64,000 bases of DNA, taken from IMG/VR virus record IMGVR_UViG_3300027804_000001, positions 32,001-96,000 of that record; one strand, 5' to 3'. The position numbers were made by a program, and so were the translations under genes. Source of the stretch: a virus (lineage: Duplodnaviria; Caudoviricetes). This document shows, piece after piece, positions 1 through 64,000 of this stretch (within the stretch, counting starts at the first letter, position 1; the number at the start of each line of letters is the position of its first letter). The notes under the pieces were generated by a model. That model worked only from the letters and a program-made list of their open reading frames with translations, made no database searches and was not told the DNA's origin.

Positions 1-454
1 CCATATCAATTTCACCCATACCTACAATTTTCGCATCAAACTCAACAGCACCTTCAGGTATACCCATTTCTTTCATTACCAATTCCACCGCCAATTGTTC
101 CAATTCCTCTTTGTGATTTGATTCAATTTGAACAATTGTGTTGTGTGCATTCATTAATGTTTGTTGAAGTTGCATAACTCCCTCCATTCCTCTTTGTACT
201 GGTGCATTATCACCCAAATATCTTCTTAAATTAGACACAACTTGTCTATATCTTTCAGATGCTAAAACTTCTTGGAAATTTTTGTTTGGTTCTTCACCTG
301 TAGAAGGTAATGGTACTTTTTTCAATGGAGTATCTCCTTGGGATAATTTATCCTGTAAACCTTGGTCAGGCCTATCCTGAGTATCAAAATCCATTGCCAT
401 TTCTTTAATATTGTTTTCTATTAAAGATAACAAATTTTTTTTATTTATTTGCAT
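1..454 (-). CDS. Hypothetical protein, partial (runs off the window start)
   Basis: Read manually: ATG at 454 (MQINKKNLLSLIENNIKEMAMDFDTQDRPD...), open to base 1; overlaps the end of the 441..1208 ORF. Confidence 0.8.
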   Translation of the reverse strand, partial: MQINKKNLLSLIENNIKEMAMDFDTQDRPDQGLQDKLSQGDTPLKKVPLPSTGEEPNKNFQEVLASERYRQVVSNLRRYLGDNAPVQRGMEGVMQLQQTLMNAHNTIVQIESNHKEELEQLAVELVMKEMGIPEGAVEFDAKIVGMGEIDM

Positions 455-1208
455 TTTCCTTTTCTTTTAATGCTTTTGGTTTAGGATCTTTTCCCGGACC
501 TGGTTGATAAGGTGTTTTTGGTTTTGTACCTGGTTCTACTTTTGGTTTTGTCGGTGCAGGTTTTGTTGTGGGTGATGATTCTTTTACCTCTGTATTAGAA
601 ATTGCATCATAACTCATAAATTCAGGAATACCGTTATGTCCTTTTTTAACATTTGGACCAACCTCAACCTCATTTATTTTTACTTTAATTAATTCCATGA
701 TTTCATTCTTTGATGTAAATGAATGGAAATTACTCTCTGCAATTGTTTCTAACCAATCTTTAACTTCGGTATTCTCTCTTTTAACATTTTTCCACATAGC
801 GGCTGCCGCAACTGCTTCAGGGTCTTTTGCACCACTCTCTTTTGCCTTTGTAACAACTTTCTCAAATCCCTTACCTTTTTTACCTATATTTTCACCCTTC
901 TTGGCTTTTTTAACTATTTCACTTTTCTTTTCTTTAGATAAACCAGCAGATGGTTTTTCTTCTTTAATATCTTCACCAAATGTGGTTTTTTTCAAAGCCT
1001 CAGCATTTTTAACCGGATCTTTTAACATTGCATTCATCAATGCAACATCTTGTGGTTTATTTTTATCTAATTTAGTCATAACAACTTGTGTTGCTTCACC
1101 TAATATTCTTGACGACAATTCAGATAATTGTTTATCGGTAAAATTAACTAATGTCTTTTCAGAGAAACCCTCGTTTATTAGTTTCTCCACAATTTCATTT
1201 CTTTTCAT
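441..1208 (-). CDS. Hypothetical protein, Lys/Glu/Pro-rich, possibly virion-associated
   Basis: 255-aa ORF in an overlapping minus-strand operon; no recognisable motif. Confidence 0.8.
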   Translation of the reverse strand: MKRNEIVEKLINEGFSEKTLVNFTDKQLSELSSRILGEATQVVMTKLDKNKPQDVALMNAMLKDPVKNAEALKKTTFGEDIKEEKPSAGLSKEKKSEIVKKAKKGENIGKKGKGFEKVVTKAKESGAKDPEAVAAAAMWKNVKRENTEVKDWLETIAESNFHSFTSKNEIMELIKVKINEVEVGPNVKKGHNGIPEFMSYDAISNTEVKESSPTTKPAPTKPKVEPGTKPKTPYQPGPGKDPKPKALKEKENANK

Positions 1209-1606
1209 GATTCTTTGAATTTTATTTCTTCTTTTAATAAATGATAATTTCTTTGTTTTAGTTTTTTGGTAACCGATTCAACACTTTCACCAAATCTAAA
1301 TGATAATCTATCAAATTGATTATCAAAATCGAATTTCTCCCAAGCTAATGCAATTACATTATCTACAGCATCAATAACTCCGAAATAATCGGAGTTTTGA
1401 ATTAATTCTAGTTCTAAATCTGTATTTTTTAATAACCCAACTAAATCAACATATTCGATACTTGGTGATTTTGATTGTTGGGTTGATGATGCGGGTATGA
1501 CAAACCACTCCTCTATGTCAAGATCAGTTGATTTACTGAAGATAAATTCGTACTGTTTTTGACCTTTGTAATCTGAACCAATTTCATTAACATAGATAAG
1601 GACCAT
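1205..1606 (-). CDS. Hypothetical protein
   Basis: 133-aa ORF, ATGA overlap with the next gene. Confidence 0.8.
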   Translation of the reverse strand: MVLIYVNEIGSDYKGQKQYEFIFSKSTDLDIEEWFVIPASSTQQSKSPSIEYVDLVGLLKNTDLELELIQNSDYFGVIDAVDNVIALAWEKFDFDNQFDRLSFRFGESVESVTKKLKQRNYHLLKEEIKFKES

Positions 1607-1608
1607 TA

Positions 1609-2640
1609 TTAATTAAAATATTTACTCAATGTTTCACCAACACTTTTGTTAATTTCATTTTTGATTTCGTCTAAGTCAATTTCTTTTAAATCATCTTCAT
1701 GACTTGTCTCGTCAATATCAGCATATTTTGATAAATCAATTTCGTCTGTTTCATCAACAGAATCAATAGGTGTATTAATGAAAGTTTCAAGAGCATCAAT
1801 ACCATCTATTTCACCTAAATCTTCTTCAGCAGATGGTTCTTCAGATGGAACTTCTTCCTCACCACCCATATCGGGTTCTTCAGCAGGTACTTCTTCCTCA
1901 CCACCCATTTCATCTTCTTCTCTTTCAAATTTCTTACTTATTTCTTCAATATCCTCATCGTCTAATTTATCCAAATCAACTGCAGAAATAATCATGTTAA
2001 GCACATATTTGATATCGTCACTTTCCATCTTGTCTTGTTGGTCTCTTAATTCTTGACCTAACTTACCAGCAAATTTTTGTACTTCAGCCATATAGTCTGA
2101 ACGCTTAGATTCCCCACCTTCTTCACTACCATCAGGTCCCATAGATGGTTCCTCTGATGGTGGCATATCAGATGGTTCAGAATCTGTTGATGGTTCTTCA
2201 GCAGATGGTGGTGGTAATTCACCCATAGGTTCTTCGGCAGCTGGTGGTGGAGTTTCCATTGATGGTTCCGCCATAGGTGCTTCTTCCTGAGATGGTTTAG
2301 TTTTTAAAACATATTTTGTTGCTTCTTGTAATTCTTCTTGTCCCTTTAAAAGTTCTAATCTTTTTAAGGCTTCGGCGTATGATGAAAACTTATTTTTATT
2401 TTTCATAAACATTCCGCCGATATAATCAAGGGATGATTCGTTTAATCCTCTTTTAACATAGTAACCGTCTTTTTCTTTCACTATACCATATATTCCACCG
2501 GTCTTAGCTTCGGACACCATTTCAGGTGTTGATTTTGAGGTTTTATTATTCGAATTCTTGTAGTATGTTAATTCGAGGATTCTCTTTAGTTTGTCATCTC
2601 CCGATAACTTCTCACTACCAATTGGTTTTAAATCTGCCAT
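1609..2640 (-). CDS. Hypothetical highly acidic protein (possible scaffold/head protein)
   Basis: 343 aa with Glu/Asp/Pro low-complexity tracts; TATTTATA motif upstream (2674-2681). Confidence 0.8.
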   Translation of the reverse strand: MADLKPIGSEKLSGDDKLKRILELTYYKNSNNKTSKSTPEMVSEAKTGGIYGIVKEKDGYYVKRGLNESSLDYIGGMFMKNKNKFSSYAEALKRLELLKGQEELQEATKYVLKTKPSQEEAPMAEPSMETPPPAAEEPMGELPPPSAEEPSTDSEPSDMPPSEEPSMGPDGSEEGGESKRSDYMAEVQKFAGKLGQELRDQQDKMESDDIKYVLNMIISAVDLDKLDDEDIEEISKKFEREEDEMGGEEEVPAEEPDMGGEEEVPSEEPSAEEDLGEIDGIDALETFINTPIDSVDETDEIDLSKYADIDETSHEDDLKEIDLDEIKNEINKSVGETLSKYFN

Positions 2641-2710
2641 TTTTTAAAAATTAAGATTGACTTATTCTTATCCTATAAATACATAGATATATAGAAAAAA
2701 ATAAGTCTCT

Positions 2711-3490
2711 TTATTGTGATATGGACAATTTTTTGTCCGTTATATTATTTTTTAAATCTAATAATTTCTTTATGTATCCGTTTCTTCTAAGTAATTTGAA
2801 GGTTAGGTTCTCGTATGAATACTCACCACCACTCTCTAAACCGCTTTGTCTGAACTTTTTTATTCTCTTTCTTAAGTCCTCTATTTGAGATAAAACGTTT
2901 TGATTAACCCCCTTAGATGTGATAGAATCTATTTTTTTTGCAAATTCCTCACCCTTCTCTAATATTTTTCTGTCATCGATACTTGGATTTTCTTTTTTGG
3001 GTTCAATAATCCATTCACCATTTAACACAGAATAAACCCCTGAGGATATGTGCTGCTCATTGACATCTTGAACATAAAGTTCAACATCAAATCCCTTAAT
3101 TTTAATATTGTGTTTTTCATTCCAAACATTTTTTTTTGCATCAAAAAATTCTTTCATTATTGTATGAAACGCGATTGAATCCATCTCCTTTTTTCCATCT
3201 ATTTCATCCATGTCAATCAAAATGTGTAAATCAACATCTGAATATTCAGACCAATTAAAGTTAGCCAACGAACCCGTTAAAACAATATCATGAATAAAAA
3301 ACTCAACTCCCAAAGATTCAATGAAATCATCAGATATTTCAATTAACCTTTTTCTGATTTCATCTTTCATCTCATAAGAATCATCGTTTTTATTGAAAAT
3401 CAACGAACATAATGAATCCTTTGATTCAAAGGATTTTACTATCTTTTCGTCTTCTTCCCTATCTTCGATTAGTTCTTCAAATAAACTCAT
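2711..3490 (-). CDS. Pol-beta superfamily nucleotidyltransferase
   Basis: hhhTGSxANxxWxxxSDxDLH motif (DIVLTGSLANFNWSEYSDVDLHIL) and a later ELYVQD strand. Confidence 0.75.
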   Translation of the reverse strand: MSLFEELIEDREEDEKIVKSFESKDSLCSLIFNKNDDSYEMKDEIRKRLIEISDDFIESLGVEFFIHDIVLTGSLANFNWSEYSDVDLHILIDMDEIDGKKEMDSIAFHTIMKEFFDAKKNVWNEKHNIKIKGFDVELYVQDVNEQHISSGVYSVLNGEWIIEPKKENPSIDDRKILEKGEEFAKKIDSITSKGVNQNVLSQIEDLRKRIKKFRQSGLESGGEYSYENLTFKLLRRNGYIKKLLDLKNNITDKKLSISQ

Positions 3491-3732
3491 CCTACTTTAG
3501 TGTATTTGTAACTTCTTGAGATACTCTCATTGAAGTATTTTCCTTGGGACTTAGCCATTCTAAATTTTGTGAACTTTTCCCATGGAACGTTATTATATTC
3601 ATAAATAGACCCACTATTAAAAGTGACCACCAAATTTTTGGATTCAGTATCATATTTGGCGGATTTTAAATTTGAAGATTCAATAAGAACTTCAATAATG
3701 GTACCCTCAATTTTTTCTGATAAAATAGACAT
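3487..3732 (-). CDS. KTSC domain protein
   Basis: SSNLKSAKYD...LVVTFNSGSIYEYNNVP...SQGKYFN matches the KTSC pattern. Confidence 0.85.
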   Translation of the reverse strand: MSILSEKIEGTIIEVLIESSNLKSAKYDTESKNLVVTFNSGSIYEYNNVPWEKFTKFRMAKSQGKYFNESISRSYKYTKVG

Positions 3733-3773
3733 ATTCTTTTTTATGAATAATATAACATATAAATATCAAATAA

Positions 3774-3797
3774 AAAACCCCACATATGTGGGGTTTC
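3774..3797 (-). terminator. Intrinsic terminator hairpin after the Hsp20 gene
   Basis: AAACCCCACATATGTGGGGTTT inverted repeat with an A tract on the left. Confidence 0.7.
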
Positions 3798-3799
3798 AA

Positions 3800-4171
3800 T
3801 TAATTTAGAGATACTAACCTCTCAATAGTTTTTTTCTTATCAATCGGCAGTTTCAATTCTAATACCCCATTCTCAACTTTACCTTCAATATCTTTTTCTT
3901 TAACATCTTCAGGTAATGTGTAAGATTTTTTAAAATTATTCACAAAATAGGTTTTCTCTACTTTTTCTTGTTTTTCAAAAGAAATTGTAATTGTACCATC
4001 TTTTATGGTAATTTTTATGTCTTCTTTAGTAAGACCAGGAACACTCATTAATAACTTGTACTCAGTTTCATTTTTACTGATACTAGTTTGTGGTACCGAA
4101 CTACCGATGTAAGATGTTTCGAATACTTTATCGAACACATCGAAAAGTGGATCTTTAAATAATGTTATCAT
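3800..4171 (-). CDS. Small heat-shock protein (Hsp20/alpha-crystallin family)
   Basis: VPGLTKEDIKI...FKKSYTLPEDV...IEGKVENGVLELKLP. Confidence 0.92.
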   Translation of the reverse strand: MITLFKDPLFDVFDKVFETSYIGSSVPQTSISKNETEYKLLMSVPGLTKEDIKITIKDGTITISFEKQEKVEKTYFVNNFKKSYTLPEDVKEKDIEGKVENGVLELKLPIDKKKTIERLVSLN

Positions 4172-4212
4172 ATTTTTTAAATTTTACAATTCAGTTATCA
4201 AGTATTTTACCA

Positions 4213-4262
4213 AATGTCTAAAACTGACATTTAGACATTCGTTAGATATTTTTTTAGACATT
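4213..4262. promoter_or_regulatory. Operator-like array of TAGACATT boxes between divergent Hsp20 and ClpC genes
   Basis: AATGTCTA-N11-TAGACATT perfect inverted repeat (4213-4239); further boxes TAGATATT 4243-4250 and TAGACATT 4255-4262. Confidence 0.55.
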
Positions 4263-4295
4263 TTGTCTTTATTTTGTTTTTATAAATTTTAGTAT

Positions 4296-4303
4296 TATAT
4301 TTG
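4296..4303 (+). promoter_or_regulatory. Bacteroidota sigma70 -7 element
   Basis: TATATTTG (consensus TAnnTTTG) upstream of the ClpC start. Confidence 0.65.
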
Positions 4304-4326
4304 TTTGTAACAAAACTTAAAAAATA

Positions 4327-6345
4327 ATGGCAGTAGATTTTTTTGAAGAGGGGAATGTAAGTAACCCAAGAAGAGTACGTAAAAACAGTGAAACACCTAT
4401 CTTAGATAATTTTAGTAGAGACCTTACTAAGTTGGCAGAAGAAGGTAAAATCGACCCCGTTATTGGTCGAGATAAAGAAGTGAAAAGAATATCACAAATC
4501 CTTTCAAGAAAGAAAAAAAACAATGCAGTTATAGTTGGTGAGGCGGGTGTTGGTAAATCTGCGTTAGTTGAAAAACTAGCATTGTCAATTAAAGAAGGTA
4601 AATGTCCATCAAACTTAGTTGACAAAAGAATTGTTTCTCTTGATTTAACTTCTTTAGTCGCGGGAACAAAATATAGAGGTCAATTTGAGGAGAGGATTAA
4701 GGCGATTCTTAATGAGTTATATGAGGTAAAGAATATTGTATTATTCATTGATGAACTACACACCATGGTTGGAGCGGGAAATGCAAGTGGTTCTATGGAT
4801 GCAGCAAACATTTTAAAACCGGCTTTGGCTAGAGGTGAAATACAATGTATTGGTGCAACTACTTTTGATGAATATAAAAAACATTTAGAAAAAGATTCTG
4901 CATTAGTACGAAGATTTCAAAAAATCATATTAAGTGAGCCTGATGAGAAAGAAACAACTCAAATATTAGAAAACCTTAAAGATTCTTATGAAAATTATCA
5001 CAAAGTATCATATGGTGAAAATGTTATTAATACCATCGTAAAATTATCTAAAAAATTTATCACTGATAGACAATTTCCTGATAAGGCTATTGATATATTA
5101 GACGAACTTGGTTCTGAAAAGAAGATATCTAATAAGATGCCAGAATCGGTTGAAAAACTTAAAAAAGATATCGATGTTGTAAAGGAAAAAAAGATTTCAG
5201 TTGTTAAGAGTCAAGATTACGAACAAGCCGCAAAACTTAGAGATGAAGAAAAGAAATTAAATTTAAAACTGGAAAGTGAAAAGAAAAAATGGTTAGATAA
5301 TTTAAAGAATAACAAAATGCTGATAACAGTTGACGATGTTTATGAAATCGTTACTGAAATGACAGGTGTTCCAATAACTAAATTGGATGAAAAAGAAACT
5401 GATAAATTATTGAAGATGGAAGAAATTCTAACTTCAAGAGTTATTGGTCAAGATGATGCAATAAAAGTCATATCAAAAGCAATAAGAAGAAATCGTGTTG
5501 GTATTAAAGATTCTAATAAACCAATTGGTTCATTTATATTTTTAGGATCAACCGGTGTTGGTAAAACTTATTTAGCCAAATCAATTGCTGAGTTATTGTT
5601 CGGTGACCCCGATAAGATAATTCGAGTTGATATGAGTGAATACATGGAAAAACACAATGTGTCCAAATTAATTGGTTCTCCTCCAGGATATGTTGGTTAT
5701 GATGAAGGTGGACAATTAACTGAAAAAGTTAAGAACAACCCGTTCTCTGTTATTCTTTTTGATGAAATTGAAAAAGCACATAAAGATGTTTTTAATATCC
5801 TACTTCAAATTTTAGATGAAGGACATTTAACCGATTCGTTTGGTAGAAAGATTAATTTTACAAACACAATCATTATCATGACATCTAATGTGGGTGCTAA
5901 GAAAGTTTCTGAATTTGGTAATGGCGTTGGATTTTCAACCTCATCATCTGAAGAACAAAAATATGAAGTAAGGAAAACAATGATTCAAAAATCATTAAAA
6001 CAACAATTTAATCCTGAATTTTTGAATCGTATTGATGATATTATCCTATTCAATCATTTAGATGAAACAGTACTTAAGAAGATTATCACCATTGAAATTG
6101 GTAAACTTATTAAGAGATTGGTTGAAAAAAATTACCTTGTAATTTTTGATAAATCTGTTGCAAGTAGAATTTTCGAATTAAATTCACAGGAAGAATATGG
6201 TGCAAGACCACTAAAAAGAATAATTCAAAATCTATGTGAAGATTTCTTAAGTGAAGAGATTTTAAGAGGTAATATTATTGAAAATGAACAAGTTACTTTA
6301 AAGTTTAAAGACGAAAAACTTACAATAACTAAAAAAATATTGTAA
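4327..6345 (+). CDS. clpC: ClpC-type Hsp100 AAA+ ATPase lacking the N-terminal Clp-repeat domain
   Basis: Two Walker A ([16 protein letters not shown]) and Walker B ([16 protein letters not shown]) motifs; UVR-like M domain ([15 protein letters not shown]); GVGF ClpP-docking loop; [15 protein letters not shown]. Confidence 0.9.
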
Positions 6346-6382
6346 ATACTTGACTTTTTTCAAAAATTATATATATTTATAT

Positions 6383-6490
6383 TCTCGGAGGTTCTCTTTG
6401 TCGATTACCTTTTCGTTTTTTTTCATAAGTAAGTGGGGTTGAATCCACTGAAAGACCTTAAAACCCCGACATTCCTTGTTGGGGTTTTTT
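6383..6490 (+). ncRNA. Candidate small RNA with its own promoter and terminator
   Basis: TATTTATA at 6374-6381; no ORF; GAGGUU/GACCUU closing stem, GUGG..CCAC hairpin, terminator ACCCCGACA/TGTTGGGGT plus U tract. Confidence 0.55.
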
Positions 6491-6521
6491 ATTTTCAAAA
6501 TTTTTTGTTATATTTACACTT

Positions 6522-6716
6522 ATGAAGAAATACACATTTATCTTGGCTATTTTCGCAACAATTGCGTTAACGGCCTGTGGTTCCGGGTCGACCACAACTG
6601 AAACAACTGACTCTACGGCGGTTAGTGTTGATACTACAGCGGCAGTTGTAGATTCAACTAATGTCGATACTCAAACAGGTGGGGGATCTGGATCAGATTC
6701 TCAACCTATTAAGTAA
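6522..6716 (+). CDS. Small Ser/Thr-rich lipoprotein
   Basis: Signal peptide with lipobox LTAC followed by a disordered S/T/D tail. Confidence 0.8.
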   Translation: MKKYTFILAIFATIALTACGSGSTTTETTDSTAVSVDTTAAVVDSTNVDTQTGGGSGSDSQPIK

Positions 6717-6722
6717 AAATAT

Positions 6723-6748
6723 GGGCCGGATTAAATTCCGGCCCTTTC
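6723..6748 (+). terminator. Intrinsic terminator
   Basis: GGGCCGGA-ttaaat-TCCGGCCC followed by TTTC. Confidence 0.7.
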
Positions 6749-6760
6749 TATTTATTTGTT

Positions 6761-7177
6761 ATGGAATATGTTGGAGATTTAATATTATTGAGAGGAGTAC
6801 CGGGGTCAGGAAAAACGACTCTTGGGGAAATTATACTCCAAACAACACAACATCAAATACCTGATGTATTATCGGCGGATAATTTTTTTATCAATGATAA
6901 AGGTGAATATAATTTCGATAGTACGAAATTAAAAGAAGCACATAATTTTTGCCAACAAAAATGTGCCGAAAGAATGCGTTTGGAGTTTTCAAAAATTGTG
7001 GTTGCAAATACATTTACACAAGAATGGGAAATGAAACCATACTTTGAGATGGCAGAAAGATATCGATACCGAATTCATAGTATAATTGTAGAGAATAGAC
7101 ACGGAAACAAAAATATACATGATGTTCCCGATGATAAAGTTCAGATAATGAAAGATAGGTTCGAAATTCAGTTGTGA
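6761..7177 (+). CDS. P-loop polynucleotide kinase-like protein (AAA_33 / N4BP2-like)
   Basis: LRGVPGSGKTT Walker A, SADNFF, VVANTFTQEWEM, HDVP lid. Confidence 0.8.
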   Translation: MEYVGDLILLRGVPGSGKTTLGEIILQTTQHQIPDVLSADNFFINDKGEYNFDSTKLKEAHNFCQQKCAERMRLEFSKIVVANTFTQEWEMKPYFEMAERYRYRIHSIIVENRHGNKNIHDVPDDKVQIMKDRFEIQL

Positions 7178-7249
7178 TGGGTAAGTTTATTCTTTCTTTT
7201 ACTAATATCACATATCCACAAAAAAAAAGAACAAAAGGATTATTAAAAC

Positions 7250-8281
7250 TTGCTAAGTACTTTAGAAAAATATTACCAAAATGGTTTGTTACAAAAACAA
7301 ACACACCCAAATCTTGATTTAACTATATGGAATTATTCTCCAAAAGTTCAATACGAAAGATTGTGGGATGATGTTACCATGCAATGCCGTGGATTAGTTA
7401 CTAATTCAAAAGGTGAGATTGTCGCAAGACCATTTAAGAAATTCTTTAACTACGAAGAACATAAACCAGAAGATATCCCAAACGAAGATTTTGTGGTCTA
7501 TGAAAAAATGGATGGATCTTTGGGTATTCTTTTCAACTATAAAGGAGAATGGATAATGGCAACTCGTGGTTCATTCACCTCTCCACAAGCAATTAAAGGA
7601 AAAGAAATTCTTAATAGACATGACATTAGTGCGTGGAGAAAAGACAATACATATTTGTTTGAAATTATTTATCCTGAAAATAGAATTGTTGTTGATTATG
7701 GTGATGAAGAAAAGTTAGTTGTTCTTGGTGGTTTCCATACAGAAACAGGTGAAGAAATACCCGATAGTAGTTTATTTTGGACACAAGATTCAGGATTTGA
7801 AATTGTTACAAAATATAAAACATGGGGAGAAGGATACGATTTACTTAAAGAAGAAATATCTAAAGAGAAAGAAGGTTATGTAATTCGTTTTAAAAATGGT
7901 TTTCGTATGAAAATCAAAGGAGATGAATATGTTAGACTTCATAGGATAATAACTAACGTTTCAAATAGAGATATTTGGGAATATCTAAAAGATAATAAAC
8001 CATTTGATGAATTACTTGAAAAAGTTCCTGATGAATTTAATGAATGGGTTAAAGAAACAGTACGAGATTTAACTGTTAGATTTGAAAACATTGATGACGA
8101 TTATAACAATATTTTTAATTCAATTAATACAATAGACAGAAAACAATTCGCTGAAAATGCAAAAAATTATCCATACCCATCAATATTGTTTGCGATGTAC
8201 GATGGAAAACCAACACATAACATTATATGGAAATTAATATATCCACAATACTCAAAACCATTTAAAAAAGATGATGCCTAA
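7250..8281 (+). CDS. T4 Rnl1-like RNA ligase
   Basis: Motif I EKMDGSLG, ATRGSF, FEII, EGYV, KIK; N-terminal CRGLV and ARPFKKFFN. Confidence 0.88.
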   Translation: MLSTLEKYYQNGLLQKQTHPNLDLTIWNYSPKVQYERLWDDVTMQCRGLVTNSKGEIVARPFKKFFNYEEHKPEDIPNEDFVVYEKMDGSLGILFNYKGEWIMATRGSFTSPQAIKGKEILNRHDISAWRKDNTYLFEIIYPENRIVVDYGDEEKLVVLGGFHTETGEEIPDSSLFWTQDSGFEIVTKYKTWGEGYDLLKEEISKEKEGYVIRFKNGFRMKIKGDEYVRLHRIITNVSNRDIWEYLKDNKPFDELLEKVPDEFNEWVKETVRDLTVRFENIDDDYNNIFNSINTIDRKQFAENAKNYPYPSILFAMYDGKPTHNIIWKLIYPQYSKPFKKDDA

Positions 8282-8894
8282 TTTATATGTTTGTGGTGAT
8301 AGTTTTGTTGATTGGGATAAACCTGATACACATTGGATAGATTATTTATCCAATCATTATAATATTATCAAATTAGGGAGATACGGATCAGATAATCATA
8401 GTATATTATATCAAATGGGATTAATTAATGATTATCTAAATGGGGACAGAGTGGTTGTTGTTTTTACGGCACCAGGAAGATTTCCAAGAAGATATTTTGG
8501 TGAAAGAGAAATCAATCAAGACGTAAAATATATTACATGGGAATGGTATAAAGACAAAAATTTTGCTAAGAAATTAATGGAATTAAGAGTTAAAGAAACT
8601 GAAAGTTGGTTAAATGGTGAAAGGAATTCAGAAATTGAATTTCTTAAAAAGGTGAAAGTTTTTTATGGTGATTTTAAACCTGTTTTTGTAACATGGAATG
8701 AAGACTTTTATAAAAAAACATATGATTTTGTTGATTTAATAAAAGTAACATCAATATCTGATGAAGGTGGTGAAGAAAATGATTGGCACCCTGGTTGGAA
8801 GGGTTGTTATGAATTTTATCAAAAAATTTATAATTTATTAGAAATAAAAGATACTATGGTAGATTATATTGATAAAATCAATAAAATACTATGA
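8271..8894 (+). CDS. SGNH/GDSL-like hydrolase-fold hypothetical protein
   Basis: N-terminal LYVCGDSF and C-terminal DWHPG motifs. Confidence 0.5.
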   Translation: MMPNLYVCGDSFVDWDKPDTHWIDYLSNHYNIIKLGRYGSDNHSILYQMGLINDYLNGDRVVVVFTAPGRFPRRYFGEREINQDVKYITWEWYKDKNFAKKLMELRVKETESWLNGERNSEIEFLKKVKVFYGDFKPVFVTWNEDFYKKTYDFVDLIKVTSISDEGGEENDWHPGWKGCYEFYQKIYNLLEIKDTMVDYIDKINKIL

Positions 8895-9409
8895 AACTAA
8901 CAAATGAAGAATTTGAAATTTTATTAAATGAATTAAATAATACTCCAACAATGGATGAAGAGGAAATAAAATTTATAAAATCGGCACACCCACAACTTTA
9001 TTATACAAGTGAAAATAAAAGAGATAATGGCGTTTCTTTATATACCGATAGAAGTTTTATTTATAGTTTAAAAAATGAAAAATTAAAAAAAATATTATGC
9101 GATAAATTTAATGAAGATATACAGAATGTTTATTCAATACATAAATTAATATATGGTATTGGTGGTCATGCAAAAAAACATAAAGATAGATTTACAACAC
9201 ACAAAACTGTTAGTATAATATTATCAGATAATTTTAAAGGTGGTGAAATGTATATTAATGAACAATTAGTAGAGATGAATGAATTGGGTAATTATATAGT
9301 TTTTGATGGTGGGAGAGATTTACATGAAGTTAAAGAAATAATTGAGGGTGAAAGAGAAGTTTTAGTAATATGGTTTTCAAAAAAACCGGCAAAATTTAAT
9401 TTAATATGA
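8891..9409 (+). CDS. 2OG-Fe(II) oxygenase
   Basis: HKD...SIILSDNFKGGE...LHEV...R HxD..H..R pattern. Confidence 0.75.
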   Translation: MKLTNEEFEILLNELNNTPTMDEEEIKFIKSAHPQLYYTSENKRDNGVSLYTDRSFIYSLKNEKLKKILCDKFNEDIQNVYSIHKLIYGIGGHAKKHKDRFTTHKTVSIILSDNFKGGEMYINEQLVEMNELGNYIVFDGGRDLHEVKEIIEGEREVLVIWFSKKPAKFNLI

Positions 9410-9891
9410 TGAAAACAGAAAAGAAGAAACTTTATTTGGATGATGTGAGAACCCCCACATCGGAAGATTGGGTTGTTGTACGCAATTATGATGAATTTGT
9501 TCATCAAATAAATTTATATGGTTTAGAATCTTTTGAGGTTATTTCATTAGATCACGATTTAGGTGAAGACGCAATGGTTGAATATTATACTAATGTGAAA
9601 AATAATTTTACTTTAGATTATAATAATATCCAAGAAAAAACAGGAATGGATTGTTGTAAGTTTTTAGTTAATCTGAGTATGACAAAATACATACCACTAC
9701 CACAAATTTATGTTCATTCTGCAAACCCTATAGGTAGTGCAAATATGATGGGTTATATAAATAACTATTTAATGAATTGTGGACTACCCCAAACATGTGT
9801 TAGGGTTAAAATTGACCATACTATTCACGAATCACATTTAATACCACCCGAAGCTAGAAAGGCCAAATGGGACAGAAGTATAAAAAAATAA
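9406..9891 (+). CDS. Cyclic-phosphate-processing receiver-like domain protein
   Basis: LYLDDVRTP, ISLDHDLG, VHSANPIG motifs; sits with PNK and RNA ligase. Confidence 0.7.
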   Translation: MMKTEKKKLYLDDVRTPTSEDWVVVRNYDEFVHQINLYGLESFEVISLDHDLGEDAMVEYYTNVKNNFTLDYNNIQEKTGMDCCKFLVNLSMTKYIPLPQIYVHSANPIGSANMMGYINNYLMNCGLPQTCVRVKIDHTIHESHLIPPEARKAKWDRSIKK

Positions 9892-9941
9892 TTATTATAT
9901 TTTTATCTCCTTAAAAAATTTTCTTTTTGTAAAAAAAAATA

Positions 9942-9949
9942 TAACTTTG
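9942..9949 (+). promoter_or_regulatory. Bacteroidota -7 element
   Basis: TAACTTTG upstream of 9978. Confidence 0.55.
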
Positions 9950-9977
9950 TCATAACAAAACTCTAAACAAACTTACT

Positions 9978-10301
9978 ATGCCAAAAACTAAAATTTTCAA
10001 AGACCTAATCTTTAAGAAAAAATACAAATCTTATGGACAATTTCATTCAGAAAACAGAGAAAAAATTTATAAAACAATAATCGAATTGTTTAAGGAATTT
10101 AGTTTAGTTAAAAATAAAACATTGTCAATGACAATTAGTGCCGATATTGAAAATATCGAATGGAATACTGAGTTGTGTTTTAATAGGGGTGAATCCTATA
10201 TTCTTAAAAAAGATGTTATGCCGTATTTTGAAGAGATTGAAGATTATGAAACATGTTCCGAAATAATAAATCTTTCAAAATCCTTGACTAAATCAATATA
10301 A
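9978..10301 (+). CDS. Hypothetical protein
   Basis: 107-aa ORF with its own promoter. Confidence 0.75.
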   Translation: MPKTKIFKDLIFKKKYKSYGQFHSENREKIYKTIIELFKEFSLVKNKTLSMTISADIENIEWNTELCFNRGESYILKKDVMPYFEEIEDYETCSEIINLSKSLTKSI

Positions 10302-10340
10302 AGGTTTATATTATTTTATAAATAAAAGCCTAATTATTTT

Positions 10341-10366
10341 TAGGGTACTTTTATTTATTTTGTTCA
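10341..10366. repeat. 26-bp direct repeat, left copy
   Basis: TAGGGTACTTTTATTTATTTTGTTCA; 25/26 identical to 21545-21570. Confidence 0.8.
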
Positions 10367-10394
10367 GAACCCACCGATTCTTCGGTGGGTTTTT

Positions 10395-10396
<2 letters not shown>
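10367..10396. terminator. Terminator between convergent units
   Basis: AACCCACCGA-ttct-TCGGTGGGTT plus T tract. Confidence 0.8.
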
Positions 10397-11882
<1,486 letters not shown>

Positions 11883-11885
11883 TTA

Positions 11886-12695
11886 TCAAAGATTAAGACC
11901 CAACCCTAATTGTGAATATTTTCTAATTGGGTCATGGTCAAATTTTATAGTTACATTATTAAAGTCTTTCATAATACCAATTTTCATAGTTGTAAAATTG
12001 GTGTTATATTTTGGAAATGTAATTTCACCAATTGCATCTTTTCCTCTCCATAATACTCTTTCATTTCCAAACCCAATCATGGTATGAAAACCAATTTTTT
12101 TATGTCTTTTACCGAATCCAAAATAAATTGTTTTCTCTTTTACTAAATCATTAATTAACGGAAAATCAACTTGTGTTATTCTACCATTAGGAAAAAATGT
12201 TGATTTATCGGGTTCATACGTTGAAACGAAATCCATTATAAAATAATTTTTATTACCGACCGTAAAAGATACACCAATTTGTTTATTGGTTGTCTTGTTT
12301 AATGTAAAATTGATAATAGGTTTTTTACCTCTGATAGTATCTCTTTTACCATTTTCATAAACATATACTCTAGCGGGTTGTCTATAACCCCAATCATTAA
12401 AGTACCACATAGGTTGGTAGTAATTCCAACCAAACATAGGTGCCCCCCATAAATCCCATCTATTCCATCCCCATCCTGCGTAAGGTTGTGTTATAATCAC
12501 GTTTGACCCGGGTTTTGTTGGTCTTGGTCTATTTTCTTCTCTTGGTGAGTTGTTTCTCCACATACTAATGTCACTTCTCTGACCTTGAATTGAAGGACGA
12601 ACTTCTACTTTTGTTGGTGGATTGTTTCTCCAAGACGATACTTGTGAAAATGTTACCAACGGAGTTAAAACCAATAGTAATAATAACTTTTTCAT
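11886..12695 (-). CDS. Secreted protein, probable outer-membrane beta-barrel with Trp/Pro-rich N-region
   Basis: Signal peptide MKKLLLLLVLTPLVTFS; terminal strand YSQLGLGLNL. Confidence 0.65.
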   Translation of the reverse strand: MKKLLLLLVLTPLVTFSQVSSWRNNPPTKVEVRPSIQGQRSDISMWRNNSPREENRPRPTKPGSNVIITQPYAGWGWNRWDLWGAPMFGWNYYQPMWYFNDWGYRQPARVYVYENGKRDTIRGKKPIINFTLNKTTNKQIGVSFTVGNKNYFIMDFVSTYEPDKSTFFPNGRITQVDFPLINDLVKEKTIYFGFGKRHKKIGFHTMIGFGNERVLWRGKDAIGEITFPKYNTNFTTMKIGIMKDFNNVTIKFDHDPIRKYSQLGLGLNL

Positions 12696-12724
12696 AATTA
12701 TTAGTTTAGTATTATATAAATATC

Positions 12725-12751
12725 AAAAAAAGGGAGTTTAAACTCCCTTTT
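12725..12751. terminator. GGGAGTTTAAACTCCC hairpin family, copy 1
   Basis: AAAAGGGAG-tttaaa-CTCCCTTTT. Confidence 0.75.
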
Positions 12752-12854
12752 CTATTTTACTTAAAACTTCTAAATTCTGTTTTATAAGTTTTATTTTTTT
12801 CATACCACTTCTTCTACTTCTCATAGGACGTGGTTTTTTTGCTGCTGTTCCCAT
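12738..12854 (-). CDS. 38-aa basic peptide (not in ORF track)
   Basis: MGTAAKKPRPMRSRRSGMKKIKLIKQNLEVLSKIEKGV; starts 5 nt after the CsgG-like stop. Confidence 0.55.
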   Translation of the reverse strand: MGTAAKKPRPMRSRRSGMKKIKLIKQNLEVLSKIEKGV

Positions 12855-12859
12855 ATTAT

Positions 12860-13588
12860 TTATTTTTGAAATATTCCTTTTTTAATCATTTTATCTAAGA
12901 TATTAGCACAAGCAACATCTAAAGCTTTTTTTGTTGAGATACTAATTGTTGATTGGTTAAACTTAATTGGATCCACACTTGCATCAGAAAGTAAAGTCAA
13001 CTCTCTAACAGTTTTTGCTTCACCTAAACCAGATGCTGCAATTATCGTTCCATTTTCTGCATCAGTAAATCTAACTTGCAAACCCAATCTAGTCACCATA
13101 TTGTCTTTGATACCATCTTTTAAGTTAATGGTTTCATCTTCAGATACCGAATAATCATACACTTCAATTTCAACAAAATAATGAGCCAATTTAATTTTTC
13201 CTCTACCATCTAATTTATTTTCAGAAATACCTGCTTGAGATGCTTGGAATTGTTTTACCATTCTATTCTTAATCTCGGTCTTATCTTCAGTAAATTCAAA
13301 TCTATTAAGGTTATCCAAATATTCTAATACAATATTTGCGACACCCAATCCAACTCTTTTTTCTTTTAGTTCAGGGTACATTTCATATACTTCCTCACCA
13401 ATACCACATTTTAAGATTTGGATATTTTTCTTTGGACCTTCATAATCCAAATAAGCAGATATGTCTTTTTTCTTTTCAAAATCCGCTTTAAATTCTTCAG
13501 TTTTTGTTTTACCTATTGTTTGAGCAGTTAGGACATTTACACCACCCGTAATTAACAATATACCCAATAATACGATTAATTTTTTCAT
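12860..13588 (-). CDS. CsgG/HfaB-like (curli secretion channel family) protein
   Basis: Signal peptide; GLGVANIVLEYL..NRFEFTE, AHYFVEIEVYDYS, LGLQVRFTDAENGTIIAASGLG resemble CsgG. Confidence 0.65.
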   Translation of the reverse strand: MKKLIVLLGILLITGGVNVLTAQTIGKTKTEEFKADFEKKKDISAYLDYEGPKKNIQILKCGIGEEVYEMYPELKEKRVGLGVANIVLEYLDNLNRFEFTEDKTEIKNRMVKQFQASQAGISENKLDGRGKIKLAHYFVEIEVYDYSVSEDETINLKDGIKDNMVTRLGLQVRFTDAENGTIIAASGLGEAKTVRELTLLSDASVDPIKFNQSTISISTKKALDVACANILDKMIKKGIFQK

Positions 13589-13614
13589 ACATGTTTTTTA
13601 TAATAAATACAACA

Positions 13615-13637
13615 AAAAAGGGAGTTTAAAACTCCCT
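13615..13637. terminator. GGGAG..CTCCC hairpin family, copy 2
   Basis: AAGGGAGTTT-a-AAACTCCCTT with upstream A tract. Confidence 0.7.
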
Positions 13638-13642
13638 TAATA

Positions 13643-13906
13643 TTAACCTTCCATTTCTTCGGTCTCTTTCTTTTTGTTGTGTTTGTTGTTTATATACTTA
13701 TCAACAGAAGCAATACCAAATGCCCCCAACGTTATAACTAAGAAACCATCAAAAATAAATTCATTAATTACTAATGGTTTACCCATCCAACCCGTAATTA
13801 AGTCAACCGCCAAAGCGATTACCATACATATAAATGATGAGAAACCTACAACAGATTTTTCATTTATGTGGTTGTTGTCATTAAATAATTCTTTAATAAA
13901 TCCCAT
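13643..13906 (-). CDS. Small two-TM membrane protein (holin-like topology)
   Basis: Two hydrophobic segments and a charged C-tail. Confidence 0.6.
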   Translation of the reverse strand: MGFIKELFNDNNHINEKSVVGFSSFICMVIALAVDLITGWMGKPLVINEFIFDGFLVITLGAFGIASVDKYINNKHNKKKETEEMEG

Positions 13907-13940
13907 AATAAGTGTTTTAGTGTTTGTTTAGTTTTTATGA

Positions 13941-14588
13941 TTAACCCTCTATATGGTCATCGGGGTCAGTGTCCTTTATTTTTCCGCATTTTAGACATTC
14001 TAAGTCACCATCCCCATCTAAATCTCCCCATACGTGCTCACATTGTCTATGTGCAAAGTACATATCGATTTTACCATCACCATCAAAATCTATACCATCC
14101 ATTGTACCATCACCATCTTCATCCACTTCAATTCCTGTTCTAGGTTGTGTGGTTGGTACTTGTTCAAACGTATCGTTTACCTTTTCTATTTTTGAGTTTT
14201 CAATAGCGGTTTGAAACGCCTCTGGTATGATTGGTGTGTTGTTTGGCGGAGTTACCGGCATATCAGCAGTGTTACTCATTGCCGTACCATCTTCCTCATC
14301 CATTTTCTGAACCAACATTTTATCTTTATCAGTATCACTAAACCAATAGTCAATGATTTTACCATAAGAACCAATGAACGCTCCTAATAACAATAATAGA
14401 AGTTCTTTCCATTCACCTTCTATTGCTGATTTATTTAATATAGCGAAGAACATTCCACCTATAATAAACATAAATCCACCCAATACCAATGCGGTAATAT
14501 ACCACCTACGTTTCATCATTGCGTTTAATAAATCTTTAAATCCACTTGGTGGTGTCTTTTCATTCGACACCTCGTTTACATCTGACAT
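13941..14588 (-). CDS. Two-TM membrane protein with Ca-binding DxDGDG loops and a C-terminal Cys/His cluster
   Basis: Start refined to MSDVNEV; DEDGDG, DFDGDG, DLDGDG; CEH..CxxC. Confidence 0.7.
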   Translation of the reverse strand: MSDVNEVSNEKTPPSGFKDLLNAMMKRRWYITALVLGGFMFIIGGMFFAILNKSAIEGEWKELLLLLLGAFIGSYGKIIDYWFSDTDKDKMLVQKMDEEDGTAMSNTADMPVTPPNNTPIIPEAFQTAIENSKIEKVNDTFEQVPTTQPRTGIEVDEDGDGTMDGIDFDGDGKIDMYFAHRQCEHVWGDLDGDGDLECLKCGKIKDTDPDDHIEG

Positions 14589-14629
14589 ATCTTTCTTTTT
14601 ACAATTTCTTTTTACTTTATTGCACTCAA

Positions 14630-14944
14630 TTACCATTTTGGAGCTTCTTCCTTAAATTCGTCACCTTCTTTTTTCTTAGGTTTTGCAACTGGTTGAGCCG
14701 GTGCACTTTTTTCTTTAATGATAACAGTTTTACCACCACCTGCAGCTTGTTGCTGAGTTTGTGAGTTTGTAATATTAATTACAGGTGCGGCTTGTTGAAC
14801 TGGCGCCGCTTCTTTATCTCCACCACCTAATAATGTTGTTAACCACACACCACCTGCGGTTACTACGGTACCTGCCACTCCGACAATTGTCTTTTTTAAT
14901 CCTGACCAAGTACCATCATTTGAGTTTTCTACTTCTTCTGACAT
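14630..14944 (-). CDS. Small single-TM protein
   Basis: 104 aa, one hydrophobic segment. Confidence 0.7.
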   Translation of the reverse strand: MSEEVENSNDGTWSGLKKTIVGVAGTVVTAGGVWLTTLLGGGDKEAAPVQQAAPVINITNSQTQQQAAGGGKTVIIKEKSAPAQPVAKPKKKEGDEFKEEAPKW

Positions 14945-14968
14945 AAAATTTAAATTTAATTTGTGTTA

Positions 14969-15340
14969 TTATAGTTTATTAAAATCCGTAATACCAATCA
15001 GTACATTGTTTACATCATATAATGCAATTCTGTATGCTGATTTTGGTAATGCGTTAGTGTATACTTTCAATATATTATCACCGGCTTTTACTTCCATTGT
15101 TTCTTTCGATACCACTCTATTTGCAATATCTAAAATCTTTACACTAACCGTTCCCGATGACTCTAATTTAACATTCATACTAACCTCACTTGTTACAAAT
15201 GGTGATGAAAGTTTAATACCAGAATTTGCCGTCATTTTTAATTCGGGTGTAACTGCAACTTCAGGCATTGGTAACATGTCATCTTTACGACATCCTGTCA
15301 TAAAAATCACTGCAATTGTTATTAAAAATAGTTTTTTCAT
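14969..15340 (-). CDS. Lipoprotein with FlgD-Ig / T9SS-CTD-like beta-sandwich
   Basis: Lipobox MTGC; VSVKILDIANRVV...AGDN...LPKSAYRI pattern. Confidence 0.6.
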   Translation of the reverse strand: MKKLFLITIAVIFMTGCRKDDMLPMPEVAVTPELKMTANSGIKLSSPFVTSEVSMNVKLESSGTVSVKILDIANRVVSKETMEVKAGDNILKVYTNALPKSAYRIALYDVNNVLIGITDFNKL

Positions 15341-15341
15341 T

Positions 15342-15689
15342 TTAGTTTAGTGTTAGTTTTGTTTTTCCTTTTTGGTTTTTATTAATATCCTCAAGTACTA
15401 AATATAAATACTTTGATGGTAACGATTTTGTATATATTTTTAACTTATTATCACCAATTTTACCAATTATTTTTTCTTTGGTTAAAACTTGACCAGTTTG
15501 GAAATCTACCAATTTCAATATGTATGTACTATCAGATGTTAATTTAAATGTAATTTCATCACCATCTGAAACAGAAGATTCAGACATGGAAAATATGTCA
15601 ACCTGAACTTTAGGTTGAGGTATGGGTTCTATTTCCATTTTTGTACACCCAACCATTAAAATCAATGATATATATAATAATTTTTTCAT
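15342..15689 (-). CDS. Lipoprotein, distant paralog of 14969..15340
   Basis: Lipobox MVGC; GDNKLKIYTKSLPSKYLYL resembles GDNILKVYTNALPKSAYRI. Confidence 0.65.
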   Translation of the reverse strand: MKKLLYISLILMVGCTKMEIEPIPQPKVQVDIFSMSESSVSDGDEITFKLTSDSTYILKLVDFQTGQVLTKEKIIGKIGDNKLKIYTKSLPSKYLYLVLEDINKNQKGKTKLTLN

Positions 15690-15947
15690 TTATTGTATTT
15701 TAATATATTTTGAAGTTTTAAAAGGATTTAAATAATACTCATTACTTTTCCATTTTTCAATTTTAAATCTAGCCATTTCTTCCGAATAGTATATTACATT
15801 ATCGTCATACCATTTACCCATTCCATATTTTTTCATCGGTAGATATAATGAATAACCTGTACCATCATATTCCACCATTTTAATCTTATATCTAACACAA
15901 GATGAAAAAGTTAAAACTAACGATGTGAGTAATAATACTTTTTTCAT
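15690..15947 (-). CDS. Small lipoprotein
   Basis: Lipobox FSSC. Confidence 0.65.
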   Translation of the reverse strand: MKKVLLLTSLVLTFSSCVRYKIKMVEYDGTGYSLYLPMKKYGMGKWYDDNVIYYSEEMARFKIEKWKSNEYYLNPFKTSKYIKIQ

Positions 15948-16840
15948 TAGAATTGAAAGTTTGTTCCTATCATAAACATTATTGGATTACTCTTTTTATA
16001 ACCTACCGATTCACTTAATTTATCCCAAGTTGTGTTATATCTAACATTAGTATTCAATACAAATCTTTTAGTTATTTTCCAATCCATAGATACACCATAA
16101 TATAAGTCCAAATTGAAATCATCTATATATGATAAATCCGATTCGGTGTCATCTTTGAATACTTTATATACATCACTCATTGCAAATAACTGAGGTGAAA
16201 TATTTACTCTTTTAGTTTTAAATGTATAAGTGTACATCGCCATACCTCTATAAGTAAGTTCAGATGATGCTGGCATTTGTGGATATATTAAATCTAAAAA
16301 ATTACCATCCGCATCTACCGTATATTTTCCTTCCCACTCACCCTGATAAGTTCCCCAAAATGATTTTGATGCAATTAAACTATAACCAAATGTTCCAAAC
16401 TTTTTAGTTCTGAATACATCAATGAATGATAATGTAATATCTTTTTGAAAATCAAAATCGGTTGAATAGAATGTTTGTATTGTAGTTGTTCTCTTTTCAG
16501 TATTTCTACTTAAACCATAACCAACACCATAATAATTCCATATAGGATTAATTGATGCGGCGAATGAGTGACCCCATTGTCCATTTAAAGACGATTTATG
16601 GTATCCTAAATTAAGAGTAGTTGATACTTGTCTACCAATTACACCAATTGAAAGGTTTGATGATGAAAGAACATCTTTTGAGAAATTAACATAGGATTGT
16701 AATATACCCACATCATTCCAATCATCACTTTCACCAAATAATTCTTTCGGTGATAGTTGTAATGTATCAGGTTTTTGTATTTGTGCGTTAGATACAAATC
16801 CAATTAAAACTAATGATATGAATAATAATAACTTTTTCAT
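15947..16840 (-). CDS. Outer-membrane beta-barrel protein
   Basis: Signal peptide, amphipathic strands, terminal MIGTNFQF (BAM-type C-terminal Phe). Confidence 0.7.
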   Translation of the reverse strand: MKKLLLFISLVLIGFVSNAQIQKPDTLQLSPKELFGESDDWNDVGILQSYVNFSKDVLSSSNLSIGVIGRQVSTTLNLGYHKSSLNGQWGHSFAASINPIWNYYGVGYGLSRNTEKRTTTIQTFYSTDFDFQKDITLSFIDVFRTKKFGTFGYSLIASKSFWGTYQGEWEGKYTVDADGNFLDLIYPQMPASSELTYRGMAMYTYTFKTKRVNISPQLFAMSDVYKVFKDDTESDLSYIDDFNLDLYYGVSMDWKITKRFVLNTNVRYNTTWDKLSESVGYKKSNPIMFMIGTNFQF

Positions 16841-19146
16841 TATATCACCTTTACATTTAATTTAATTAAATTAGTGTTTAATGTTTCAACATTTTTAATT
16901 GAAATTAAACCTAATATGTTTGTAATTGTTGTTTTTGGTTTAAATGTTATTTTATAACCAATATTAGAAATTAATCCACCTGACGTATTTAACGAACCCA
17001 AACTTATAAATGAACCATTATTTTTACCAAAGTTTGTTGATTGTGTATTATTAAATTGAACACTTGAAAAATCTAAAATTGAATTATCAAAATATACGTC
17101 AAATTGAGTTGCACCAATACTATTGCCATTTGGATTTACCACTATAGTTGCAATTATACTATCACCAACTTTTTCCATCATTATATCTGCTTCAACATCA
17201 CCTATAGAATTATTTGTTACTGACATTGATTTTATTTCAGATGGTTGAGTAATACTACTTGATGATAAAACAAAACCTGTTGGTTGAGATGAATGAGAGA
17301 GATTTACATCACCTTTCCATGTAATATCTAAATTATATGAATTTAAAATACCGTTGGTAAAAGTAAATGGATAGTTAATTCTTTTAATATCTGTATATGT
17401 ACTCCATGTTTGTTTTGTGATATTATCATATGTTGTAGATGGAATTATTTTCATTGCATCTGCAATTGATGGTGTTGATTGCCATAAAGAATTCGTACCT
17501 TGTAAATGTGTTAATAAAGAATAACAATCTCTTTCATCAAAAACACCATCTTCGTTAACATCGGCATTGTGGAATTGAATACCGGATGTAAAATACTTAC
17601 TCTCATTACCCATAATACCTCTATCAGAATATTCTTTAAATGCCAAATAAACATCACCAACAGTGATTATATTACCTAATAATGTTTGTGTCTGTGATGT
17701 AGTTAAATTACCAAATGATATTGTGTGATATTTGTACATTAAATTTTGACCAAATGTTACTTCAGACGCAAATGCATAATCCGTATTCCATCCATTTACA
17801 TTTCTTATATAAGAGTTATAGATAGACGTTCCATCTGTTACCTTAGTTAATGAAGAAGGGACACTATATTGTGCCCAACCATTTACATCGTGAGATAAAT
17901 AAGTTACTGGACCATCATATGTATCTAATATTTTTACATTTGTTATTGATTGCGGAGTATAGTTCGTAAACTTTCTATAATCAATTAATAACCTACTTAC
18001 ACCATTACCCATCCAACTCGCATTTGGGTTTGTATATGACCACTCAACTTGACCAGGTACTATGGTTGCCTTATTTCCATTTCCCACAATTTGTGATGTG
18101 TCCATTTGATTAGTCATATCAACTCTACCAATACCATTTAAATTAACATATGAATAATTAGAAGAAAAATTTGTATTATCAGTAGATGTTAAAATTCTAC
18201 TTTTAAACATTGTTTCATCGACATTAGTACCAAAATTAAAATTGAATTGTGCTCTTAATGTTTGTCCATTTGAGTGAGAAACTGAGTTAGAATAAAATCC
18301 GGTAAATGTTTGGTCATCGGGATTAGACCATGTTCCATATTCGATTACATATGGATTAGACCAGTTAGGTAAATCGTTCCATTGAGAACCGCCTCCCCAT
18401 TTAGTTACTGCATAATCTTCATTACCCGAATTGTTTGGTTCACCACCCGCCCAGTTGTTATATTGTCCTTGTATATTTCCGTTTAATTGTCCGTTTGCAG
18501 TTTTAATTACGGTTCCTTTTTCGGGTCCCGCATCGATTACCCATCTACCTTCCGTTACCTCATCAGTTAATGCAAACCATATGTTTGTTTGTGGTACATT
18601 TGCAAAAATAAATGCATCTTCATCAGAGGATGTAATTGTCACCAAATATCCCGTTTGTCCTTTGAATGTTGTTGCTTCTGATGCGGTTCTTGCACCTGTG
18701 TATGTGTTTCCAGATGCCATTGGTCTATAAAAATGACCATTAGTTGGATTATAATAGTATCCTGTTGGATTAACTGTTGCCGATACCGATAACTGAATAG
18801 TACCAACGGTTGCGGTTGTGTTTACTTTGAGTGTTGCCAATGCATTGTTTATATTCGACATGGTTCCAGTAAAAACTAGCTTTGTTTTGTTACCACTCAT
18901 TGTGAATCCACTTGCAGGTAACAAACCCGTTGTTGTTGTTAAATAGAATGTTGTTCCCGACGGTGCTGTTGGTAATCCTATGGCACAAAGAAGGTTATCT
19001 GTTGAATTAAACCCACTTAAATTAAATCCACTAGCGTCTTGGGCTGTTGTGTTTACGGTAAACGACTTTGGGTCTGGTGCTATTATTTGCTGACCAAAAC
19101 CAAAGTTTGTAATTAGTATCAATAATATAACTAATAGTTTCTTCAT
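16840..19146 (-). CDS. Secreted adhesin-like protein: C-type lectin-like + dockerin-like + cohesin-like domains
   Basis: YNNWAGGEPNN..EDY..WND (C-type lectin); ADVNEDGVFDERDCYSLL (dockerin EF loop); IGATQFDVYFDNSILDF (cohesin-like). Confidence 0.65.
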   Translation of the reverse strand: MKKLLVILLILITNFGFGQQIIAPDPKSFTVNTTAQDASGFNLSGFNSTDNLLCAIGLPTAPSGTTFYLTTTTGLLPASGFTMSGNKTKLVFTGTMSNINNALATLKVNTTATVGTIQLSVSATVNPTGYYYNPTNGHFYRPMASGNTYTGARTASEATTFKGQTGYLVTITSSDEDAFIFANVPQTNIWFALTDEVTEGRWVIDAGPEKGTVIKTANGQLNGNIQGQYNNWAGGEPNNSGNEDYAVTKWGGGSQWNDLPNWSNPYVIEYGTWSNPDDQTFTGFYSNSVSHSNGQTLRAQFNFNFGTNVDETMFKSRILTSTDNTNFSSNYSYVNLNGIGRVDMTNQMDTSQIVGNGNKATIVPGQVEWSYTNPNASWMGNGVSRLLIDYRKFTNYTPQSITNVKILDTYDGPVTYLSHDVNGWAQYSVPSSLTKVTDGTSIYNSYIRNVNGWNTDYAFASEVTFGQNLMYKYHTISFGNLTTSQTQTLLGNIITVGDVYLAFKEYSDRGIMGNESKYFTSGIQFHNADVNEDGVFDERDCYSLLTHLQGTNSLWQSTPSIADAMKIIPSTTYDNITKQTWSTYTDIKRINYPFTFTNGILNSYNLDITWKGDVNLSHSSQPTGFVLSSSSITQPSEIKSMSVTNNSIGDVEADIMMEKVGDSIIATIVVNPNGNSIGATQFDVYFDNSILDFSSVQFNNTQSTNFGKNNGSFISLGSLNTSGGLISNIGYKITFKPKTTITNILGLISIKNVETLNTNLIKLNVKVI

Positions 19147-19149
19147 CCA

Positions 19150-20832
19150 CTATTCTACTGTTAAATCTATTTTGTTTCCGTTTCCATCAACAGCATCTGA
19201 TAACACAAAATAAAATAAACCAGCGGTATTTGTTAAATTTTCTTTAGGTGTGAAAATTAATTTATATGGTGTACCCACTTTAATTCTACCTGTTTTTATT
19301 TGGTCAATAGAACCGAAAGTTAATCTACCATTATTATGTGTTGAGAAATTTGTTACTGTTGATCCAGAATCAAAAATTACATTGTCTAATGTTAATTTTG
19401 ATTCATCATATTGCATTATAACTTCTAAACCAGCTAAATCAGATTTTGTTAAATTAGTAGTTAAAACAACTTTACCACCTTCTAACTTTGATGACACACT
19501 CAATGTTGCTTTTTCGTATTCTTTTGTTTGATATGAACCAACAACTAAATTTGAACTATTAACAGACATTGATTTTATATCCATTGTTCCAATTCGAGAT
19601 ACTGAGTTTGTGTAAATTCCATTTTGTATGTTTTGTGCAATAACAGCGGGATCAGTTGAATGTGACCAGTTCAAATCACCACCCCAAGCAAATACCGCAT
19701 TTGCGGTTTGAGTATTAGAAGTAATTAACACTCTATTTGTAGGTGTTCCATCTAACCAACTTTGATTCAACAAACCACTATACCATTTTACTGATGTTGA
19801 CGTTGATGTTGGTATCATGGCATTTGAATCGACATTTATACCCATAACATATGCAAACATGTAATAAGAATCACTTTCACTAAATACGGTTTTGTTTCTT
19901 GTGATTAAACCGACCTTCTTTTCTAAATTAGGGTAAGTAAAATATGTTGAATTACCATTTATATCGACTTGTGATACAGCAAGAAATGCTTTATAAGCAT
20001 CTGATACTGTAATAACATTATTCATCCATGTTCTTTGATATGCTGGTGCAACAAACACACCAACAGAATCGCCTATTTTTAAATTTGTAAATGTTGCTTC
20101 ACCACTTGCATCTAAAGGTGATGTTGTAATTGGTTGTTGTCCCCAATCTATTTGACCACTACCATCATTTTTTAATCTCATAATTTGAACGGTGTGGTCT
20201 GTTATTGTTGTATAATTTGATGGGAATGCAACTTTAACTTTAAATGATGATGAACCACCTGTTACATTACCTAAAGATATTGATGCACCAGATGTGGTAA
20301 TTGGTGATATATTTGTTGAAGTAGCATCAATTGCATACGCCAAAATTAAATTATGAATATCGGTGTATGATGTATTATCTTTAATTACAAATTTATGAGA
20401 TGCCAACTCCCCATTAATTGTTGCATCTGTTCTTTGTAAAGTTAATTGACCAACGTTCCAATCTGAATTCACAGCAAAATTCCAAGGAGAAGCCAAATAC
20501 TGTGCATATAGAGATGTTGATGCAGAATTTGCGTTTGGTGTAAATTTATAGTTGGCCCACTCAGTTGAATATGTTTGTACGGATGTACCTTGTCCGTATG
20601 TTATTGAGTTTGGTAATAACAATAAAGATTTGTTACTATATTGATATCTTAACCATACATAACGTGGTGTTGTTGCAGGATTTGTTCCTTTATCCACAAC
20701 ATATTTTACAGTTACTGTATCACCAACCTTATATGGACCCGTTGCGGGTGTAATTGTTCTGTTGATTGTCATTTGACCAAAAGACGCCAAAGAGATAGTT
20801 AATATCCCTAAAACAAATATTAGTTTTTTCAT
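19150..20832 (-). CDS. Secreted protein with dockerin-like and cohesin-like C-terminal modules
   Basis: Start refined to MKKLIF; ITVSDAYKAF, WGGDLNWSHS, LAGLEVIMQYDESKLTL shared in type with 16840..19146. Confidence 0.6.
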   Translation of the reverse strand: MKKLIFVLGILTISLASFGQMTINRTITPATGPYKVGDTVTVKYVVDKGTNPATTPRYVWLRYQYSNKSLLLLPNSITYGQGTSVQTYSTEWANYKFTPNANSASTSLYAQYLASPWNFAVNSDWNVGQLTLQRTDATINGELASHKFVIKDNTSYTDIHNLILAYAIDATSTNISPITTSGASISLGNVTGGSSSFKVKVAFPSNYTTITDHTVQIMRLKNDGSGQIDWGQQPITTSPLDASGEATFTNLKIGDSVGVFVAPAYQRTWMNNVITVSDAYKAFLAVSQVDINGNSTYFTYPNLEKKVGLITRNKTVFSESDSYYMFAYVMGINVDSNAMIPTSTSTSVKWYSGLLNQSWLDGTPTNRVLITSNTQTANAVFAWGGDLNWSHSTDPAVIAQNIQNGIYTNSVSRIGTMDIKSMSVNSSNLVVGSYQTKEYEKATLSVSSKLEGGKVVLTTNLTKSDLAGLEVIMQYDESKLTLDNVIFDSGSTVTNFSTHNNGRLTFGSIDQIKTGRIKVGTPYKLIFTPKENLTNTAGLFYFVLSDAVDGNGNKIDLTVE

Positions 20833-20833
20833 T

Positions 20834-21478
20834 TTATTCAAAAAGTTTAACTACAAGCGAACCACACGCTTTTTTTATTGCATTACTTAAGGATGTTTGG
20901 TTGAATTTACCACCCTCGTCTACGATTAATGTGGACATTGAGATTTCTGAAGACCCTTCCTCAACAACAACTTCTTTTACTTTTTTACCGTTTTTATAAA
21001 GAATACCTTTCATTCTAACAACAACTTTTTCCTCATTTTTATGAAAAACTGATACGTTTTTCTTTGTTGTCAGAATATCCAAATAAACAATTTCCACCTT
21101 AATTTTATTTTCAGCAGATGGACTTAAATCTTTACCATTTTCTTGTAGATATTCTTCTAATATGTTTTTAACCCCAAATGATAATTGTCTATTACCTGCA
21201 AGTTTTCCAATTTTAACATTGTTCTCCACACCCTCTACCCATACATGATCTTCAGATTCATACCATATATTTTCTGGCGAATTTTTAAATGTGCCATCAA
21301 TCATATGTGTAATCTTATTTGTCCAAGTGTTAACAATTTCATCCTGACCTGTGGCCATTAAAATTATTGTTGATACTTGAAAGGCAAGTGCTAAGAATAC
21401 CCAAGCAAGTGCAAATACTAAGAAAAATTGGAAGAATCTATCCCTAATCGATAGTGCGATAATTTTTACCCTCTCCAT
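20834..21478 (-). CDS. Membrane-anchored CsgG/LpoB-like alpha/beta protein
   Basis: Start refined to MERVKII; N-terminal TM; VEGVENN...SFGVKNILEEYLQE and ALSNAIKKAC-type terminal helix as in the CsgG-like gene. Confidence 0.45.
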   Translation of the reverse strand: MERVKIIALSIRDRFFQFFLVFALAWVFLALAFQVSTIILMATGQDEIVNTWTNKITHMIDGTFKNSPENIWYESEDHVWVEGVENNVKIGKLAGNRQLSFGVKNILEEYLQENGKDLSPSAENKIKVEIVYLDILTTKKNVSVFHKNEEKVVVRMKGILYKNGKKVKEVVVEEGSSEISMSTLIVDEGGKFNQTSLSNAIKKACGSLVVKLFE

Positions 21479-21544
21479 TGTTTTTAAGTTTTTTAGTTGT
21501 ATCACTAAAAACTTAAAACCTTACTCGGGTAAATTTTAAATTTC

Positions 21545-21570
21545 TAGGATACTTTTATTTATTTTGTTCA
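21545..21570. repeat. 26-bp direct repeat, right copy
   Basis: TAGGATACTTTTATTTATTTTGTTCA; matches 10341-10366. Confidence 0.8.
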
Positions 21571-21607
21571 TTTTATAAATATTTGAATAGTTGTTTAACG
21601 ATGTGAT

Positions 21608-21979
21608 TTAGTAGAGAATTTGCTTATTTTTTTCAAATATTTTGTATCCAAAGTCAATTCTTGTTTTAACTTGAGGTATTGAGAATTTTACAATTTCTTC
21701 TATCTCAATTATTAATTCGTTGTTTTCTCCTTTTAATTTTGAATTATCGTCGAAATATATATAACGATTTTTATCAAAATCTTTTCTCATTTTTTCATAT
21801 AAAACTTCATAATTTATTAATTCACAAACCATTTTTTCCATATGTAATAAATGAGGTGAAAGTTTTTTTAAAAGAAACGAGTTGTCAACTTTTTGTAGGT
21901 AGGCAAGTAAAACATATTGTTTTTGTTCAAAGTCAATCGGTGATTCCATATACCATGTAAGTGCTAGTTGATTCAACAT
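21608..21979 (-). CDS. Hypothetical protein
   Basis: 123-aa ORF. Confidence 0.75.
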   Translation of the reverse strand: MLNQLALTWYMESPIDFEQKQYVLLAYLQKVDNSFLLKKLSPHLLHMEKMVCELINYEVLYEKMRKDFDKNRYIYFDDNSKLKGENNELIIEIEEIVKFSIPQVKTRIDFGYKIFEKNKQILY

Positions 21980-22036
21980 TAAAATACTTTTTTATAAATA
22001 TTTTTAAATTTTCTTGTATTTTCATATACTTATTGT

Positions 22037-22044
22037 TATCTTTG
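22037..22044 (+). promoter_or_regulatory. Bacteroidota -7 element for tRNA unit 1
   Basis: TATCTTTG upstream of the leader ORF. Confidence 0.7.
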
Positions 22045-22069
22045 TTAGAGATTTAAATAAAAAAGTTCG

Positions 22070-22174
22070 ATGAAACAAGTAAAACATATTATGCACTCGT
22101 TTACAATCTGTTCAAAATGGGCGGATGAGCGTGTTATGCTTTTGTCTCGAACTGAAGATATTAATAAGGGCTAA
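22070..22174 (+). CDS. Attenuator leader peptide 1 (34 aa)
   Basis: MKQVKHIMHSFTICSKWADERVMLLSRTEDINKG; 3' part carries the antiterminator strand. Confidence 0.75.
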   Translation: MKQVKHIMHSFTICSKWADERVMLLSRTEDINKG

Positions 22175-22230
22175 ATAAAGATTGGCTTTAAATATTCAGA
22201 ACCTCGGGACAAAATCTCGGGGTTTTTTGT
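22140..22230 (+). promoter_or_regulatory. Transcription attenuator 1 (antiterminator/terminator)
   Basis: Terminator AACCTCGGGA/TCTCGGGGTT plus T tract (22200-22230); TTTTGTCTCGA (22140-22150) pairs with TCGGGACAAAA (22204-22214); CTGAA pairs with TTCAG. Confidence 0.8.
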
Positions 22231-22234
22231 TTTT

Positions 22235-22307
22235 GGGCCGGATGTCAATGGCAGACCACCTGATTTGCAATCAGAGTGAATGGGTTCGATTCCCAACGCG
22301 TCCACCA
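22235..22307 (+). tRNA. tRNA-Ala(TGC), atypical acceptor stem
   Basis: Anticodon loop TTTGCAA, G3:U70, encoded CCA; C:C and G:G mismatches at pairs 5-6. Confidence 0.7.
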
Positions 22308-22368
22308 ACCCCCGAGTTTAGGAGCTGGTATCTCCGTTTCTCGATATAACTGAAAAACTACCACACAT

Positions 22369-22441
22369 TCTTAGGTAGCTCAATGGTGAGAGCATCCGTC
22401 TGATACGCGGAAGGTTGATGGTTCGAGTCCATCTCTAAGAA
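22369..22441 (+). tRNA. tRNA-Ile(GAT)
   Basis: Full cloverleaf, loop CTGATAC. Confidence 0.92.
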
Positions 22442-22446
22442 CAATA

Positions 22447-22519
22447 GGAGATGAAGCTAACTTAGTAGAAGCGAAGGACTGAAAATCCTTAGGAGTTGGA
22501 GCGTAACCAACTATCTCCA
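22447..22519 (+). tRNA. tRNA-Phe(GAA), non-canonical T-loop
   Basis: AAGGA-CTGAAAA-TCCTT; T-loop AGCGTAA. Confidence 0.85.
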
Positions 22520-22524
22520 CAATT

Positions 22525-22598
22525 GACCTCTTAGCTCAGTTGGTTAGAGCACCTCACTTTTAATGAGGGAGTCCGCAGTTCGAGTCTGCGAGGGGTCA
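22525..22598 (+). tRNA. tRNA-Lys(TTT)
   Basis: Full cloverleaf, loop CTTTTAA. Confidence 0.95.
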
Positions 22599-22604
22599 CA
22601 ATAC

Positions 22605-22675
22605 ATGGGTGTGGTGCAATGGTAGCATTCCGGTCTCCAAAACCGTCGATGGGAGTTCGAATCTCTCCACCCGTG
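22605..22675 (+). tRNA. tRNA-Trp(CCA)
   Basis: Loop CTCCAAA, G73. Confidence 0.92.
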
Positions 22676-22693
22676 CAAAAATTAAATAAATGT

Positions 22694-22764
22694 GGTCTCA
22701 TAGTTTAATGGAAAAACGTCTCGCTACGGACGAGATGATTGGGGTTCGAATCCCTGTGAGACCT
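22694..22764 (+). tRNA. tRNA-Arg(ACG)
   Basis: TCTCG-CTACGGA-CGAGA. Confidence 0.92.
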
Positions 22765-22796
22765 CTGTTCATTGTTCGAGAACAAAGAACAAATAA

Positions 22797-22867
22797 GTCA
22801 GGTTGGCCGAGTGGTTAGGCTGAGGTCTGCAAAACCTCCTACATTGGTTCGAATCCAATACTTGACT
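22797..22867 (+). tRNA. tRNA-Cys(GCA)
   Basis: GAGGT-CTGCAAA-ACCTC, U73. Confidence 0.93.
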
Positions 22868-22869
22868 CT

Positions 22870-22945
22870 GTGATAGATGTTCGTATGGTAGAACCCAAGA
22901 TTGTGGCTCTTGGATTAGCGGGTTCGAATCCCGTCTATCACCCCA
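22870..22945 (+). tRNA. tRNA-His(GTG)
   Basis: Loop TTGTGGC; encoded G-1:C73. Confidence 0.9.
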
Positions 22946-22946
22946 T

Positions 22947-23018
22947 TGTGGGGAGGTTAGGTAACCCGTTTGGTCTCATAAGCCAGATATTCAGGTTCGA
23001 TTCCTGGCCCCGCAACCA
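22947..23018 (+). tRNA. tRNA-Met(CAT), probably elongator; short D-arm
   Basis: Loop CTCATAA, paired position 1:72, encoded CCA. Confidence 0.75.
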
Positions 23019-23059
23019 AAAAAAGATTAAAAATATTTTGTGATTTCACAATTTATTCT

Positions 23060-23067
23060 TATCTTTG
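23060..23067 (+). promoter_or_regulatory. Internal -7 promoter ahead of tRNA-fMet
   Basis: TATCTTTG; palindrome TTGTGATTTCACAA at 23038-23051 over the -33 region. Confidence 0.65.
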
Positions 23068-23077
23068 TAAAACAAAT

Positions 23078-23149
23078 CGCGAGATAGAGCAGCGGTAGCT
23101 CGGAAGGCTCATAACCTTTAGGTCGGGGGTTCGATTCCCTCTCTCGCAA
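23078..23149 (+). tRNA. tRNA-fMet(CAT)
   Basis: C1:A72 mismatch, loop CTCATAA. Confidence 0.88.
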
Positions 23150-23233
23150 CACTTGAGACTAACTCAACGAGGCTTTTGTCAACCAGAGCATGACTTGGAT
23201 GGTGCAGATTGAAGGTGGGTTAGAATCATTTTT

Positions 23234-23307
23234 GGTTTCTTGGTGTAGTGGCCTAACATGCCTCCCTGTCACGGAGGAGACCACGGGTTCGAATCCCGTA
23301 GGAACCG
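23234..23307 (+). tRNA. tRNA-Asp(GTC)
   Basis: CCTCC-CTGTCAC-GGAGG, G73. Confidence 0.95.
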
Positions 23308-23310
23308 CAA

Positions 23311-23472
23311 GTTGTTTCATACACTTAACACGCTTAGTAACAAAGCAAGGTACATAGAGTTACATAGAAGCATGGAGTGATTACCCGACGCTACATTCGG
23401 ACTACAAATGTGATTAGGTTCAGTCGTTGTAGAGAAAGAGATGTTAAGAGTAAACTTGCAAGTTGAAACAAC
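23311..23472 (+). ncRNA. Unidentified structured RNA between tRNA-Asp and tRNA-Ser
   Basis: Closing stems GTTGTTTCA/TGAAACAAC and CTTAACA/TGTTAAG, plus internal hairpins. Confidence 0.55.
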
Positions 23473-23476
23473 GATT

Positions 23477-23564
23477 GGAGAGATGGCAGAGTTGGCCGAT
23501 TGCGTCAGTCTTGAAAACTGAAGAACGGGAAACTGTTCCGTGGGTTCGAATCCTACTCTCTCCG
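23477..23564 (+). tRNA. tRNA-Ser(TGA)
   Basis: Long variable arm, loop CTTGAAA. Confidence 0.95.
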
Positions 23565-23569
23565 CACTT

Positions 23570-23641
23570 GCTCGGTTCGACTAGTGGTCAGGTCGCGTCC
23601 CTTTCACGGACGTAGCACGGGTTCGAATCCCGTACCGAGTA
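23570..23641 (+). tRNA. tRNA-Glu(TTC)
   Basis: CGTCC-CTTTCAC-GGACG. Confidence 0.95.
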
Positions 23642-23699
23642 CAAAAATTTTTTTATTATTTAAACTTTTTATATATTCACATATACTTATAAAACAGAG

Positions 23700-23804
23700 A
23701 TGAAGAATTTGAATAACATATCAACACTTAGTACGAGACCAGTTAATGGTAATGGGTATGGTGTGCAACCGTTATGTTACTCAAGTTCGGATTTCAAAAT
23801 GTAA
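23700..23804 (+). CDS. Attenuator leader peptide 2 (34 aa)
   Basis: MKNLNNISTLSTRPVNGNGYGVQPLCYSSSDFKM; 3' part carries the antiterminator strand. Confidence 0.75.
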   Translation: MKNLNNISTLSTRPVNGNGYGVQPLCYSSSDFKM

Positions 23805-23862
23805 GATTCAATCTACCTAAGATATCGAAACCCGAACTCAACAAAAAAGTTCGGGTTTTTTG
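23784..23862 (+). promoter_or_regulatory. Transcription attenuator 2 (antiterminator/terminator)
   Basis: Terminator AAACCCGAACT/AGTTCGGGTTT plus T tract; AGTTCGGATTTC (23784-23795) pairs 11/12 with GAAACCCGAACT (23827-23838). Confidence 0.82.
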
Positions 23863-23895
23863 TTTTAGTAATTTTTTATTCTTATATTTTATTAG

Positions 23896-23907
23896 GTTCT
23901 TTGACAT
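23896..23907 (+). promoter_or_regulatory. boxA-like antitermination element
   Basis: GTTCTTTGACAT just upstream of tRNA-Leu; recurs at 27150 and 29548. Confidence 0.55.
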
Positions 23908-23920
23908 TGTGGGAAAATTT

Positions 23921-24005
23921 GCCGAGGTGATGGAATGGTAGACATGACAGACTTAAAATCTGTTGGGACGAAAGTCCCGTGCGGGTTCGACTCCCGCTCT
24001 CGGTA
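23921..24005 (+). tRNA. tRNA-Leu(TAA)
   Basis: ACAGA-CTTAAAA-TCTGT, long variable arm. Confidence 0.95.
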
Positions 24006-24044
24006 CAAACACTATCGTTCTTTGGAAATAAAGGAGAAAATAAT

Positions 24045-24290
24045 ATGGATATATTATCATTTATTTTAGGAATGTCCGTTGTGGTGGTTATCGCGGTTGC
24101 GGTAGTTGCTGTAATGGCCTTTGTTAAGGTGAGAAAACATAACAAAGAAATTGATGAAATTCATCAAATAATCGGAAGAGAAATTGATGTACAAAACAGA
24201 GAGCGTGAAACAATTGTTCAAGACATATATCGAACACTAGATTCACGACTTGATAAACTTGAAAGTAAATTAAACAGCCGTAAGGCATAA
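24045..24290 (+). CDS. 81-aa single-TM coiled-coil protein inside the tRNA array
   Basis: Start refined to 24045 after AAGGAG; N-terminal hydrophobic helix; flanked by inverted repeats. Confidence 0.75.
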   Translation: MDILSFILGMSVVVVIAVAVVAVMAFVKVRKHNKEIDEIHQIIGREIDVQNRERETIVQDIYRTLDSRLDKLESKLNSRKA

Positions 24291-24329
24291 CAATTAAATA
24301 AAAAACTTTCAAAGACGATAGTGTTAATT

Positions 24330-24404
24330 GGTCTGATAGTTAAACGGATATAACAACTCTCTTCTAAAGAGTAATTCGTGGTTCGATTCCACGTCGGACT
24401 ACCA
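24330..24404 (+). tRNA. tRNA-Arg(TCT)
   Basis: ACTCT-CTTCTAA-AGAGT, encoded CCA. Confidence 0.93.
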
Positions 24405-24406
24405 TT

Positions 24407-24480
24407 CGGGATTTAGTACAGTCCGGTAGTATGCTTGGTTTGGGACCAAGAGGTCGTAGGTTCGAATCCTGCAATCCCGA
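24407..24480 (+). tRNA. tRNA-Pro(TGG)
   Basis: CTTGG-TTTGGGA-CCAAG. Confidence 0.95.
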
Positions 24481-24485
24481 CACTT

Positions 24486-24557
24486 GTCTTCTTAGCTCAG
24501 CGGTAGAGCATCTCGCTGTTAACGAGAGGGTCCAAGGTTCGAAACCTTGAGAGGACG
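24486..24557 (+). tRNA. tRNA-Asn(GTT)
   Basis: TCTCG-CTGTTAA-CGAGA, G73. Confidence 0.93.
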
Positions 24558-24563
24558 CAAATT

Positions 24564-24647
24564 GGCCGAGTGGTGGAATGGTAGACACGTTGGTCTTAGG
24601 AACCAATGTTGAAAAACGTGAGAGTTCGAATCTCTCCTTGGTCACCA
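24564..24647 (+). tRNA. tRNA-Leu(TAG)
   Basis: TTGGT-CTTAGGA-ACCAA, long variable arm, CCA. Confidence 0.95.
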
Positions 24648-24653
24648 ATAAAA

Positions 24654-24734
24654 TGGGGTATCGCATAGTGGCAATTGCGGGGGACTGTAAATCCCCTCTC
24701 ATTGAGTTCGGCGGTTCGAGTCCGTCTACCCCAA
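24654..24734 (+). tRNA. tRNA-Tyr(GTA)
   Basis: GGGGA-CTGTAAA-TCCCC, long variable arm. Confidence 0.92.
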
Positions 24735-24740
24735 CAAATT

Positions 24741-24814
24741 GGACTCGTAGCTCAGTTGGTCAGAGCAGGGCACTCATAATGCCAAGGTCGGGGGATCGTG
24801 ACCCTCCGGGTCCA
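24741..24814 (+). tRNA. tRNA(CAT), probably Ile2 (lysidine, reads ATA); non-canonical T-loop
   Basis: Loop CTCATAA, GGACTCG acceptor resembling Ile-type tRNAs, A73; T-loop ATCGTGA. Ile2 vs Met is inference. Confidence 0.7.
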
Positions 24815-24818
24815 CAAT

Positions 24819-24893
24819 AGAAGATTAGCTCAGAGGAAGAGCATTTGGTTTACATCCAAAGGGTCGGGATTTCAAAATTCTCATCTTCTACCA
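24819..24893 (+). tRNA. tRNA-Val(TAC), atypical T-arm
   Basis: TTTGG-TTTACAT-CCAAA; T-loop TTCAAAA; CCA. Confidence 0.85.
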
Positions 24894-24919
24894 AACTCGG
24901 AAGTAAAAACGAGACAAAT

Positions 24920-24995
24920 GCGGAAGTAGCTCATTAGGTAGAGCGTCTGCTTGCCAAGCAGAAGGTGGCCAGTTCGAGCCTGGTCTTCCGCTCCA
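24920..24995 (+). tRNA. tRNA-Gly(GCC)
   Basis: TCTGC-TTGCCAA-GCAGA, U73, CCA. Confidence 0.95.
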
Positions 24996-24998
24996 CAA

Positions 24999-25072
24999 GC
25001 TTCCTTAGCTCAGCAGGCCAGAGCACGTGATTTGTAATCTCGGGGTCGTCAGTTCGATTCTGACAGGAAGCT
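24999..25072 (+). tRNA. tRNA-Thr(TGT)
   Basis: Loop TTTGTAA. Confidence 0.92.
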
Positions 25073-25130
25073 CAAAAGGACTTTAATGGTTGAAGTACAA
25101 AACTGACGTAGGTTAGTCCCACCTACAAAT

Positions 25131-25202
25131 GCAGATGTCGTATAATGGCTATTACTCCATCCTTCCAAGTTGGAGACGAAGGTTCGATTCCTTTCATCTG
25201 CT
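25131..25202 (+). tRNA. tRNA-Gly(TCC)
   Basis: Loop CTTCCAA, U73. Confidence 0.92.
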
Positions 25203-25265
25203 CAATCATCAAAGAGACCGCTAAATCGAGTTAGTGAAAATCTACATTCTCAATGATGATTATTC

Positions 25266-25336
25266 TGTCCTTTAGTATAACGGTAGTACAGGTGGTTTTG
25301 GTCCATCTAGTTGGGGTTCGAATCCCTGAGGGACAA
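25266..25336 (+). tRNA. tRNA-Gln(TTG)
   Basis: GGTGG-TTTTGGT-CCATC, U1-A72. Confidence 0.92.
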
Positions 25337-25337
25337 C

Positions 25338-25577
25338 ATGGAATTAATAGCATACATAGGTGGAATATTACTTACAATTTGTGGTATACCTGAAGTCATT
25401 AGAACAATTAAAGATAAACGATGTCACTTAGGGTGGCCATTTTTATTATTATGGTTTTTTGGTGAGGTGTTTATGTTAATATATTCGGTTGATTTAAAAA
25501 GTTATCCATTAATAATGAATTATCTTTTTAATACCATTATTGTTGGGGTTATGTTATATTATAAAATAAAAAAATAA
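25338..25577 (+). CDS. PQ-loop / SemiSWEET-like 3-TM transporter
   Basis: Start refined to MELIAYIGG; ICGIPEVIRTIK PQ-loop-like motif, three TM helices, conserved N in TM3. Confidence 0.65.
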   Translation: MELIAYIGGILLTICGIPEVIRTIKDKRCHLGWPFLLLWFFGEVFMLIYSVDLKSYPLIMNYLFNTIIVGVMLYYKIKK

Positions 25578-25590
25578 AATAAAATAAACT

Positions 25591-25890
25591 ATGTGGTTAT
25601 ATGTCTTAGTATTTTTCTTTCAAGTTTTATTCAATGTTTTTAAAACTATGGAGATAAAATACACTTATGAGAATAAAGTTAAACAACTTGTGTTTAATTC
25701 GGTATGGATAAATCTTGTATCATTAGGTTCAACTTATTTTGCACTTGATAGATTATTTGCCAAAGATTGGACGGTTATTATTGTTTATATAAGTGGTAGT
25801 GTTTTTGGTAAATGGTGGGCAATGACACACTTTGTAAATTATGAAAATAAATTTTACGAATTTTTAAATAAAAGAAAAACAAAAAAATAA
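25591..25890 (+). CDS. Small multi-TM protein (DUF5698/UPF0316-like)
   Basis: Three hydrophobic segments, YISGSVFGKW-type motif. Confidence 0.5.
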   Translation: MWLYVLVFFFQVLFNVFKTMEIKYTYENKVKQLVFNSVWINLVSLGSTYFALDRLFAKDWTVIIVYISGSVFGKWWAMTHFVNYENKFYEFLNKRKTKK

Positions 25891-25893
25891 AAT

Positions 25894-26127
25894 ATGTATT
25901 TAACATTTCACATTATCTGTATCATTTATTGTATGTATCAACTAATAAAAAAATACAATAAATTATCAAATCCCGGTATGATTGGTGTATCTCCTGGTTT
26001 AGAGACCATTATGGTCATTGTATTAGCTCCTGCACTTGCAATTGTTGATGTATCATTAACATGGATTCGTTGGTATAAAGAAGCCGAAGAAGCTAGAAGA
26101 AGAAATGACGAAAGAAAAATTTTTTAG
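25894..26127 (+). CDS. Small membrane protein
   Basis: 77 aa; stop codon abuts tRNA-Ser. Confidence 0.65.
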   Translation: MYLTFHIICIIYCMYQLIKKYNKLSNPGMIGVSPGLETIMVIVLAPALAIVDVSLTWIRWYKEAEEARRRNDERKIF

Positions 26128-26212
26128 GAGAGTTACCCAAGTTGGTGAAGGGGGCAGTTTGCTAAACTGTTAGGGTGTTAAAGCCGCGAGGGTTCGAGCC
26201 CCTCACTCTCCG
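26127..26212 (+). tRNA. tRNA-Ser(GCT)
   Basis: GCAGT-TTGCTAA-ACTGT, long variable arm, G73. Confidence 0.93.
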
Positions 26213-26217
26213 CAAAT

Positions 26218-26387
26218 TGTAGTGTGTTGAAAAACGATTGACACGCGTGTCAATCTGGCAGACAAGCCCTCCTGTCTCGGGGGTGTGGATAACGAAATAG
26301 ATTGGTAATATGGGGTAGACCACCATCCTGCAGGAATGTGTTATCAATTGAATCGCCTCGTGGATGGTTCGAATCCTCCCACTACAG
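26218..26387 (+). ncRNA. 170-nt expanded tRNA-Asp(GTC)-like RNA
   Basis: Acceptor TGTAGTG/CACTACA + G73; anticodon arm CCCTC-CTGTCTC-GGGGG; GGTTCGAATCC T-loop; hairpin insertions in D-loop and variable region. Confidence 0.7.
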
Positions 26388-26415
26388 CTAAAATAATTAT
26401 AGTAAATGAAATGAA

Positions 26416-26877
26416 ATGAAACAATTTAGAACTCTCTATGGGACAAATATTCCTAACTTGATTGAGTATGTTAGAGAATACATCTCAACAAGAGAGAACG
26501 TAGAAATTCTCATCGGATCTGACTCACAATGTTATGGAAATAAGAAAACCATTTATGGTGTTGTAATAGCATTATATACACCAGGGAAAGGTGCACATGT
26601 TTTATGTACTCGTGAGACAACTTCGATGGAATATAATACACCATCTAGATTGTTAAATGAGGTTTGGAAATCTATTGAAATTGCGGAATGGTTAAAAGAA
26701 AATGGATTACCTAAACCTACATGGATTGATATTGATTTAAATCCTGACCCAAAGTATAAATCTAATTCCGTATTAAGACAGGCAGTTGGTTTAGTCGAGG
26801 GTATGGGATATAAAGTTAGGTATAAACACTTAGGTGCGTTAACAACATATGCTGCTAATCATTTAGTACGTATTTAA
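26416..26877 (+). CDS. YkuK-like RNase H-fold protein (DUF458)
   Basis: ILIGSDSQ, RLLNEVWKSIEIA, IDIDLNPD, AANHL motifs. Confidence 0.75.
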   Translation: MKQFRTLYGTNIPNLIEYVREYISTRENVEILIGSDSQCYGNKKTIYGVVIALYTPGKGAHVLCTRETTSMEYNTPSRLLNEVWKSIEIAEWLKENGLPKPTWIDIDLNPDPKYKSNSVLRQAVGLVEGMGYKVRYKHLGALTTYAANHLVRI

Positions 26878-26907
26878 AAATAATAATAAATTATTTATAT
26901 TTTTAAT

Positions 26908-27090
26908 ATGGGATACACTAACTCTGATTTAATGGAAGAGATTATGATTCTTTCTTTTGAAGAAGGAATTATTAATGATGTGAGAGAAGAGGTAATGAGG
27001 ATATTAAATAATAATCAAACTTTACCTTTATACGAAATATATGAAATGGCGTATAATAAAATCTCGAAAAAAAATTTTAAAAATAATTGA
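26908..27090 (+). CDS. Hypothetical protein
   Basis: 60-aa ORF. Confidence 0.6.
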   Translation: MGYTNSDLMEEIMILSFEEGIINDVREEVMRILNNNQTLPLYEIYEMAYNKISKKNFKNN

Positions 27091-27120
27091 CAAAAATTTT
27101 GTTTTTAAATAAACTCTTCG

Positions 27121-27128
27121 TATATTTG
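27121..27128 (+). promoter_or_regulatory. -7 promoter of the large ncRNA
   Basis: TATATTTG followed by boxA-like GTTCTTTGAC at 27150-27159. Confidence 0.7.
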
Positions 27129-27134
27129 TAAAAC

Positions 27135-27970
27135 AATCGGAAACGATAAGTTCTTTGACTAAAAATATTGGCCGCCTATGGTCATTAAATAAACTGTGAA
27201 AGCAGTATAAAGTGAATCTGAATTAGTTATTCAGGTTTGCGGTTTCAGAAATGGAACTTGAGTAGGCAAGCGGGATATCATCGAACCTTAAGTACTGAGG
27301 GTGACACTTTAGGGAAAGTGGTTTGGTGACCAAGCGATACCGGTCGTTTGGTTGAGGTGGGAACACCAATAAGAATAACTCGTAGAATTATTGTAAAAAG
27401 TATGGTCTCCAACTATACAATTGCGTGATTCAATACAATGGGAATCTTAAAACCGAAAGGTATGGTGATGTACAGGTGGTGCTGTTATTATCCTTGATTT
27501 GAATCTACCAAGATTCTTATCTCGAAGGGGTCCAAAAGTATGGAGGTAGGGATATCTCAGAGGGTAGTTTAGTATCGTGTTGTTCAAAAGATGACATGTC
27601 TGGTGACGAGCCACTACCTTCCAAATCGGTAACTAAAATCATTTTGTTAATTTTGGTTTAACAAACTTAAATACAAAAGGAAAAGTGCTCGTCAGTCGTT
27701 AGAGACAGGTGACTACATAGTCGTGAGGGGTTCACGGCCACAAAGGGTCCCAAGCCCAATGTGAATTGTAAGAAAGTTCTCTAGTCCCGCAAGGATTAAT
27801 CGGGGTGGCAACCTCGAAGAGTAATGAGTAAGATGAGAGTATCTAATGACTTAAGGATTGGTTAATCTAATTGACCGTCACTGGTTGGTACAGTTCAAAA
27901 GACTGTGGATAAGAAAGGAAACAATAATCTTTCTAAAGTCAACTACTAAAACTTGTAATCTCAGAGTTTT
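27135..27970 (+). ncRNA. Large structured ncRNA, GOLLD-like
   Basis: About 830 nt without a credible ORF, GC-richer than flanks, many hairpins (ACC-GAAA-GGT, GGGGT-GGCAA-CCTC, CAGT-TCAAAAG-ACTG), ends ..TGTAATCTCAG..; size and tRNA-adjacent phage context fit GOLLD; family call from memory, not a model search. Confidence 0.65.
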
Positions 27971-28040
27971 GTTTTTTAGTTTTAATAAACTAAATGGTGG
28001 AAGAGACCTCACAAAAATATTAACCGTGCGGCCCCAAATC

Positions 28041-28068
28041 AAGTCAGAATATTTCTGACTTTTTTTTT
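28041..28068 (+). terminator. Intrinsic terminator downstream of the large ncRNA
   Basis: AAGTCAGAA-tat-TTCTGACTT plus T tract. Confidence 0.75.
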
Positions 28069-28100
28069 GCATATTAAAAAATATTTTTTATATTATTAAA

Positions 28101-28856
28101 ATGAGAATTGTTTGTATATCTGATACACATAGTCTCCATAAAAATATGGAGAAATATGGACCATTACCCGAAGGTGATGTATTAATACATGCGGGTGATT
28201 GTACAAACAAAGGAGAAAAACGTGATGTAGAAGAATTTGTTCATTGGTTTATGAACATAAAAGGATTTGATTCTAAAATTTTTATTGCCGGTAATCACGA
28301 TTTTGCATTTGAAGAACATAGATATCCACATCATAAAGGTGAATACGATTGGTTTCATCATTTAATGACACCTGAAAATTTATCACAATCAGATGTTGTG
28401 TATCTTGAAGATAGTGAGTTCATAATTGAATCACCTGAATTTAATAGACCAATAAAATTTTATGGATCGCCTTGGCAACCGGAGTTTTATAATTGGGCAT
28501 TTAATTTACCAAGACTTGGTGAAGATTTAAAAAGATATTGGTCAATGATTCCTGATGATACTGATGTATTAATTACCCACGGACCACCTAATGAAGCGAG
28601 GGATTTTGTAAATAATTGGAGACAAGGTAGTATTAATGTTGGGTGTGAATTATTACGTCATCGTGTAGATGAAATAAAACCTTTGTTACATGTGTTTGGT
28701 CACATTCACGGAGGTTATGGTGGTGCTTATATTAAAGACACTCTTTTTGTTAATGCATCAATTTGTACAGAACAATACATACCATCAAATAAACCCATTG
28801 TAATTGAATTAAAAGAATTCGATGGAAATATAGAAGCAATTTATGTCGAAGAATAA
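28101..28856 (+). CDS. Calcineurin-like metallophosphoesterase (MPPED/Rv0805-like)
   Basis: ISDTH, HAGD, AGNHD, THGPP, FGHIH. Confidence 0.9.
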   Translation: MRIVCISDTHSLHKNMEKYGPLPEGDVLIHAGDCTNKGEKRDVEEFVHWFMNIKGFDSKIFIAGNHDFAFEEHRYPHHKGEYDWFHHLMTPENLSQSDVVYLEDSEFIIESPEFNRPIKFYGSPWQPEFYNWAFNLPRLGEDLKRYWSMIPDDTDVLITHGPPNEARDFVNNWRQGSINVGCELLRHRVDEIKPLLHVFGHIHGGYGGAYIKDTLFVNASICTEQYIPSNKPIVIELKEFDGNIEAIYVEE

Positions 28857-29526
28857 TCAACCTGTAAGTGTTATAATACCAACACGTCAAATAGATGATG
28901 ACTATTTGAAACATGTGAGTAAGATGTTTTCACATCCTAAAACTGAAATAATTGTTTATGAAAATAATGGTGAAGAATCTTTACCACAAATTTATAATAA
29001 AGGTTTAGAAGAATCGACATACGATATTGTTGTTTTTATGCATGACGATTTAATTATTGAGACGACAAATATTACACCTAAAATTGTTAAATTATTTGAT
29101 AAAAATCTTGAGTATGGTATTTTAGGTTTAGCAGGAACAAATAATTTATTAAGTGGAATGTGGTGGCAAGATAGAACATCTATGTATGGTGTTGTTGGTC
29201 ATGAACATAATGGAAAAAGACATGTGAATTATTATTCAAAACAAATGTTCACTGAGACACCTAAAGAAGTGGTTGTTGTTGATGGATTATTTATGATGGT
29301 TCATAAAAAAAGAATCAAACATAAATTCAACGAACAGTTTGAAGGTTTTCATTTTTACGATTTACCAATATGTCTTGATAATCATTTGGATGGGGTTAAA
29401 ATTGGAGTTACAACTAGAATTAGAGTAACACACAAATCAATAGGAATGGTTAATAAAAAATGGGAGAAGAATAAACTTCTATTTGAGGCGTTATATGAAA
29501 AAAACTTTCCTTTGGTAATATCATAA
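28843..29526 (+). CDS. GT-A glycosyltransferase-like protein
   Basis: YNKG, VFMHDD, VVVDGLFM, FHFYDLPIC motifs. Confidence 0.75.
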   Translation: MSKNNQPVSVIIPTRQIDDDYLKHVSKMFSHPKTEIIVYENNGEESLPQIYNKGLEESTYDIVVFMHDDLIIETTNITPKIVKLFDKNLEYGILGLAGTNNLLSGMWWQDRTSMYGVVGHEHNGKRHVNYYSKQMFTETPKEVVVVDGLFMMVHKKRIKHKFNEQFEGFHFYDLPICLDNHLDGVKIGVTTRIRVTHKSIGMVNKKWEKNKLLFEALYEKNFPLVIS

Positions 29527-29561
29527 AATATTTATATCTTTACATTAGTTCTTTAAAATAT

Positions 29562-29955
29562 GGGGGTGTCTGGTATTGATTGGCGTTAATATGATAGGTG
29601 GGCACGTAGTCGGATGTCATCTACGACTTTAATCAACGGTGGTAAAATTCAAACGGCAACGTTTACAACAAAATGGAAGCTTGCGGATTAATTGCAACTT
29701 CTAACGTAGCAGTAGCCTAAGGCGAGACTACATTCGGGTCGGTTAGGACATTAACCTAGGAACAGAAGTCCAATATACGGGTCACAGGTCAGAGCTCGTT
29801 TAAAATAATTCTGAGACCAGGTTGTTTATAGGTTGGTTTCCCACATACATCAAACCTAATATTTCGGAACATTGAGAAACAATGTTGTAATAAACGTGTA
29901 GTCCATTTATGGTATTGCGAGCAAGACACGGGTTCGACTCCCGTCACCTCCACCA
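29562..29955 (+). ncRNA. ssrA: tmRNA
   Basis: Ala acceptor GGGGGTG/CACCTCC-ACCA with G3:U70, T-arm GGTTCGACTCC; tag ORF 29655-29720 GNVYNKMEACGLIATSNVAVA*. Confidence 0.93.
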
Positions 29956-29959
29956 AAAG

Positions 29960-29987
29960 TAAAACCCCTCTATTGAGGGGTTTTTTA
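29960..29987 (+). terminator. tmRNA terminator
   Basis: AAAACCCCTC-tatt-GAGGGGTTTT plus T tract. Confidence 0.8.
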
Positions 29988-30045
29988 TATGTTTATAAAT
30001 ATAAATCGATGTTTCACGTGAAATTATATGTATTAAAATATAATA

Positions 30046-30534
30046 TTAATCCTTAGATTTATTAATATTTGGGTCAGACATATTCTGAATATATGCATCC
30101 ACTAATCTACTAACAGCCTCAGGTTTTTCGTCAGCTTTGAATTTTACTTTAATTTTAGCCATTCCTGACCTATCAGTATTTTTCCCTGAATCAACTTCAA
30201 TACCCTTAATATTATGTTTGTATCCCCTTTTTTTAAATAAACCTAATAATGATTTTTTGAGATCTGAAACGCTAGATTGATCCTCTCCAAATATTAGTCT
30301 GGCTTCAAACTCTATCTCTAATTCATCTAACCCAATAGAAGAGTGATCTGCTAGAATATAAAGAGGTACATCTAAATCCTTACCCCCAATTGTGAAGGTT
30401 TGTATTATAGGTGTACCGTCTTCATTAAAATAGTTTCTGATAGCATTAATATGCTGTCTTTCACTTATACCTTGAGAAACCATCGCAGCCTCTAAGAGAC
30501 CCCCAACCAATTCTTCTATATTTAATCTTGCCAT
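30046..30534 (-). CDS. DUF2589-family protein
   Basis: IEELVGGLLEAA..., DVPLYILADHSSIGLDELEIEFE. Confidence 0.65.
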   Translation of the reverse strand: MARLNIEELVGGLLEAAMVSQGISERQHINAIRNYFNEDGTPIIQTFTIGGKDLDVPLYILADHSSIGLDELEIEFEARLIFGEDQSSVSDLKKSLLGLFKKRGYKHNIKGIEVDSGKNTDRSGMAKIKVKFKADEKPEAVSRLVDAYIQNMSDPNINKSKD

Positions 30535-30584
30535 AAAACTAATTTATATTATAATATAACATAAATTATTGACAAAATCAATTA

Positions 30585-31184
30585 TTATTTACTTGGGTCT
30601 GCTGTAAGTGGAATTAAAGATGGTTCTAACATTTGAGTTAGATAATCTGATAATTTCAACATACCTTCAGTCGGTGGTAATTGTTCAGCATGTACTTTTA
30701 CTTCATATTTTGCTGAATTATCTGTACTTCTTGTGTTTTCCTTATGTGTTGCAACTTTACCAGCAACTGTCGCTGAGAATTTCATACCCCACCAACTTGC
30801 AGATGCTGAAGCCGAATAAGATGTTTCACTATCTGAACTTTCTTTTGATGTTTCAGACGTTTTAACTTCCATAGTAAAGTTGATGTCCGCAGAAGTTATT
30901 GCTAATGAAGGAAGCGGGACTAATGGTAACATAGGAACCTTATTATACAATTTCTGTATAGTTTGTTCACCTGTCGCACCGTCGGTAACTACTCTGTTCA
31001 TTTCAACATCCAAAGAACGAGCAACATTCTTTTTAGTTTTCTCATCTTGTTCAAAAGCCACTTCGGAGATGTATCTCCAAGTTACCTCATTTAATTTTGC
31101 TTGACCCTTAGCCATCCCGACTATAGGTGAAACAATTAGATCCTCAATTGGAAGACCCGCAAATTGATCTGCAATACCCGCCAT
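30585..31184 (-). CDS. DUF2589-family protein
   Basis: FAGLPIEDLIVSPI, VPMLPLVPLPSLAI..INFTMEV, RSTDNSAKYEVKVHA. Confidence 0.75.
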   Translation of the reverse strand: MAGIADQFAGLPIEDLIVSPIVGMAKGQAKLNEVTWRYISEVAFEQDEKTKKNVARSLDVEMNRVVTDGATGEQTIQKLYNKVPMLPLVPLPSLAITSADINFTMEVKTSETSKESSDSETSYSASASASWWGMKFSATVAGKVATHKENTRSTDNSAKYEVKVHAEQLPPTEGMLKLSDYLTQMLEPSLIPLTADPSK

Positions 31185-31244
31185 AATTTTTTATTTAATT
31201 TTTGGTTTATTAACTATAAATATCTCACATTTAATTAAAAGGAT

Positions 31245-31448
31245 TTAACCAAATTTAACCATTCCCTTGTACTGGTTTTTTATTTTTTTAATTTCATTCA
31301 TTGCCTCATTATATGATTTTTTAATGTCTTCATTAACCGTAAAATCGAGTATTGTTTTACAGTTGGGACAGGCAGATATGGGATGTTTTATAATAAACTC
31401 TAAGGTTAAACCCAATGGGGTTTTACACATGGGACAAGGTAACGACAT
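31245..31448 (-). CDS. Small Zn-ribbon protein
   Basis: Start refined to MSLPCPMC; CPMC...CPNC. Confidence 0.7.
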   Translation of the reverse strand: MSLPCPMCKTPLGLTLEFIIKHPISACPNCKTILDFTVNEDIKKSYNEAMNEIKKIKNQYKGMVKFG

Positions 31449-31464
31449 ATTAAAATATAAATAA

Positions 31465-31580
31465 AAAGAGTAACAATGTAAACGAACAAAGAGGTCTTTA
31501 GGACCCCTTTGCCGAGATAAAATACCTCCCTTTCGTTTAATCATGTTATCACCTAACGGCGACCAAACCAATTAGGTTCT
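31465..31580 (-). ncRNA. Candidate structured small RNA
   Basis: TATTTATA promoter at 31583-31590; nested stems; G:U wobble favours the minus strand; U-rich end. Confidence 0.5.
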
Positions 31581-31594
31581 AATATAAATATCTC

Positions 31595-32548
31595 TTAAGT
31601 ATATAAACGTGCTAAAGTTTTTAACCAAGCCAAATTCATAAGAGCACTTCCCGCATCGGCAATACCCGATGAATCATTACCATTTAACGAATTTAATTCT
31701 TCTTGTGATACAACACCACCTTGATTTATCATTTGACTAAATCTCGGGTCATTTGCTAATTGTTCTCTAAATTGAGAATCGGTTTGAAGTTTCTCTTGAA
31801 AAGATTCAAAATTTGGTAAACCAAAAATATCCAATATTCCATTAGCAATTATAAATTGTTTTATTAAGTTCCTTCTGTCTTTTCTACCAGTTCTAACAAT
31901 ATACCACCAATTTTTTATCCAGTTACTTGGTTTCTGTCCATTTTTTACAATGTATTTTGCAAGTCTTTCTTCTCTAAAAAAGTTTTTTATACCCATTGCA
32001 ACAGGACCCCCTCCTGTTAACATTTTTAATGTACTTGGAGCACCTTGTGCTGCAATTTCTTTACCCACCCTTTGACCGATTCTGGCTGGTTTCAATTTAG
32101 ACACTGTTGATTTTAATGAGTTAACAGCATCTAACATTTTTTGACCCCAACTAGAATTAACTTTATTTAAATTTTTAACTGTTCCTGTTACACCTGGATG
32201 ATCAAAATATTTTGACATTTTAATAAATTGTTCTTTAGCCGCGGGATTAGACATTAAATATTTTGCCATGTCATCACTACTACTTAATGCCGCTTTACCA
32301 ACAGGACCAGCAGATTTTAAAAACCTAATAAACGGTTTGGCAATAATATCACCAACAGTTGGTATTAATGCAATTAACATTAAACCCGCATAAATATATT
32401 CTTTTCTATAAAGATATAGACCAATTAATGCGATATCGGCAATTTCACCTATAACAGGTATAAAACCTGCAACCATTAATCCCGTTTCCCAACCATCTTC
32501 TTTAAGTAATTCTCTATTTTCTAATATTTGTTTTTTTGTTATTTCCAT
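31595..32548 (-). CDS. Hypothetical protein with pre-toxin-TG-like motif (possible virion/ejected protein)
   Basis: AGFIPVIGEIADIA ... LIPTVGD motif. Confidence 0.6.
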   Translation of the reverse strand: MEITKKQILENRELLKEDGWETGLMVAGFIPVIGEIADIALIGLYLYRKEYIYAGLMLIALIPTVGDIIAKPFIRFLKSAGPVGKAALSSSDDMAKYLMSNPAAKEQFIKMSKYFDHPGVTGTVKNLNKVNSSWGQKMLDAVNSLKSTVSKLKPARIGQRVGKEIAAQGAPSTLKMLTGGGPVAMGIKNFFREERLAKYIVKNGQKPSNWIKNWWYIVRTGRKDRRNLIKQFIIANGILDIFGLPNFESFQEKLQTDSQFREQLANDPRFSQMINQGGVVSQEELNSLNGNDSSGIADAGSALMNLAWLKTLARLYT

Positions 32549-32550
32549 TT

Positions 32551-33147
32551 TTAATGAATTGCTTTACAGAATTTATCCGCCAAAACTTCCGAAAGATTGG
32601 TTTCTTTTACAACTTCACCCATTAAGTTACCTAAGTAAACTCCTCCCATTTGTGCAACACCAATTGAGTAGTCATTTGGATTTGCACCCATATCTCCTCC
32701 TAATACTCGTCTTAACATCATTGTAACTAATCTATCTGATAAATCGGGAAATTTAGCAACACACTCTTGTTCGTTTTTGAATATTTTTAATAAATCAAGA
32801 GGATTCCAGTCTGCAAATAATTGTGCAATTATAGTCGAACTAGTTGGTCCCCATCCGAAAATTTTATTCGCAATAAAACGAAATATGTATTCTTTCGCAG
32901 ATATCATGAGTGAGTCAGTCAATCCTTTTTTTACCGCATCCACATTTATTGAATTTTTAATTGAGTCGGGAACATCAATTTCATCTAAATCATATCCTTC
33001 ATTAACCAAGTTTGTGGTAATTTCAAGATATCTTTCGATTAAATAATTCTCATCTCTAATATCATCTAATTCAATATATGCCTCATCCAAACGTTTTTTT
33101 CGTTCTTCAGTAAGGACATTTGATATTATGTTTTTTATTTCACTCAT
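32551..33147 (-). CDS. Hypothetical protein
   Basis: 198 aa, helical. Confidence 0.75.
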   Translation of the reverse strand: MSEIKNIISNVLTEERKKRLDEAYIELDDIRDENYLIERYLEITTNLVNEGYDLDEIDVPDSIKNSINVDAVKKGLTDSLMISAKEYIFRFIANKIFGWGPTSSTIIAQLFADWNPLDLLKIFKNEQECVAKFPDLSDRLVTMMLRRVLGGDMGANPNDYSIGVAQMGGVYLGNLMGEVVKETNLSEVLADKFCKAIH

Positions 33148-33153
33148 ATTAAT

Positions 33154-34887
33154 TTATTGTTTTTGCCAAACATATTTTACACCGTAGTCTTTATCTTTTT
33201 GTTTAATTCTTACATAACCCATTTCAGATAATGCAGTATCTAATCTACCCAATTGTGTATCATCTAAATCTGGACCCTTATATTTGATTCTATTATTATC
33301 ATCTTCCCCAACAATATTACCATTATCTTTCAACGCATTATAAAATTTCGCCGGCGACACCTCTAATGGTTTAATATCAGGTAGTTTTAAGTTACTAAGA
33401 TCAATAGGTTTTAATTTAATATCTCTTGGTGCTAATGGTTCTAATTTAATTTGTTCTCTTTTTTTAACTACTTCTTCATCCGCACCATTACAAACAGAAT
33501 CAATAATTGATTGTGTTAAACCATTGCTCGTATCAATACCTTTATCTTCTAAAGCTTTTTTAGTTATTGGTCCAAAATTACCAGTTTGATATTTTTCAGG
33601 TAAACCTAAACATACCTGTACTTCTTTAACTTGTTTTGAACGACAACCAAATTCATGTGGTAATTCTTTATTTGAACAATCATGAAAATTTGATTTTGGT
33701 GGTTTAGGTGGAGGAGGTGTTTCACCATCCTTTTTATCCCAAGTAATAGTGATATTAGATGATTGTTCATTTAATTCATTTTCAGACAATGGTTTAGTTT
33801 CAACACCACCACCAGCTTTACATGCGTATGTACCACTCATTGCATTATCCATTGTCCAAACTCTCATGTTTGGATAAAATTTCAAACCTCCATGACCTTT
33901 AGATGCCTCATCGAATTCATTTTTACTGAAAATCATTGCGTCACCACCACTTGTTGCTCCCCATTCAAGTCCTTCCATATTTACAACACAATCAGGCATT
34001 ACTGCACTTTTTTCTGCATCACTTCCACTAAATAAATTTTTAAGTACTTCATAAGCACCATATCCTGCCAAACCATATAATACTAAGTTTTTAAGATTAA
34101 GTTTTGATTTAATTCCCTTCAATCTTTCAAAAGCAGTTGTACTATATTTTTTTAGATATTCACCACCTTTTCTAAATTTATCCGCAATACTAGGTCCCAA
34201 CTTTTTAGCATCTTCAGCAGCAGTTTTTACCACATTTGCAGCAGCTTCTGTACCTGTCTTTGCACCTGTTTCAAGTGCCTTAACTTCAGGTGCAACACCT
34301 TTTAATTCTTTCGCTCTTCTAGCCAACGCTTGGTCAACTGCTTTCGTTGCAACACCACCAGACGCGCTTGCTTGTGCTGCTTGTCTTATCATCTCTTCGG
34401 CTTCCTTACCTTCAATACCCATTTGTGAAAGTGTTTTCTTAGCGATTTCCATTTTTCTTGGGTCTGCAGGATTAAGTGTTCCCTTAGGAAAAACTAGTTT
34501 TGACATATCAATGAAACCTTGTTCAGTCTTTACAAAGCCTTTAATTTTTTGTAATAACTCAGGAGAATTTTTGGCAACTGATTTTACCAAACCAGCAGCT
34601 TCTACATTAGTTAATTTATTATCCTTTACCGCTAAAGCAAAATCTTCTAAACTTTTAAACTTATTACCAATTGCAGGTACATCTGTTTTTATTGTCTGCC
34701 AAAGGGCCTTTTCTTCTTGAGCAGCTTTAAGAATAACTTTAAGTGGTTCTTGAAATGTTTTCAATTGTTCATCCACTGATTGTTCAATTTCAGACAATTC
34801 ATTAACATCTATCGATTCTTCATTTTTTTCAATAGATTCGGTTAGTGTTATAAATTTTCTTATTAATTTCGCGTCCTTGTTTTCCAT
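33154..34887 (-). CDS. Large hypothetical protein with central TM and PG-binding-like segment
   Basis: VKEVQVCLGL...GNFGPITKKAL resembles PG_binding_1. Confidence 0.6.
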   Translation of the reverse strand: MENKDAKLIRKFITLTESIEKNEESIDVNELSEIEQSVDEQLKTFQEPLKVILKAAQEEKALWQTIKTDVPAIGNKFKSLEDFALAVKDNKLTNVEAAGLVKSVAKNSPELLQKIKGFVKTEQGFIDMSKLVFPKGTLNPADPRKMEIAKKTLSQMGIEGKEAEEMIRQAAQASASGGVATKAVDQALARRAKELKGVAPEVKALETGAKTGTEAAANVVKTAAEDAKKLGPSIADKFRKGGEYLKKYSTTAFERLKGIKSKLNLKNLVLYGLAGYGAYEVLKNLFSGSDAEKSAVMPDCVVNMEGLEWGATSGGDAMIFSKNEFDEASKGHGGLKFYPNMRVWTMDNAMSGTYACKAGGGVETKPLSENELNEQSSNITITWDKKDGETPPPPKPPKSNFHDCSNKELPHEFGCRSKQVKEVQVCLGLPEKYQTGNFGPITKKALEDKGIDTSNGLTQSIIDSVCNGADEEVVKKREQIKLEPLAPRDIKLKPIDLSNLKLPDIKPLEVSPAKFYNALKDNGNIVGEDDNNRIKYKGPDLDDTQLGRLDTALSEMGYVRIKQKDKDYGVKYVWQKQ

Positions 34888-34902
34888 TTTATTTTTTTTA
34901 TA

Positions 34903-36267
34903 TTATTGGTTATCTAATGAATTCATTTGTGCCATCGCATCATCAAACGACGATTTAACAGTTTGCTTTATTGAATTATCGTCTAGAGTATTTGCCAAAT
35001 CAGCTTTTAGTTTTTCCATTTTTTGTGTTTGATATTCCGTATATTTTTCGGCACCCTTTTCTATTGCCTTAACACCACCATGTAATGCTAACCCACCAAC
35101 GACACCTTTTTTAGCTGCCGTTTTTAATAATGCAGGATTTCTAGAAGCCGCTAATCCTGGTTTTACAAAATCTTGTGAAATTCCTTTAGCAATTGTTTTA
35201 CGTAAACCTGGTTGTGAAGCCTTTGTCGCATTATCTAAAGTTTCAAAGATATTATTTATTTTACCTTTAGCGGTTTTAATCATTTCATTTACTTTAGGGC
35301 CACCGATTGTTTTTGCTAACCATTCAATTGGTTTAACAATTAAATTCATTATAAAACCTACACCTTTAGATAACAATGTAATTAACGGTTTAAGTAATGG
35401 ACTTGATAAAAGTTTTCTAACGTCTCTACCCGCAGCTTTCATTGCACTTTTAATTCCACTTGCTGCTCCACCCGTAAAAGCTAAACCAACTAAACACAAA
35501 CCAATATCTATGTATGAAAATAATTCATTAGGGATTTGTCCACTAACTAATTGATATATTTTCCATATACCCAATGCACCCCATAATATTGCTCCCGCTA
35601 TTTTACCCACACCGATAGTTGAAAGTGCAATATCAACACCAATTGCAACAGGGTTGAGTAAAATCTGTTCTAATTTCGTAAAAAACCAAGGAAGACCTTT
35701 ATTTAAAATCCATTGTCCTGCTTCTTTAACTTTATCAACAACCCAATCTACCGCACCACCAACAGCACCCTTCGCAGCATCTACTGCACCACTAACAGCA
35801 CCCTTCGCAGCATCTACTGCACCACTAACAGCTCCTTTCGCTGCGTTCCAAGTATTAGAAACACCAGTTTTTATGTCATCCCACCAATCTTCTAAAATTA
35901 ATGGAGACTCAATTAATACTTTTGTTTTTACAAAATCCCAAGATTCTTCTATTAAACGTAGTGTACCGAAGTTAAATTTTTCAGGAGATTCGTATATTAA
36001 ATTCATACCATATCTCACTTCATATTCTAAAACTACATCTCTATTATGTTCAATTAAGGGATAAATTAACTGTTTCATCTTGGAAAATAATTCCGAAGAT
36101 TCCATCAATTTCATTTTGTAACTATAGGAGAATTGATGTTTAAACATCTCACAAACCATTGCAGGATGAAGACTGTTTTGACTAAATCTAAATCCTGTTT
36201 GAGTATCAATAATTTTATCTTCGTATTGGATGTATCTATTATCGATACTAATTTTTATGAATTCCAT
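34903..36267 (-). CDS. Hypothetical helical membrane-associated protein with 11-aa repeats
   Basis: (AAKGAVSGAVD)x3; several Gly-rich hydrophobic helices. Confidence 0.75.
   Translation of the reverse strand: MEFIKISIDNRYIQYEDKIIDTQTGFRFSQNSLHPAMVCEMFKHQFSYSYKMKLMESSELFSKMKQLIYPLIEHNRDVVLEYEVRYGMNLIYESPEKFNFGTLRLIEESWDFVKTKVLIESPLILEDWWDDIKTGVSNTWNAAKGAVSGAVDAAKGAVSGAVDAAKGAVGGAVDWVVDKVKEAGQWILNKGLPWFFTKLEQILLNPVAIGVDIALSTIGVGKIAGAILWGALGIWKIYQLVSGQIPNELFSYIDIGLCLVGLAFTGGAASGIKSAMKAAGRDVRKLLSSPLLKPLITLLSKGVGFIMNLIVKPIEWLAKTIGGPKVNEMIKTAKGKINNIFETLDNATKASQPGLRKTIAKGISQDFVKPGLAASRNPALLKTAAKKGVVGGLALHGGVKAIEKGAEKYTEYQTQKMEKLKADLANTLDDNSIKQTVKSSFDDAMAQMNSLDNQ
35749..35847 (-). repeat. 33-bp tandem repeat x3 within CDS
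   Basis: ACAGCACCCTTCGCAGCATCTACTGCACCACTA units on the + strand. Confidence 0.8.
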
Positions 36268-36281
36268 GTTATATAAATACT

Positions 36282-36548
36282 TTATTTAAGTTGATTTGCT
36301 TTACCTCTTTTAAGAACCGAACCAACAATATCTGACCATTTTGTTACACTTACCTGATTTGCGGGTCCTCTCGTCACTCCACTTTCCCATTTTCCAACTT
36401 GGGGATAACCTTGACCACCACCTTGTTGTGGTGAGGTTCCTGCTGTAGGTTCGGGATTTGGTGTCTCCCCTTGCTCCGTAACTTCTTGATTTTCATTGAT
36501 TTTTTTAATCAATGAATCGTATTGTTTTTCGGTTAGGCTTATTTTCAT
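36282..36548 (-). CDS. Hypothetical protein with N-terminal LTExQ motif
   Basis: MKISLTEKQYDSLIKKINE; TATTTATA upstream. Confidence 0.75.
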   Translation of the reverse strand: MKISLTEKQYDSLIKKINENQEVTEQGETPNPEPTAGTSPQQGGGQGYPQVGKWESGVTRGPANQVSVTKWSDIVGSVLKRGKANQLK

Positions 36549-36634
36549 AATATATAAATATCAAAAAAAAGTTTTGAAATTAGTTGTGATATCCAAAAAA
36601 ATACGTATTTTTGTCTTCAATTTAAAGCAAAGAC

Positions 36635-37231
36635 ATGAAAAAACTGATTATACTATTGTTTATCCCACTTTTTTGGGGATGTGAGAAATATGAACTTACT
36701 ACTCCACCTGTAATAACAGGGGGTAAATGGGTCTTTTATGATTATGATATAGTCCCTATCAGTTCAATATCTTCATATCAAGTATTAAAAAATGATACTA
36801 TTTGTATTAACTCTTGGAATAATCAAACATTTGTTAGTGGAGATATATTAATGAAACAAAATTATAACACTACAACTAAAGATAGAAGATTTGTAATAGG
36901 TAAAACAACTTGGGAATTTGACGGTACCGTGGGGTCACCGTTTTATTATCTATCAACGGATTTTATAAATTTCAATGGGTCTCTACAACCTTCTCATGTC
37001 CCATTTGACGTGGAGGTTTATGATAGGACAGATAAACTTAGTGTTTATAATACTGAAACTGGTAGTAGAACCATGTACACCTATGAAATCGTTAATAATA
37101 AATCAAATGGTGTTACCCCATCAAGTAAAATGACATTACTAAGTCCTGAAGTTGTTACTGACATTTATATGTCAAATGGTACCAGAGATAAAGCCGTGAC
37201 CGTAAGAATACTTTTGAAATTTATGAGATAA
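36635..37231 (+). CDS. Lipoprotein
   Basis: Lipobox FWGC; TATTTTTG -7 element at 36606-36613. Confidence 0.75.
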   Translation: MKKLIILLFIPLFWGCEKYELTTPPVITGGKWVFYDYDIVPISSISSYQVLKNDTICINSWNNQTFVSGDILMKQNYNTTTKDRRFVIGKTTWEFDGTVGSPFYYLSTDFINFNGSLQPSHVPFDVEVYDRTDKLSVYNTETGSRTMYTYEIVNNKSNGVTPSSKMTLLSPEVVTDIYMSNGTRDKAVTVRILLKFMR

Positions 37232-37232
37232 T

Positions 37233-37601
37233 TTACTCGTCGTAAATTGTAGGGTCTTCTTTTGCGAACATTTTGATAAACTGACCAGCCTTTGCGTTCG
37301 CCTCGTCCTCAATTTCACCACCAATATCCGGTGGTTTTACTTCTAATCTACCTTGTTCGTATTGTTTGTGATGCACGAGTTCGTGTGCAATACTTCTCAT
37401 TACATCAACTAATGCACGATTTTTACTGCAAACCTTTATGACCTTATTTTCTTTAGTGTAGTCATAATTTGCAGTAGTCTTTAAACCCTCTCTATGGTTT
37501 TGAACTGAGATTGTTGGTACCGTTTTTAAGTCTAGTTCTTTTTTAACAAACTTAACAAAACGGTTTAACTTATCTTTTTTATCGTCATTTAGTGCACCCA
37601 T
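37233..37601 (-). CDS. HExxH zinc metallopeptidase-like protein
   Basis: Start refined to MGALND; SIAHELVHHKQ...EDEANA. Confidence 0.65.
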   Translation of the reverse strand: MGALNDDKKDKLNRFVKFVKKELDLKTVPTISVQNHREGLKTTANYDYTKENKVIKVCSKNRALVDVMRSIAHELVHHKQYEQGRLEVKPPDIGGEIEDEANAKAGQFIKMFAKEDPTIYDE

Positions 37602-37612
37602 ATTAATAAATA

Positions 37613-37852
37613 TCACAAAATTATTTCATCTGGTAAATCATTTTCTTGTGTGTATTGATTAATCAAGTCAATAATAAAAGATTCGTCAACATCAACCAAG
37701 TCATCTTCAGTTATTATTTCGGGTGAGTAATATTCTACCTCAGAATAATCTAAATCTAAAATCCTATAAAATTTGTCATAATCAGACTTAATAGAAAATT
37801 CAATGTAAAGTCTTCTCGTGTCGTCATTGTAATAATAATCGTGTATTCTCAT
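37613..37852 (-). CDS. Hypothetical acidic protein
   Basis: 79-aa ORF. Confidence 0.7.
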   Translation of the reverse strand: MRIHDYYYNDDTRRLYIEFSIKSDYDKFYRILDLDYSEVEYYSPEIITEDDLVDVDESFIIDLINQYTQENDLPDEIIL

Positions 37853-37944
37853 TTCTGAAACTAAACATTGATAAGTATATTACAAAATATCAAAAAACTT
37901 TAAACATATATATAATTTCGTTATTTTGATTAATAATTACAGAT

Positions 37945-38274
37945 ATGATGGATTGGTATTATGTAAAAACATATTGTCCTAAGTCTTTTGATCGATTTGT
38001 ATCTGGTATGTTTCCTAATGTTGGGATACCATGCATTTCGTCATTAAACCTTTTTGATAATAGAAAACTGTATAAATTTTTTGATTACAATGGGGTATAC
38101 TTGAATATCGAAATGTATAACCCAAATCAATGGGCATTTACCATTTCACTAAATAACGGATTTGTAATTGGTAATGGTCAAACCTCTAAACAAACAAGAG
38201 AAGAAATTGAGATGGATGGTTTTGTTGAGTGTTTTAAAATATTAGAGAAGAAACTTGAGGTTGTTTATGAGTAG
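37945..38274 (+). CDS. Hypothetical protein
   Basis: 109-aa ORF. Confidence 0.7.
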   Translation: MMDWYYVKTYCPKSFDRFVSGMFPNVGIPCISSLNLFDNRKLYKFFDYNGVYLNIEMYNPNQWAFTISLNNGFVIGNGQTSKQTREEIEMDGFVECFKILEKKLEVVYE

Positions 38275-38581
38275 TATTTATATTATGGACATGTCATTTA
38301 ACTTTTTAATACAAGCAACTAGAGTTTTACAAATAAACAACTATGATGATGACGAGGTTAAAATGATTTACAAATATGCAATTAACCTTGACAATGAAAT
38401 TTTAAATGAGTATTATAATAGTTACAATGTTATGGGGTTTGAGAATGATTTAATCTTATACATTGAAATAATTGAATCACTAATCTTTATTTACGAAGAT
38501 TTAGAAGAATATGAAAAATGTTATGTTCTAAAAAGAAAAAAAGATGAGTGTTTGGAAATAATAAATAAAAATAAAAAATAG
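38267..38581 (+). CDS. Hypothetical protein (UVR-like C-terminal helix pair)
   Basis: Start refined to MSSIYI; YEDLEEYEKC..LK. Confidence 0.65.
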   Translation: MSSIYIMDMSFNFLIQATRVLQINNYDDDEVKMIYKYAINLDNEILNEYYNSYNVMGFENDLILYIEIIESLIFIYEDLEEYEKCYVLKRKKDECLEIINKNKK

Positions 38582-38585
38582 TACT

Positions 38586-38735
38586 ATGTCAGTTTTCGGA
38601 ATGTCTGAAGAAGAAAAAAAGAAAATCCTTGAAAAACATAAAGAGGCAACAAAAAGTCATTATGTAAAAAAGGATGAAGTTAAAAAAGGTTTACAAAAAC
38701 CTGAAACAAAAGAAAATAAAAAAACCTCCAAATAG
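38586..38735 (+). CDS. 49-aa Lys/Glu-rich peptide (not in ORF track)
   Basis: MSVFGMSEEEKKKILEKHKEATKSHYVKKDEVKKGLQKPETKENKKTSK. Confidence 0.6.
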   Translation: MSVFGMSEEEKKKILEKHKEATKSHYVKKDEVKKGLQKPETKENKKTSK

Positions 38736-38741
38736 GAGGTT

Positions 38742-38927
38742 TTATTTTTTATTTAAATGTCTCGTAAGTAATATATAAGACAACCAGAAACATCCTGAAA
38801 TAGAATAAAAAACGATATCTGCAACCCAATACGAACCACTCAAATCCATTATTAATTTGAATAGGGCGTCGTATCCAAAGGGGAGAAAGAACATTGCTAA
38901 CATTAGAGACGTATCTCTGTAGAACAT
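38742..38927 (-). CDS. Small two-TM protein
   Basis: Probable start MFYRDTSL; two hydrophobic helices. Confidence 0.55.
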   Translation of the reverse strand: MFYRDTSLMLAMFFLPFGYDALFKLIMDLSGSYWVADIVFYSISGCFWLSYILLTRHLNKK

Positions 38928-39016
38928 TAATCTGTGTTCTTTTTGTTTTAATTTTTTGATTTTGCTTATCACCATCAGGGTCCATGTATATCTTGTTTAA
39001 ATAATTATGGTGTATT

Positions 39017-40123
39017 TTATAAATATATCGAATCTAACTGTTTCCAATCAGTTTCTTCAAACCATTCATACGTGTGCTCAATATCAATCGACGCATCGTT
39101 AGTTTTGAATATGAAAAACCCGTTTTTACTTGATTGAAATTTCCTTTCTACGGTTCCTTCCGATGTCGTTATCTTAAAAATATGGTCTAAAAAATTTTGA
39201 TTTGTTTCCTCTAAACCCCAATAGTATTTAACACTATAAAAATTTTCATGTTTATAGACATCAACTATTAATGGTACTTTATTTTCTTTATAATCAACAA
39301 AAAATTTGTTTTTATAAATTATTGAACCGTTATCAAACTTTAAGTAGTCAATATATTCTTGATACGTTTCTCTAACCGCATGATAACTCACAAAATGTAA
39401 ACATTCTACAAGTTCAATATCCACACTTTGGAAATAAGGTATTCTATATTTGTCAACCGATAAATTAACATAATTACCATTTTTATAAAACATGTGAGCA
39501 AATGCAGACTGCTCAATCCAAGAAGGGAAATAATTAATATTGTTTTTCACTAAATTAGATAAAGCAAATTCCAAGTCATCTAAACTATAATATTTTTCAG
39601 AAGGTATATAAATTAAACCAGTATTCACATTTTTATAAACAGGAACTTCATTTTTTGGTTCATTAAATGAATATGAACTTTGAACATCAGGAAAATAAAA
39701 CGGAGTATTAGATTCAATAAAATCTATAACATCTTGTGGTTTCCTCATAAAAAGTAAATCCGTATCTAATCCCAATACTCTTTTTGTTTTTGAAAAAAAG
39801 AAATAATCAAAAGTTTTAATCTTATGCCATAAGTTTATTTTACTATTTCCAAGTCGATAACTCATACAATTAGGGTAATCCTTTATGTATTGTTCAATTT
39901 CTTTATCCGCCCACTTTCTGTCAATAAAAATTACATTATCAATATCATATAACAATGTTTTATCCATTTCAGTTAACGAACCATCATCATGTAAATAAAT
40001 GGGTGTATTTTTAAACTCGTCATATTTTTGAAGAGATTTAAAATTATTTAAAGCTAATACAACATCTCTATTACAAATTAAAGAGTGTATTTCTAATCCA
40101 TCAAATATTTGTATCTTATCCAT
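39017..40123 (-). CDS. GT-A fold glycosyltransferase-like protein
   Basis: VLGLDTDLLF DxD motif, NTGLIY, WIEQSAFA, LHFVS (GT8-like). Confidence 0.65.
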   Translation of the reverse strand: MDKIQIFDGLEIHSLICNRDVVLALNNFKSLQKYDEFKNTPIYLHDDGSLTEMDKTLLYDIDNVIFIDRKWADKEIEQYIKDYPNCMSYRLGNSKINLWHKIKTFDYFFFSKTKRVLGLDTDLLFMRKPQDVIDFIESNTPFYFPDVQSSYSFNEPKNEVPVYKNVNTGLIYIPSEKYYSLDDLEFALSNLVKNNINYFPSWIEQSAFAHMFYKNGNYVNLSVDKYRIPYFQSVDIELVECLHFVSYHAVRETYQEYIDYLKFDNGSIIYKNKFFVDYKENKVPLIVDVYKHENFYSVKYYWGLEETNQNFLDHIFKITTSEGTVERKFQSSKNGFFIFKTNDASIDIEHTYEWFEETDWKQLDSIYL

Positions 40124-40132
40124 AAAAAACTT

Positions 40133-40903
40133 TTATCCCGCAATGTTCCACGGTTTTACATTATTAACTTTTTCTACATAATTTGAAATAAAATGTTTGG
40201 TAATAAAACCAACCAAATTACTTACAGAATGAACTTTAATTCCTGAGTTATAAGCAGCAATTGACATAACTGAACCTTCACCCGCACCAATAGTGTCAAG
40301 GTAATTCATTTTAATATCCATACCCTCACAAAAATCAACTAAACTCTCCCAAATTTCAAAAAATCTTTGTTCTTTACCACCATCTTTTTTAACTATCCAT
40401 CTACCCTCTAAAAAATGTTCTAAATAACCCTCAACCGTCTTGTCAAATATTCTTTTATATGTGTAACCGTGTTTATTTAATAATTCTAAACCTTCTTTAC
40501 CATATTTTGTATTTCTACGTCCTTTTATTTCACAAATAGATAAATCATCATTTAAAAATGTTAATTCAACGGTTCCAAAATTAGAGAATATGTGTAATCC
40601 CGGCTCAATGTCTTGGAATTTGTCTAAATTATCTATGTCTTTTATGTGAACATCCGCATCTAAAAATATTGCGGTATCATAATGTTTAAGACATTCTTGT
40701 ACAATTACTCTTTTTTCGTGAAACGAGAAATATTCTTTTTTATATTCGATAGGTGTTAATAATTCTGATGGTGTATAATGATTCATATCATTTGTTAAAA
40801 CAAATACATGATACCCCATACCGTTTAATTGACCAATAAGTGAGTCTCCGAAGTTTACATATTTTTCACCATATGTAAGGGTACAAAAAGCAAAATTTTT
40901 CAT
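40133..40903 (-). CDS. Glycosyltransferase-like protein
   Basis: IFLDADVH DxD; similar in type to the C-terminal half of 40900..42633. Confidence 0.6.
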   Translation of the reverse strand: MKNFAFCTLTYGEKYVNFGDSLIGQLNGMGYHVFVLTNDMNHYTPSELLTPIEYKKEYFSFHEKRVIVQECLKHYDTAIFLDADVHIKDIDNLDKFQDIEPGLHIFSNFGTVELTFLNDDLSICEIKGRRNTKYGKEGLELLNKHGYTYKRIFDKTVEGYLEHFLEGRWIVKKDGGKEQRFFEIWESLVDFCEGMDIKMNYLDTIGAGEGSVMSIAAYNSGIKVHSVSNLVGFITKHFISNYVEKVNNVKPWNIAG

Positions 40904-42633
40904 ATAGTATCAATTAATTTCCAGTTTCTTTCACCATACCAATCATAAGTATGATAAATCTGAGTATTTCTCTTTTTTTCAAATATCAATTCACCGTTTT
41001 TTTCACTGTTAAAATGATAAACAACGTCATTTATTTTAAATTCGTGATCTAAAAATTCAACATTATTATTTTGGTTCCAATCGTAGGTTAAGATTATCAA
41101 ATTATCATTCATTTCATGAATTGTGTATGATAAATCAACCTCTTTCTCTTTAAATTCGATGTTTAATGAATTTGATTTTAATAAAACACCATCACCAATC
41201 TTAACTGTCTTTCTTCCAGGATAATTTTTTAAATAATCATTTATTTGGCCACCACTGCAAAAATTATACTTCAAATTATCACCAATATAATTTGAAACAT
41301 CATTATTATTTACTTTAATACCACTCTTTGCAACGGACAATCCAACTAAATTACCCTCACCCAATCCTATTCTTTGAGAATTATTTTTTATTTCAAATTC
41401 ATCTAAAACAGATGATAGTTTTTTCCAAGTATCCAATAATATCTCTTCTTTACCCTCATCTTTACAAATTATAATAATACCTTCTTGGTAATGATATGCA
41501 TCCTCAATTGGTATGTTTAATTCTTTTGATGTTTGAAGTGCCAATTCACCATATCCTTTTACTCTTACGGATATATCTGTACTCTCAAAAAAACCACTAT
41601 CCCTTCTTGTTAATTTACCCCAATCCCATGATGGATGAAATCCAGGTTCAACTATTCTTAAAAAATTCGAATAACAGTTTTTATAGTCTTTATAAAAAAT
41701 TCTACTATCTGAATCAATATAAACAACACAATCTTCTATTTTAAAACCTTCTTCAAAACAAATTATTTTGTCATTATAAGTAAACCTCTTATTTGGATAT
41801 TCACTTATGATAACATTAGGTAATTGTTCATATAATTCTTTTTTATCTGTTACAACTAAAATTTTTTGTTTGAAATAATTTAAATCACAACATAATTTAA
41901 GTGCATTTTTATTCGCGTTTTCACCTACCGCAATTGTTGAAATTATATAGTTCTGTTTTTTGTATTCTTTTTTACAACTATTGTTTCCTTGAATATCGGT
42001 TACAAATGAATTTTTAACTTGTACAATTTTTTGATTTGAAACAAAAACATTTAAACTTTTACACTTTGTATAAATGGCGGTATCGATTTGATTATCGATG
42101 TCTTTTAAAGTCTCTAATAGTCTTGTTGCACCTTTTGGTGAAATAATTAATGAAGGTAAACATGTAATCATTCCTTTTGGAATAGATAAATTTTCTGAAT
42201 ATGATTCCTTTTCTATTTTAGTATCACCATAACCTAAATAACAAAAATCGAAATCACTTGGTAATTCTTCTAATATCTTTTCTAAATGAGAATCAAAATT
42301 ATCATCAATTATTACATCGTCTTCAAATGTGATTGCGGGTGAATCTAATGTTTCTATTAATTCGAATAGTTTGATATAACTTAACAGAACACCTAATCCT
42401 CCTTGAGTTAATGAAAGACCCCATGCTGTTATTGTCTCCATTAAAATATCATCGATAGCATTATTAGACAATAAACCTTTCTGAACACTTCTCGGATGAA
42501 TTTTGTAACCATTTATGGCATCAAATCTTTTATAGATATTTTTTAAATGGTTACTTTTTTTTAATTCATCTTCTATAAATTTTTTTCTATCCTCTCTTCT
42601 TTCTAAATTAATATAAAAACAATGTTTAATCAT
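40900..42633 (-). CDS. GT25-family glycosyltransferase fused to a second DxD domain
   Basis: YINLERREDRK, RFDAING, ITFEDDV, FCYLG (GT25); later VYIDSDSR. Confidence 0.75.
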   Translation of the reverse strand: MIKHCFYINLERREDRKKFIEDELKKSNHLKNIYKRFDAINGYKIHPRSVQKGLLSNNAIDDILMETITAWGLSLTQGGLGVLLSYIKLFELIETLDSPAITFEDDVIIDDNFDSHLEKILEELPSDFDFCYLGYGDTKIEKESYSENLSIPKGMITCLPSLIISPKGATRLLETLKDIDNQIDTAIYTKCKSLNVFVSNQKIVQVKNSFVTDIQGNNSCKKEYKKQNYIISTIAVGENANKNALKLCCDLNYFKQKILVVTDKKELYEQLPNVIISEYPNKRFTYNDKIICFEEGFKIEDCVVYIDSDSRIFYKDYKNCYSNFLRIVEPGFHPSWDWGKLTRRDSGFFESTDISVRVKGYGELALQTSKELNIPIEDAYHYQEGIIIICKDEGKEEILLDTWKKLSSVLDEFEIKNNSQRIGLGEGNLVGLSVAKSGIKVNNNDVSNYIGDNLKYNFCSGGQINDYLKNYPGRKTVKIGDGVLLKSNSLNIEFKEKEVDLSYTIHEMNDNLIILTYDWNQNNNVEFLDHEFKINDVVYHFNSEKNGELIFEKKRNTQIYHTYDWYGERNWKLIDTI

Positions 42634-42634
42634 T

Positions 42635-43885
42635 TTATAAATTTCCTGTTAATCTTTCACACCATCCTTTTGATGTACTAAATGGCCATACCACCCAATA
42701 CTTTGGTTTATTTTCCACTTGGAATTCTCTCCATAATTTTCCGTAACCATCCGGGTCGTTCATTATTCTGTTAATTTCATGAATATCCGCATCTTTTCTA
42801 TGAATTGTTTCGTCTTTTTCATCATGAAAGGCAACAACCCAAAACTCATAATCCTTCTCAGGTACTTTTGAATAATGAATATCAATACAATGTTTGAAAA
42901 TTTTTAAGAAGGATGATTCAAACTCTTCACCATACAATGGTGGGTTAGGTGCTAAGTTATTATCTTGTGTATATTTTTGAATTGCTCTTTTCTTAAAAGA
43001 AAGACCTGAATAACGTTCGTAATCCTCTAATGTTCTAACTTTTCCAAAATCATATACACCGAAATCAATATCTTTAACTTCACCATCCATTTCAAATAAT
43101 TTTCTATTTCTTAAATGACATCTATTGTTTCGATTTACCCATACAGGGTCATCATCCCATTGTTTCTTTCTACCTTTTCTTGTATACTCGTGCCAAACAA
43201 CTATTTTATGAGGATGAAATAAATCATAACCCCAAGTATAGGCCCTTACTGCAATTGAAATTTCTTCTCCGTGAAAATAATATTCAGGGTCGTGCGGAAC
43301 CTCCAAACAAAATTGACCTAAGGTAAAACAAAAATGTGCGGAATAAAATCTTGCCGGTAATGGTTCCGTTCTTTCTTTAAAATCGTCAATTGCTGCAGGT
43401 AAAAAAAACACCGCACCTTCAGGAATAAATCTATCAAAATTCATTTTCCAAGGAACCATATTTCTACCTGCCGGGTCTTTATCGGGATCAAAAGATGAAA
43501 CGTAACCAGTTAACAAAGGTTTTTCGTGTCCCTTGTCTTGTAATTGTTTAATCATGTTAATCAATTCTTCGTCCCAATTTTTAATAAATCGATGATGTGA
43601 ATCTAATTGTAAGGTAAATTCTTCCCCATCATAATTTTGTTGTAATAAATTTCTTGCCCAACAAGCACCCTTAGAATCCTTATAATTGATATCCACGATT
43701 TTAAATCTTGGGTCATCTTTAAAATTGTTTAAATTATCCCATGTATCTTCGTCTGAGTGTTGCCAAGCAATTGAAAAAACTAAGTTTTCAGGATATTTTG
43801 CATTTAATAAACAATCTTTTATTGTTGGAATTAATTGTGGGTCTCTATATGAGGCAATTTGGATAAAGATTTTATTTTCTTTCAT
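42635..43885 (-). CDS. GlcNAc-transferase (Skp1 Gnt1 / GT60-like)
   Basis: Start refined to MKENKIF; IFIQIASYRDP, GACWAR, LQLDSHHRF, YFHGEEI, GYDLFHP. Confidence 0.8.
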   Translation of the reverse strand: MKENKIFIQIASYRDPQLIPTIKDCLLNAKYPENLVFSIAWQHSDEDTWDNLNNFKDDPRFKIVDINYKDSKGACWARNLLQQNYDGEEFTLQLDSHHRFIKNWDEELINMIKQLQDKGHEKPLLTGYVSSFDPDKDPAGRNMVPWKMNFDRFIPEGAVFFLPAAIDDFKERTEPLPARFYSAHFCFTLGQFCLEVPHDPEYYFHGEEISIAVRAYTWGYDLFHPHKIVVWHEYTRKGRKKQWDDDPVWVNRNNRCHLRNRKLFEMDGEVKDIDFGVYDFGKVRTLEDYERYSGLSFKKRAIQKYTQDNNLAPNPPLYGEEFESSFLKIFKHCIDIHYSKVPEKDYEFWVVAFHDEKDETIHRKDADIHEINRIMNDPDGYGKLWREFQVENKPKYWVVWPFSTSKGWCERLTGNL

Positions 43886-44001
43886 GTTTAATTTAATTAT
43901 TGAATAATATAACATTAAATAAAAAGACTTTAAACCATTATAAGATGATTTTTTTTTATGGTTTTTTTTTCGTATAATATTAAAAAAGATGTTTTAATAT
44001 T

Positions 44002-44364
44002 ATGGCCAAAGTCTACCAACCGATTGTAATTGAAGAAACCGAGAATATTTTACTGGGTTTAATTGAATCAAAGTTTTTTGAGGATTATGATATAACAAAT
44101 TTAACTTTTGCAAGAGAATATATTTTAGAATTAATGAATGAAAAATATATTTCAGGACTTTTGGATGGAGATGATGAAAATGATGAAATCTTCACTGAAG
44201 AAGAGTTTACAAAAGTACTACAAGAACTAGTTGCGGGTAGTGTTTTATATGAATTAAAAGAAAGTGGGTATGTTAATTCATATAAAGATGATGATACCGA
44301 AGAAATGTTCTTTTTAACTAAAAAAGGTAAGAAATATTTGAAAAACGATAAGAGTGAAGAATAA
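44002..44364 (+). CDS. Hypothetical protein (C-terminal winged-helix-like)
   Basis: ELKESGYVNS...FFLTKKGKKYL. Confidence 0.65.
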   Translation: MAKVYQPIVIEETENILLGLIESKFFEDYDITNLTFAREYILELMNEKYISGLLDGDDENDEIFTEEEFTKVLQELVAGSVLYELKESGYVNSYKDDDTEEMFFLTKKGKKYLKNDKSEE

Positions 44365-45123
44365 TTAATCCAAATTAAACGTGTCGTTAAATTTTTTATC
44401 TGAATTTTTATAAGATTTTTGTGTTTCATCATTAGCATTCATAGTATATTGCCAATTCCAACACAATTCATCTCTTACATCAAATCCAAAGAACGATAAA
44501 ACTTGTTTTTGTGTCTTAATTACTTCCCTACCATTCCAATTTTGACCAATTGCAATTAAACCACAAGAAACTTTTTCTAAAATATTAGATTCACCGAGAG
44601 TTGTGTGTCTATTTTCTAACCATGTTAATCTTTCTATAAGATTTTGGTATTGTGCGTTCATTTGACCCCATCTTATGGATCCAAAAAACACAACCGCATC
44701 AGATTCAAACAGTTCTTTAGAAATTTTCCACAGTTCATCATCAGGATTGTTAATACTTCTCCAACATCTGTGGTTACCAGTCGGGTTTTTTTCTTTATCC
44801 TTCAATGAAGCCTTTTTCACACCACATGAATTACCATCAACATGTGAAACATTACCCTCACAATGATGAATTTGTAGTTTTATCGTCTCAAAAAGGGTAC
44901 ATTTCGATTTACCCAAGTACGATTGAATGGCCTTAGCTAATTTTGTTGATTTTGGTTCCTCTTTTAACTCTTTCATTGCCCATTCACCCCTGTTTGAGGT
45001 TGTTATGAACAACACTTTTTCTTTACCTTCAAGAAACTTAACAGTTTTAACAAGATTCTTATAACTTGGGTCATCTTTTTTAAGATTTGGGTCAATTTCC
45101 TCTAAAAGTTGGGTTAGTTCCAT
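44365..45123 (-). CDS. Flavodoxin-fold NAD(P)H:FMN reductase / iron-sulfur flavoprotein-like
   Basis: FITTSNR, HCEG..CG..RC..DD, SDAVVFFGSIRWG. Confidence 0.7.
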   Translation of the reverse strand: MELTQLLEEIDPNLKKDDPSYKNLVKTVKFLEGKEKVLFITTSNRGEWAMKELKEEPKSTKLAKAIQSYLGKSKCTLFETIKLQIHHCEGNVSHVDGNSCGVKKASLKDKEKNPTGNHRCWRSINNPDDELWKISKELFESDAVVFFGSIRWGQMNAQYQNLIERLTWLENRHTTLGESNILEKVSCGLIAIGQNWNGREVIKTQKQVLSFFGFDVRDELCWNWQYTMNANDETQKSYKNSDKKFNDTFNLD

Positions 45124-45452
45124 TATTTTTTCTTTTCTTCAACTTGTTGAGTATAAATGTTTCTCTTATACTGTCTTATTTTATCTTTGAGTTGGGATAA
45201 CAATTTCTGTGCACCCGCTAAATTACTTGAAATTCCCGTAATTCTACCATTTGACACCCCTTTTAATCCACCGGGTATAGAATCTTCTAATTTCCTGAAT
45301 TCTCTAATTGTGTCATTAAGAGAATTTTGTAATTCCTCTATTTTAAATTGAACACGATTAAATTCTTCTCTCTTAACCTTATTGGTTTCTTCGGTTAGAA
45401 TTTTGGTTATCACCTCTTTTACTATGTTTTCAGAAATTATTTTGTTTTCCAT
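45123..45452 (-). CDS. Hypothetical coiled-coil protein
   Basis: 109 aa; TATTTATA upstream. Confidence 0.7.
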   Translation of the reverse strand: MENKIISENIVKEVITKILTEETNKVKREEFNRVQFKIEELQNSLNDTIREFRKLEDSIPGGLKGVSNGRITGISSNLAGAQKLLSQLKDKIRQYKRNIYTQQVEEKKK

Positions 45453-45532
45453 ACTAATATAAATACTTTTTTCTTTATTAATTTTTTAATTTATAGATTT
45501 TTTCTTATATTTTATAGTGAAACTTAGAAACC

Positions 45533-46582
45533 ATGAGTGATATTTTTGAAACGTTGTTCGATTTTGATGATATTCTGATTGAACCTAGTATTTTATCTAA
45601 AATCAGTTCAAGAAGTGAGGTTAACCCAAGAAACGTTTGGGGTAACTTACCATTAATGACCGCACCAATGGATACGGTTGTTAGTGAGAATAATTTTCAC
45701 CTCTTTAAAAAAGAGGGTATACTACCCGTATTACCCAGAATACAGAATCCATCCAATGATTGGGTGGATGTTAATATATTTCTATCATATAGTTTACAAG
45801 ATTTCGAAAAAATCTTTTTAAAAGATAAAGTCCGTGTTAACGACGGTGATAGGATAATGGCATTGATTGATGTTGCAAACGGACATATGGAAATTCTACA
45901 TGATTTAGCAAAACAAGCTAAAAAAATGTATGGTTATTCGATGTGTTTAATGGTTGGTAATGTGGCAAACCCCAAAACATTTCAAGAATATTGTAAAATT
46001 GGTGTTGATTTGGTAAGAATAGGTATTGGTAATGGTAATGGTTGTTTAACCACAGTCCAAACGGGTGTTGGATACCCTATGGCGTCATTAATTGAAGAAT
46101 GTAATGAAATAAGAACCATTAACAATTATAGAACTGAAATTGTTGCTGATGGTGGGTTTAAGAAATTTTCCGATATTATTAAAGGTCTCGCACTTGGTGC
46201 AGATTATATTATGATAGGTTCAATATTAAACAAGTGTTTGGAAAGTGCGGGTGAGACAACAAAAGAAGATGGTACGATAATCAATCAATTCTCACCTGAA
46301 ACAAAAGACATGTTCCACGTGGAAATCCCCCTTTATAAAACATTTAGAGGTATGAGTACTAAAGAAGTTCAAAAAGCGTGGGGTAAAGGAGATTTAACGA
46401 CCTCTGAGGGGGTTATCAGAAGAAATAAGGTAGAATATACCTTATCGGGTTGGGTTAAGAATTTTGAGGATTATTTACGTTCTGCAATGAGTTATACAGG
46501 AAAAAAAGAACTCCACCGTTTTATTGGTGGAGTAGATTTTAATTTAATAACTCAAAATTCTTTTAGAAGGTTTGATAAGTAA
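45533..46582 (+). CDS. IMP dehydrogenase / GMP reductase family protein
   Basis: TAPMDTV, IDVANGH, GIGNGNGCLTT, ADGG, FRGMST, GLRSAMSY-type C-terminus. Confidence 0.85.
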   Translation: MSDIFETLFDFDDILIEPSILSKISSRSEVNPRNVWGNLPLMTAPMDTVVSENNFHLFKKEGILPVLPRIQNPSNDWVDVNIFLSYSLQDFEKIFLKDKVRVNDGDRIMALIDVANGHMEILHDLAKQAKKMYGYSMCLMVGNVANPKTFQEYCKIGVDLVRIGIGNGNGCLTTVQTGVGYPMASLIEECNEIRTINNYRTEIVADGGFKKFSDIIKGLALGADYIMIGSILNKCLESAGETTKEDGTIINQFSPETKDMFHVEIPLYKTFRGMSTKEVQKAWGKGDLTTSEGVIRRNKVEYTLSGWVKNFEDYLRSAMSYTGKKELHRFIGGVDFNLITQNSFRRFDK

Positions 46583-46810
46583 TTAATCTAATCCAAATTC
46601 CTGTTCTTCGGATCCTGTTAATTCACCATCTCTTTTCATACCGTCTTTAATATATGTTCTAATCAATTTAGATACGTCTACCTTTTTGTGTTGTGCAACC
46701 TTCTCAATCTCCTTATAATAAGCAGGAACAACTCTAAATGTTAACATTTTAATAAGTTGTTTGTGTTTAGGTTTATCTGATTCGAATTTTTCGTCTATAT
46801 TGATGTCCAT
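46583..46810 (-). CDS. Ribbon-helix-helix-like DNA-binding protein
   Basis: MLTFRV...EIEKVA...DVSKLIRTYIKDG. Confidence 0.6.
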   Translation of the reverse strand: MDINIDEKFESDKPKHKQLIKMLTFRVVPAYYKEIEKVAQHKKVDVSKLIRTYIKDGMKRDGELTGSEEQEFGLD

Positions 46811-46883
46811 CTTTTAAATTTTATATATAAATATTTGGTAAACCCAAATAAATTAGGTATATTATAATATAAATACAAGAATT

Positions 46884-47237
46884 ATGTCAGAAGAAAAACA
46901 AAAGTCAGCAATCAAGCAATGTGAGGAAATGTATCCCGAAACCACGGCGGAGTTTAAAAAGATTCTTAATGAAATGTATGACACGTTTTGTAAAAAACAA
47001 TTAAACTATGGTCCGGATAACATATCTGTAGGAACTAAATTATCAACACCAGAAGAGGTGAAACTATCCCAAACGGGGTTGTGGTTCAGAATGAATGATA
47101 AAATACAAAGATTAAAACAATTGGTGTTATTGAGTCGACAAGATACTGTCGGTGAAAGTGTTGAAGACACTTACCAAGACTTGTCGGTATATAACGTCAT
47201 AGCCATGATTGTTATAAGAGGTAAATGGGCTAAGTAA
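46884..47237 (+). CDS. DUF1599 / nucleotide-modification-associated domain protein
   Basis: KKQLNYGPDNI, FRMNDKIQRL, EDTYQDLSVY. Confidence 0.75.
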   Translation: MSEEKQKSAIKQCEEMYPETTAEFKKILNEMYDTFCKKQLNYGPDNISVGTKLSTPEEVKLSQTGLWFRMNDKIQRLKQLVLLSRQDTVGESVEDTYQDLSVYNVIAMIVIRGKWAK

Positions 47238-47259
47238 TATATAAGTATATATGTTTTAA

Positions 47260-47285
47260 TGGGGGCCCAATGCCCCCATTTTTTT
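47260..47285 (+). terminator. Intrinsic terminator
   Basis: ATGGGGGC-ccaat-GCCCCCAT plus T tract. Confidence 0.75.
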
Positions 47286-47322
47286 ACACAATTTTTTTTG
47301 AAATATTTATAATAAAAACGAG

Positions 47323-47679
47323 ATGAAAATAGACATAAACCACCCATCATTCGTCAATTTTATTGAGAATGTAATCAGCAACATTACAACTAATGTTCAT
47401 GTTGAGAAGTATTTTAGTTTATCAAAAGAACAAAAACTCAGTGAACAACTAAAGGTTTTTAAAATAATGAATAACTCCTTAAGGAGTGGTATAAAACTTA
47501 ATGAACCTGAATATAAAAGTTTTATAACCGTATTGTGGAAAAGAAGTGAAGAAAATGAAAAATATGAATTATCTGCAATTTTAAAAGATGCAATAGACAA
47601 TTTTGATGGATTATATGATGTTATAAAACCAATAAAAAAGATAACAAGAAAAATAAAGACTAGTAATAACAATGAATAG
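47323..47679 (+). CDS. Hypothetical protein
   Basis: 118 aa; TATTTATA at 47304-47311. Confidence 0.7.
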   Translation: MKIDINHPSFVNFIENVISNITTNVHVEKYFSLSKEQKLSEQLKVFKIMNNSLRSGIKLNEPEYKSFITVLWKRSEENEKYELSAILKDAIDNFDGLYDVIKPIKKITRKIKTSNNNE

Positions 47680-48067
47680 TAAAATCATTGACGTAAAGAC
47701 AAAGAAAAAATTATATAACCTATCAATTAGGTGGTGTAAGGACTTTTTTGGTGTCAATGAAAGAAAAAGAACAAAACTTAAAGTTATCTTTAGTAAAAGA
47801 AGAAGAAAAATAAAAAATTCAATGGTTTTTGGTAACTACTGTTTTTATAGAAATCGTATAACAATTTATTTACCCCATTGTAATACAATTGAAGAAGTTG
47901 TATCAACAACAATACACGAATACACACATTATCTGCAATCGAGATTAAAATACAAACAATACGAACAGTATCATTATTATTCTACACATCCTTATGAAAA
48001 AGAAGCCAGAAGAAACGAAGAAAGATATACACAACTTTGTTTAAAAGAAATTAAGAATTTACTATAA
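47672..48067 (+). CDS. HExxH metallopeptidase-like protein
   Basis: TTIHEYTHYLQ...HPYEKEAR. Confidence 0.65.
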   Translation: MNSKIIDVKTKKKLYNLSIRWCKDFFGVNERKRTKLKVIFSKRRRKIKNSMVFGNYCFYRNRITIYLPHCNTIEEVVSTTIHEYTHYLQSRLKYKQYEQYHYYSTHPYEKEARRNEERYTQLCLKEIKNLL

Positions 48068-48260
48068 TAGCGTCACTAATCTCCCTTAAAAATAACAAAT
48101 AGTCTTCCTCAGATTTATATTTGCCTCTTATTACAATATCACAGTGCCATAACTGTTTAACGTCTGAGACATACTCCGATTTAATTTGATCAGGTTTAAC
48201 TTTTCTATAAATCCAGTATAACTTATTCTGATAATTTACTAATTCCTTATTTAATAACAT
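48051..48260 (-). CDS. Hypothetical protein
   Basis: 69-aa ORF. Confidence 0.65.
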   Translation of the reverse strand: MLLNKELVNYQNKLYWIYRKVKPDQIKSEYVSDVKQLWHCDIVIRGKYKSEEDYLLFLREISDAIIVNS

Positions 48261-48865
48261 TATTTTTTGTGGTCGTTTGGTTCACACAACATTTCTAGTT
48301 GTTCCCATTTAAATTTAGGTTTTTCGTTTAAAAAGACGAAGCATCTCCATTTATTCTGTTTCTCAAAATAAATGTGTTTTTGTAGGTGTGAAGGAATCGC
48401 TGCACCGGTTTGTACCTTTTTAACGGGGGCGTCAAAAAATAACTTTACAAGAACTGTTATATTCTCTTGGTCGTCCCATTTTCTAATCTGTTCTTCTAAT
48501 AATCTCCATTCTCCTCTGTTTAGATATTGATCCTGCATTATACAATTTAGATATGAAAATGTTTGTTTTAAATTTTCCATATTATCTGAAAAAGTTGCGG
48601 CTGGTGCACCATGACCTTTATCATAAATGTTTTTGGCGTAATCATCCGCATCAGATGTTTTAATGTTCTTTTCTGTATAAAAGTCCATTGTACCTCTATT
48701 AACATTTGTAGGACGATTTGTTGACCTATATTTAATCCATAAAGGTTGTTCTAACTTCTGAGAATATAATACCTCAAATACATTATTTTTAACTCTAATT
48801 GTGTCCTGTGAAAATGAAGTAAAGCTTATTAATACCCCAATTAATAATGATAGTGTTTTTTTCAT
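48260..48865 (-). CDS. Secreted DNA/RNA non-specific endonuclease (Endonuclease_NS)
   Basis: Signal peptide; YDKGHGAPAA, TFSYLN...Q...LNRGEWRLLE. Confidence 0.85.
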   Translation of the reverse strand: MKKTLSLLIGVLISFTSFSQDTIRVKNNVFEVLYSQKLEQPLWIKYRSTNRPTNVNRGTMDFYTEKNIKTSDADDYAKNIYDKGHGAPAATFSDNMENLKQTFSYLNCIMQDQYLNRGEWRLLEEQIRKWDDQENITVLVKLFFDAPVKKVQTGAAIPSHLQKHIYFEKQNKWRCFVFLNEKPKFKWEQLEMLCEPNDHKK

Positions 48866-49419
48866 AATTCTATTTTTTTTATATAATTAAATATATCCAA
48901 AGAAGTGTTACCATAAACGTCAAATTCAACAAAAGGTATACTATTAACCAATAATCGTGTTTTAACATCTTTATCAATGTCTTTAGATTCCTGTAGATTT
49001 TGAAATCTCCCGTTTTCATCATAAGTCGTATCATCTCTTCTAAGTAGTATGTTTAAACTGTTATATTTCTTAAATAGTGAAAGTAAAAATTCATCAAAGG
49101 TTTCATCATAAAACATAGACGGGTACTGAGGTTCAGTATTATATCTTGTTTTATACACCATACCCAAAATTATAGGAGAATCAACGATAATATATTTTAC
49201 TTTACCATATAACCGACTTATGTTTCTGTGTTGATTTGCGGTTATGTAAAACTGATCCTTAATTGCTGAATGATTTTCTTCCCATGCAACTATTTTTGGA
49301 AATTCGTATGTCAATTCAACATCAAAATGATGTTTTTTCATAATTGTATATAATCCCGTGGATTGTGTTGACTTACCAATTCCAGGTCCTCCAAAAAAAT
49401 TAATTATTAAACTATCCAT
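48862..49419 (-). CDS. P-loop NTPase/kinase (AAA_28/NadR-like)
   Basis: INFFGGPGIGKST, IIVDSPI. Confidence 0.75.
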   Translation of the reverse strand: MDSLIINFFGGPGIGKSTQSTGLYTIMKKHHFDVELTYEFPKIVAWEENHSAIKDQFYITANQHRNISRLYGKVKYIIVDSPIILGMVYKTRYNTEPQYPSMFYDETFDEFLLSLFKKYNSLNILLRRDDTTYDENGRFQNLQESKDIDKDVKTRLLVNSIPFVEFDVYGNTSLDIFNYIKKIEL

Positions 49420-49641
49420 AATTAATTAATATAGATAAAAAAAGGGAGATTTCATATCTCCCATATAATTCTTTTTAAAACTTTATTTTGTCCCCCGACA
49501 ACAAAAATAAATAAGACATCACCTTACGAAAAGGAATTAAAAATGAATGACTATTTGTCAGTAAAAAAAATATTTGAGTTTTCGGGTCGACCATATTGAA
49601 AAACTTTGAAATTTTATTTTTAACAGAGGTATTTATAACAT

Positions 49642-49941
49642 ATGGAAAACATTTATTCGGTTTTAATTACCGCAATTACTGTATTGGGAGGGACGACCGC
49701 CTTTCGTTTTTACGAAAAAAGAGCAATGCGTAAAGAAAGAGATGATGAATTTATTAGACATGACTGTAAAGACAGAATCTCTAAATTAGAGGCATTGTTA
49801 GTTGAATCCTCAAGAGAAAAGGATGATTTAAGAAAAATGGTTTTAGATTTAACCAAGGAAGTTGCAGCTCTAAGTGTTAAAGTTGAATTCTTAACAAAAG
49901 AAAACGAAGAATTACATAAAAAAAGAAGAACAATCAAGTAA
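49642..49941 (+). CDS. Single-TM coiled-coil protein
   Basis: N-terminal TM then heptads; TATTTATA at 49630-49637. Confidence 0.7.
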   Translation: MENIYSVLITAITVLGGTTAFRFYEKRAMRKERDDEFIRHDCKDRISKLEALLVESSREKDDLRKMVLDLTKEVAALSVKVEFLTKENEELHKKRRTIK

Positions 49942-49942
49942 T

Positions 49943-50296
49943 ATGAAAAAATATATATTCACAGAATCCCAAGTTAGGAAAATCATTGATAATCAAATTT
50001 TAGAACAAACCACAGAAGAGAGGATATTAATAAATGCTGGTTCTGAAGAATTCTTAAACATGAAAAAAATTCAAGGAAAAGATTTAACAGAAAAAATTAA
50101 GAAATATCAAATGTCTATTGGTTGTGATCAAACAGGCCACATGTTGGATAGTATAGAATGTATTAAACAAAAAAACAGAAAAGATTTTATTTTATTGAGG
50201 GATACGATTCGTAAAAACAGGTCCATTTTGGATAAAATTCCTGTCTTTATTGGTAAGTTATTTGGATATAAAGAAGACCCCGAATCAATATTTTAA
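49943..50296 (+). CDS. Hypothetical protein with N-terminal FTExQ motif
   Basis: MKKYIFTESQVRKIIDNQILEQ. Confidence 0.7.
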   Translation: MKKYIFTESQVRKIIDNQILEQTTEERILINAGSEEFLNMKKIQGKDLTEKIKKYQMSIGCDQTGHMLDSIECIKQKNRKDFILLRDTIRKNRSILDKIPVFIGKLFGYKEDPESIF

Positions 50297-50862
50297 GATT
50301 TATTAACACAATTATCAAAAATTGTAATTATATCATCTTTTGATAATATGTTGTAACATTCCGAATAACCTGAAAAAGACTCTAAAACTGGTCGGTATTT
50401 TTTCACCGACCTTTTTTTATTTAATTTTTCTTTGATTTCATCCTCCAACTTTCCTGCTTCAGGAGTATCAATTCTTCTTAATATTGACTCTAAAATATAA
50501 CCCTCATATCCGTAAGCTTTACTGAATCTTCTCATTATAAATCTTTTAGAAGTGATACCAACCTTAACAAATGTTTTACCTGTTAATTCTTCCTTTATCA
50601 ATACCAAATATAATGATTTTGGTATTTTACTTAATTTTTTCTCTTTTTCTTTTGATTTTTTGTTCAGTTTAGATTGGACGTATTCCCTCAGTTTTTCAAT
50701 CGTTTTAAATTCCTTTAAATCTCTATTGGGGTTTATTATAAATTTTTTTAATCTGTCAATATAAATTGTTTTACCGTTATCAGCAATATATTTGACCCCT
50801 TTTGGGGTTTTTTCCTCATAAACTGAGTAGTAACCTATTTTGAATAATAATTTAGATGACAT
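50293..50862 (-). CDS. GIY-YIG / T5orf172-like nuclease-domain protein
   Basis: LYLVLI...FVKVGITS..RF...LEDEI...GYSECY. Confidence 0.55.
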   Translation of the reverse strand: MSSKLLFKIGYYSVYEEKTPKGVKYIADNGKTIYIDRLKKFIINPNRDLKEFKTIEKLREYVQSKLNKKSKEKEKKLSKIPKSLYLVLIKEELTGKTFVKVGITSKRFIMRRFSKAYGYEGYILESILRRIDTPEAGKLEDEIKEKLNKKRSVKKYRPVLESFSGYSECYNILSKDDIITIFDNCVNKS

Positions 50863-50953
50863 ATAATGTTATTTTTTTTATATAACTTTTTTTAAAATAT
50901 TTTGGATATCACTTTTAATATACATACATTTGCATTGAAAATAAATCAAAATC

Positions 50954-51292
50954 ATGGTTAACACTAAGAAATGTTCAGGATGTAAAGAGTCAAAATCAAT
51001 TGGCCAATTTTACAAAAACAAACTAGTATTAGACGGTCATAGTAACTATTGTATCGACTGTACTAAACAAAATGCAAAGAAATATTTCCAAAGAAAAAAG
51101 GAAAAGGTAGCAAAATCAGAAAGTGATAATTTGATGAAAATGGTACTTTTATCTAACTATAATGATGTTGATTCGTCTAATGCGGACAATCTCATGAAGA
51201 TTCTGATGATTGAGAAAATGTGTAAATCTATACTTTTTGAATTGGATGAATTGAAAAAATCATATACAAAGTCAGAAAATTTGGTTTCTTGA
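50954..51292 (+). CDS. Zn-finger protein
   Basis: KKCSGC...QFY...YCIDC; TACATTTG -7 element at 50925-50932. Confidence 0.7.
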   Translation: MVNTKKCSGCKESKSIGQFYKNKLVLDGHSNYCIDCTKQNAKKYFQRKKEKVAKSESDNLMKMVLLSNYNDVDSSNADNLMKILMIEKMCKSILFELDELKKSYTKSENLVS

Positions 51293-51341
51293 TAGTACAG
51301 GATGAGTTTATTTAATATTTATATTAGTTATATTTATTAAT

Positions 51342-53051
51342 ATGAATATTAAAGACATCGTAAAAAGACACCTTATGGAAGCCCAAATGTCAAGGGAAAC
51401 CGAGGCATTTTTGTTGAATAAGTGGAAAGGTGTAACTCCTGAAGCGGTAAAAAAGATTTTCGATTGGTTCGAAAGTGTAAAAAATAGTTTTCCATTAGAA
51501 CCCGAGAACGTAAAAGGTGGACTTTTGAGTTTTATGGGTTGGTTTAACGGAAGCTCACCCAATAGAGAAAAATTCGACCTTAAAAATATTAGAGACATTA
51601 GATCATATTCTCTACCACAAATAAAACGTTTGTGGTCTGAATTTAAGAGTGAACCACTTTTTACGGGAGAAGAGGGTGAAGAGGTTTCACTTTCTGTTGA
51701 TGAGATTTTCTATAAAAATGTAGATGGTTCCGCACCTAGTAGTAATTCAATCGTAAACTATTTTAATAGTCCAAATGCGGTTAATGAAAATGATAAAAAT
51801 AGATTAACGCAACTTTTTGAAAAAAGTAAGGAGCTTTGGTATGGAACTCGTCATTTAATTTTTGAAGATAATGGATTTAGAGTATATAACGTTCCAGACC
51901 AAGCAACATCAATTGCTTTTGGTTGGTATCTTTATTACATAAGATATACATACAATTATAGTGGAAATAACTGGTGTACAACAACTCCAAGTTCAAACAA
52001 CTTCTTTCAAAGTAAAAGAGGAGATAGGTCTTTTTACTTTGTTATAGATGAGTCTAAATTTCCACAATCAAATGATAATCGTAGTAACCCACCTACGGAC
52101 GGCCCAAATTTCTTTTTATCTGCGTTACAGATAATGGCACCGAACAATTATGACCGTGCAAAATATAAAGTAACTGGTATTCATAATCCAGGTGAACCGA
52201 CATTTGACGAGGAAAATTTATTAAGATTATATCCAAAACTTAGACCATTATTAGATACTGATAAATTACAATATGTTCCATGGTCAAAAAATGATCAATT
52301 AGGTGGTGGTAGAAACGTCGACCCAATTTCAAGAATTAATGAAAGAGAAGGTGATGAATTTGAATTCGCAGTTAGACCACCAAATGAAAAACTTGAATAC
52401 ATTAATAGACAAGGGGCCGTTTTAAGAAAGGCAAAGTCGTGGAGAAGTATGACTGAGGCAATGAAAAAACAATATTCATTCGCAACATTGACTAGAGACA
52501 ACATGTATGATAAATTTTCAAACTCTGAATTATTTAAAGCATTAAGTCAAGCAGAAAGAAAAACATTAGATAATAGAATTAACATTGTTAGACCTGAAGA
52601 AGGTGGTATCAAATTAATCATTAAGAATATTATGCAAAATGATTTCTATGTTGATGAGAGACTTTCTTTAGATAAGGATTATATTTCATTATACAAAAGT
52701 AGGTCATCGGGTAAATTTGGTATATACAATTTAAAAGAAGATAATTGGGTTAATTTTGATGGAATCACATTTGATGATGAATACCATCAAATATCCGAGA
52801 GACCTTACAAAACAAATGATGGTAAAAGATTTTTTGCCATCATATACGGTAGAAGTTCCACACCTGATAATAGTTCATTTTATGTTTTACTACCAGTAAT
52901 GGGTAATAAAATCGATGGTTACTTTGTAAGTGCTAAAAAATGGGACGAGTTAAAGGTTCAATTGGTTGGTGAAACTGATCCAGAAAAAACAAATACTGAA
53001 TTTGACCCTGAAACGGGTAACGATATTGAAGAAATGAAAAAGGGAGTATAA
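51342..53051 (+). CDS. Large hypothetical protein with WCT motif domain
   Basis: NNWCTTT....FF......FYFVID. Confidence 0.75.
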   Translation: MNIKDIVKRHLMEAQMSRETEAFLLNKWKGVTPEAVKKIFDWFESVKNSFPLEPENVKGGLLSFMGWFNGSSPNREKFDLKNIRDIRSYSLPQIKRLWSEFKSEPLFTGEEGEEVSLSVDEIFYKNVDGSAPSSNSIVNYFNSPNAVNENDKNRLTQLFEKSKELWYGTRHLIFEDNGFRVYNVPDQATSIAFGWYLYYIRYTYNYSGNNWCTTTPSSNNFFQSKRGDRSFYFVIDESKFPQSNDNRSNPPTDGPNFFLSALQIMAPNNYDRAKYKVTGIHNPGEPTFDEENLLRLYPKLRPLLDTDKLQYVPWSKNDQLGGGRNVDPISRINEREGDEFEFAVRPPNEKLEYINRQGAVLRKAKSWRSMTEAMKKQYSFATLTRDNMYDKFSNSELFKALSQAERKTLDNRINIVRPEEGGIKLIIKNIMQNDFYVDERLSLDKDYISLYKSRSSGKFGIYNLKEDNWVNFDGITFDDEYHQISERPYKTNDGKRFFAIIYGRSSTPDNSSFYVLLPVMGNKIDGYFVSAKKWDELKVQLVGETDPEKTNTEFDPETGNDIEEMKKGV

Positions 53052-53064
53052 ACTCCCTTTTTTT
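53036..53064. terminator. GGGAG..CTCCC hairpin family, copy 3
   Basis: AAAAGGGAG-tataaa-CTCCCTTTT between convergent genes. Confidence 0.75.
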
Positions 53065-53087
53065 ATGACCTTGTGATTTGTTTATTA

Positions 53088-53903
53088 TTAGAATTTTGTT
53101 CCGCAGTGTGGACAGAACTTATGTGTATCTTTTTTTCTTTTTGCACCACACTCTGTGCAATATGTAACTAACTCTTCTCTAACAACCGGTTTAGTTGATT
53201 GAGGTTTAATTTTCCACCAATTTGTTGTCGATGGAAAACTATAAAACGATGAATTATCGTAAGTAAAAACTTGGTCAGATTCTGATCCTTTTTCAACTCT
53301 ACCCGTTTCAACATGTCTTAATGGACTTGTTAATTCTTTTTTAATTCTATTCGAATTGTTAAAAAATGAATTAGTGTTAATAGTACCACTTGTTAATGAT
53401 GCATTATAAAATGTATTCGTACTTGTTGTAGTAAAAGAAGTATTACCTAATGTGTTATGAGTTGTATATGTATACGGTGTATTAGTCCAAACCGGATTGT
53501 TAATGGTTAATGTACCACTACCACTTAAGTAACTTGGTGTAACAATTTCATTATAGAACTTAACTGTAACATCACCATTATTGGCAATAGATTGTTGTAC
53601 ATCCTCATTATTTCCATTTACAACGTATGTTTCAAACAAAAACTTCTTTGCCTCATCAAGATACCTTTCGAGGAAAACGCGTTCACCAGGACGAAGTATA
53701 ATACCACTACCGATGGAATTACCATTCATCTCGATTTTTGCTAAAACTTTATTTTGTGTTGGATTAAAAAGTTCGATTTCGAACTCATCACCGTTTTTAA
53801 GATATACGGTGTCTACGTGCTGTTTTAATCTTTGTTTACCTTTGGTGATAAAAGATTGTGGTACAGCATAACCAATCGTGTTGATTGAAATTCTTCTGTT
53901 CAT
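53088..53903 (-). CDS. Hypothetical protein with C-terminal double Zn-ribbon
   Basis: Probable start MNRRIS; CTECG...FCPHCG. Confidence 0.7.
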   Translation of the reverse strand: MNRRISINTIGYAVPQSFITKGKQRLKQHVDTVYLKNGDEFEIELFNPTQNKVLAKIEMNGNSIGSGIILRPGERVFLERYLDEAKKFLFETYVVNGNNEDVQQSIANNGDVTVKFYNEIVTPSYLSGSGTLTINNPVWTNTPYTYTTHNTLGNTSFTTTSTNTFYNASLTSGTINTNSFFNNSNRIKKELTSPLRHVETGRVEKGSESDQVFTYDNSSFYSFPSTTNWWKIKPQSTKPVVREELVTYCTECGAKRKKDTHKFCPHCGTKF

Positions 53904-54040
53904 TTCCTTATATTTTTTTGTATTTGAACCCGAATTCGTTGGTATCAATTCCAACTCAAATGCCACAAGGACACTTCCGATTCAACCACAAGGTCTATTA
54001 TAAGTATATCGAAGAATTAATAAAATGTAAAGTAAAAACC

Positions 54041-54493
54041 TTATAAAGTGTAAACTGGAACATGAATTGATTCAACAACAACCTCACCGTTCTCGTCATT
54101 ACCTAATTTAACTATTATCTCGTTACCAATTGTAATAACACCTTGGTTTTCTTGTGTTTCTTGTTCAACATTTTCCCAGTTTAATGGAATAGTAATTTCA
54201 ATATCATCCGCATCATCTACCTGTGGAGTAATTGTTAATTCTATTTCAGATGGTCCTTGAATATCGTATAACGAAATATCTTTTATACCCCAACTTCTAT
54301 GTTCTTGGTCAATTAAATATGACAATCTTATATCACCAGCAACGGCCCAATCTATATCATTTCCATTGATTTTTACACCATATGTTTCCACATCTACCGA
54401 AACCACCCTTTCGTATCTATTGTCGTTAATCCCTTCACTAATACGTTTTTTAATCATATTCAATTGATTTTCACTGAGTAATATCTTTTTCAT
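54041..54493 (-). CDS. Hypothetical protein with N-terminal LSExQ motif
   Basis: MKKILLSENQLNMIKKRISE. Confidence 0.75.
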   Translation of the reverse strand: MKKILLSENQLNMIKKRISEGINDNRYERVVSVDVETYGVKINGNDIDWAVAGDIRLSYLIDQEHRSWGIKDISLYDIQGPSEIELTITPQVDDADDIEITIPLNWENVEQETQENQGVITIGNEIIVKLGNDENGEVVVESIHVPVYTL

Positions 54494-54595
54494 TTTTCTA
54501 AATTTGTGATTTATTATAAATACCTGATAAAAATAATAAAAAAATTTGGTATATCCATAAAAATTCCTATCTTTGTGGTCTAAAACGATTTTATC

Positions 54596-54781
54596 ATGGG
54601 TAGAGTATTTGTCTTATTAGTGGTTTTTTTGGTGTTACTCACAAGTTGTTCTGTGGGTAAAAAAACACGTGTAACAAAGACACATATGTGGGAAAACAAA
54701 ATGGTGACAAAGAAAGAATATGATTCATTACTTTATCACCACACATATAAATTTGTACAAAATTACAAGGAAAACAATTAA
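54596..54781 (+). CDS. Small lipoprotein
   Basis: Lipobox LTSC; TATCTTTG at 54568-54575. Confidence 0.65.
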   Translation: MGRVFVLLVVFLVLLTSCSVGKKTRVTKTHMWENKMVTKKEYDSLLYHHTYKFVQNYKENN

Positions 54782-56028
54782 GCCTTAGTTGATTGTATTG
54801 GGTTACCGCATAAATCGGTTGTTAATAATACCGTTTCTTGTGTTGATCCCCTTTTCATACCTGAATTAGGTTCTCCATCATACAAAGGTGTATCAACCTT
54901 CTTATTAATAATTGTTACCCACGGTGTCTCGGCGTGAGTTCCTGTTTTATAGAACATTTTATACTTACCATCTTTTGACACCAATGGTACTATTGTTAAA
55001 ACTATCTTATCAGATGGTGCATTATCAATAATACTCTTAGCCCTGGCCCCGTCTAACACAAACGTTTGAGACCTACTTCCACCTGACAATCCATCGGATT
55101 TTCTACCATATTCTTTAAAAGAATTATTAACCTTTTCCAATTCTTCAATAAAAGGTTCTATTGTTTCATAACCAAGTTTAGAAGCATGATATCTCATATT
55201 TTCTGACCACTGTATTACTGGTGGTTCAGGAATTATTTTTTTCCTTTCTCTTTCTTTATAAACACCTGATGCTAATTGTTTTTCGAAATTATCAACTAAT
55301 TTCTTATGTTGGGCCATTTGTTTTTGATGTCTATTTCTAGCATAATCAACACCCATATCTAACGTGGAGTTATTTAAATTAACAATACCCAACGACACTC
55401 CATTCATTCTAATTTCAAAAATAGCCTCATCACATTCGTGATTTGATTTGTTTTTACCTTTGTAATAACCTACTGTAATCTCAAGACCAACAATACATTC
55501 ATAATTTTTTCTAGCACTAACTACCGCTCTCACAAATTGTTCGGATTTATATTGAGCCATTTTTGTCTTGTCTTTAAGATCATTAGGACCTGAATATGGG
55601 GTTTGACCAATCACTGTTTTTGGTTCAGGTATTTCTGGTAGTTCATTTTGAGATAATGTTTTACCTACCAACGATTTAAAGTAATTTTCCAAGAATACTT
55701 TTAAAGATTGACCTCTTTTTTGAGATAAAACACCCGGTTCTAATGTTACGGATGGATTAACCTCTGTGTCCTTATTTGTTACTTTACTTTCACCCGATTC
55801 AATTTGAATGGTGATTTTACTTCCTTTATGTTGATTTATAAAATTTACGATTTTAACTAATTCATTAGTGATACTTGAGGTTTGCTGTGGGGTTAGTTTC
55901 CATTTACCCATCGACCACATTGCACCAAAATTAACACTAATTGATTCAGTCTTACTCTCGTTCTGTTCTAAAACAACCCCATCTATTAGTTTTTTTATCT
56001 GATTTTCTGTTAAAATTACGGTTCTCAT
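54778..56028 (-). CDS. Hypothetical protein with LTExQ N-terminus and OmpA-C-like segment
   Basis: MRTVILTENQIKKL; LSQKRGQSLKVFL resembles the OmpA LSxxRA motif. Confidence 0.6.
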   Translation of the reverse strand: MRTVILTENQIKKLIDGVVLEQNESKTESISVNFGAMWSMGKWKLTPQQTSSITNELVKIVNFINQHKGSKITIQIESGESKVTNKDTEVNPSVTLEPGVLSQKRGQSLKVFLENYFKSLVGKTLSQNELPEIPEPKTVIGQTPYSGPNDLKDKTKMAQYKSEQFVRAVVSARKNYECIVGLEITVGYYKGKNKSNHECDEAIFEIRMNGVSLGIVNLNNSTLDMGVDYARNRHQKQMAQHKKLVDNFEKQLASGVYKERERKKIIPEPPVIQWSENMRYHASKLGYETIEPFIEELEKVNNSFKEYGRKSDGLSGGSRSQTFVLDGARAKSIIDNAPSDKIVLTIVPLVSKDGKYKMFYKTGTHAETPWVTIINKKVDTPLYDGEPNSGMKRGSTQETVLLTTDLCGNPIQSTKA

Positions 56029-56121
56029 CTATTTTCTAAAATGTTTATATCATATAAATACTTTAATAAAATATATGTGGTATTTATATGTAAATAAACA
56101 TTAATCAAAAATTAACAAAAT

Positions 56122-56964
56122 ATGTTATTGAAATTAGGTTCTGAAGGAGAAGACGTAAAAAAACTCCAAGTAAAATTAGGGGTTGACCCAATTGGTAAAT
56201 TTGGCCCAAAAACCGATACAGCCGTTAAAGCGTGGCAATCAGCAAATGGACTTACTCCTGATGGTGTTGTTGGTCCATCAACATGGGCTAAATTAATGGG
56301 TGAATCTGTAACAAGTACACCTACTGTCATTACTGAACCTGCACCCGTTGCAAATGTTGGTGGGTTAAAATTAGAAAAATTAAAAGGACATGTTCCCGAC
56401 GCGGTAATTGCTCAAATTCCTGATACCGCATCTAAATTTAACATTAACACACCACTAAGACTTGCACATTTCTTAGCACAATGTGGTCATGAAAGTGGAG
56501 GATTCAAAGTAACACAAGAAAATTTAAATTACTCCGCAAAGGGTTTGATGGGTATTTTCAAAAAATATTTCCCAACACAAGCATTGGCTGAATCATATCA
56601 AAGACAACCACAAAAAATAGCAAATAAAGTGTACGCTTCCCGCATGGATAATGGAAATGAAGCTAGTGGTGACGGCTACAAATTTCGTGGCCGCGGATAC
56701 ATTCAATTAACCGGCAGAGCAAACTACACAGCATTTGGTAAGGCAATTAATGAAGACATTGCAAATAATCCTGATGTTGTAAGTGGAAAACACGCATTAT
56801 TATCTGCTGCTTGGTTTTGGTCAAAAAATGGACTGAACACTTTGGCAGACGGAGGTTCAAGTGATCAAGTTGTAACATCAATTACAAAAAGAGTAAACGG
56901 CGGAACAATTGGTTTACCTGATAGAATAAAACACTTCAAAGAATATTATCAATTGTTATCATAA
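56122..56964 (+). CDS. Endolysin: PG-binding domain + glycoside hydrolase family 19
   Basis: GSEGEDVKKLQ..DGVVGPSTW; AHFLAQCGHESGG, FRGRGYIQLTG, SAAWFW, ITKRVNGG. Confidence 0.9.
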   Translation: MLLKLGSEGEDVKKLQVKLGVDPIGKFGPKTDTAVKAWQSANGLTPDGVVGPSTWAKLMGESVTSTPTVITEPAPVANVGGLKLEKLKGHVPDAVIAQIPDTASKFNINTPLRLAHFLAQCGHESGGFKVTQENLNYSAKGLMGIFKKYFPTQALAESYQRQPQKIANKVYASRMDNGNEASGDGYKFRGRGYIQLTGRANYTAFGKAINEDIANNPDVVSGKHALLSAAWFWSKNGLNTLADGGSSDQVVTSITKRVNGGTIGLPDRIKHFKEYYQLLS

Positions 56965-56990
56965 AAAAAGGGAGTTTAAACTCCCTTTTT
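56963..56990. terminator. GGGAG..CTCCC hairpin family, copy 4
   Basis: AAAAAGGGAG-tttaaa-CTCCCTTTTT. Confidence 0.75.
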
Positions 56991-58830
56991 AATTTGTGTT
57001 TTTTTTAAATCTAATTAAACTTTCAAATAATTTATAATTGGTTAAAAGTGATATTAAATTTTCAACCTTAACACCATCAGGTTCTCCCCATCCACCAAAC
57101 TTTTCTCCCGTATCTTTATTTGTATATTCTATTTTAACCATACCTGTATCACAATTAATTTCCGTAGATTTTAGTTTTACTTTTATGTGTTCGTTTTCGT
57201 ATGTTTTACTATAACTGTTAAAATATTTTTGAATGATTTGATTAAGTGTTTGTCTTAATTTCATACAACTACCACTACGTTCCACATCTTCTAAAATATA
57301 ATCAAAGAATTTGTCAGTTTCTTTTGTTAACTGATTTGATTCTCCATATTTTGGATATGTTACTTCATAATCATATATTCTTTCGAACTCATGTGCGTGT
57401 CCACAATAACCAACAAATTGATTTAACATTTCATTTAAATTATCTTCATCAGGTGCATTATCATATCCTTTCTTTAATAAGAACTGAACAAATTTTACAA
57501 TACCTAAACTAACATTATAACCACCACCATATTCTGAACTAACATCAATATCTTTTTTAATCTCATCGACCATTGTATCATTTCCATTTTCATAACTCGC
57601 ATATGATAAATCGGCAATATCTGACCAAAATGCATCTTGAATATCATCTTTTTCTTTAAATGTATCAAAGAAACTACTTAAGAAATTATCAAAATCTTTT
57701 ATTAAAAACTTTTGAGAGAATTCAGTTGCATTTTGAGTATAATATTCATTTAAAAATGATTGTAATTTTTCTACTTCATCTTCGTCCAAACCCATATCTT
57801 TCATATCGTCATAAACGAATTCCCACCCATGATTTGATTCATATTCATACCAACCCACGTTTTGTTCGAGTTGTTCTAAATCATCAATAATTGTTTCCAC
57901 ACTTATTTCAATTCTTCCCCCATCAATTGAAACGTTGACATTATTTAATAATTCAGATACTACATCTTCATCACTCGATAATATACCATTAACCAATTTG
58001 TTATTAATTTTACCAATTGATTTTTCAAATAATTGTAAACCAAATTCATTTGGTAAAATGTCTAATCTTTTAAGTTCATTTTTTATTTCATCACCACTAA
58101 CTTCTTTTGTAAAAGATGGAAAGAAATAATTAAATATTTCTTTATTTTCAGGTCTTACAATAAATTCTGATGTGTTAATTCTTCTATCGTCTCTGTCCAT
58201 ATATTGATTAGACTCAAAATGAAATTGGTATTTCTGGTCAGGATTTTGTTTATTAATCATTATAAACAAAGGACCTTGTGGTGAATATCTACTAAACATA
58301 TTACCTCTATCCTTATGTTTTTTATTTAAAGAATACGGTCCCCATGTTGTACACCACTCAGTATTAACACCCAAATAACAAGATGCCCTTTCAGTTAATG
58401 GTTGAAATATATACCAATTTTCTCCGTTATGTAAAACCTTAAATTCATCTTTAGAAAGTACTTTTAAAATTTCACCAAGACTTTTGGTATCCTTTGCAAT
58501 GTAATCTTTAACAACATTATACAAATCACCGAGTTCTTTGATTTTACCTAAATCTAACGGTATTTTGTGTTGATAAACATACTCAAGATATTCTTTCGCC
58601 TTATCTAAATCTTCTATTTGTAAACCACCCTTTTGAAATAATGATATAAGTAATTTTGCATACTTACCCATTCTTTGAATTTTACCACCATCAACAACAG
58701 ACTGAGGGTCTGAACCAACAATCTCTAAAAAATCATCATATGGAATTTTACTATAATATTTTTGGTAAATCTCATCACCAGATAGTTCATTTAGTAAATC
58801 CTCCAAAAGAATATTAAATTTCATATTCAT
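56989..58830 (-). CDS. Large hypothetical protein with WCT motif domain
   Basis: TEWCTTWG...FSRYSPQGPLFIMINK...KYQFHFESNQYMDRDD. Confidence 0.75.
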   Translation of the reverse strand: MNMKFNILLEDLLNELSGDEIYQKYYSKIPYDDFLEIVGSDPQSVVDGGKIQRMGKYAKLLISLFQKGGLQIEDLDKAKEYLEYVYQHKIPLDLGKIKELGDLYNVVKDYIAKDTKSLGEILKVLSKDEFKVLHNGENWYIFQPLTERASCYLGVNTEWCTTWGPYSLNKKHKDRGNMFSRYSPQGPLFIMINKQNPDQKYQFHFESNQYMDRDDRRINTSEFIVRPENKEIFNYFFPSFTKEVSGDEIKNELKRLDILPNEFGLQLFEKSIGKINNKLVNGILSSDEDVVSELLNNVNVSIDGGRIEISVETIIDDLEQLEQNVGWYEYESNHGWEFVYDDMKDMGLDEDEVEKLQSFLNEYYTQNATEFSQKFLIKDFDNFLSSFFDTFKEKDDIQDAFWSDIADLSYASYENGNDTMVDEIKKDIDVSSEYGGGYNVSLGIVKFVQFLLKKGYDNAPDEDNLNEMLNQFVGYCGHAHEFERIYDYEVTYPKYGESNQLTKETDKFFDYILEDVERSGSCMKLRQTLNQIIQKYFNSYSKTYENEHIKVKLKSTEINCDTGMVKIEYTNKDTGEKFGGWGEPDGVKVENLISLLTNYKLFESLIRFKKNTN

Positions 58831-58876
58831 AAATACTTCGTTTGACTTATTAACTTTTTTTTCTTATATTTTAAAT

Positions 58877-59263
58877 ATGGAAAAACCAATTGTTCATAAT
58901 GTATTGGAATGCCCCGAATGTAAGGTCCCAAAGGGGTGGGGTGAAGAAATCATCATTTGTAATCACGAATTATATTGTGGTAAATTATTGTGTTTCAAAC
59001 AGGGTGCCAAATTTTCTATGCATTATCATATGATAAAAGATGAAACTTGGTATGTAGATAAAGGTGAATTTATTTACAGATGGATAGATACCGAAACCGC
59101 CGAAGTAAATGAGAAAAAATTAAAAGTTGGTGATGTTGTTAGACAAAGACCGGGTCAACCACATCAACTTGAAGCAATAACTGATGGTGTGGTCTTTGAA
59201 GTCTCTACAGAACATTTTGATTCTGATTCATATAGAGTATGGAGGGGGGACTCCCAAAAATGA
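58877..59263 (+). CDS. Cupin-fold sugar isomerase-like protein
   Basis: SMHYHMIKDETWYV...PHQLEA..FEVST. Confidence 0.75.
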   Translation: MEKPIVHNVLECPECKVPKGWGEEIIICNHELYCGKLLCFKQGAKFSMHYHMIKDETWYVDKGEFIYRWIDTETAEVNEKKLKVGDVVRQRPGQPHQLEAITDGVVFEVSTEHFDSDSYRVWRGDSQK

Positions 59264-59661
59264 AAAAAGTTTGGATAAATGGTAGTTTTGATGTTTTACA
59301 TGTTGGCCACATTCGACTCCTTGAGTATGGTGCTGGTCTCGGGAATGTTAGGGTTGGATTGGACACTGATCAAAGAATCAGTGATAAAAAAGGACCCAAT
59401 AGACCGTACAATAATCTTGACGATAGGATTGAGTTTATATCATCTATTAAGTTTGTTAGTTCTGTTGTCACTTTTGGTTCAGACGATGAACTCATTCAGA
59501 GAATTATTGAATTTAGCCCCGATTATATGGTGATTGGTAATGATTACACCTATCAAACAATAATTGGTGTAGAACATATTCCGCAAATTATGTTTTTTGA
59601 TAAAATTAAAAATAAATCAACTTCTTCTATATTAGGATATGATAGTAACAGTAATAGGTGA
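59260..59661 (+). CDS. Cytidylyltransferase-family nucleotidyltransferase (RfaE/HldE domain II-like)
   Basis: Start refined to MKKVWINGSFDVLHVGH; KGPNRPYN, GNDY, STSSI. Confidence 0.85.
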   Translation: MKKVWINGSFDVLHVGHIRLLEYGAGLGNVRVGLDTDQRISDKKGPNRPYNNLDDRIEFISSIKFVSSVVTFGSDDELIQRIIEFSPDYMVIGNDYTYQTIIGVEHIPQIMFFDKIKNKSTSSILGYDSNSNR

Positions 59662-60382
59662 ATTATGTAATGATATTTTTGTTTATGGTGATGCCAGGAG
59701 ATTAAGTCCTGAGGCACCTGTTCCTGTTTTGACACATACACATGTTGAAACAAACTTAGGCATGGCAGGAAATGTCAAACAAAATTTATTGTCATTAGAT
59801 TCAACATTACGTATTAATTTATTTCATCAAAAAACTGAAATAAAAAAAACAAGATACGTTGATGATAAATCAAACCATATGTTTCTAAGAGTTGATGAAG
59901 GTGAGGATAATATCGATATTTTTGATGTAAATATATCAAAGGGTAATGCAATAAAGAATTCAGATATTGTTATTGTTAGTGATTACAATAAAGGATTTTT
60001 AAATGAAGAAACATTAATTGAAATAGGTAAAAATTCTAAATTATCTATTATAGATACAAAAAAGAAATTAACAAAAGAAATCATCGAAGCATTTAGTTTT
60101 ATTAAATTAAATGAACACGAATACAAAACAAATGAATCAATTTCAAACGAATACAAAGATAAATTTATTATCACATTAGGAATGAGAGGTGCAAAACATA
60201 ATGACATAATTTATCCATCACCGTCACCAAAACAAACTATGGATGTGAGTGGTGCTGGTGACACTTTTACCGCGTCTTTTATTTTGAAATATAAAGAAAC
60301 AAATAACATATCAGAATCAATTGTGTTTGCCAATTTAATGGCATCAATTGTAGTATCAAAAAGAGGAGTAACCACACCATGA
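59639..60382 (+). CDS. PfkB-family heptose-phosphate kinase (RfaE/HldE domain I-like)
   Basis: RLSPEAPVPV, GMAGNV, SDYNKG, DVSGAGDT. Confidence 0.88.
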   Translation: MIVTVIGELCNDIFVYGDARRLSPEAPVPVLTHTHVETNLGMAGNVKQNLLSLDSTLRINLFHQKTEIKKTRYVDDKSNHMFLRVDEGEDNIDIFDVNISKGNAIKNSDIVIVSDYNKGFLNEETLIEIGKNSKLSIIDTKKKLTKEIIEAFSFIKLNEHEYKTNESISNEYKDKFIITLGMRGAKHNDIIYPSPSPKQTMDVSGAGDTFTASFILKYKETNNISESIVFANLMASIVVSKRGVTTP

Positions 60383-61188
60383 GACACGCACTTGTAACAG
60401 GAAGTAACGGATTTATCGGTAAAAATTTATCTTATGAAATTTCAGATATCTTTATGGTATTTGGTATTGATGATGAGATTTTTGCTTATGATAAATGGAT
60501 GGATAAATTAAATGAAAAATTAGACGAGATTCAACCCGACGTTATATTTCACGTTGGTGCTTGTTCTGATACATTAGAACAAGATGTAAATTACATGATG
60601 ATTCGTAATTTTGAATTTACAAGAGTTCTTTCTGAATATTGTTTTGTAAATGAAGTACCATTAATTTATTCATCGTCAGCCGCAAATTATGGTACAAATA
60701 ATTTATACCCATCTAATTTATACGGATGGAGTAAGTATGCTGCGGAACAAGTTGTAATTTTAAATGGTGGTATTGCGTTAAGATATTTTAATGTGTATGG
60801 TCCTGGTGAAGAACATAAAGGAAACATGTCATCTGTTGCATTACAAATGATGAATAAAGTAAAAAATGGTGAAGATGTTAAATTATTTCCAGGTTCACCA
60901 AAAAGAGATTTTGTTTATGTAAAAGATGTTGTGGGTGCAAATCTATTCGCATTAGACAATTATGATGAATTATCATATAGATTTTATGATGTTGGTTGTG
61001 GTGAAGCAAGAACCTTCGAAGATGTTATGGAAATAATGGGAATACCATATACGTATCATAGTGAATTAGATGTACCAAATGGGTATCAATTTTTTACACA
61101 ATCCGATAAATCTAAATGGATGCCGGGATGGGGTCCTAAATATACTTTAGAGGAGGGACTCCAAAATTATTTTTTTCGAAACTTTTAA
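60379..61188 (+). CDS. hldD: ADP-heptose 6-epimerase-like SDR (HldD/RfaD)
   Basis: TGSNGFIG, FHVGACSDT, YSSSAANYG, YGWSK, RYFNVYGPGEEHKG. Confidence 0.8.
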   Translation: MRHALVTGSNGFIGKNLSYEISDIFMVFGIDDEIFAYDKWMDKLNEKLDEIQPDVIFHVGACSDTLEQDVNYMMIRNFEFTRVLSEYCFVNEVPLIYSSSAANYGTNNLYPSNLYGWSKYAAEQVVILNGGIALRYFNVYGPGEEHKGNMSSVALQMMNKVKNGEDVKLFPGSPKRDFVYVKDVVGANLFALDNYDELSYRFYDVGCGEARTFEDVMEIMGIPYTYHSELDVPNGYQFFTQSDKSKWMPGWGPKYTLEEGLQNYFFRNF

Positions 61189-61957
61189 TTTTTTTTATAA
61201 TATTGTCGGCGATTACTTTATGAAATTTTTTTGATGGATGTTTATCTTGTGGTGGATTATTTCCAAAAAATTCATAATCAGTACAAATAGATAATTCATG
61301 ATTATTTTTGGATGCTTCACTCATTGAATTATAAGTTATACCATCATATTTTATTTTTATCCAACGATTTGACATATAGTAATCGGATTCAATTAATTTA
61401 TCATAATCGTTTGTGATGTTAATAATGAATGGTATGATACCTCTTTCTTCATAAAATTGGAATGTTGTTTTTATTCTTGTGAAAAGTTGATTCAATAATT
61501 TGTCAGTATACTCTTCGTATGACGAAAATCCATATTGTTTTAACTTATTATACAGAATGTCTACATTACTATCAGTTAATCTAATTTCTTGTCCATTTTC
61601 AAATTGAAAATGACTTCTGTGTGGGTATGAAGTTTGTAATATAATGTAATCAACATCTTCGAACTGATAAGTTTCTTCAGTCCAATTTGTATTTGGTCTT
61701 TTTAAATGAAATAATTGATTGATAAAATCTAAACTATCTTCATCGTTACCCGAATAAGCTCGTCTCGTTATTTCAAACTTTTCGAATTCTTGTGAAACCA
61801 ATCTAGGGAACCTAAAAATATTTTTAACATTAAGGTGATGATATTTTTTTTCTGAATAATCATCACCGTTGTAGTATTTTTGGTATCTTTTTCTATCATA
61901 GAGCCATAAACCATGTCCGTGTGTATACGAACACCCGGCAAAAATTATACCACTCAT
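61136..61957 (-). CDS. SGNH-like hypothetical protein
   Basis: IFAGCSYTHG and DKHPS motifs. Confidence 0.55.
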   Translation of the reverse strand: MSGIIFAGCSYTHGHGLWLYDRKRYQKYYNGDDYSEKKYHHLNVKNIFRFPRLVSQEFEKFEITRRAYSGNDEDSLDFINQLFHLKRPNTNWTEETYQFEDVDYIILQTSYPHRSHFQFENGQEIRLTDSNVDILYNKLKQYGFSSYEEYTDKLLNQLFTRIKTTFQFYEERGIIPFIINITNDYDKLIESDYYMSNRWIKIKYDGITYNSMSEASKNNHELSICTDYEFFGNNPPQDKHPSKKFHKVIADNIIKKIKSFEKNNFGVPPLKYI

Positions 61958-62082
61958 AAATTAAAAACGGTCTTAATAATTGCGTAAGCAAATACTCCAA
62001 CAGTACCGACTATCAAAATACCAACACCAATAGCAAATATACTTATAACTGTTTCGGCTATTTTTTCAACGTTAAATTTCAT
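61954..62082 (-). CDS. 42-aa single-TM peptide (not in ORF track)
   Basis: MKFNVEKIAETVISIFAIGVGILIVGTVGVFAYAIIKTVFNL; ATGA overlap with the next gene. Confidence 0.6.
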   Translation of the reverse strand: MKFNVEKIAETVISIFAIGVGILIVGTVGVFAYAIIKTVFNL

Positions 62083-62086
62083 AAAT

Positions 62087-62848
62087 TTAATTTTTATATT
62101 TTCCTTCAATCCAATCAAGAATCCAAGTTTCTTTTAAATTTTGTCTCATCAATTCTAATGGTGAAAAGTTCACATTTGGTTTTGAATCAGTTTTTTGATT
62201 ATCACTTGGGATTGTTCCATATTTTTCAATTTCTGAATAATCAATAACGTGGTCTACTCTCGCTTGATTTTCTTTCCATTGTGATTTTTGGGTTAAAAAT
62301 AGTGTTTGAGCAACGTTACCTCTAAAAACTAAAACCATACAATTAGACCTATCGGTTTTAGATTTTTCACCATCGGGTTTACTTTTATCTACCGGTTCAT
62401 AATTTGTAAAAAATAATTTGGCGTCATTTCTTTTCATTGAAAAGGCTTGAGTAACCATTTGTTTTATTTTTTCACCTTCTTTACCTTCAGGATACTTTAT
62501 TTGTTCTGTTCTAACTGTTGGTGAATTTAATTCAAAATCATATATTAAAACTGCAAAATCCTTATCTTTCGGAAAATCGTATTTGTAAATATTTTCTAAT
62601 CTTTCTTTAATAATTTCTGCAATAGTATCTGTTAAAGTGTATTTCCCAATTATTTTAGTTTGTAATCCTCTTGGTAACCAACCTATTTTATTATTAAGTT
62701 CATGTCTAACATATTCTAAAACTAAATCGACACCATTTCTAAGTAATTCTAATCTATTGTTTTTTTGGTCAATATCATGATTATCTGGACGATTATCCAG
62801 TTCTTTCAATAAAGTTTGATATTGGGACTCAGAAATCAAGATTTTCAT
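62087..62848 (-). CDS. Hypothetical protein with N-terminal ISExQ motif
   Basis: Start refined to MKILISESQYQTLLKE. Confidence 0.7.
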   Translation of the reverse strand: MKILISESQYQTLLKELDNRPDNHDIDQKNNRLELLRNGVDLVLEYVRHELNNKIGWLPRGLQTKIIGKYTLTDTIAEIIKERLENIYKYDFPKDKDFAVLIYDFELNSPTVRTEQIKYPEGKEGEKIKQMVTQAFSMKRNDAKLFFTNYEPVDKSKPDGEKSKTDRSNCMVLVFRGNVAQTLFLTQKSQWKENQARVDHVIDYSEIEKYGTIPSDNQKTDSKPNVNFSPLELMRQNLKETWILDWIEGKYKN

Positions 62849-62903
62849 ATCAATAAATATTAACAAACATAAATAAAAAAACCCAACTATTCAAGTCGGG
62901 AGT

Positions 62904-62973
62904 CCAGTATATACTAGTATTAATTATTTCTAGTTATCTAGTGCTAGATTCTAGTACTAGATATAAATACTGG
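62904..62973. repeat. CTAG-palindrome cluster bounded by an inverted repeat
   Basis: Six CTAG in 62914-62960; CCAGTAT/ATACTGG ends. Confidence 0.7.
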
Positions 62974-63029
62974 GTAAAATGAAAAAGGTCTCCAAACGGA
63001 GACCTCTTAACATAAAAAAATAATTAAAT

Positions 63030-63239
63030 TTATAGGAATCTTCTAAAATTGGATTTAATTTTTTCGATTGATTCGTTAACCACAGGACTTTCCTCCTCAA
63101 CATCTACCTTTTCTTTATCTTCATCCTTCAACTGATTCATTTCATCGAATTTTTCTTCGTTGGTATCTTCAGCATAGGAATGTTTTCTTTCCATAATCAT
63201 TTTAAGTTGGGTTTCTGTGATTTTTATCTTCTTTGACAT
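63030..63239 (-). CDS. Hypothetical protein with N-terminal ITExQ motif
   Basis: MSKKIKITETQLKMIME. Confidence 0.7.
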   Translation of the reverse strand: MSKKIKITETQLKMIMERKHSYAEDTNEEKFDEMNQLKDEDKEKVDVEEESPVVNESIEKIKSNFRRFL

Positions 63240-63263
63240 GACATATTGATTTCTATATAAATA

Positions 63264-64000
63264 TTAGAAATTCTTAAATATTCTATCCAAATCACAGTCT
63301 CTTGTGATAAATTTATTATCCAATAACTTTTGTCTGTTTTCTTTGAAGAAATTTACCATTTCAACGGGTACAAATGGGTCCTTCTCTGAAATTTCAATTG
63401 CTCTATTTTTATTGTATCTAATGATATCTTCAATTCTATTATATAATTCTTTTAAATCTGAATTCTTATATTGATTAAAATTTTGAACCATTTTCATAAT
63501 TTTAATATCTAAATCCCTTTCATTGTCAAAACTATAATCGAATAGTTCGTCATATTTTTTGAAACCTAATTTCTCCAATTGTGAATTATGATGAAGTGGT
63601 CCTGATACCAATAAAGGTTGACCTATTAGTAAATTTTTGAATGTTTTCTCAGAAAAAAATATTTCGTGATTAGTATATAAAGATTCACCAACAAGGTTAA
63701 ATAGACATTTATTATTTAAAAGAAAATCGGTATTAAATTCCGTGTCTTGGTTAATATTATCAATGATATGGATTTTATCTCCCAAATCAAGTGTAAGAAT
63801 CTTTTCCTCCCAACATTTGAAGTTATAGGGATTGTGCCAAGATGTTGATAACATATTCCAAGAAACAAGACCGTGTTCAAACAACTCATTTTTACACAAC
63901 TCATCAATAATTAATGATCTATTTGGTCTTGGGTGTCTGTTTAAACAAAAGAATAATTTTTCAAATGATGTGTTGATGTTTATATCCTCAATTGGTCTAT
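63264..64000 (-). CDS. Hypothetical (possibly glycosyltransferase-like) protein, partial; 5' end beyond the window
   Basis: Frame open upstream of 63899 (..FCLNRHPRPNRS..); SEKTFKNLLIGQP..GF..YDELFDYSFD. Confidence 0.7.
   Translation of the reverse strand, partial: RPIEDININTSFEKLFFCLNRHPRPNRSLIIDELCKNELFEHGLVSWNMLSTSWHNPYNFKCWEEKILTLDLGDKIHIIDNINQDTEFNTDFLLNNKCLFNLVGESLYTNHEIFFSEKTFKNLLIGQPLLVSGPLHHNSQLEKLGFKKYDELFDYSFDNERDLDIKIMKMVQNFNQYKNSDLKELYNRIEDIIRYNKNRAIEISEKDPFVPVEMVNFFKENRQKLLDNKFITRDCDLDRIFKNF

Follow-up and report, generated by a model that had tools for sequence, protein, structure and literature searches.

The DNA immediately upstream of a block of 13 phage tRNA genes probably encodes a ribosome-mediated leader-peptide attenuator, here called attenuator 1, whose sensing codons are read by the very tRNAs that it controls. 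The anatomy of the element, its competing helices, the match between leader codons and tRNA genes, and the co-variation of the two across phages were all observed computationally. The element lies in a 64,000-nucleotide stretch of viral DNA (the whole of which was analyzed and is referred to as the window) from a large, AT-rich phage genome (31% G+C). The window holds 25 tRNA genes detected by ARAGORN, together with a GOLLD RNA and a tmRNA, and the promoter, leader ORFs, pairing strands, terminators, and tRNA blocks located below are all on its plus strand.

The leader of tRNA block 1 and its competing helices

Block 1 (22235–23642) comprises the genes for Ala(TGC), Ile(GAT), Phe, Lys, Trp, Arg(ACG), Cys, His, two tRNAs with a CAT anticodon, Asp, Ser(TGA), and Glu. 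Ahead of it we found a promoter of the Bacteroidota type (22014–22044), with TTG at 22014–22016, a 20-nt spacer, and, at 22037–22044, TATCTTTG, which fits TAnnTTTG; a −33/−7 consensus consisting of TTG and TAnnTTTG is established for promoters of Bacteroidota. The TAnnTTTG box and the upstream TTG recur at the same place in relatives, with TTT replacing TTG in one group. Transcription of this first unit would likely start near 22050, and an A-rich 5′ leader lies between the promoter and leader ORF 1 (22070–22174), which has 34 codons plus a TAA stop. The type of promoter, which is the sole basis for assigning a host, suggests a freshwater member of the Bacteroidota. At the downstream end of the unit, the U run of a predicted terminator ends at 22234 and tRNA-Ala starts directly after it, at 22235. 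This arrangement leaves no space for a promoter between the two, so transcription can enter block 1 only through the terminator. The tRNA-Ala(TGC) gene is itself a weak call, scoring 29.7 bits with Rfam and detected by ARAGORN at 90% thresholds only.

The promoters of this leader and of a second leader in the window have the sequence ATACTTAT in common (22026–22033 and 23683–23690), and it is conserved in relatives (L002–L021). Its position differs between the two: in unit 1 the −33 and −7 boxes flank it, and in unit 2 it is downstream of the TAnnTTTG box. The sequence was not enriched within the window (9 occurrences versus 5.6 expected), and might serve as an operator common to both units or as a second element of the promoter.

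The original prediction held that the leader has a complete 1:2 / 2:3 / 3:4 architecture, and all three pairings were indeed present, with coordinates that checked against the sequence. The last of them is the predicted intrinsic terminator (22198–22234), for which a terminator scan called a hairpin at 22198–22226 with 12 pairs and a 5-nt loop (CAAAA), followed by TTGTTTTTGG; the U run, TTTTTTGTTTTT, extends to 22234. Strand 3 (22195–22214) comprises the 5′ arm and loop of this terminator and doubles as the 3′ strand of the antiterminator. Its partner in the antiterminator is strand 2 (22139–22157, codons 24–29), within which TTTTGTCTCGA (22140–22150, codons 24–27) forms 11 antiparallel pairs, one of them G-U, with TCGGGACAAAA (22204–22214), as had been claimed. 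The proposed extension of this helix through CTGAA and TTCAG also pairs, joining 22152–22156 to 22195–22199, one base off the extension that had been implied. Strand 2 can pair instead, through 22145–22153, with strand 1 (22064–22073), the 5′ strand of an anti-antiterminator, which overlaps the start codon and was recovered both in the MFE structure and in a duplex test. In this third pairing, which had likewise been foreseen, AGTTCGA (22064–22070, overlapping the A of the ATG) pairs with TCGAACT (22147–22153).

Comparison with shuffled sequences set these structures apart. The whole leader folded at −50.3 kcal/mol, versus −34.7 kcal/mol for its shuffled counterparts (z −4.15), and none of 200 shuffles folded as well. 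Its MFE structure consisted of exactly the 1:2 hairpin (22064–22073 with 22145–22153) and the terminator. When the duplexes were evaluated separately, 1:2 reached −13.0 kcal/mol versus −5.6 kcal/mol for shuffles (z −4.0, p 0.005), and 2:3 reached −16.6 kcal/mol versus −10.0 kcal/mol (p 0.011). In a transcript cut before the 3′ arm of the terminator, 22139–22157 paired with 22195–22214, which is the 2:3 state.

Leader codons and tRNA genes in the window and in other phages

Codons 2–21 of leader 1 include at least one codon cognate to every anticodon species encoded in block 1 (12/12), with one or two codons per tRNA. Under a null based on the codon usage of the window, the same number of codons covered a mean of 5.6–6.0 species, and none of 100,000 draws reached 12 (P < 1e-5); for the whole leader ORF, a test that involves no chosen boundary, the coverage P was 2–3e-4. 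The sampled set is completed by the Arg codon CGT at codon 21 (22130–22132), the sole codon in 2–21 for tRNA-Arg(ACG), in agreement with the original prediction. Block 1 reads 17 of the 20 sensing codons, versus the 9–10 expected, and the remaining three (CAA, GTA, and ACA), which are read by block-2 tRNAs, count against the proposed reading.

The second unit of the window has leader ORF 2 (23700–23804), which also has 34 codons and is unrelated in sequence to leader 1. Strand 2 of attenuator 2 (23783–23796) has an AGTTCGG core at codons 29–31, and terminator 2 (23828–23867) consists of AAACCCGAAC, an 11-nt loop, GTTCGGGTTT, and then a U run. Behind it lies block 2 (23921–26213), with genes for Leu(TAA), Arg(TCT), Pro, Asn, Leu(TAG), Tyr, a CAT tRNA (possibly Ile2), Val, Gly(GCC), Thr, Gly(TCC), Gln, and Ser(GCT), and with small ORFs scattered within the block. 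Codons 2–25 of leader 2 cover 13 of the 13 block-2 species on the assumption that U34 decodes entire four-codon boxes and that ATA is read by the third CAT tRNA of the window; stricter rules give 12 of 13, with P ranging from 2e-4 to 2e-3. The isoacceptors are split between the two units, such that leader 1 has CGT and TCG/TCA where its block has Arg(ACG) and Ser(TGA), and leader 2 has AGA and AGT where its block has Arg(TCT) and Ser(GCT). Similarly, ATT and ATC accompany Ile(GAT), and of the two leaders of the window only leader 2 contains ATA.

The three CAT tRNAs of the window are of three distinct types. The first (22947–23018) is distinguished by an odd, short D arm and by a CCA that is encoded in the gene, and the second (23078–23150) has a C1-A72 mismatch, which probably marks it as an initiator. 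The third (24741–24815) is invariably found after tRNA-Tyr, and the leader ahead of it contains ATA codons, which suggests that it may be tRNA-Ile2. Alignment placed it in a distinct, conserved type. Its matches in GenBank phages carried mixed labels (Ile2 versus elongator Met), and its E. coli matches, which were to the D-arm region only, were labelled tRNA-Met; the coverage statistics are accordingly given both ways for the identity of this tRNA.

Several other features were observed in and around the tRNA array. Between tRNA-Asp and tRNA-Ser(TGA) is a 168-nt gap (23309–23476), in which all four metatranscriptome runs yielded comparatively deep contigs at 23309–23457, some of them mismatch-free. 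The gap had no Rfam match and folded no better than shuffles (z −0.9), and the covered segment could represent either a stable spacer or a small RNA of an unknown kind. Between Leu(TAA) and Arg(TCT) lies an ORF of 81 aa (24045–24290) that encodes one hydrophobic helix, is covered by RNA contigs, and had no Pfam match; a terminator-like hairpin call (24076–24117) falls inside it. Just downstream of the array are the full-length GOLLD RNA (322 bits) and the phage tmRNA (tag ATSNVAVA), at 27560–27967 and 29562–29955, and in the same region are genes for an RNase H-like protein (PF04308; 26416–26877) and a metallophosphoesterase (28101–28856).

Searching 21500–24500 against GenBank phages with blastn returned only tRNA-level matches and no close relative. 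The related sequences that we found were giant viral contigs of 270–324 kb and freshwater metagenome contigs. A terminator-1 core of about 19–21 nt was identical in 9 IMG/VR and 15 metagenome contigs, and all 24 had an ORF of 31–34 codons at the same place, with a tRNA block behind it. The indels that distinguish these leader ORFs occur in multiples of three only, which points to translation of the ORF. When leaders and blocks were shuffled, the shuffled pairs never beat the real pairing (183 own-read codons versus a mean of 141 for shuffled pairs, P = 2e-5), and within codons 2–22, the sensing window of leader 1, the block species were fully covered in 10 of 12 lineages.

Individual lineages illustrate how leader and block change together. 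In the L004 type, in which tRNA-Thr has been gained and Asp and Ser are absent, the leader has four Thr codons and, within codons 2–22, no Asp codon and no TCN Ser codon; the L004 block itself decodes 20 of those 21 codons. The block of the L005 type contains Cys, Trp, His, Thr, Glu, Asp, and Arg(TCT) only; the corresponding leader has lost its Phe, Ala, and CGT codons, as well as Ile codons in codons 2–22, and has six Thr codons. The L010 block encodes Pro, Asn, Trp, Gln, Met, Arg, Thr, Tyr, Asp, Ser, and Glu; to match it, the leader has been rewritten, with Pro, Asn, Gln, Tyr, and ATA codons added. Counting against a perfect rule is the L013 type (L013, L017, L022, and L024), in which the Ala, Ile, Phe, and Lys tRNA genes were lost from block 1 and the leader, with two substitutions only, keeps its Phe, Ile, Lys, and Ala codons. 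We read this mismatch as a likely case of recent loss with evolutionary lag; alternatively, these codons might now report on host tRNAs. A separate observation concerns L011, L014, and L018, which have an identical leader peptide, with both His and Gln codons, and differ in the third slot of the block (~190 nt past the terminator), which is occupied by tRNA-Gln(TTG), an unrelated tRNA-His(GTG), and a decayed His-like sequence, respectively.

The pairings were retained along with the codons. All 14 distinct leader-1 sequences keep 1:2, 2:3 (strand 2, at codons 24–28, with the terminator arm), and the terminator, as determined from per-sequence folds, the register of 1:2 differing between lineages; strand 3 is invariant by the way in which the relatives were found, which was through their shared terminator. 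The 1:2 helix is built in four ways, as AGUUCGA:UCGAACU (the solution in the window), GAGACA:UGUCUC, GAAAC:GUUUC, or GAACU:AGUUC with its G-U variant GGUUC. The residues encoded over strand 2 vary (MLLSR, MSICL, and MSRGF) while complementarity to the arm is kept, which points to selection on the RNA. The identity of the terminator core across strongly diverged leaders exceeds what a plain hairpin would need and could reflect an extra protein or RNA partner.

The stem of terminator 2 extended the comparison to other phages. This stem (ACCCGAAC, 4–14 nt, GTTCGGGTTTTTT) occurred in 107 viral contigs, 86 of which have at least three tRNA genes right behind it, and nearly all contigs with the stem carry a 22–42-codon ORF in front. 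Among IMG/VR loci (L025–L128), the ACCCGAAC...GTTCGGGT stem precedes tRNA arrays behind very different leaders, and the antiterminator/terminator core of the unit-2 type behaves like a portable module. In cellular genomes (L129–L248), only 2 of 120 matches to the stem had a tRNA nearby, never with a leader, and no host counterpart was found in this way. The AGTTCGG strand forces leader C-termini such as SSG, SSD, and CSD. The leader peptides are otherwise highly diverse and visibly mirror their tRNA cargo, as exemplified by a leader starting MRFNNNNQQQYQQNNY that precedes Asn, Asn, Asn, Gln, and Tyr. Over 31 non-redundant viral units, a unit's own block reads 70% of leader codons 2–22, versus 43% under shuffled pairing (z 9.2), and a leader samples 89% of its own block species, versus 56% (z 8.9). 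In 25 of 31 loci, the leader also ranked first among the local small ORFs, with 856 ORFs serving as controls. Pairing between the start region and strand 2 beat shuffles in 13 of 33 units (Fisher P 3e-9), indicating that start-region pairing of the 1:2 type is common but not universal.

Ribosome position, proposed mechanism, and alternative explanations

Equilibrium folding of the full transcript with a ribosome mask favored the terminator in nearly every state, which made it unfit for a kinetic switch, and we replaced it with models that used truncated transcripts and allowed no helix to span the ribosome. Because the terminator wins at equilibrium in nearly all states, the decision must be kinetic, as it is in trp, and the attenuator model would depend on kinetics that are only approximated here. 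In a co-transcriptional MFE series for the untranslated leader, the 1:2 hairpin was complete with RNA polymerase at about 22165 and stayed the MFE structure until the 3′ arm of the terminator emerged. In the absence of a ribosome, the 2:3 state was better by only 2.4 kcal/mol, and this for a few nucleotides of transcription. We estimated the barrier from 1:2 to 2:3 at ~10.6 kcal/mol, such that the default path to the terminator would be kinetically protected; afterwards the terminator state wins at −43 kcal/mol. The modeled untranslated leader thus ends in the terminator state, as had been anticipated.

With a ribosome on the leader, the no-spanning-helix model gave a probability of 0.96–0.99 that strand 2 holds the terminator 5′ arm when the A site is at codons 1–22. 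From codon 23 to the stop this probability was at most 0.36, because the ribosome either covers strand 2 (codons 23–32) or, at the stop, sits between strands 2 and 3. The modeled sensing window of leader 1 ends one codon past CGT (21), the codon that completes the sampling, and that of leader 2 spans codons 1–25. The nearest-neighbor model lets 1:2 re-form around a mid-ORF ribosome, which is physically doubtful. With strand 1 at the start codon and the whole sensing window inside the 1:2 loop, stalls anywhere along 60 nt should be readable.

From these results we infer translation of the leader, read-through as the consequence of stalling, and a shortage of tRNA as the physiological signal. 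Transcription would begin from the host-type promoter near 22050, and a ribosome would load at the ATG at 22070 while the polymerase was still on the leader. If any of the 12 tRNA species were scarce or uncharged, this ribosome would stall within codons 2–22, and a stalled or queued ribosome would keep strand 1 off strand 2. The freed strand 2 (22139–22157) would capture 22195–22214 as it emerged, allowing read-through into the genes from tRNA-Ala to tRNA-Glu. When decoding was fast, the ribosome would reach strand 2 (codons 23–32) or the stop codon between strands 2 and 3, and the terminator would form; when there was no translation, the preformed 1:2 hairpin would also lead to the terminator. 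This three-state logic, in which both the untranslated and the fully translated leader terminate and a stalled ribosome permits read-through, was part of the original prediction; it follows from the anatomy, holds in the comparisons, and is supported at the level of modeling. Its greatest support comes from a result beyond the original prediction, the way in which leader codons follow the tRNA genes behind them from one relative to the next. The tRNA products would relieve the stall, thereby closing a negative-feedback loop on tRNA supply, and unit 2 (23700–23867) would do the same for the other 13 tRNAs. The phage thus probably makes its tRNA set only when ribosomes decode the leader codons slowly. 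On balance, we also favor a broader proposal, in which many phages, of Bacteroidota and of other hosts, carry such an element as a portable, re-writable 'codon test strip' and express their tRNA arrays on demand when the host tRNA pool fails. Such failure might occur, for example, after host shut-off or anticodon-nuclease cleavage.

The same switch might instead answer to amino-acid starvation or general translation stress, with tRNA output being tuned to the translational state of the host. A stall looks the same whether a tRNA is missing or uncharged, and classical attenuators, such as those of trp and his, respond to tRNA charging. Moreover, the sampling of 12 species would suit a general gauge of elongation speed. 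A general gauge, however, need not track the block, yet leader codons change with the gain and loss of tRNA genes, and the two leaders of the window split the code in the way that the two blocks do. Nor does extra tRNA cure amino-acid starvation. We therefore regard starvation or stress as an unlikely signal for a switch that otherwise would be the same.

Improbable to a further degree is a post-transcriptional role, in which translation of the mini-ORF controls the processing or stability of the tRNA precursor, for instance through nuclease access, and the hairpin is a processing or protective element. The hairpin does adjoin the site at which RNase P must generate the 5′ end of tRNA-Ala, and its invariance across diverged relatives would suit a recognition site. 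Nonetheless, a GC stem followed by TTTTTTGTTTTT is the canonical form of an intrinsic terminator, and the 2:3 helix targets exactly the 5′ arm, which is a hallmark of terminator/antiterminator control. The metatranscriptome, which consisted of assembled contigs only, hardly covered the leader, and one RNA contig (23744–23891) crossed terminator 2, a point in favor of such a role, although this contig also fits read-through and could be DNA carry-over.

We see very little likelihood that a protein or other factor acts in trans to decide the outcome at the hairpin, by factor-dependent antitermination, with the mini-ORF being minor or separate. The perfect conservation of the terminator core, the occurrence of the terminator-2 stem behind very different leaders, and the presence of ATACTTAT in both promoters would each suit such a factor, but no candidate for it was identified, and its action would leave unexplained both the mirroring of tRNA genes by leader codons and the complementarity of strand 2 that persists despite changing residues. 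Least credible of all is coincidence, whereby an ordinary small phage gene (or no gene) with its own terminator happens to lie ahead of tRNAs with which it has no connection: small ORFs are abundant in AT-rich DNA (127 ORFs of at least 20 aa in 8 kb), but the coverage of block 1 (P < 1e-5), the co-variation (P = 2e-5), the z of about 9 over 31 units, the first rank of the leader in 25 of 31 loci against 856 control ORFs, and the conservation of ORF length and frame all speak against it.

Significance and comparison with known attenuators

Phage tRNA arrays are usually discussed as constitutive codon-usage supplements or as a counter to tRNA-targeting defenses. An attenuator that reads the codons of its own cargo would give phages a demand-driven supply of tRNA. 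If our interpretation is true, tRNA genes would for the first time be known to come under an attenuator, and a single attenuator would for the first time be known to sense a dozen tRNA species simultaneously. The trp mechanism would thereby reach a new gene class and gain about 12-fold multivalency, with each codon of the sensing window being a separate input. Leaders could also help to annotate tRNAs of doubtful identity, as illustrated by the ATA codons that occur only in leaders before the third type of CAT tRNA, and the element would offer synthetic biology a programmable, ready-made means of sensing decoding speed.

The leader-peptide attenuator that we propose resembles trpL, hisL, leuL, pheL, and pheM of pheST in having a short leader ORF, mutually exclusive 1:2, 2:3, and 3:4 helices, and a terminator before the first regulated gene. 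In leaders of the trpL type, a stall at hungry codons causes read-through and is in turn relieved by what the operon produces, and our model would have the same occur here. The features by which trp- and his-type leaders are recognized were all found, namely a conserved short ORF, a predicted terminator directly upstream of the regulated genes, competing helices, and regulatory codons that match the product; judged at the level of sequence, the element is a trp-type attenuator in everything except the kind of gene regulated. Leaders of the trpL type regulate enzymes or a synthetase, whereas the cargo here is 13 tRNA genes and includes neither amino-acid-biosynthesis nor synthetase genes. Also unlike the trpL type, the leader has no run of a single codon and instead offers one or two codons for each of ~12 tRNA species, its strand 1 is at the start codon, its 21-codon sensing window is inside the 1:2 loop, its stop codon falls between strands 2 and 3, and it is borne by a phage.

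Sensing of several amino acids or tRNAs by one leader has precedents in the ilvGMEDA leader (Ile, Val, and Leu) and the thr leader (Thr and Ile). Those leaders sense two or three amino acids through clustered, repeated codons, whereas the leader described here samples a dozen species about once each, and, in further contrast, its codon set is rewritten when the cargo changes. In the T-box riboswitch, too, whether a terminator is read through depends on the state of a particular tRNA, but the riboswitch binds the tRNA directly by a specifier codon, without a ribosome, whereas the element here has an ORF and no T-box match. The Rfam leader families (Trp, His, Leu, Thr, and others) and the T-box (RF00230) gave no match at the gathering score in the window, nor any at E values up to 1 in 21900–26500. 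In the full-text literature that was searched, attenuators before tRNA genes or phage tRNA arrays were not described, which is no proof of novelty, with many subscription papers lying outside that coverage. Among known systems, the element is most aptly classed as an attenuator of tRNA genes that is multivalent and matched to its cargo.

Follow-up and report, generated by a model that had tools for sequence, protein, structure and literature searches.

Leader ORFs matched to downstream tRNAs probably act as transcription attenuators of the tRNA units of a large freshwater phage

The two tRNA units and the elements that precede them

The stretch of phage DNA analysed here, referred to as the window, is 64,000 nucleotides long, AT-rich (31% G+C) and populated by many short ORFs. 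ARAGORN identified 25 tRNAs in two blocks within it. A 26th, tRNA-Ala-TGC at 22235-22307, is weak, scoring 29.7 bits with Rfam and appearing in ARAGORN only at a relaxed threshold. Both units are organized in the same order, with a promoter-like box followed by a 34-codon ORF, an intrinsic terminator and 13 tRNAs (Table 1). The two leader ORFs were first proposed in a sequence-only reading of this DNA and both were recovered. Its claim that each terminator faces a competing antiterminator was also borne out: hairpins with T-tracts are present at both units, and a strand in the tail of each ORF is complementary to the 5′ arm of the terminator. Four small membrane-like ORFs, none with a Pfam match, are interspersed among the tRNAs of unit 2, and a tmRNA is also encoded by the phage (Rfam).

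Table 1. Features of the two leader-tRNA units, in window coordinates.
Feature	Position	Strand	Description	Basis
Promoter-like element, unit 1	22011-22044	+	TTG at 22014-22016, about 20 nt 5′ of TAnnTTTG-type -7 box TATCTTTG (22037-22044)	read from sequence
Leader ORF 1	22070-22174	+	34 codons plus TAA, MKQVKHIMHSFTICSKWADERVMLLSRTEDINKG	ORF conserved in 16 non-redundant relatives
Sensing window, leader 1	22082-22138	+	codons 5-23; the two Met codons aside, all but two decoded by unit 1 tRNAs	
Antiterminator strand (segment 2), leader 1	22139-22157	+	codons 24-30; pairs with 22204-22212 and neighbouring bases of terminator 5′ arm and loop; duplex -16.6 kcal/mol	
Intrinsic terminator 1	22198-22234	+	12-bp stem at 22198-22226 with two G-U pairs, then TTTTTTGTTTTT	folding, relatives
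tRNA unit 1	22235-23642	+	Ala-TGC, Ile-GAT, Phe, Lys, Trp, Arg-ACG, Cys, His, Met-CAT (two), Asp, Ser-TGA, Glu	ARAGORN, Rfam
Promoter-like element, unit 2	23672-23690	+	TATATTCA (TATATTTG or TATCTTTG in relatives), then CATATACTTAT	sequence and relatives
Leader ORF 2	23700-23804	+	34 codons plus TAA, MKNLNNISTLSTRPVNGNGYGVQPLCYSSSDFKM	ORF conserved in 18 non-redundant relatives
Sensing window, leader 2	23706-23774	+	codons 3-25; one TCA is the sole exception to unit 2 decoding	
Antiterminator strand, leader 2	23783-23796	+	AAGTTCGGATTTCA, codons 28-33; pairs with terminator 5′ arm GAAACCCGAAC; -14.1 kcal/mol	
Intrinsic terminator 2	23827-23866	+	stem-loop 23827-23859, then T-tract	folding
tRNA unit 2	23921-26213	+	Leu-TAA, Arg-TCT, Pro, Asn, Leu-TAG, Tyr, CAT, Val, Gly-GCC, Thr, Gly-TCC, Gln, Ser-GCT	tRNA scans

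The promoter-like element of unit 1 conforms to what we take to be the Bacteroidota-type consensus, and its cttttcttg...tatctttg layout is kept 5′ of nearly all L1-type leaders in relatives. Inside unit 1, a further TAnnTTTG box at about 23062-23069 precedes an initiator-like tRNA-Met (23078); it is a possible internal promoter, through which the last tRNAs of the unit would bypass leader 1.

Both leader regions fold far better than shuffled sequences (z = -4.2 and -4.7). In their minimum-energy folds, obtained for these two leaders only, an upstream helix (1:2) forms together with the terminator helix (3:4). The U-tract of terminator 1 abuts the 5′ end of tRNA-Ala, and the leader is therefore also an RNase P substrate leader. 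An Rfam scan of 20000-31000 (E ≤ 1) returned no match of any family in 22050-22234 or 23680-23866, and its sole match to an amino-acid leader family, a sub-threshold Phe_leader at 29955-30018 on the minus strand, corresponds to the tmRNA terminator and not to the leaders.

Codon content of the two leaders

As the sequence-only reading had counted, block 1 tRNAs decode 19 of codons 1-23 of leader 1, and block 2 tRNAs decode 23 of codons 3-27 of leader 2. Its full sampling of tRNA species was likewise reproduced (12/12 for leader 1, 13/13 for leader 2). The count for leader 2 assumes U34 superwobble in four-codon boxes and reading of ATA by the CAT tRNA of block 2, which is unverified. When only non-Met anticodon species are considered, leader 1 samples 11/11 and leader 2 12/12 of those in its own unit, while only about half of the other unit's species are sampled by each. 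Codon choice in the sensing windows follows the same division, with Arg specified by CGT, Ile by ATT/ATC and Ser by TCG/TCA in leader 1, and by AGA, ATA and AGT, respectively, in leader 2, where Gly is encoded by GGT and GGG and Leu by TTG/TTA and CTT. Codons 2-4 and some codons of the sensing windows belong to the other unit, which counts against the attenuation reading.

Random 34-codon ORFs drawn from the codon usage of the window reach full species coverage with P = 9e-4 for leader 1 and 3.3e-3 for leader 2, falling to P = 3e-5 and 4e-4 if the codon counts must be reached too. Just two of the 126 ATG ORFs of 28-45 codons in the window achieve full coverage, and these are the two leaders; combinations of an ORF with a terminator occur only four times in the 64 kb, both strands included, and leaders 1 and 2 account for two of them. 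An AT-rich window with so many short ORFs offers some latitude for two random ORFs to precede ordinary terminators by accident, but with P values of about 1e-3 per leader, two of 126 comparable ORFs reaching full coverage, and leaders conserved with maintained frames in about 80 contigs, such an accident is scarcely credible. We consider it already refuted by the random-ORF tests, the conserved frames of relatives and the sampling of own versus other-unit species. The codon-tRNA match of the two leaders is real and far beyond chance.

Leaders in relatives and in other phages

A survey of 80 related IMG/VR loci yielded 75 leaders, 57 of them non-redundant, which were defined by structure alone. 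All belong to five recognisable families or adjoin one (L029 7430, L053 6534), and across the 57 homologues or analogues the leader frame is kept despite divergence and in-frame indels. Species of the leader's own unit are sampled in 321 of 325 cases, compared with 153 of 329 for the other unit. The match is confined to a defined part of the ORF. Nearly every codon from -27 to -11, counted from the stop, is own-unit (283 own versus 5 other between -21 and -11), whereas the last nine codons, which hold the strand complementary to the terminator 5′ arm, show no such preference (117 own versus 122 other). Matching gives out at the point from which a stalled ribosome would start to occlude the antiterminator strand. 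In 52 of the 57 leaders the best duplex between ORF and terminator arm falls within about the last 33 nt ahead of the stop (33 to 0, typically 25 to 6); in the remaining five (L029 7430, L057, L059, L062 and L070) it lies further upstream.

Antiterminator pairing is stronger within than across families (-14.1 versus -8.0 kcal/mol, permutation p < 1e-5). In family alignment A1, three pairs of the antiterminator (2:3) helix are changed on both sides, a result equalled in 0 of 500 shuffles, and terminator 1 is 100% paired in 16 relatives with two pairs changed on both sides. Every leader family conserves a terminator and a mutually exclusive antiterminator, and compensatory changes are seen in both. 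This bears on the idea that leader translation acts in some other manner, through Rho-dependent polarity, nuclease protection, RNase P/E processing or general ribosome availability. The junction of U-tract and tRNA-Ala described above would suit processing, and the minimum-energy fold, without a ribosome, contains both the 1:2 and the 3:4 helix; against these routes stand the conserved hairpin-plus-U-tract terminators and their compensating antiterminators, and a general sensor of ribosome availability needs no unit-specific codon choice. We find such a route improbable.

Is the match set at the level of codons or of amino acids? Within the sensing window, codons for the split isoacceptors of Arg, Ser and Ile number 110 own versus 10 other, where 63.8 are expected, with the reservations that the counts are phylogenetically non-independent and that the ATA decoder is unverified. 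Synonymous-codon shuffles with the peptide held fixed reach equal species coverage (p = 0.09-0.73 per leader), and codon-level tuning, as opposed to tuning at the amino-acid level, therefore rests mainly on the split-isoacceptor counts.

The sequence-only reading had also predicted that leader codons would co-vary with tRNA content while the peptide diverged. Leaders often do track tRNAs that have moved. Where Asp and Glu tRNAs were relocated (L029), KWADER became KWTAIR and the other leader gained E and D; in the L032-L047 clade, Thr moved out and leader 2 is without any T, while Val moved in and leader 1 gained V. Relocation of Gln (L016) is accompanied by a change from GVQP to GVLP, a phage without tRNA-Phe (L052) lost F from its leader, and one with its Gly tRNAs 5′ of the leader (L053) has a leader without G. 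In L007/L011 a conserved GGG is replaced by GGC and a new GGG is found elsewhere. The correspondence is not universal: T is kept in leader 2 of L018 after Thr moved, L035-L039 keep a full leader ahead of only 4 tRNAs, and Val, Gly and Asn codons persist in leaders whose unit lacks that tRNA. Relatives whose tRNAs form a single, merged array have just one leader, which encodes 19-20 distinct amino acids in 28-53 codons, and these leaders cover 17/17, 19/19, 21/21, 23/23 and 24/24 species (P from 5e-6 to 4e-3).

The prediction of free peptide divergence held only in part, as the core order is fairly conserved within each family (SFTICSKWADER, NGNGYGVQP). Variable alignment columns are spread almost evenly over the three codon positions, so that, the maintained frame apart, a classic coding signature is lacking.

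Beyond these relatives, the same design appears, on sequence evidence, in Salicola phage SCTP-2, which is unrelated, and in an uncultured phage of 635 kb. SCTP-2 and LR745206 have four leaders each, enriched for codons that the next tRNA sub-cluster reads; in six of the eight leaders the own-unit (diagonal) fraction exceeds all others of its row, and seven of eight show own-unit enrichment over background (binomial p from 7e-6 to 0.014). KVP40-like vibriophages may share the design, with a promoter-like stretch 3′ of the terminator.

This last feature and the conserved core order are what one might expect if the ORFs encoded functional micro-proteins, the terminators merely ended transcripts or insulated the arrays, and the codon-tRNA match had no regulatory role. 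We hold this to be highly improbable, since even leaders without homology to one another, in unrelated phages, have a composition that tracks the tRNAs 3′ of them, codon matching breaks off exactly ahead of the antiterminator strand, changes in the ORF tail go along with changes in the terminator arm, the columns vary at all three codon positions, unlike those of a constrained protein, and neither leader has an Rfam match (protein families are not covered by that search). Sequence and comparison establish the parts of this arrangement, their conservation, the codon-tRNA match and the covariation of the alternative helices.

Predicted attenuation and its relation to known systems

We interpret the leaders as ribosome-mediated transcription attenuators of the trp/his type that gate phage tRNA genes, each tuned to the codons of its own unit. 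In the absence of any experiment, we place the probability of this reading at roughly three in four (about 0.77). Transcription would start at the promoter just 5′ of the leader, and a ribosome would translate the 34 codons behind the polymerase. With rapid decoding of all sampled codons, this ribosome would run on into the ORF tail and cover the antiterminator strand, at about 25 to 6 nt from the stop codon; the terminator hairpin would form, and transcription would end before the first tRNA. If aminoacyl-tRNA is scarce for any codon of the sensing window, the ribosome would stall upstream and leave the antiterminator strand free to pair with the terminator 5′ arm, and the polymerase would read into the tRNA unit. 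Accumulating phage tRNAs would then remove the stall and shut the unit off. The core of the original inference, that stalling at a sampled codon frees the antiterminator and induces the matching tRNA set, is supported by comparison: about 80 contigs, near-complete own-unit coverage, leaders that merge along with their arrays, compensatory changes in the 2:3 and 3:4 helices, and unrelated phages. Leader translation, termination and read-through, the way in which the switch turns and what triggers it physiologically are inferred, without direct evidence, and coupling of transcription to translation has yet to be established for the presumed Bacteroidota host. Related sequence pieces are found among metatranscriptome contigs from RNA libraries that possibly contain DNA; two of these contigs, of very low depth, span terminator 2.

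The tRNAs that phages carry can restore infection in the face of tRNA-targeting defences. A special case of attenuation would make the leaders a dedicated counter-defence sensor, which would normally induce the replacement set when host tRNAs are cleaved or depleted, by anticodon nucleases or through host shut-off. The leaders do sample every species that the phage can replace, and the phage tmRNA fits a concern with stalled ribosomes. Sequence cannot, however, separate nuclease damage from codon-usage mismatch, decay of host tRNAs, amino-acid shortage or product feedback; no defence or anti-defence gene was linked to the locus, and autoregulation explains the per-unit matching equally well. 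This specialization is possible but unlikely.

Among the known systems nearest to the proposed one are the leader-peptide attenuators of amino-acid operons, of which trpL, hisL, leuL and pheL each respond to a single amino acid. The multivalent ilvGMEDA, ilvBN and thr leaders of E. coli and Salmonella have a promoter and a short translated leader with regulatory codons, as is predicted for the phage leaders, and amino-acid operon attenuators share with these the opposition of terminator (3:4) and antiterminator (2:3). The operon attenuators also have a 1:2 helix upstream, which for the phage is seen in the minimum-energy folds of the two window leaders, and stalling at hungry codons selects their antiterminator, as it would here. 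The phage leaders differ in being phage-encoded, probably in a Bacteroidota host, in preceding 13 + 13 tRNAs and not biosynthesis or transport genes, and in sampling 11-20 amino acids (up to 24 anticodon species) instead of 1-3, mostly with one codon each and without runs. Their antiterminator strand lies inside the ORF tail. Their product, tRNA, would directly relieve the signal, making the loop autoregulatory.

T-box riboswitches also sense the supply of a specific tRNA through a terminator/antiterminator switch ahead of translation-related genes, but they bind uncharged tRNA directly, by a specifier codon and the conserved T-box sequence, without a ribosome, whereas the phage sensor would be a translated ORF. 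The Rfam scan of 20000-31000 (E ≤ 1) returned no T-box. In the ermCL, catA86, vmlR and msrD leaders, too, a short ORF reports slowed translation and an RNA structural switch induces a relieving gene. What stalls the ribosome there is an interaction of drug, peptide and ribosome at particular motifs, and not scarcity of a decoding tRNA, and many antibiotic-resistance leaders act on translation where the phage leaders would act on an intrinsic terminator. Near-complete tRNA sets in large lytic phages link the present arrays to the tRNAs of T5 and T4, which act against anticodon-targeting defences, and to those of vibriophages, which act after decay of the host pool. As far as our literature searches reached, published work on phage tRNA arrays concerns tRNA function and not leader-peptide control of transcription, and they found no published description of leader-peptide attenuation of tRNA genes.

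The phage leaders fall outside the classical scope of attenuators, which is genes for amino-acid biosynthesis or transport, and meet four criteria of the family, namely a conserved 5′ ORF, matched codons, a terminator and an antiterminator. They would constitute a demand-driven feedback loop, closed separately for each tRNA unit, by which this large freshwater phage probably restricts production of each tRNA set to times when ribosomes lack it.

Codon content of the two leaders in the window

The tRNA genes of the window fall into two blocks, each preceded by a short ATG ORF (leader 1 and leader 2; coordinates are tabulated below). A hairpin and T-tract start 15-22 nt past each ORF. The leader regions fold much better than their dinucleotide shuffles (z = -4.15 and -4.71), and in the minimum-energy folds the 5' part of the ORF pairs with its 3' part, with the terminator also formed. 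Neither leader has an Rfam family match, nor is there a T-box match. A TAnnTTTG box is conserved upstream of the leaders, joined by an additional upstream TTG in the leader-1-like (L1) type. As a motif this is consistent with a Bacteroidota-type promoter and with a dedicated transcription start. A second promoter-like pair lies inside unit 1, directly followed by an initiator-like tRNA-Met; judged by motif alone, it could provide leader-1-independent expression of the last tRNAs of that unit.

Coordinates of leaders, tRNA blocks and neighbouring features (window positions unless another phage or locus is named)
Feature	Position	Strand	Description
Leader 1	22070-22174	+	34-codon ATG ORF just 5' of block 1
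Block 1	22235-23642	+	Ala, Ile-GAT, Phe, Lys, Trp, Arg-ACG, Cys, His, two CAT, Asp, Ser-TGA, Glu
Leader 2	23700-23804	+	34-codon ATG ORF just 5' of block 2
Block 2	23921-26213	+	Leu-TAA, Arg-TCT, Pro, Asn, Leu-TAG, Tyr, CAT, Val, Gly-GCC, Thr, Gly-TCC, Gln, Ser-GCT
tRNA genes	22369-26213	+	25 genes (ARAGORN)
Additional weak tRNA	22235-22304		29.7 bits (Rfam); Ala-TGC by ARAGORN at relaxed threshold only
Internal promoter-like pair	23036-23069	+	TTTG...TATCTTTG
Initiator-like tRNA-Met	23078		C1-A72 mismatch
tRNA-Asp/tRNA-Ser(TGA) spacer	23309-23476	+	168 nt
tRNA-like RNA	26214-26392	+	~170 nt, directly 3' of tRNA-Ser(GCT)
DUF458 protein	26416-26874	+	RNase H-like, PF04308 (Pfam)
GOLLD RNA	27560-27967	+	full length; RF02032, 322.5 bits, E = 2.5e-92
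tmRNA	29562-29955	+	Rfam 88.8 bits; ARAGORN tag peptide ATSNVAVA*
Bidirectional terminator	29961-29984		after the tmRNA
SCTP-2 leader ORFs (L098)	11521-11670, 18695-18826, 23742-23855, 31198-31284		short ORF + terminator
LR745206.1 leader ORFs (L099)	381-476, 23030-23116, 24082-24165, 45701-45817		short ORF + terminator
Vibriophage VS1 ORF (L093)	8766-8879
Vibriophage KVP40 ORF (L094)	4117-4230
Vibriophage D482 ORF (L095)	4110-4226
Vibriophage 1.081.O ORF (L096)	4107-4220
CTA-anticodon tRNA, relative L023	15029-15100		ARAGORN
CTA-anticodon tRNA, relative L032	12048-12122		ARAGORN
CTA-anticodon tRNA, relative L042	12063-12137		ARAGORN
CTA-anticodon tRNA, relative L047	11605-11677		ARAGORN

Codons were assigned by standard wobble, with inosine for ACG and U34 superwobble in four-codon boxes. 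Met versus Ile2 among the CAT tRNAs is unsettled; the block-2 CAT tRNA was assumed to be the ATA-reading Ile2, an assignment unverified in the window and explicit in relatives with Ile-TAT in block 2. Under these rules the two blocks jointly decode all sense codons but CGG, without overlap. Leader 1 consists of 25 block-1 and 9 block-2 codons, and leader 2 of 10 and 24, respectively. The sequence-only reading had counted 19 of the first 23 codons of leader 1, and 23 of codons 3-27 of leader 2, as read by the block behind, with every species of that block sampled; our recount gave identical figures and the same full coverage. A random-ORF test (34-codon ORFs, window codon usage) returned full coverage at P = 9e-4 for leader 1 and 3.3e-3 for leader 2, or 3e-3 and 7e-3 with CAT species excluded and family-wide codon usage. 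Only 2 of the 126 ATG ORFs of 28-45 codons in the window reach full coverage, and these are the two leaders. They also make up two of the four ORFs of 25-62 codons, on both strands of the 64 kb, that end 8-45 nt before a good terminator. A chance origin is excluded by the coverage statistics and by conservation of the leaders, with their frames kept, in about 80 contigs.

Several other RNAs lie near the arrays. ARAGORN also calls one tmRNA, and a GOLLD RNA is found about 1.3 kb downstream of the tRNAs. The tRNA-like RNA at the end of block 2 has an acceptor-like closing stem, a GGTTCGAATCC T-arm and large internal hairpins, and is called by ARAGORN at relaxed threshold only, as an intron-containing tRNA.

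Leader content and tRNA content across relatives

A DNA search of GenBank phages with the region gave tRNA-level matches only and no close relative. The upstream 123-aa protein, used as query, recovered only unrelated loci without tRNAs, and neither the upstream gene nor the small ORFs inside unit 2 have a Pfam match. The DUF458 protein encoded just downstream led to 80 IMG/VR loci (94-52% identity), many on contigs of 100-324 kb and most with 20-28 tRNAs in several different orders; public runs containing the stretch are freshwater metagenomes. To avoid circularity, leaders were defined by structure alone: an ATG ORF of 25-62 codons with no tRNA overlap and a stop codon 8-45 nt ahead of a hairpin (<= -11.5 kcal/mol) that leads into a T-run, together with a + strand tRNA within 260 nt. 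This yielded 75 leaders, 57 of them non-redundant, all of which belong to five recognisable families or adjoin one (L029 7430, L053 6534), with no stray matches.

Nearly every leader covers all species of its own unit at the anticodon level. In the 29 leaders from two-unit genomes, 321/325 own-unit species are sampled, as against 153/329 species of the other unit. Single-array relatives carry one longer leader of 28-53 codons with 19-20 different amino acids, and their coverage against random ORFs has P values of 5e-6 to 4e-3. Examples are L053 (28 codons, 19 distinct amino acids, 17/17 species) and four leaders with 20 distinct amino acids: L054 (31 codons, 19/19), L080 (39, 20/21), L072 (44, 24/24) and L065 (49, 23/23). 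In the single-array family G, isoacceptor codons stand next to each other (Arg CGT AGA, Ser AGT TCG), and the pairs TTG/CTA, GGG/GGC and ATA/ATT occur elsewhere in the leader.

The expectation that leader content should follow tRNA content in related phages was often met. Where the Asp and Glu tRNAs lie in the other unit (L029), KWADER has become KWTAIR and the other leader has gained E and D. In the L032-L047 clade the Thr tRNA has shifted to unit 1 and T is absent from leader 2, while a Val tRNA has shifted in and leader 1 reads KWAEVADI. Loss of Gln from the unit in L016 is accompanied by GVQP to GVLP, and absence of Phe in L052 by F to Y; L053, with its Gly tRNAs upstream of the leader, has no G, and most leaders of L059-L070, with Thr upstream, have no T. 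In L007/L011 an otherwise invariant GGG has changed to GGC and a new GGG appears six residues earlier. With all families and amino acids pooled, the residue is present in the leader's sensing window in 669 cases and absent in 46 when its tRNA is in the unit, and present in 95 and absent in 235 when it is not. The correspondence fails in L018, which retains T, in L035-L039, where a full leader precedes four tRNAs only, and in some leaders that keep Val, Gly or Asn in front of a unit without that tRNA. Because the sequences are related, pooled P values overstate independence, and more weight falls on the several separate events that all go in the matching direction.

Whether tuning acts on codons or on amino acids cannot be told from single leaders, since synonymous shuffling with the peptide fixed gave the same species coverage at p = 0.09-0.73 per leader. 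The codon-level claim therefore rests on split isoacceptors. For two-unit genomes, the sensing windows contain 110 own-unit and 10 other-unit codons for Arg, Ser and Ile, with 63.8 own-unit codons expected from gene codon usage; these counts are limited by sequence relatedness and by the ATA assumption. Arg is written CGT/CGC/CGA in leader 1, although 52% of the Arg codons of genes are AGA. In leader 2 the choices are AGA, ATA (usage 31%) and, without exception, a single GGG (usage 8%). Per column, synonymous changes leave their isoacceptor class about as often as they stay within it. The constraint seems to be on the codon set rather than on positions. No third-position excess was found in variation by codon position, and we therefore do not claim purifying selection on the peptide.

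A tRNA with a CTA anticodon (an amber suppressor, labelled Pyl by ARAGORN) lies near the array end in several relatives, and none was found in the window. This is a hint that some members of the group may decode TAG as sense.

Antiterminator geometry and the proposed mechanism

Own-unit codons fill nearly all of positions -27 to -11, counted back from the stop (283 own versus 5 other at -21 to -11); the last nine codons are evenly divided (117 versus 122), and the first few are mixed. The best duplex between the ORF and the 5' arm of the terminator lies between about 33 and 0 nt before the stop, and typically between 25 and 6 nt, in 52/57 leaders. Terminator sequences are wholly different between leader families, yet this placement is shared. 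Leader tails pair with their own terminator arm at a mean of -14.1 kcal/mol, versus -8.0 for arms of other families (permutation p < 1e-5), and the own arm ranked first in 12/18. Across 16 aligned L1-type leaders, pairing in the antiterminator helix stands at 82.6%, a figure lowered by misalignment of the window's own row by five columns; three of its pairs are changed on both sides, and 0/500 shuffles were as good. Pairing in the terminator is complete (100%), and two of its pairs are changed on both sides. A single position in the strand common to the two helices changes jointly with its partners in each of them. A purely peptide function for the leaders, as micro-proteins, is rejected: it leaves unexplained both this co-variation of tail and terminator and the tracking of tRNA content by composition in non-homologous leaders.

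From this geometry, and from the usual size of a ribosome footprint, we infer that the matched zone stops close to the point at which a stalled ribosome's leading edge would start to cover the antiterminator strand. The mechanism is most likely classical ribosome-mediated attenuation. Rapid translation would place the ribosome on the antiterminator strand and let the terminator form; a stall at any codon of the sensing window would leave that strand free to capture the terminator 5' arm, and the unit would be transcribed. With no ribosome present, the anti-antiterminator (1:2) and terminator (3:4) helices would be expected. Since the tRNAs produced would end the stall, every unit would be under autoregulation, driven by the need for the tRNAs that it encodes. 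The inference that stalling induces the matching tRNA set has strong comparative support and no experimental support, and we put the probability that the leaders are functional codon-matched attenuators at roughly three in four. The more specific idea that they sense anticodon-nuclease damage is compatible with the data and untested; codon-usage mismatch, decay of host tRNAs or amino-acid shortage would give an identical signal. Control through processing or Rho cannot be excluded, and is not needed to account for the leaders.

Metatranscriptome contigs include fragments of related arrays and two low-depth contigs that cross terminator 2. Contigs of this kind cannot reveal starts, ends or levels and may contain DNA, and no conclusion was drawn from them. 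The non-tRNA part of the region that they cover best is the tRNA-Asp/tRNA-Ser(TGA) spacer, with a summed contig depth of 56-140 versus ~3 over leader 2; the spacer may be a stable processed RNA, which contigs are unable to show.

Leader cassettes in other phages and their significance

The identical structure-only pipeline was run on tRNA-rich stretches of unrelated GenBank phages. In two unrelated huge phages, Salicola phage SCTP-2 (MF360958.1) and the 635-kb uncultured phage LR745206.1, the tRNAs are split into small sub-clusters, and each genome has four leader cassettes. In SCTP-2, a K, F, W, V, S, G-rich leader precedes Lys-Phe-Trp-Val-Ser-Gly, an S, E, T-rich leader Ser-Glu-Thr, an L, P, Y, Q-rich leader Leu-Pro-Leu-Tyr-Gln, and a leader with D, H, M, I Asp-His-Met-Ile; each of these four ORFs has a hypothetical-protein annotation (genes 335, 351, 364, 379). 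The LR745206.1 cassettes are H,F,W,K,S; E,Y; I,G,A; and N,L,T,V,I,M,R. In leader-by-unit matrices the own unit is highest in its row for 6/8 leaders of the two phages, and own-unit enrichment over background is supported for 7/8 (binomial p 7e-6 to 0.014).

KVP40-like vibriophages share an unannotated ORF of 37-38 codons, and all four of its diverged versions contain 19 distinct amino acids; it is followed by a GGACGC...GCGTCC terminator and, ~90 nt further on, the tRNA array. This ORF may be a pan-codon leader of analogous design in phages that can be cultured, and is a lead only. No clear antiterminator was found at these ORFs, and the terminator may instead be part of a promoter-terminator module like that named for T4-like phages in the title of PMC4122927. 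The pipeline gave no candidate in Phaeobacter phage MD18, LR756501 or the Lak-A1 stretch, and its single candidate in Pseudomonas phage Milchi was unconvincing; the design is thus not universal among tRNA-rich phages. DUF458 genes adjoin tRNA arrays in the window's family and in Phaeobacter, Ruegeria, Pseudomonas and Vibrio phages (L091, L092, L093; 27-36% identity), which points to a function connected with tRNA metabolism.

Why phages carry tRNA arrays, and how they use them, is a long-standing question; to our knowledge, regulation of the arrays has hardly been considered. The sequence-only reading knew of no such leader control, and full-text literature searches, which do not cover subscription journals, likewise gave no description. 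The class of mechanism is already known; what is new is the tRNA gene as target, a valency of up to the whole code, and feedback by the product. For annotation, such leader ORFs are missing from GenBank records, or mis-annotated on the wrong strand, as in KVP40, where a minus-strand CDS covers the ORF. The attenuator hypothesis is open to direct test in cultured systems.

With somewhat better than even confidence, we propose that large phages from a number of unrelated lineages, with hosts in several phyla, exert closed-loop, per-codon control over tRNA supply. Each unit-matched leader would be a test track for its anticodons, up to all 20 amino acids and ~24 anticodons, and the ribosome a general sensor of the decoding pool, letting the phage detect and repair any hole, including those made by tRNA-targeting defences. 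If this is true, tRNA genes would be added to the few genes that ribosome stalling controls, with the regulated product itself as the sensed molecule, and multivalent attenuation would grow from 2-3 amino acids to the whole code. The leaders would supply compact natural parts for sensing tRNA availability. They would also link tRNA-targeting defences to an inducible phage response, and offer a direct read-out of the decoding capacities that limit a phage in its host.

Follow-up and report, generated by a model that had tools for sequence, protein, structure and literature searches.

A probable leader-peptide attenuator with codons for thirteen downstream tRNAs precedes a tRNA gene block of an uncultured phage

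In the attenuators of enterobacteria, the codons of a leader peptide reflect the genes that it controls. The ilvGMEDA leader carries Ile, Val and Leu codons and the thr leader carries Thr and Ile codons; trpL, hisL, leuL and pheL are further examples. The E. coli pheST attenuator controls phenylalanyl-tRNA synthetase and is directed at a single amino acid. T-box elements use a specifier codon together with the T-box sequence to bind uncharged tRNA directly and without translation, and they control synthetase, biosynthesis and transport genes. To our knowledge, tRNA genes in general are not under leader-peptide attenuation, and we are aware of essentially nothing on how phages control their own tRNA genes. 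A full-text literature search retrieved nothing that describes control of tRNA genes by leader peptides.

Here, we describe element 2, a conserved unit between two tRNA gene blocks of an uncultured freshwater phage. Judged by its sequence and that of its relatives, element 2 is likely to be a ribosome-mediated (trp-type) transcription attenuator, which would sense the decoding of codons served by the downstream tRNAs. It resembles the enterobacterial attenuators in its short leader, its 1:2, 2:3 and 3:4 helices, its intrinsic terminator, and the placement of its codons and stop. The target is different: phage tRNA genes here, biosynthetic enzymes there. Enterobacterial leaders hold runs of one to three amino acids, whereas the leader of element 2 has approximately one codon for each of 13 tRNA species, and the leader of a sister family holds 18 amino acids. 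Moreover, unlike its enterobacterial counterparts, element 2 matches tRNAs at the level of codon boxes (AGA versus CGN, AGT versus TCN, ATA versus ATY) and follows the gene content of its block in evolution. With pheST it would share leader-peptide attenuation of a component of the translation apparatus through the decoding of cognate codons; however, the target of pheST is a synthetase for one amino acid in a cellular genome, and element 2 is viral. The likeness to T-box elements would lie in a switch between terminator and antiterminator that indicates tRNA status. A T-box riboswitch was rejected, because the window contained no Rfam T-box match at the gathering threshold and the region is coding.

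The window, that is, the whole stretch of 64,000 nucleotides analyzed, has a G+C content of ~30%. Between 22369 and 26213, ARAGORN and Rfam located 25 tRNA genes, all on the + strand, and a weak tRNA-Ala(UGC)-like gene is also present (22235–22304). A GOLLD RNA (27560–27967) and a tmRNA (29562–29955) were identified with Rfam within the window; besides these and the tRNAs, the Rfam scan of the window returned no family, and no leader family matched. Element 2 lies in the 278-nt gap from the end of tRNA-Glu (23642) to the start of tRNA-Leu (23921). Its features are listed in Table 1.

Table 1. Features of element 2 and of the tRNA block behind it (positions in the window).
Feature	Position	Strand	Description	Basis
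Promoter region of leader 2	23672–23690	+	Degenerate −7 box TATATTCA (23672–23679), then conserved CATATACTTAT (23680–23690)	Relatives
Leader ORF 2	23700–23804	+	ATG + 33 codons + TAA, 34 codons; putative sensing stretch, codons 2–25	Open frame, substitution pattern
Segment 1	23705–23712	+	Predicted 5′ arm of the anti-antiterminator, codons 2–5	Pairs with 23781–23788
Segment 2	23781–23795	+	23781–23788 pairs with segment 1; 23784–23795 (AGTTCGGATTTC, codons 29–32) pairs with segment 3	Pairing
Segment 3	23827–23838	+	Terminator 5′ arm GAAACCCGAACT, common to antiterminator and terminator	Pairing
Segment 4 and T tract	23848–23866	+	Terminator 3′ arm AGTTCGGGTTTT (23848–23859), then T tract TTTTTTGTTTT to 23866	Pairing, conservation
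Possible second promoter	23859–23890	+	TTTG (23859–23862, in the T tract), then TATATTTT (23883–23890) 20 nt later	Relatives
BoxA-like element	23896–23906	+	GTTCTTTGACA, 14 nt before tRNA-Leu	Conserved in relatives
Putatively regulated tRNA block 2	23921–26213	+	13 genes: Leu(UAA), Arg(UCU), Pro, Asn, Leu(UAG), Tyr, CAU, Val, Gly(GCC), Thr, Gly(UCC), Gln, Ser(GCU)	ARAGORN, Rfam

The relatives of the phage are IMG/VR contigs of up to ~320 kb, in which the tRNA order is largely kept (block 1 from Ala/Ile to Glu, block 2 from Leu(UAA) to Ser(GCU)). In many of these contigs, the element 2 unit is 68–79% identical across ~280 nt, and the same holds for the unit ahead of block 1. The RNA runs containing parts of the window's array were freshwater and river metatranscriptomes. 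Contigs from the river runs X4 and X7 span the terminator (23744–23891) at a depth of 2–3, their strand and ends being unseen and DNA carry-over being possible. A megablast search of GenBank phages with the tRNA region gave no match, and in a distant search with this region only tRNA-Leu was matched, in crAss-like phages, Lak phages and cyanophages. Protein searches revealed no close relative in culture for the 153-residue neighbor and only spurious 30-residue matches for the 123-residue upstream neighbor; PHROGs and Pfam scans of the neighboring genes returned nothing pointing to a host. The only pointers to a host, which would belong to the Bacteroidota, are the TAnnTTTG boxes described below and the missing Shine–Dalgarno sites.

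The central observation is the correspondence between the codons of leader 2 and the tRNA genes behind it. Within codons 2–25, 21 codons are read by block-2 tRNAs, two by block-1 tRNAs (AAG and TCA) and one by neither (ATA). The genome-wide fraction of codons read by block 2 is 0.49, which gives a binomial p of 1e-4 for leader 2. Leader 1, which precedes block 1, has the opposite bias, 16 against 6 (Fisher test versus leader 2, p = 1.3e-5). Coverage of the tRNA species was compared with that of control windows, defined as in-frame 25-codon windows from the long ORFs of the phage. Codons 1–25 of leader 2 cover 13/13 block-2 species, as did 3/13,519 control windows, and leader 1 covers 12/12 block-1 species (0/13,519 control windows). 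Across the distinct leader-2 homologues, a cognate codon was found in the sensing stretch for 213/214 tRNA-in-block cells, a count that is descriptive only, the rows being related.

The match extends to codon boxes. Leader 2 uses AGA, ATA, GGT and GGG, and TTR and CTN, and AGT is found in leader 2 of every homologue, with an occasional TCN as well (in the window, codon 8 is TCA). Leader 1 draws on TCN, ATT/ATC and CGN, but many relatives have a fixed AGA at its codon 2. The misfit codons in the sensing stretch of leader 2 are AAG at codon 2 and TCA at codon 8. ATA would not fit block 2 unless its CAU tRNA is a lysidine-modified Ile tRNA. The match also ends sharply. Counted back from the codon with the G of GTTCGG, own-block codons make up ~100% at distances of 19 to 4 codons, and their share drops to 6/17 at 3 codons before segment 2. 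The footprint size of the ribosome is established, and by this measure the boundary would correspond to the reach of a stalled ribosome.

Relatives in which tRNA genes have changed blocks show corresponding changes in the leaders. In L110, the block behind leader 2 has gained Glu and Asp tRNAs and lost those for Gln, Arg(UCU) and Ser(GCU); in the sensing stretch of its leader 2, E and D have appeared and Q, R and S are missing, and in its leader 1 homologue WADER is replaced by WASQR. The Val and Thr tRNAs of the L041–L056 clade are now in block 1; V has appeared in leader 1 (WAEVAD), and no Thr codon is left in leader 2. In L107 and L113, Ser(UGA) lies in block 2, and leader 2 has gained TCG and TCA. 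A leader-1-type ORF heads a Pro-Asn-Leu-Gln group in L115, and its core has changed from IICSKWADER to SNQPNWNELP.

A third leader family was found in the clade of L063, L068 and L073. Its leader of ~31 codons is unrelated to the others, starts with MKHC and ends with GLMM. A separate terminator belongs to it, as does a separate segment-2 mimic of the terminator arm, and the boxA-like motif known from element 2 directly follows the T tract with no promoter box between. The first 26 codons specify 18 amino acids; Gly and Thr are the only absentees, and the Gly and Thr tRNAs sit upstream of this leader. None of the 28,866 control windows matched this composition.

Leader ORF 2 has the properties of a coding sequence. 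Its frame is open over 30–36 codons in 19/19 distinct homologues, the other frames closing within 0–16 codons, and length differences among homologues are multiples of three. The peptide sequence is conserved among relatives, and the entropy of the leader 2 homologues is 0.52 at third codon positions versus 0.28 at positions 1 and 2. Synonymous pairwise differences over codons 6–25 amount to 131, versus 7 and 16 in the shifted frames. Leader 2 has no Shine–Dalgarno sequence, which is normal here, because the long ORFs of the phage are also without one: it was detected in 3/47, a background level, and the upstream regions are 48% A. These data identify leader ORF 2 as coding-type, and we predict that it is a translated leader. 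No hydrophobic or other recognizable feature was found in the peptide.

The preliminary description of this DNA had pointed out that leader 1 (22070–22174) and leader 2 have the same length of 34 codons and share no sequence. The lengths are indeed equal, and the two peptides have only the initial 'MK' in common. The leaders were rejected as mutual duplicates, since only a promoter-proximal motif is common to both. The accompanying proposal, that equal length reflects a shared coupling geometry between ribosome and RNA polymerase, did not survive the comparison with relatives, where the two lengths are 32 versus 35 (L017), 29 versus 34 (L049) and 33 versus 30 (L110); the equality in the window is a coincidence. 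All three leader families fall within 29–36 codons, a range that would agree with a loose constraint of kinetics or geometry.

The end of the leader is part of the predicted switch. The terminator consists of a G+C-rich 12-bp stem and a 9-nt loop (23839–23847), followed by the T tract. A consensus terminator scanner missed it solely because of its loop limit of 8 nt. The segment-2 sequence AGTTCGGATTTC equals the terminator 3′ arm AGTTCGGGTTTT at 10/12 positions and pairs with GAAACCCGAACT at 11/12, with a single A·C mismatch. This agrees with the preliminary description, in which codons 29–32 were a near copy of the terminator 3′ strand. Its candidate anti-antiterminator, a weak G:U-rich pairing near the start of the leader, was right in position: segment 1 pairs with segment 2 and the helix covaries. 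However, this helix is not especially G:U-rich, having 8 bp with one G·U. The leader stop codon lies 10 nt past the segment-2 core.

Folding of 23690–23870 gave z = −4.9 relative to 200 shuffles, and the minimum free energy structure of this region combines a long 1:2 hairpin with the terminator. When the 5′ part was masked and segment 4 was left out, the 2:3 helix became the minimum free energy structure. The calculated duplex energies are −8.5 kcal/mol for 1:2, −13.9 kcal/mol for 2:3 and −18.1 kcal/mol for 3:4. Since the terminator is more stable at equilibrium, antitermination would be kinetic, as it is in the classical attenuators.

The conservation of the switch was analyzed in 19 distinct homologues; the shuffle controls ignore phylogeny, and their results are not probabilities. 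GTTCGGA in the leader (segment 2) and GTTCGGG in the terminator 3′ arm are invariant in 19/19. As a copy of the terminator 3′ arm, the segment 2 core deviates at a single position, with an invariant A in place of G. The segment 3 core CCCGAAC has one variable position, at which A is changed to G in 2/19 with retention of pairing as G·U. An invariant A·C mismatch follows the antiterminator core, and because of this invariance the terminator is in every case the stronger of the two helices.

Compensatory changes were observed at the flanks of these cores. In segments 2 and 4, the base preceding GTTCGG covaries with the base that follows CCGAAC in segment 3 (A/U/A in 6 homologues and U/A/U in 7). 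The flanking pair of the 2:3 helix is AU in 6, UA in 7 and UG in 1, and the loop-proximal pair of the 3:4 helix is UA in 6, AU in 7 and GU in 3; these cells are paired in 14/19 and 16/19, respectively, versus shuffle means of ~9. Across the 19 homologues, the 3:4 helix is 98% paired. RNAalifold independently predicted the 1:2 helix, with compensatory exchanges of UA/AU (10:8), AU/GC (10:8) and AU/GC/UA (7:6:3). Paired cells make up 95% of this helix, versus at most 44% when the partner was slid, and at its variable pairs 70/76 cells are paired, a value reached by 0/2000 shuffles. The distal 4 bp of the window's antiterminator showed no covariation, their 42/76 paired cells being equal to the shuffle mean. 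The predicted antiterminator of the family is therefore 7–8 bp long, not the 11 of 12 bp seen in the window. Covariation in homologues had been suggested beforehand as a check on the pairing scheme, and the compensatory changes speak for the 1:2 helix and for the flanks of 2:3 and 3:4. As a whole, the earlier proposal of a leader-peptide attenuator with terminator, antiterminator and anti-antiterminator gains strong support from conservation and covariation.

Element 2 thus combines cognate codons, an intrinsic terminator, a mutually exclusive antiterminator, a 1:2 helix and the geometry of an attenuator. The following operation can be proposed. With no ribosome on the transcript, segments 1 and 2 would pair, segment 3 would be free for segment 4, and transcription would stop at the T tract. 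A ribosome translating the 34-codon leader would open the 1:2 helix. If unhindered, it would reach the stop codon and cover segment 2, the 3:4 helix would form, and the tRNA genes would not be read from here. A stall within codons 2–25 would free segment 2, which would pair with segment 3 upon its emergence, and no terminator would arise. The polymerase reading through would pass the boxA-like element and enter tRNA-Leu and the twelve further tRNA genes. Because the sensing stretch is written in codons of the thirteen block tRNAs, a slowdown of decoding by any single one, owing to a low level or low charging, would raise transcription of the block. The supply of tRNAs would then be subject to an OR-gated negative feedback. 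The signal may be the loss of host tRNAs, in infection or through anticodon nucleases, or a shortage of amino acids.

Transcription could enter element 2 in more than one way. The promoter consensus of Bacteroidota is TAnnTTTG. An exact match (TATATTTG, TATCTTTG or TAAATTTG) was found in 15/20 distinct relatives at the position aligned with the degenerate −7 box of the window, ~20 nt before the ATG. The conserved CATATACTTAT recurs ahead of leader 1, at 22023. The preliminary description had taken TATACTTAT for the promoter core, an assignment that gives way to the canonical Bacteroidota −7 box (TATATTTG or TATCTTTG) lying immediately upstream in the relatives. A sigma-70-type promoter, TTTAAA-N17-TATACT, was also considered and ranked below the Bacteroidota-type box of the relatives. 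No terminator was found between tRNA-Glu and leader 2, so transcripts of block 1 can also enter the leader.

A further promoter may lie behind the terminator. In 14/20 distinct relatives, an exact TAnnTTTG occurs between the terminator and tRNA-Leu, ahead of the boxA-like motif, and the TTTG of the T tract is situated 17–20 nt (mostly 19–20) upstream of this box. This spacing is correct for a −33 element, and the putative −33 element of this second promoter would overlap the T tract. The window copy TATATTTT is degenerate, its last base being T, not G. The terminators of leader 1, of L110 and of the third family are not followed by a TAnnTTTG box. TTGACA at 23899–23904 was rejected as a −35 element, as the matching −10 would fall inside the tRNA. 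In L012, L090 and L091, leader 2 is absent and the segment before tRNA-Leu with its terminator, promoter-like and boxA-like parts is kept; therefore, the leader is dispensable, and expression of block 2 is possible in its absence. Judged by these sequences, most family members probably transcribe block 2 from a promoter of its own as well. A promoter downstream of the terminator and independent of the leader had been named in advance as the finding that would speak against an attenuator. The relatives with the exact box go part of the way in this direction; the box of the window is degenerate. The simplest arrangement to reconcile these findings would be a basal promoter combined with an inducible, attenuated input, so that the attenuator would probably not be the sole gate.

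The boxA-like element after the terminator, which had been reported in the preliminary description, proved to be conserved, and GTTCTTTG is kept in most relatives that have element 2. Similar motifs occur at 24017, at 27150 before GOLLD, where a TATATTTG box precedes the motif by 21 nt, and at 29548, with the tmRNA following 14 nt later. We take GTTCTTTGACA to resemble the boxA of rrn operons. It heads stable-RNA genes, namely the tRNA block, GOLLD and the tmRNA, and may be a site of rrn-type processive antitermination (boxA, NusB/NusE). Because it is located downstream of the terminator, it cannot override the terminator of the attenuator. Alternatively, it may belong to a promoter.

The promoter-like segment behind the terminator is also the starting point for a different reading, in which element 2 would be an independent micro-gene (promoter, 34-residue peptide and terminator) whose peptide has its own function and whose terminator simply closes the upstream unit, and block 2 would be transcribed from the post-terminator promoter only. 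The TAnnTTTG box and boxA-like motif in 14/20 relatives, the retention of terminator and promoter-like segment in the leaderless relatives, and the conserved peptide would all suit such a gene. It would, however, leave unexplained why the leader covers 13/13 downstream tRNAs and avoids the upstream ones, why it changes when tRNAs move, why the matching ends 4 codons before segment 2, and why the 3′ end of the ORF is an invariant copy of a terminator arm. Leader 1 and the third family, moreover, have no promoter between terminator and tRNAs, and the peptide is without a hydrophobic or other recognizable feature. We consider an independent gene very unlikely. Element 2 could also be a device that is coupled to translation but has an output other than read-through, for example occlusion of the downstream promoter by polymerases reading through, or the stability or processing of a precursor arriving from block 1. 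The overlap of the T tract with the putative −33 element argues for occlusion, and long precursors are plausible with no terminator from block 1 to leader 2. Yet a terminator and antiterminator are the standard design for read-through control, and in L110 and the third family the tRNAs directly follow the terminator, with no promoter to occlude. This variant is unlikely.

A non-coding structured RNA with an incidental ORF, either a small RNA or a terminator switch controlled by a protein or ligand, would be in line with the strong predicted structure (z = −4.9) and with a leader that has no Shine–Dalgarno sequence. The latter argument loses its weight in a phage whose genes generally miss this sequence, and no Rfam family matched. 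The frame that is open in 19/19 homologues, the indels in multiples of three, and the 131 synonymous differences versus 7 and 16 also contradict a non-coding RNA, for which we see hardly any probability. Ribosome-mediated attenuation of block 2 is the reading that we prefer.

If this reading is true, a textbook mechanism would be extended to a new target, the decoders themselves. The sensor design would also be new, with one codon per tRNA species versus a run of one amino acid, and the removal of any single block tRNA should induce the block. In addition, the leaders would offer a way to see, from sequence only, which tRNA genes form one regulatory unit, and they could serve as compact reporters of decoding capacity. 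Tentatively, and with somewhat more doubt than conviction, we propose a more general picture, in which phage tRNA arrays regulate themselves. Each block would be headed by a 'codon sampler' with one codon per tRNA species, and any failure in decoding would switch the block on. Such a sampler would be a sensor of host tRNA loss in infection, including cleavage by the anticodon nucleases of defence systems, and its design, general and evolvable, would be rewritten whenever tRNAs are shuffled between blocks. The finding bears on the question of why large phages carry tRNA arrays, which may offset the loss of host tRNAs or allow escape from tRNA-targeting defences.

Attenuator 1, the leader ORF and terminator unit before the first tRNA block, contains the heptamer GTCTCGA as segment 2, the antiterminator strand. 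This segment resembles the 3' arm of the terminator and pairs with the 5' arm, and in relatives compensatory variants of the pairing, CTCGGGAC and CCTGAGAC, were found. Only 8 nt separate the T tract from the start of a tRNA-Ala-like gene, leaving no room for a second promoter behind the attenuator.

A further leader family precedes tRNA genes in related IMG/VR phage contigs (L063, L068, and L073). Its codons 1–26 contain 18 amino acids, with only Gly and Thr absent. The genes behind the leader run Phe–Pro–Lys–Val–Tyr–Ile–His, followed by further tRNAs, and the Gly and Thr tRNAs are located upstream of it. A boxA-like motif lies directly 3' of the terminator.

Coordinates of the leader, spacer, protein, and signal features (window numbering unless a contig is named)
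Feature	Position	Remarks
Attenuator 1	22003-22234	logic as in attenuator 2, the unit before tRNA block 2
Attenuator 1 promoter box	22037-22044	TATCTTTG
Attenuator 1 leader ORF	22070-22174	
tRNA-Asp/tRNA-Ser(UGA) spacer	23309-23476	168 nt
153-aa protein (phrog_11311)	26416-26877	in or adjoining tRNA arrays
GOLLD upstream signals	27121-27160	-7-type box TATATTTG, boxA-like motif GTTCTTTGACT
tmRNA upstream signals	29534-29558	-7-type box TATCTTTA, boxA-like motif GTTCTTTAAAA
Third leader family	L063:7952-8134; L068:9116-9298; L073:2831-3013	unrelated to the other two

Within block 1, an exact TATCTTTG box occurs at 23060-23067, 10 nt 5' of an initiator-type tRNA (23078; C1·A72 mismatch). The box may serve as an internal promoter, but, as a single 8-mer, it could also have arisen by chance. 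The tRNA-Asp/tRNA-Ser(UGA) spacer showed 94–95% identity in L090, L091, and L061, although L061 is otherwise a distant relative, its 153-aa protein being only 57% identical. Positions 23309-23447 were covered with zero mismatches by RNA-library contigs, and comparison of the spacer with Rfam gave no match. The spacer possibly represents a non-coding RNA that is either conserved or mobile.

The 153-aa protein is conserved in at least 80 viral contigs, with identities from 94% down to approximately 50%; homologues in GenBank phage records are labelled DUF458 or ‘ribonuclease’. Since its gene is often located between tRNA blocks, the protein is possibly involved in processing tRNAs. ARAGORN called CUA-anticodon tRNAs (labelled ‘Pyl’, amber-reading) in relatives L041, L051, L056, L100, and L129. 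These may be suppressor tRNAs, which have been reported from other large phages.

A second boxA-like motif, GTTCTTTGGAA, was observed 3' of tRNA-Leu (24017-24290 region). It is followed by a small ORF from 24047, whose product starts with a hydrophobic, membrane-helix-like stretch; in L074, a similar 80-residue ORF is placed before tRNA-Leu. Both GOLLD and tmRNA have an upstream -7-type (Bacteroidota promoter-like) box together with a boxA-like motif, which suggests that the stable RNAs of the phage share a common expression signal.

Follow-up and report, generated by a model that had tools for sequence, protein, structure and literature searches.

A number of RNAs are built on a tRNA frame, among them the tmRNA (RF00023), the bacterial Y RNA YrlA and the tRNA-like ends of plant viruses. 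In phages, the tRNA cluster of T4 encodes the stable RNAs C and D (species 1 and 2), which are larger than a tRNA, are matured together with the tRNAs and have an obscure function; no host chromosome is known to carry them. Self-complementary loops acting as dimerisation sites occur in the HIV-1 DIS and in the phi29 pRNA. Here we report a tRNA-shaped RNA with a giant variable arm, which belongs to an uncatalogued family common to Bacteroidota and their phages; neither Rfam 15 nor the searchable literature yielded a description of a giant-armed tRNA-like family.

The 64,000-nt stretch of DNA analysed here (the window) is an AT-rich part (GC ≈30%) of a large phage-like genome, and carries on the + strand an island of stable-RNA genes with 25 tRNAs called by ARAGORN. 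The features considered here, including the score obtained with the covariance model R1 described below, are:

22235–22304, + strand: weak tRNA-Ala(UGC), found by Rfam alone, with no ARAGORN call
23234–23308, + strand: normal tRNA-Asp (ARAGORN)
26127–26213, + strand: tRNA-Ser(GCU), ending 4 nt upstream of the giant-armed RNA gene
26218–26387, + strand: gene of the giant-armed tRNA-shaped RNA, 170 nt (model R1, 144.8 bits, E 7e-42)
26416–26877: PF04308 RNaseH-like gene, downstream of the giant-armed RNA
27560–27967, + strand: GOLLD RNA (Rfam, 322 bits)
29562–29955, + strand: tmRNA (ARAGORN and Rfam), in the same island and ≈3 kb from the giant-armed RNA

Shine-Dalgarno-like words are found in 4 of the 70 ORFs of the window, i.e., almost never, a scarcity that would fit, as weak evidence, a Bacteroidota host.

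The region 26218–26387 (+) reads directly as a complete tRNA cloverleaf, with the following parts:

26218–26224 with 26380–26386, + strand: acceptor stem of 7 bp, TGTAGTG with CACTACA, from direct reading; positions 4–7 covary
26227–26265, + strand: D arm with a 3-bp stem, UUG (26227–26229) with CAA (26263–26265); the pairs covary (AU/UA/GC and UA/CG/UG)
26236–26255, + strand: D-loop hairpin of 20 nt and 9 bp, GATTGACAC-GC-GTGTCAATC (as RNA, GAUUGACAC-GC-GUGUCAAUC)
26267–26283, + strand: anticodon-like arm with a 5-bp stem, CCCUC-CUGUCUC-GGGGG
26285–26359, + strand: giant variable arm, with compensatory changes in all of V1a, V1b and V2
26285–26288 with 26356–26359, + strand: helix V1a, GUGG/CCUC, with covariation in relatives
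26293–26295 with 26353–26355, + strand: helix V1b, CGA/UCG, after a 4-nt bulge (AUAA), with covariation
26301–26309 with 26340–26348, + strand: helix V2, AUUGGUAAU/GUUAUCAAU, with covariation
26312–26324, + strand: hairpin Va, GGGG-UAGA-CC-A-CC, in near-invariant columns and echoing the D-loop words GGUAGAC
26326–26335, + strand: tip of Vb, UCCUGCAGGA, a perfect 10-nt palindrome and candidate dimerisation site
26362–26379, + strand: T arm, GGA(U)GG-UUCGAAU-CCUCC, with one bulged U; 4 of the 5 stem pairs covary and 100% of the alignment cells are paired
26387, + strand: G73, present in 125/125 unique copies

U8 and G9 are present and are invariant or nearly so in the family, and the D loop holds A14, G18G19 (26257–26258) and the tRNA-Leu-like GGCAGAC, with the D-loop hairpin (effectively 8 bp closed by a 4-nt loop) lying between A14 and G18G19. 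GUC occupies nt 26274–26276 and is followed by U37 (26277) and C38 (26278). The T arm motif GGUUCGAAUCC, U8, A14 and G18G19 fall in alignment columns conserved across the family. When tested for the canonical tRNA core, the element showed the 7-bp acceptor stem, the discriminator, the GTTCRANYC T arm, the D-loop GG and U8. Overall, the body resembles that of a class II (tRNA-Leu-type) tRNA, the anticodon arm is tRNA-Asp-like and the variable arm is a branched domain.

This variable region, located between the anticodon and T stems, is 76 nt long. An internal loop (AAUAG/UGAA), conserved in the family, separates V1b from V2, which opens to a three-way junction with Va and Vb as branches. The fold of Va is inferred, given that its pairing shows no covariation; most phage copies have the hairpin, as do 13 cell copies, and it is absent from some members (L081, L113). 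Other pairings were considered and discarded. A pairing of the GUC loop with the GAC of Va involves two invariant partners, so that covariation is uninformative, and closure of Va by a tetraloop is simpler, besides some members having no Va. An alternative hairpin AGACA/UGUCU is left uncompensated in the cell variants with A34 or C34, and some relatives contain a hammerhead-like UGAUGAG...CGAAA, which lacks a stem II and shows no conservation.

A preliminary description of this DNA, made from the letters alone, had pointed to an intact acceptor stem, G73, a GTC anticodon arm and an intact T-loop, to a 9-bp hairpin in the D loop at 26236–26255 and to a normal tRNA-Asp at 23234, all of which can be read in the sequence (the T stem with its bulged U). 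It gave ≈75 nt for the variable region (76 nt here). The helix GATAAC/GTTATC, proposed there to close the arm, is not preserved in relatives, which support V1a, V1b and V2. The supposed hairpin TCCT-GC-AGGA is in fact the perfect 10-nt palindrome, which is unable to close into a hairpin along its entire length.

Standard tools miss this element. ARAGORN and Rfam 15 returned no call for 26218–26387; lowering the Rfam threshold to E ≤ 10 over 26100–26500 retrieved merely the neighbouring tRNA-Ser plus noise, with no RF00005 match to the element, and the blastn match with GenBank phages was confined to the tRNA-Ser part. The minimum free energy of the single sequence (z = −1.4) was not significant.

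Homologues were collected from IMG/VR by using a 26-mer of the T arm/acceptor, a 16-mer of the anticodon arm and a two-block pattern of the variable arm, which were found in three, at least 118 and 18 contigs, respectively; all but two or three of the matches inspected were true homologues. The matches listed correspond to 107 phage loci and 80 unique RNAs of 117–172 nt, with a variable arm of 60–100 nt across the family. RNAalifold analysis of 78 unique RNAs (MAFFT-based alignment) predicted 34 pairs, 23 of them with compensatory changes, and from the same alignment the covariance model R1 was built. In the window, the element was the only match of its kind (model positions 1–148), the runners-up being a tRNA-Leu (32.7 bits) and a tRNA-Tyr. 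Over all the genuine tRNAs scored with R1, the maximum was 52 bits. The window copy shows all the traits by which the family is defined, namely a full-length R1 match, U1-A72, G73, the CCCUC/GGGGG stem, the NUCUC loop and the V1–V2 arm.

When 109 distinct sequences were aligned to R1, 97.8% of the alignment cells were paired, as compared with 78.4% in shuffled alignments and 46–57% with slid partners, and double-change cells numbered 729 versus 205 ± 15 in the shuffles, none of the 500 shuffles being as high; this alignment is fitted to R1 and so favours the structure, and the MAFFT-based count (23/34) agrees with it. The acceptor, D and T helices, V1a, V1b and two segments of V2 show covariation, making seven helices out of eight. 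The anticodon stem is invariant in the 109 sequences, save for one G-U to A-U change.

At least one tRNA accompanies the RNA in 70/107 phage loci, and no tRNA lies within ≈5 kb in the remaining 37/107. In 37/107 loci, a tRNA precedes the RNA at a distance of at most 30 nt; this upstream neighbour is a tRNA-Ser in 20 of the 27 unique cases. A normal tRNA-Asp is present as well in each of the 11 phage arrays with at least 20 tRNAs. Eleven array-bearing phage loci were scanned for other stable RNAs, and GOLLD was found within ≈7 kb in seven of them and tmRNA in six; array-bearing phages therefore share an island made of tRNAs, the giant-armed RNA, GOLLD and tmRNA. As for proteins, the downstream PF04308 RNaseH-like gene recurs in 16 unique phage loci, and no protein partner sought among the neighbours accompanies the RNA in all phages, the commonest neighbours varying by lineage (terminase, exonuclease, PhoH, PF04308 RNaseH-like, metallophosphoesterase).

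The family is also chromosomal. A search of one genome per prokaryote species, carried out with a pattern devoid of the anticodon loop and yielding many chance matches besides, led to the identification of 46 full-length cell copies in 35 loci, all in Bacteroidota (Cytophagales, Hymenobacter, Saprospiraceae, Cyclobacteriaceae, Aquirufa and one Bacteroidaceae MAG). Cell copies often occur as tandem pairs with differing arms. A divergent regulator of the Lrp/AsnC family is encoded ≈150 nt upstream in 19/35 cell loci, followed by sufB and sufC. Among 151 evenly sampled Bacteroidota genomes, at least 13 have a match at E ≤ 1e-18, few candidates being scored per genome.

Two additions are characteristic of the phage copies. 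The D-loop hairpin is present in 25/80 unique phage copies versus 0/45 cell copies, with ≈20 distinct inserts, every one foldable as a hairpin and with compensatory changes visible. In the window, it also reads as a minus-strand terminator, but the T-run is lost in relatives, and a general role of this kind was discarded. The second addition is the palindrome at the Vb tip: a perfect palindrome of at least 8 nt is found in 59/78 unique phage copies (in the window, TCCTGCAGGA), as compared with 12% in shuffles and 2/13 cell copies, and includes more than 20 different sequences, e.g., GCCGGCCGGC, GCUUGCAAGC, UGCAUGCA and UUGUGCACAA. Self-complementarity that survives sequence change is a signature of intermolecular contact, which suggests that phage copies may form dimers through the palindromic arm tip.

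The element is covered by contigs assembled in the metatranscriptomes of three studies:

26136–26378: RNA contig X1, 243 nt with 0 differences, spanning tRNA-Ser sequence, the D-loop hairpin and the entire arm, unspliced
26257–26378: RNA contig X16, which runs into adapter sequence
26256–26378: RNA contig X20

Assembled contigs of this kind attest that the sequence is present in RNA libraries; its ends, strand and level are beyond their reach. All three stop at 26378, 9 nt short of the predicted 3′ end, which hints weakly, at most, at an RNA end nearby. A joint across the variable arm was never seen in the RNA runs, and the sole one came from a DNA run, where it points to relatives carrying another arm. 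The same RNA runs contain contigs on other tRNAs, on the tmRNA and on the GOLLD region, the latter very deep from ≈27206. Protein-coding bins around the element had no cover in the RNA runs and full cover in the DNA run; uncovered parts are not to be taken as evidence.

The silence of tRNA finders and the unremarkable folding energy could be those of a tRNA pseudogene in decay, its insertions due to chance, or of a tRNA from which the insertions are spliced out. We regard either possibility as vanishingly improbable: among more than 120 unique homologues, all but one of the eight helices show compensatory changes, which speaks against decay, and the passage of X1 through both insertions, together with the lack of a cross-arm joint in the RNA runs, speaks against splicing. 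We are therefore highly confident that 26218–26387 is a real, conserved and expressed RNA of the giant-armed tRNA-like family. This result also bears on part of what the preliminary description had put forward; the roles offered there, namely a nuclease or synthetase decoy, a ribosome-binding regulator or a processed carrier, are candidate ones. Both insertions are structured, as it held, since the insert stems of the arm covary in a homologue-based model and the D-loop inserts, ≈20 variants in all, are foldable; the element is more than a decaying pseudogene, being conserved with covariation and present in RNA-library contigs; and neither splicing nor lack of expression, named there as grounds for withdrawal, was observed, X1 being unspliced over 26136–26378.

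The conservation of the anticodon-like loop and of the acceptor end was compared between phages and cells. U35, C36, C38 and the CCCUC/GGGGG stem are invariant or nearly so in the family, as are U1-A72 (124/125 unique copies), G2-C71 (125/125) and U3-A70 (near-invariant). The loop CUGUCUC, G73 and G2-C71 are found in 80/80 unique phage copies, a set gathered in part with a word containing the loop, although the 18 copies gathered without it agree. Cell copies, collected without the loop, include the variants CUAUCUC (6), CGGUCUC (5), CUCUCUC (2) and CUGUCCC (2), and vary at positions 33, 34 and 37, with loss of U33 in some and replacement of G34 in 8/45. As to the remaining traits of a canonical tRNA, the window copy has U33, lacks a purine at position 37 (U here, U or C family-wide) and has a variable region well outside the 4–21 nt range and unrecognised by tRNA models. 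Taking together the loss of U33, the change of the wobble base, the pyrimidine at 37 and the coexisting normal tRNA-Asp of large arrays, the giant-armed RNA is probably not a routine decoder, in line with the earlier opinion that it is no simple one.

The same observations bear on the proposal that the RNA is a working tRNA-Asp, decoding GAC/GAU for the phage, in which the U37 loop and the bulky arms would provide resistance to host anticodon nucleases. Invariance of GUC, U33 and C38 in the 80 unique phage copies, the location among genuine tRNAs, the full set of elbow nucleotides and the resemblance of the anticodon arm to that of the normal tRNA-Asp of the window (CCUCC-CUGUCAC-GGAGG) could all be so explained. 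Nevertheless, the pyrimidine at 37, the canonical tRNA-Asp retained in every complete array, the variation of cell copies at positions 33 and 34, U33 loss included, and the existence of chromosomal members beside a regulator gene in Bacteroidota make this proposal quite unlikely.

Regarding amino-acid identity, the strong bacterial Asp determinants are G73, G34, U35, C36 and C38 (PMC9976931), and all five are found in the window copy and in 80/80 unique phage copies. Bacterial tRNA-Asp identity also needs G1-C72, G2-C71 and G10 (PMC9976931), a set that is partly missed, since G2-C71 is present while the 1-72 pair is U-A and the window copy has U at position 10, where 9/80 phage copies have G. 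On the other hand, G73, the large variable arm and G2-C71 equally constitute a SerRS pattern. Bacterial Ser determinants comprise a large variable arm, G73, G2-C71, R4-Y69, C72 and C11-G24 (PMC9976931); the window copy has the 76-nt arm, G73, G2-C71 and A4-U69, with A at position 72 and U-A as the 11-24 pair (C-G in 28/109 family members). Moreover, G73 is a LeuRS antideterminant, and its occurrence on a Leu-type body is a known Leu-to-Ser switch (PMC9976931). Likeness to tRNA-Leu is confined to the D arm, A73 being absent and G73 invariant.

Charging by SerRS, as for tRNA-Sec and other long-armed tRNAs, would turn the RNA into a Ser-derived carrier or a recoding tRNA, and would be in keeping with these shared determinants, with the Leu-to-Ser switch and with the tRNA-Ser found as upstream neighbour in 20/27 unique arrays. 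This is very unlikely in our view, as the window copy has A72 instead of C72 and U11-A24 instead of C11-G24, the first helix of the arm is of 4 bp followed by a bulge and SerRS ignores the anticodon and leaves the conservation of U35, C36 and C38 unexplained. The amino-acid identity, if any, would be Asp or Ser, with Asp favoured because AspRS alone explains these three nucleotides. The chance that the giant-armed RNA is aspartylated appears to be about even. Recognition by AspRS would be weakened in some cell copies by the variation at positions 33 and 34, and it leaves the invariant anticodon stem and U37 unexplained.

Overall, the explanation that best accounts for these data, although we hold it tentatively and at slightly less than even odds, is that of an aspartate-type tRNA mimic working off the ribosome, either as a carrier or as a decoy. 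According to this model, RNase P and the 3′ tRNA-processing enzymes would probably excise the RNA, with subsequent addition of CCA, as suggested by the position of the gene 4 nt after a tRNA-Ser inside a tRNA island. Host enzymes would then handle the molecule as a tRNA, its elbow and acceptor end being intact, and AspRS would be the likeliest charging enzyme (G73, G34, U35, C36, C38 and G2-C71 are present). Off the ribosome, the RNA may serve as a carrier for amino-acid use or conversion, or as a mimic occupying a host factor that binds tRNA-Asp. In phages, the palindromic tip would most likely join two molecules, the D-loop hairpin often being added.

In its strictest form, the decoy alternative states that the RNA is never a substrate of a pathway and acts as a sponge for some host factor that reads the anticodon arm of tRNA-Asp, be it AspRS itself, a modification enzyme, an anticodon nuclease or the like. 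An anticodon stem-loop that stays invariant while other helices drift is what sequence-specific recognition by a protein would give, the RNA stands alone, with no tRNA within ≈5 kb, in 37/107 phage loci, and the phage-only additions fit a role specific to infection. We consider it unlikely, because a strictly conserved acceptor end would be superfluous in a decoy for an anticodon-arm reader, and because the chromosomal copies of Bacteroidota, at a conserved place and often in tandem pairs, are not explained by a pure anti-defence function and make such a reading less complete.

A more specific version of the carrier function was derived from the U1-A72 pair and from the AsnC-type neighbour. 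Amidotransferases rely on U1-A72 (PMC9976931), and this feature of GatCAB substrates is present in 124/125 unique copies. AspRS would load Asp, and GatCAB would read the U1-A72 end and convert Asp to Asn off the ribosome, a possibility to which we assign a low likelihood. A D loop free of extra bases is a further trait of GatCAB substrates, and the D loop of the window copy is Leu-type and bears a 20-nt hairpin. In cells, the neighbouring AsnC-type regulator would set expression, and GatCAB would be needed for neither Asn-tRNA nor Gln-tRNA in most RNA-bearing Bacteroidota. In phages, AT-rich and with an Asn-rich proteome (6.8% Asn in the window), the dimerising version would raise the Asn supply or hijack the circuit during infection.

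GatB, AsnA, AsnRS, GlnRS and AsnB were accordingly compared between 17 RNA-bearing and 20 RNA-free genomes, and no clean association of the RNA with any of them was observed. GatB was present in 16/17 RNA-bearing versus 17/20 RNA-free genomes; in the former, AsnRS was over the cut-off in 17/17, GlnRS in 15/17, an AsnB-type synthase in 13/17 and AsnA in 1/17. When considering genomes with both GlnRS and AsnRS, GatB was found in 14/15 RNA-bearing versus 4/7 RNA-free genomes, a comparison confounded by clade. The presence of GatCAB is thus in itself non-discriminating, with a weak trend for GatB in dual-synthetase genomes.

The giant-armed RNA is not a member of the canonical tRNAs, nor of tRNA-Asp, tRNA-Ser, tRNA-Leu or tmRNA, and an RNA of this shape, with its elaborate and conserved extra domain of 60–100 nt, would represent a new class among the non-coding RNAs derived from tRNA. 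The family occurs in about one tenth of the sampled Bacteroidota and in more than 100 phage contigs and yet is missing from Rfam 15, every member being missed by standard tRNA and RNA-family tools, which is an annotation gap. It bears on the true content of the "tRNA islands" of phages, where in this case it stands beside GOLLD and tmRNA, on the reuse of tRNA identity elements off the ribosome, and on the job of GatCAB in bacteria already equipped with AsnRS and GlnRS.

Compared with class II tRNAs (tRNA-Leu, tRNA-Ser, tRNA-Tyr and tRNA-Sec; RF00005), the RNA has the same 7/5 acceptor-T branch and 3-bp D stem, a D loop, GAAUUGG(C/U)AGAC, nearly the same as in tRNA-Leu, and an extra arm that likewise branches off between the anticodon and T stems. 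Their arm is of 13–21 nt, whereas that of the giant-armed RNA measures 60–100 nt and includes a bulge, an internal loop that is conserved and a three-way junction. The RNA also has an Asp-type loop with U37, U1-A72 and G73 rather than A73, and is missed by RF00005 and ARAGORN. With bacterial tRNA-Asp(GUC) it shares G73, G34, U35, C36, C38, G2-C71 and an anticodon arm near that of the tRNA-Asp of the window, and differs in U1-A72 for G1-C72, no fixed G10, U37 for a purine, the class II body and the giant arm. U1-A72, G73 and the G34-U35 anticodon are also those of tRNA-Asn and tRNA-Gln of the indirect pathway (non-discriminating AspRS plus GatCAB), GatB being found in 16/17 RNA-bearing genomes and the AsnC-type regulator adjoining the cell copies; on the contrary, C36 replaces U36, the RNA is a probable non-decoder and GatB is as common in RNA-free genomes.

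As in the tRNA-framed tmRNA, YrlA and the tRNA-like ends of plant viruses, a tRNA-like acceptor/T module, here presumably handled by tRNA enzymes, carries a big extra domain. The giant-armed RNA, however, keeps complete D and anticodon arms and has neither G3-U70 (U3-A70 here) nor a tag frame, pseudoknots or a Ro-binding stem, and the element had no match to RF00023 even at E 10. To the T4 RNAs C and D it is similar in description, as a larger-than-tRNA RNA inside a phage tRNA cluster. Finally, as in the HIV-1 DIS and the phi29 pRNA, a short palindromic tip changes its sequence and yet stays self-complementary, with the difference that here the tip is borne by a tRNA-shaped RNA and is a candidate dimer site.

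A contig from a DNA sequencing run connects position 26289 of the window to 26361, spanning most of the large variable arm (26285-26359) of the 170-nt tRNA-like RNA (26218-26387, + strand), with different letters in between. This joint represents relatives from the same lake sample that carry another variable arm on an identical frame, and the alternative arm is in line with a modular arm across the tRNA-like RNA family.

The hairpin in the D loop of the tRNA-like RNA (26236-26255), when read from the minus strand with the GTTTTTC that comes after it, scores as an intrinsic-terminator-like site; this T-run is not conserved in relatives. Past the 3' end, the trailer word UU(U/A)GGUUAA(U/C)UG recurs at a distance of 3-10 nt in distant members, phage and cell alike, being found at the relatives' loci L106, L113 and L118 and at many cell loci (e.g., L175, L185, L196 and L229). 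The same word is missing after the window copy.

Two protein genes flank the tRNA-like RNA:

25894-26127, small conserved ORF, 77 aa
26416-26877, ORF for a PF04308 RNaseH-like (DUF458) protein, E 4e-16

The latter is the first downstream neighbour, and 16 unique loci have a homologue of it 3' of their copy of the tRNA-like RNA. The 77-aa ORF, which had no match in Pfam or PHROG, has homologues on the 5' side of the RNA at 18 unique loci; in the window, the end of this ORF coincides exactly with the start of tRNA-Ser(GCU).

Further downstream, the stable-RNA island of the window includes two larger RNAs:

27206-27967, + strand, GOLLD RNA (Rfam model and depth of metatranscriptome contigs)
29562-29955, + strand, phage-encoded tmRNA, tag ATSNVAVA*

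The match to the Rfam GOLLD model covers 27560-27967 (322 bits), and contigs from the metatranscriptome runs are very deep over the GOLLD region starting at about 27206. As this depth begins ahead of the part covered by Rfam, the variable 5' half of GOLLD probably begins at about 27206. Of 11 relatives with tRNA arrays, seven have GOLLD no more than about 7 kb away from the tRNA-like RNA, and six have a tmRNA near the tRNA-like RNA; in two loci, the tmRNA is placed immediately 3' of the tRNA-like RNA.

All 20 amino acids are represented in the island once the following weakly scoring gene is counted:

22235-22304, + strand, tRNA-Ala(UGC), Rfam 29.7 bits, barely above threshold

This tRNA, which displays G3-U70 and an unusual D arm, was not called by ARAGORN.

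As for translation signals, an AGGA, GGAG or GAGG word at -20 to -4 was detected in only 4 of the 70 window ORFs of at least 100 aa, and the window proteome is Asn-rich (6.8% Asn). The scarcity of such words and the Asn-rich proteome fit an AT-rich phage with a Bacteroidota host.
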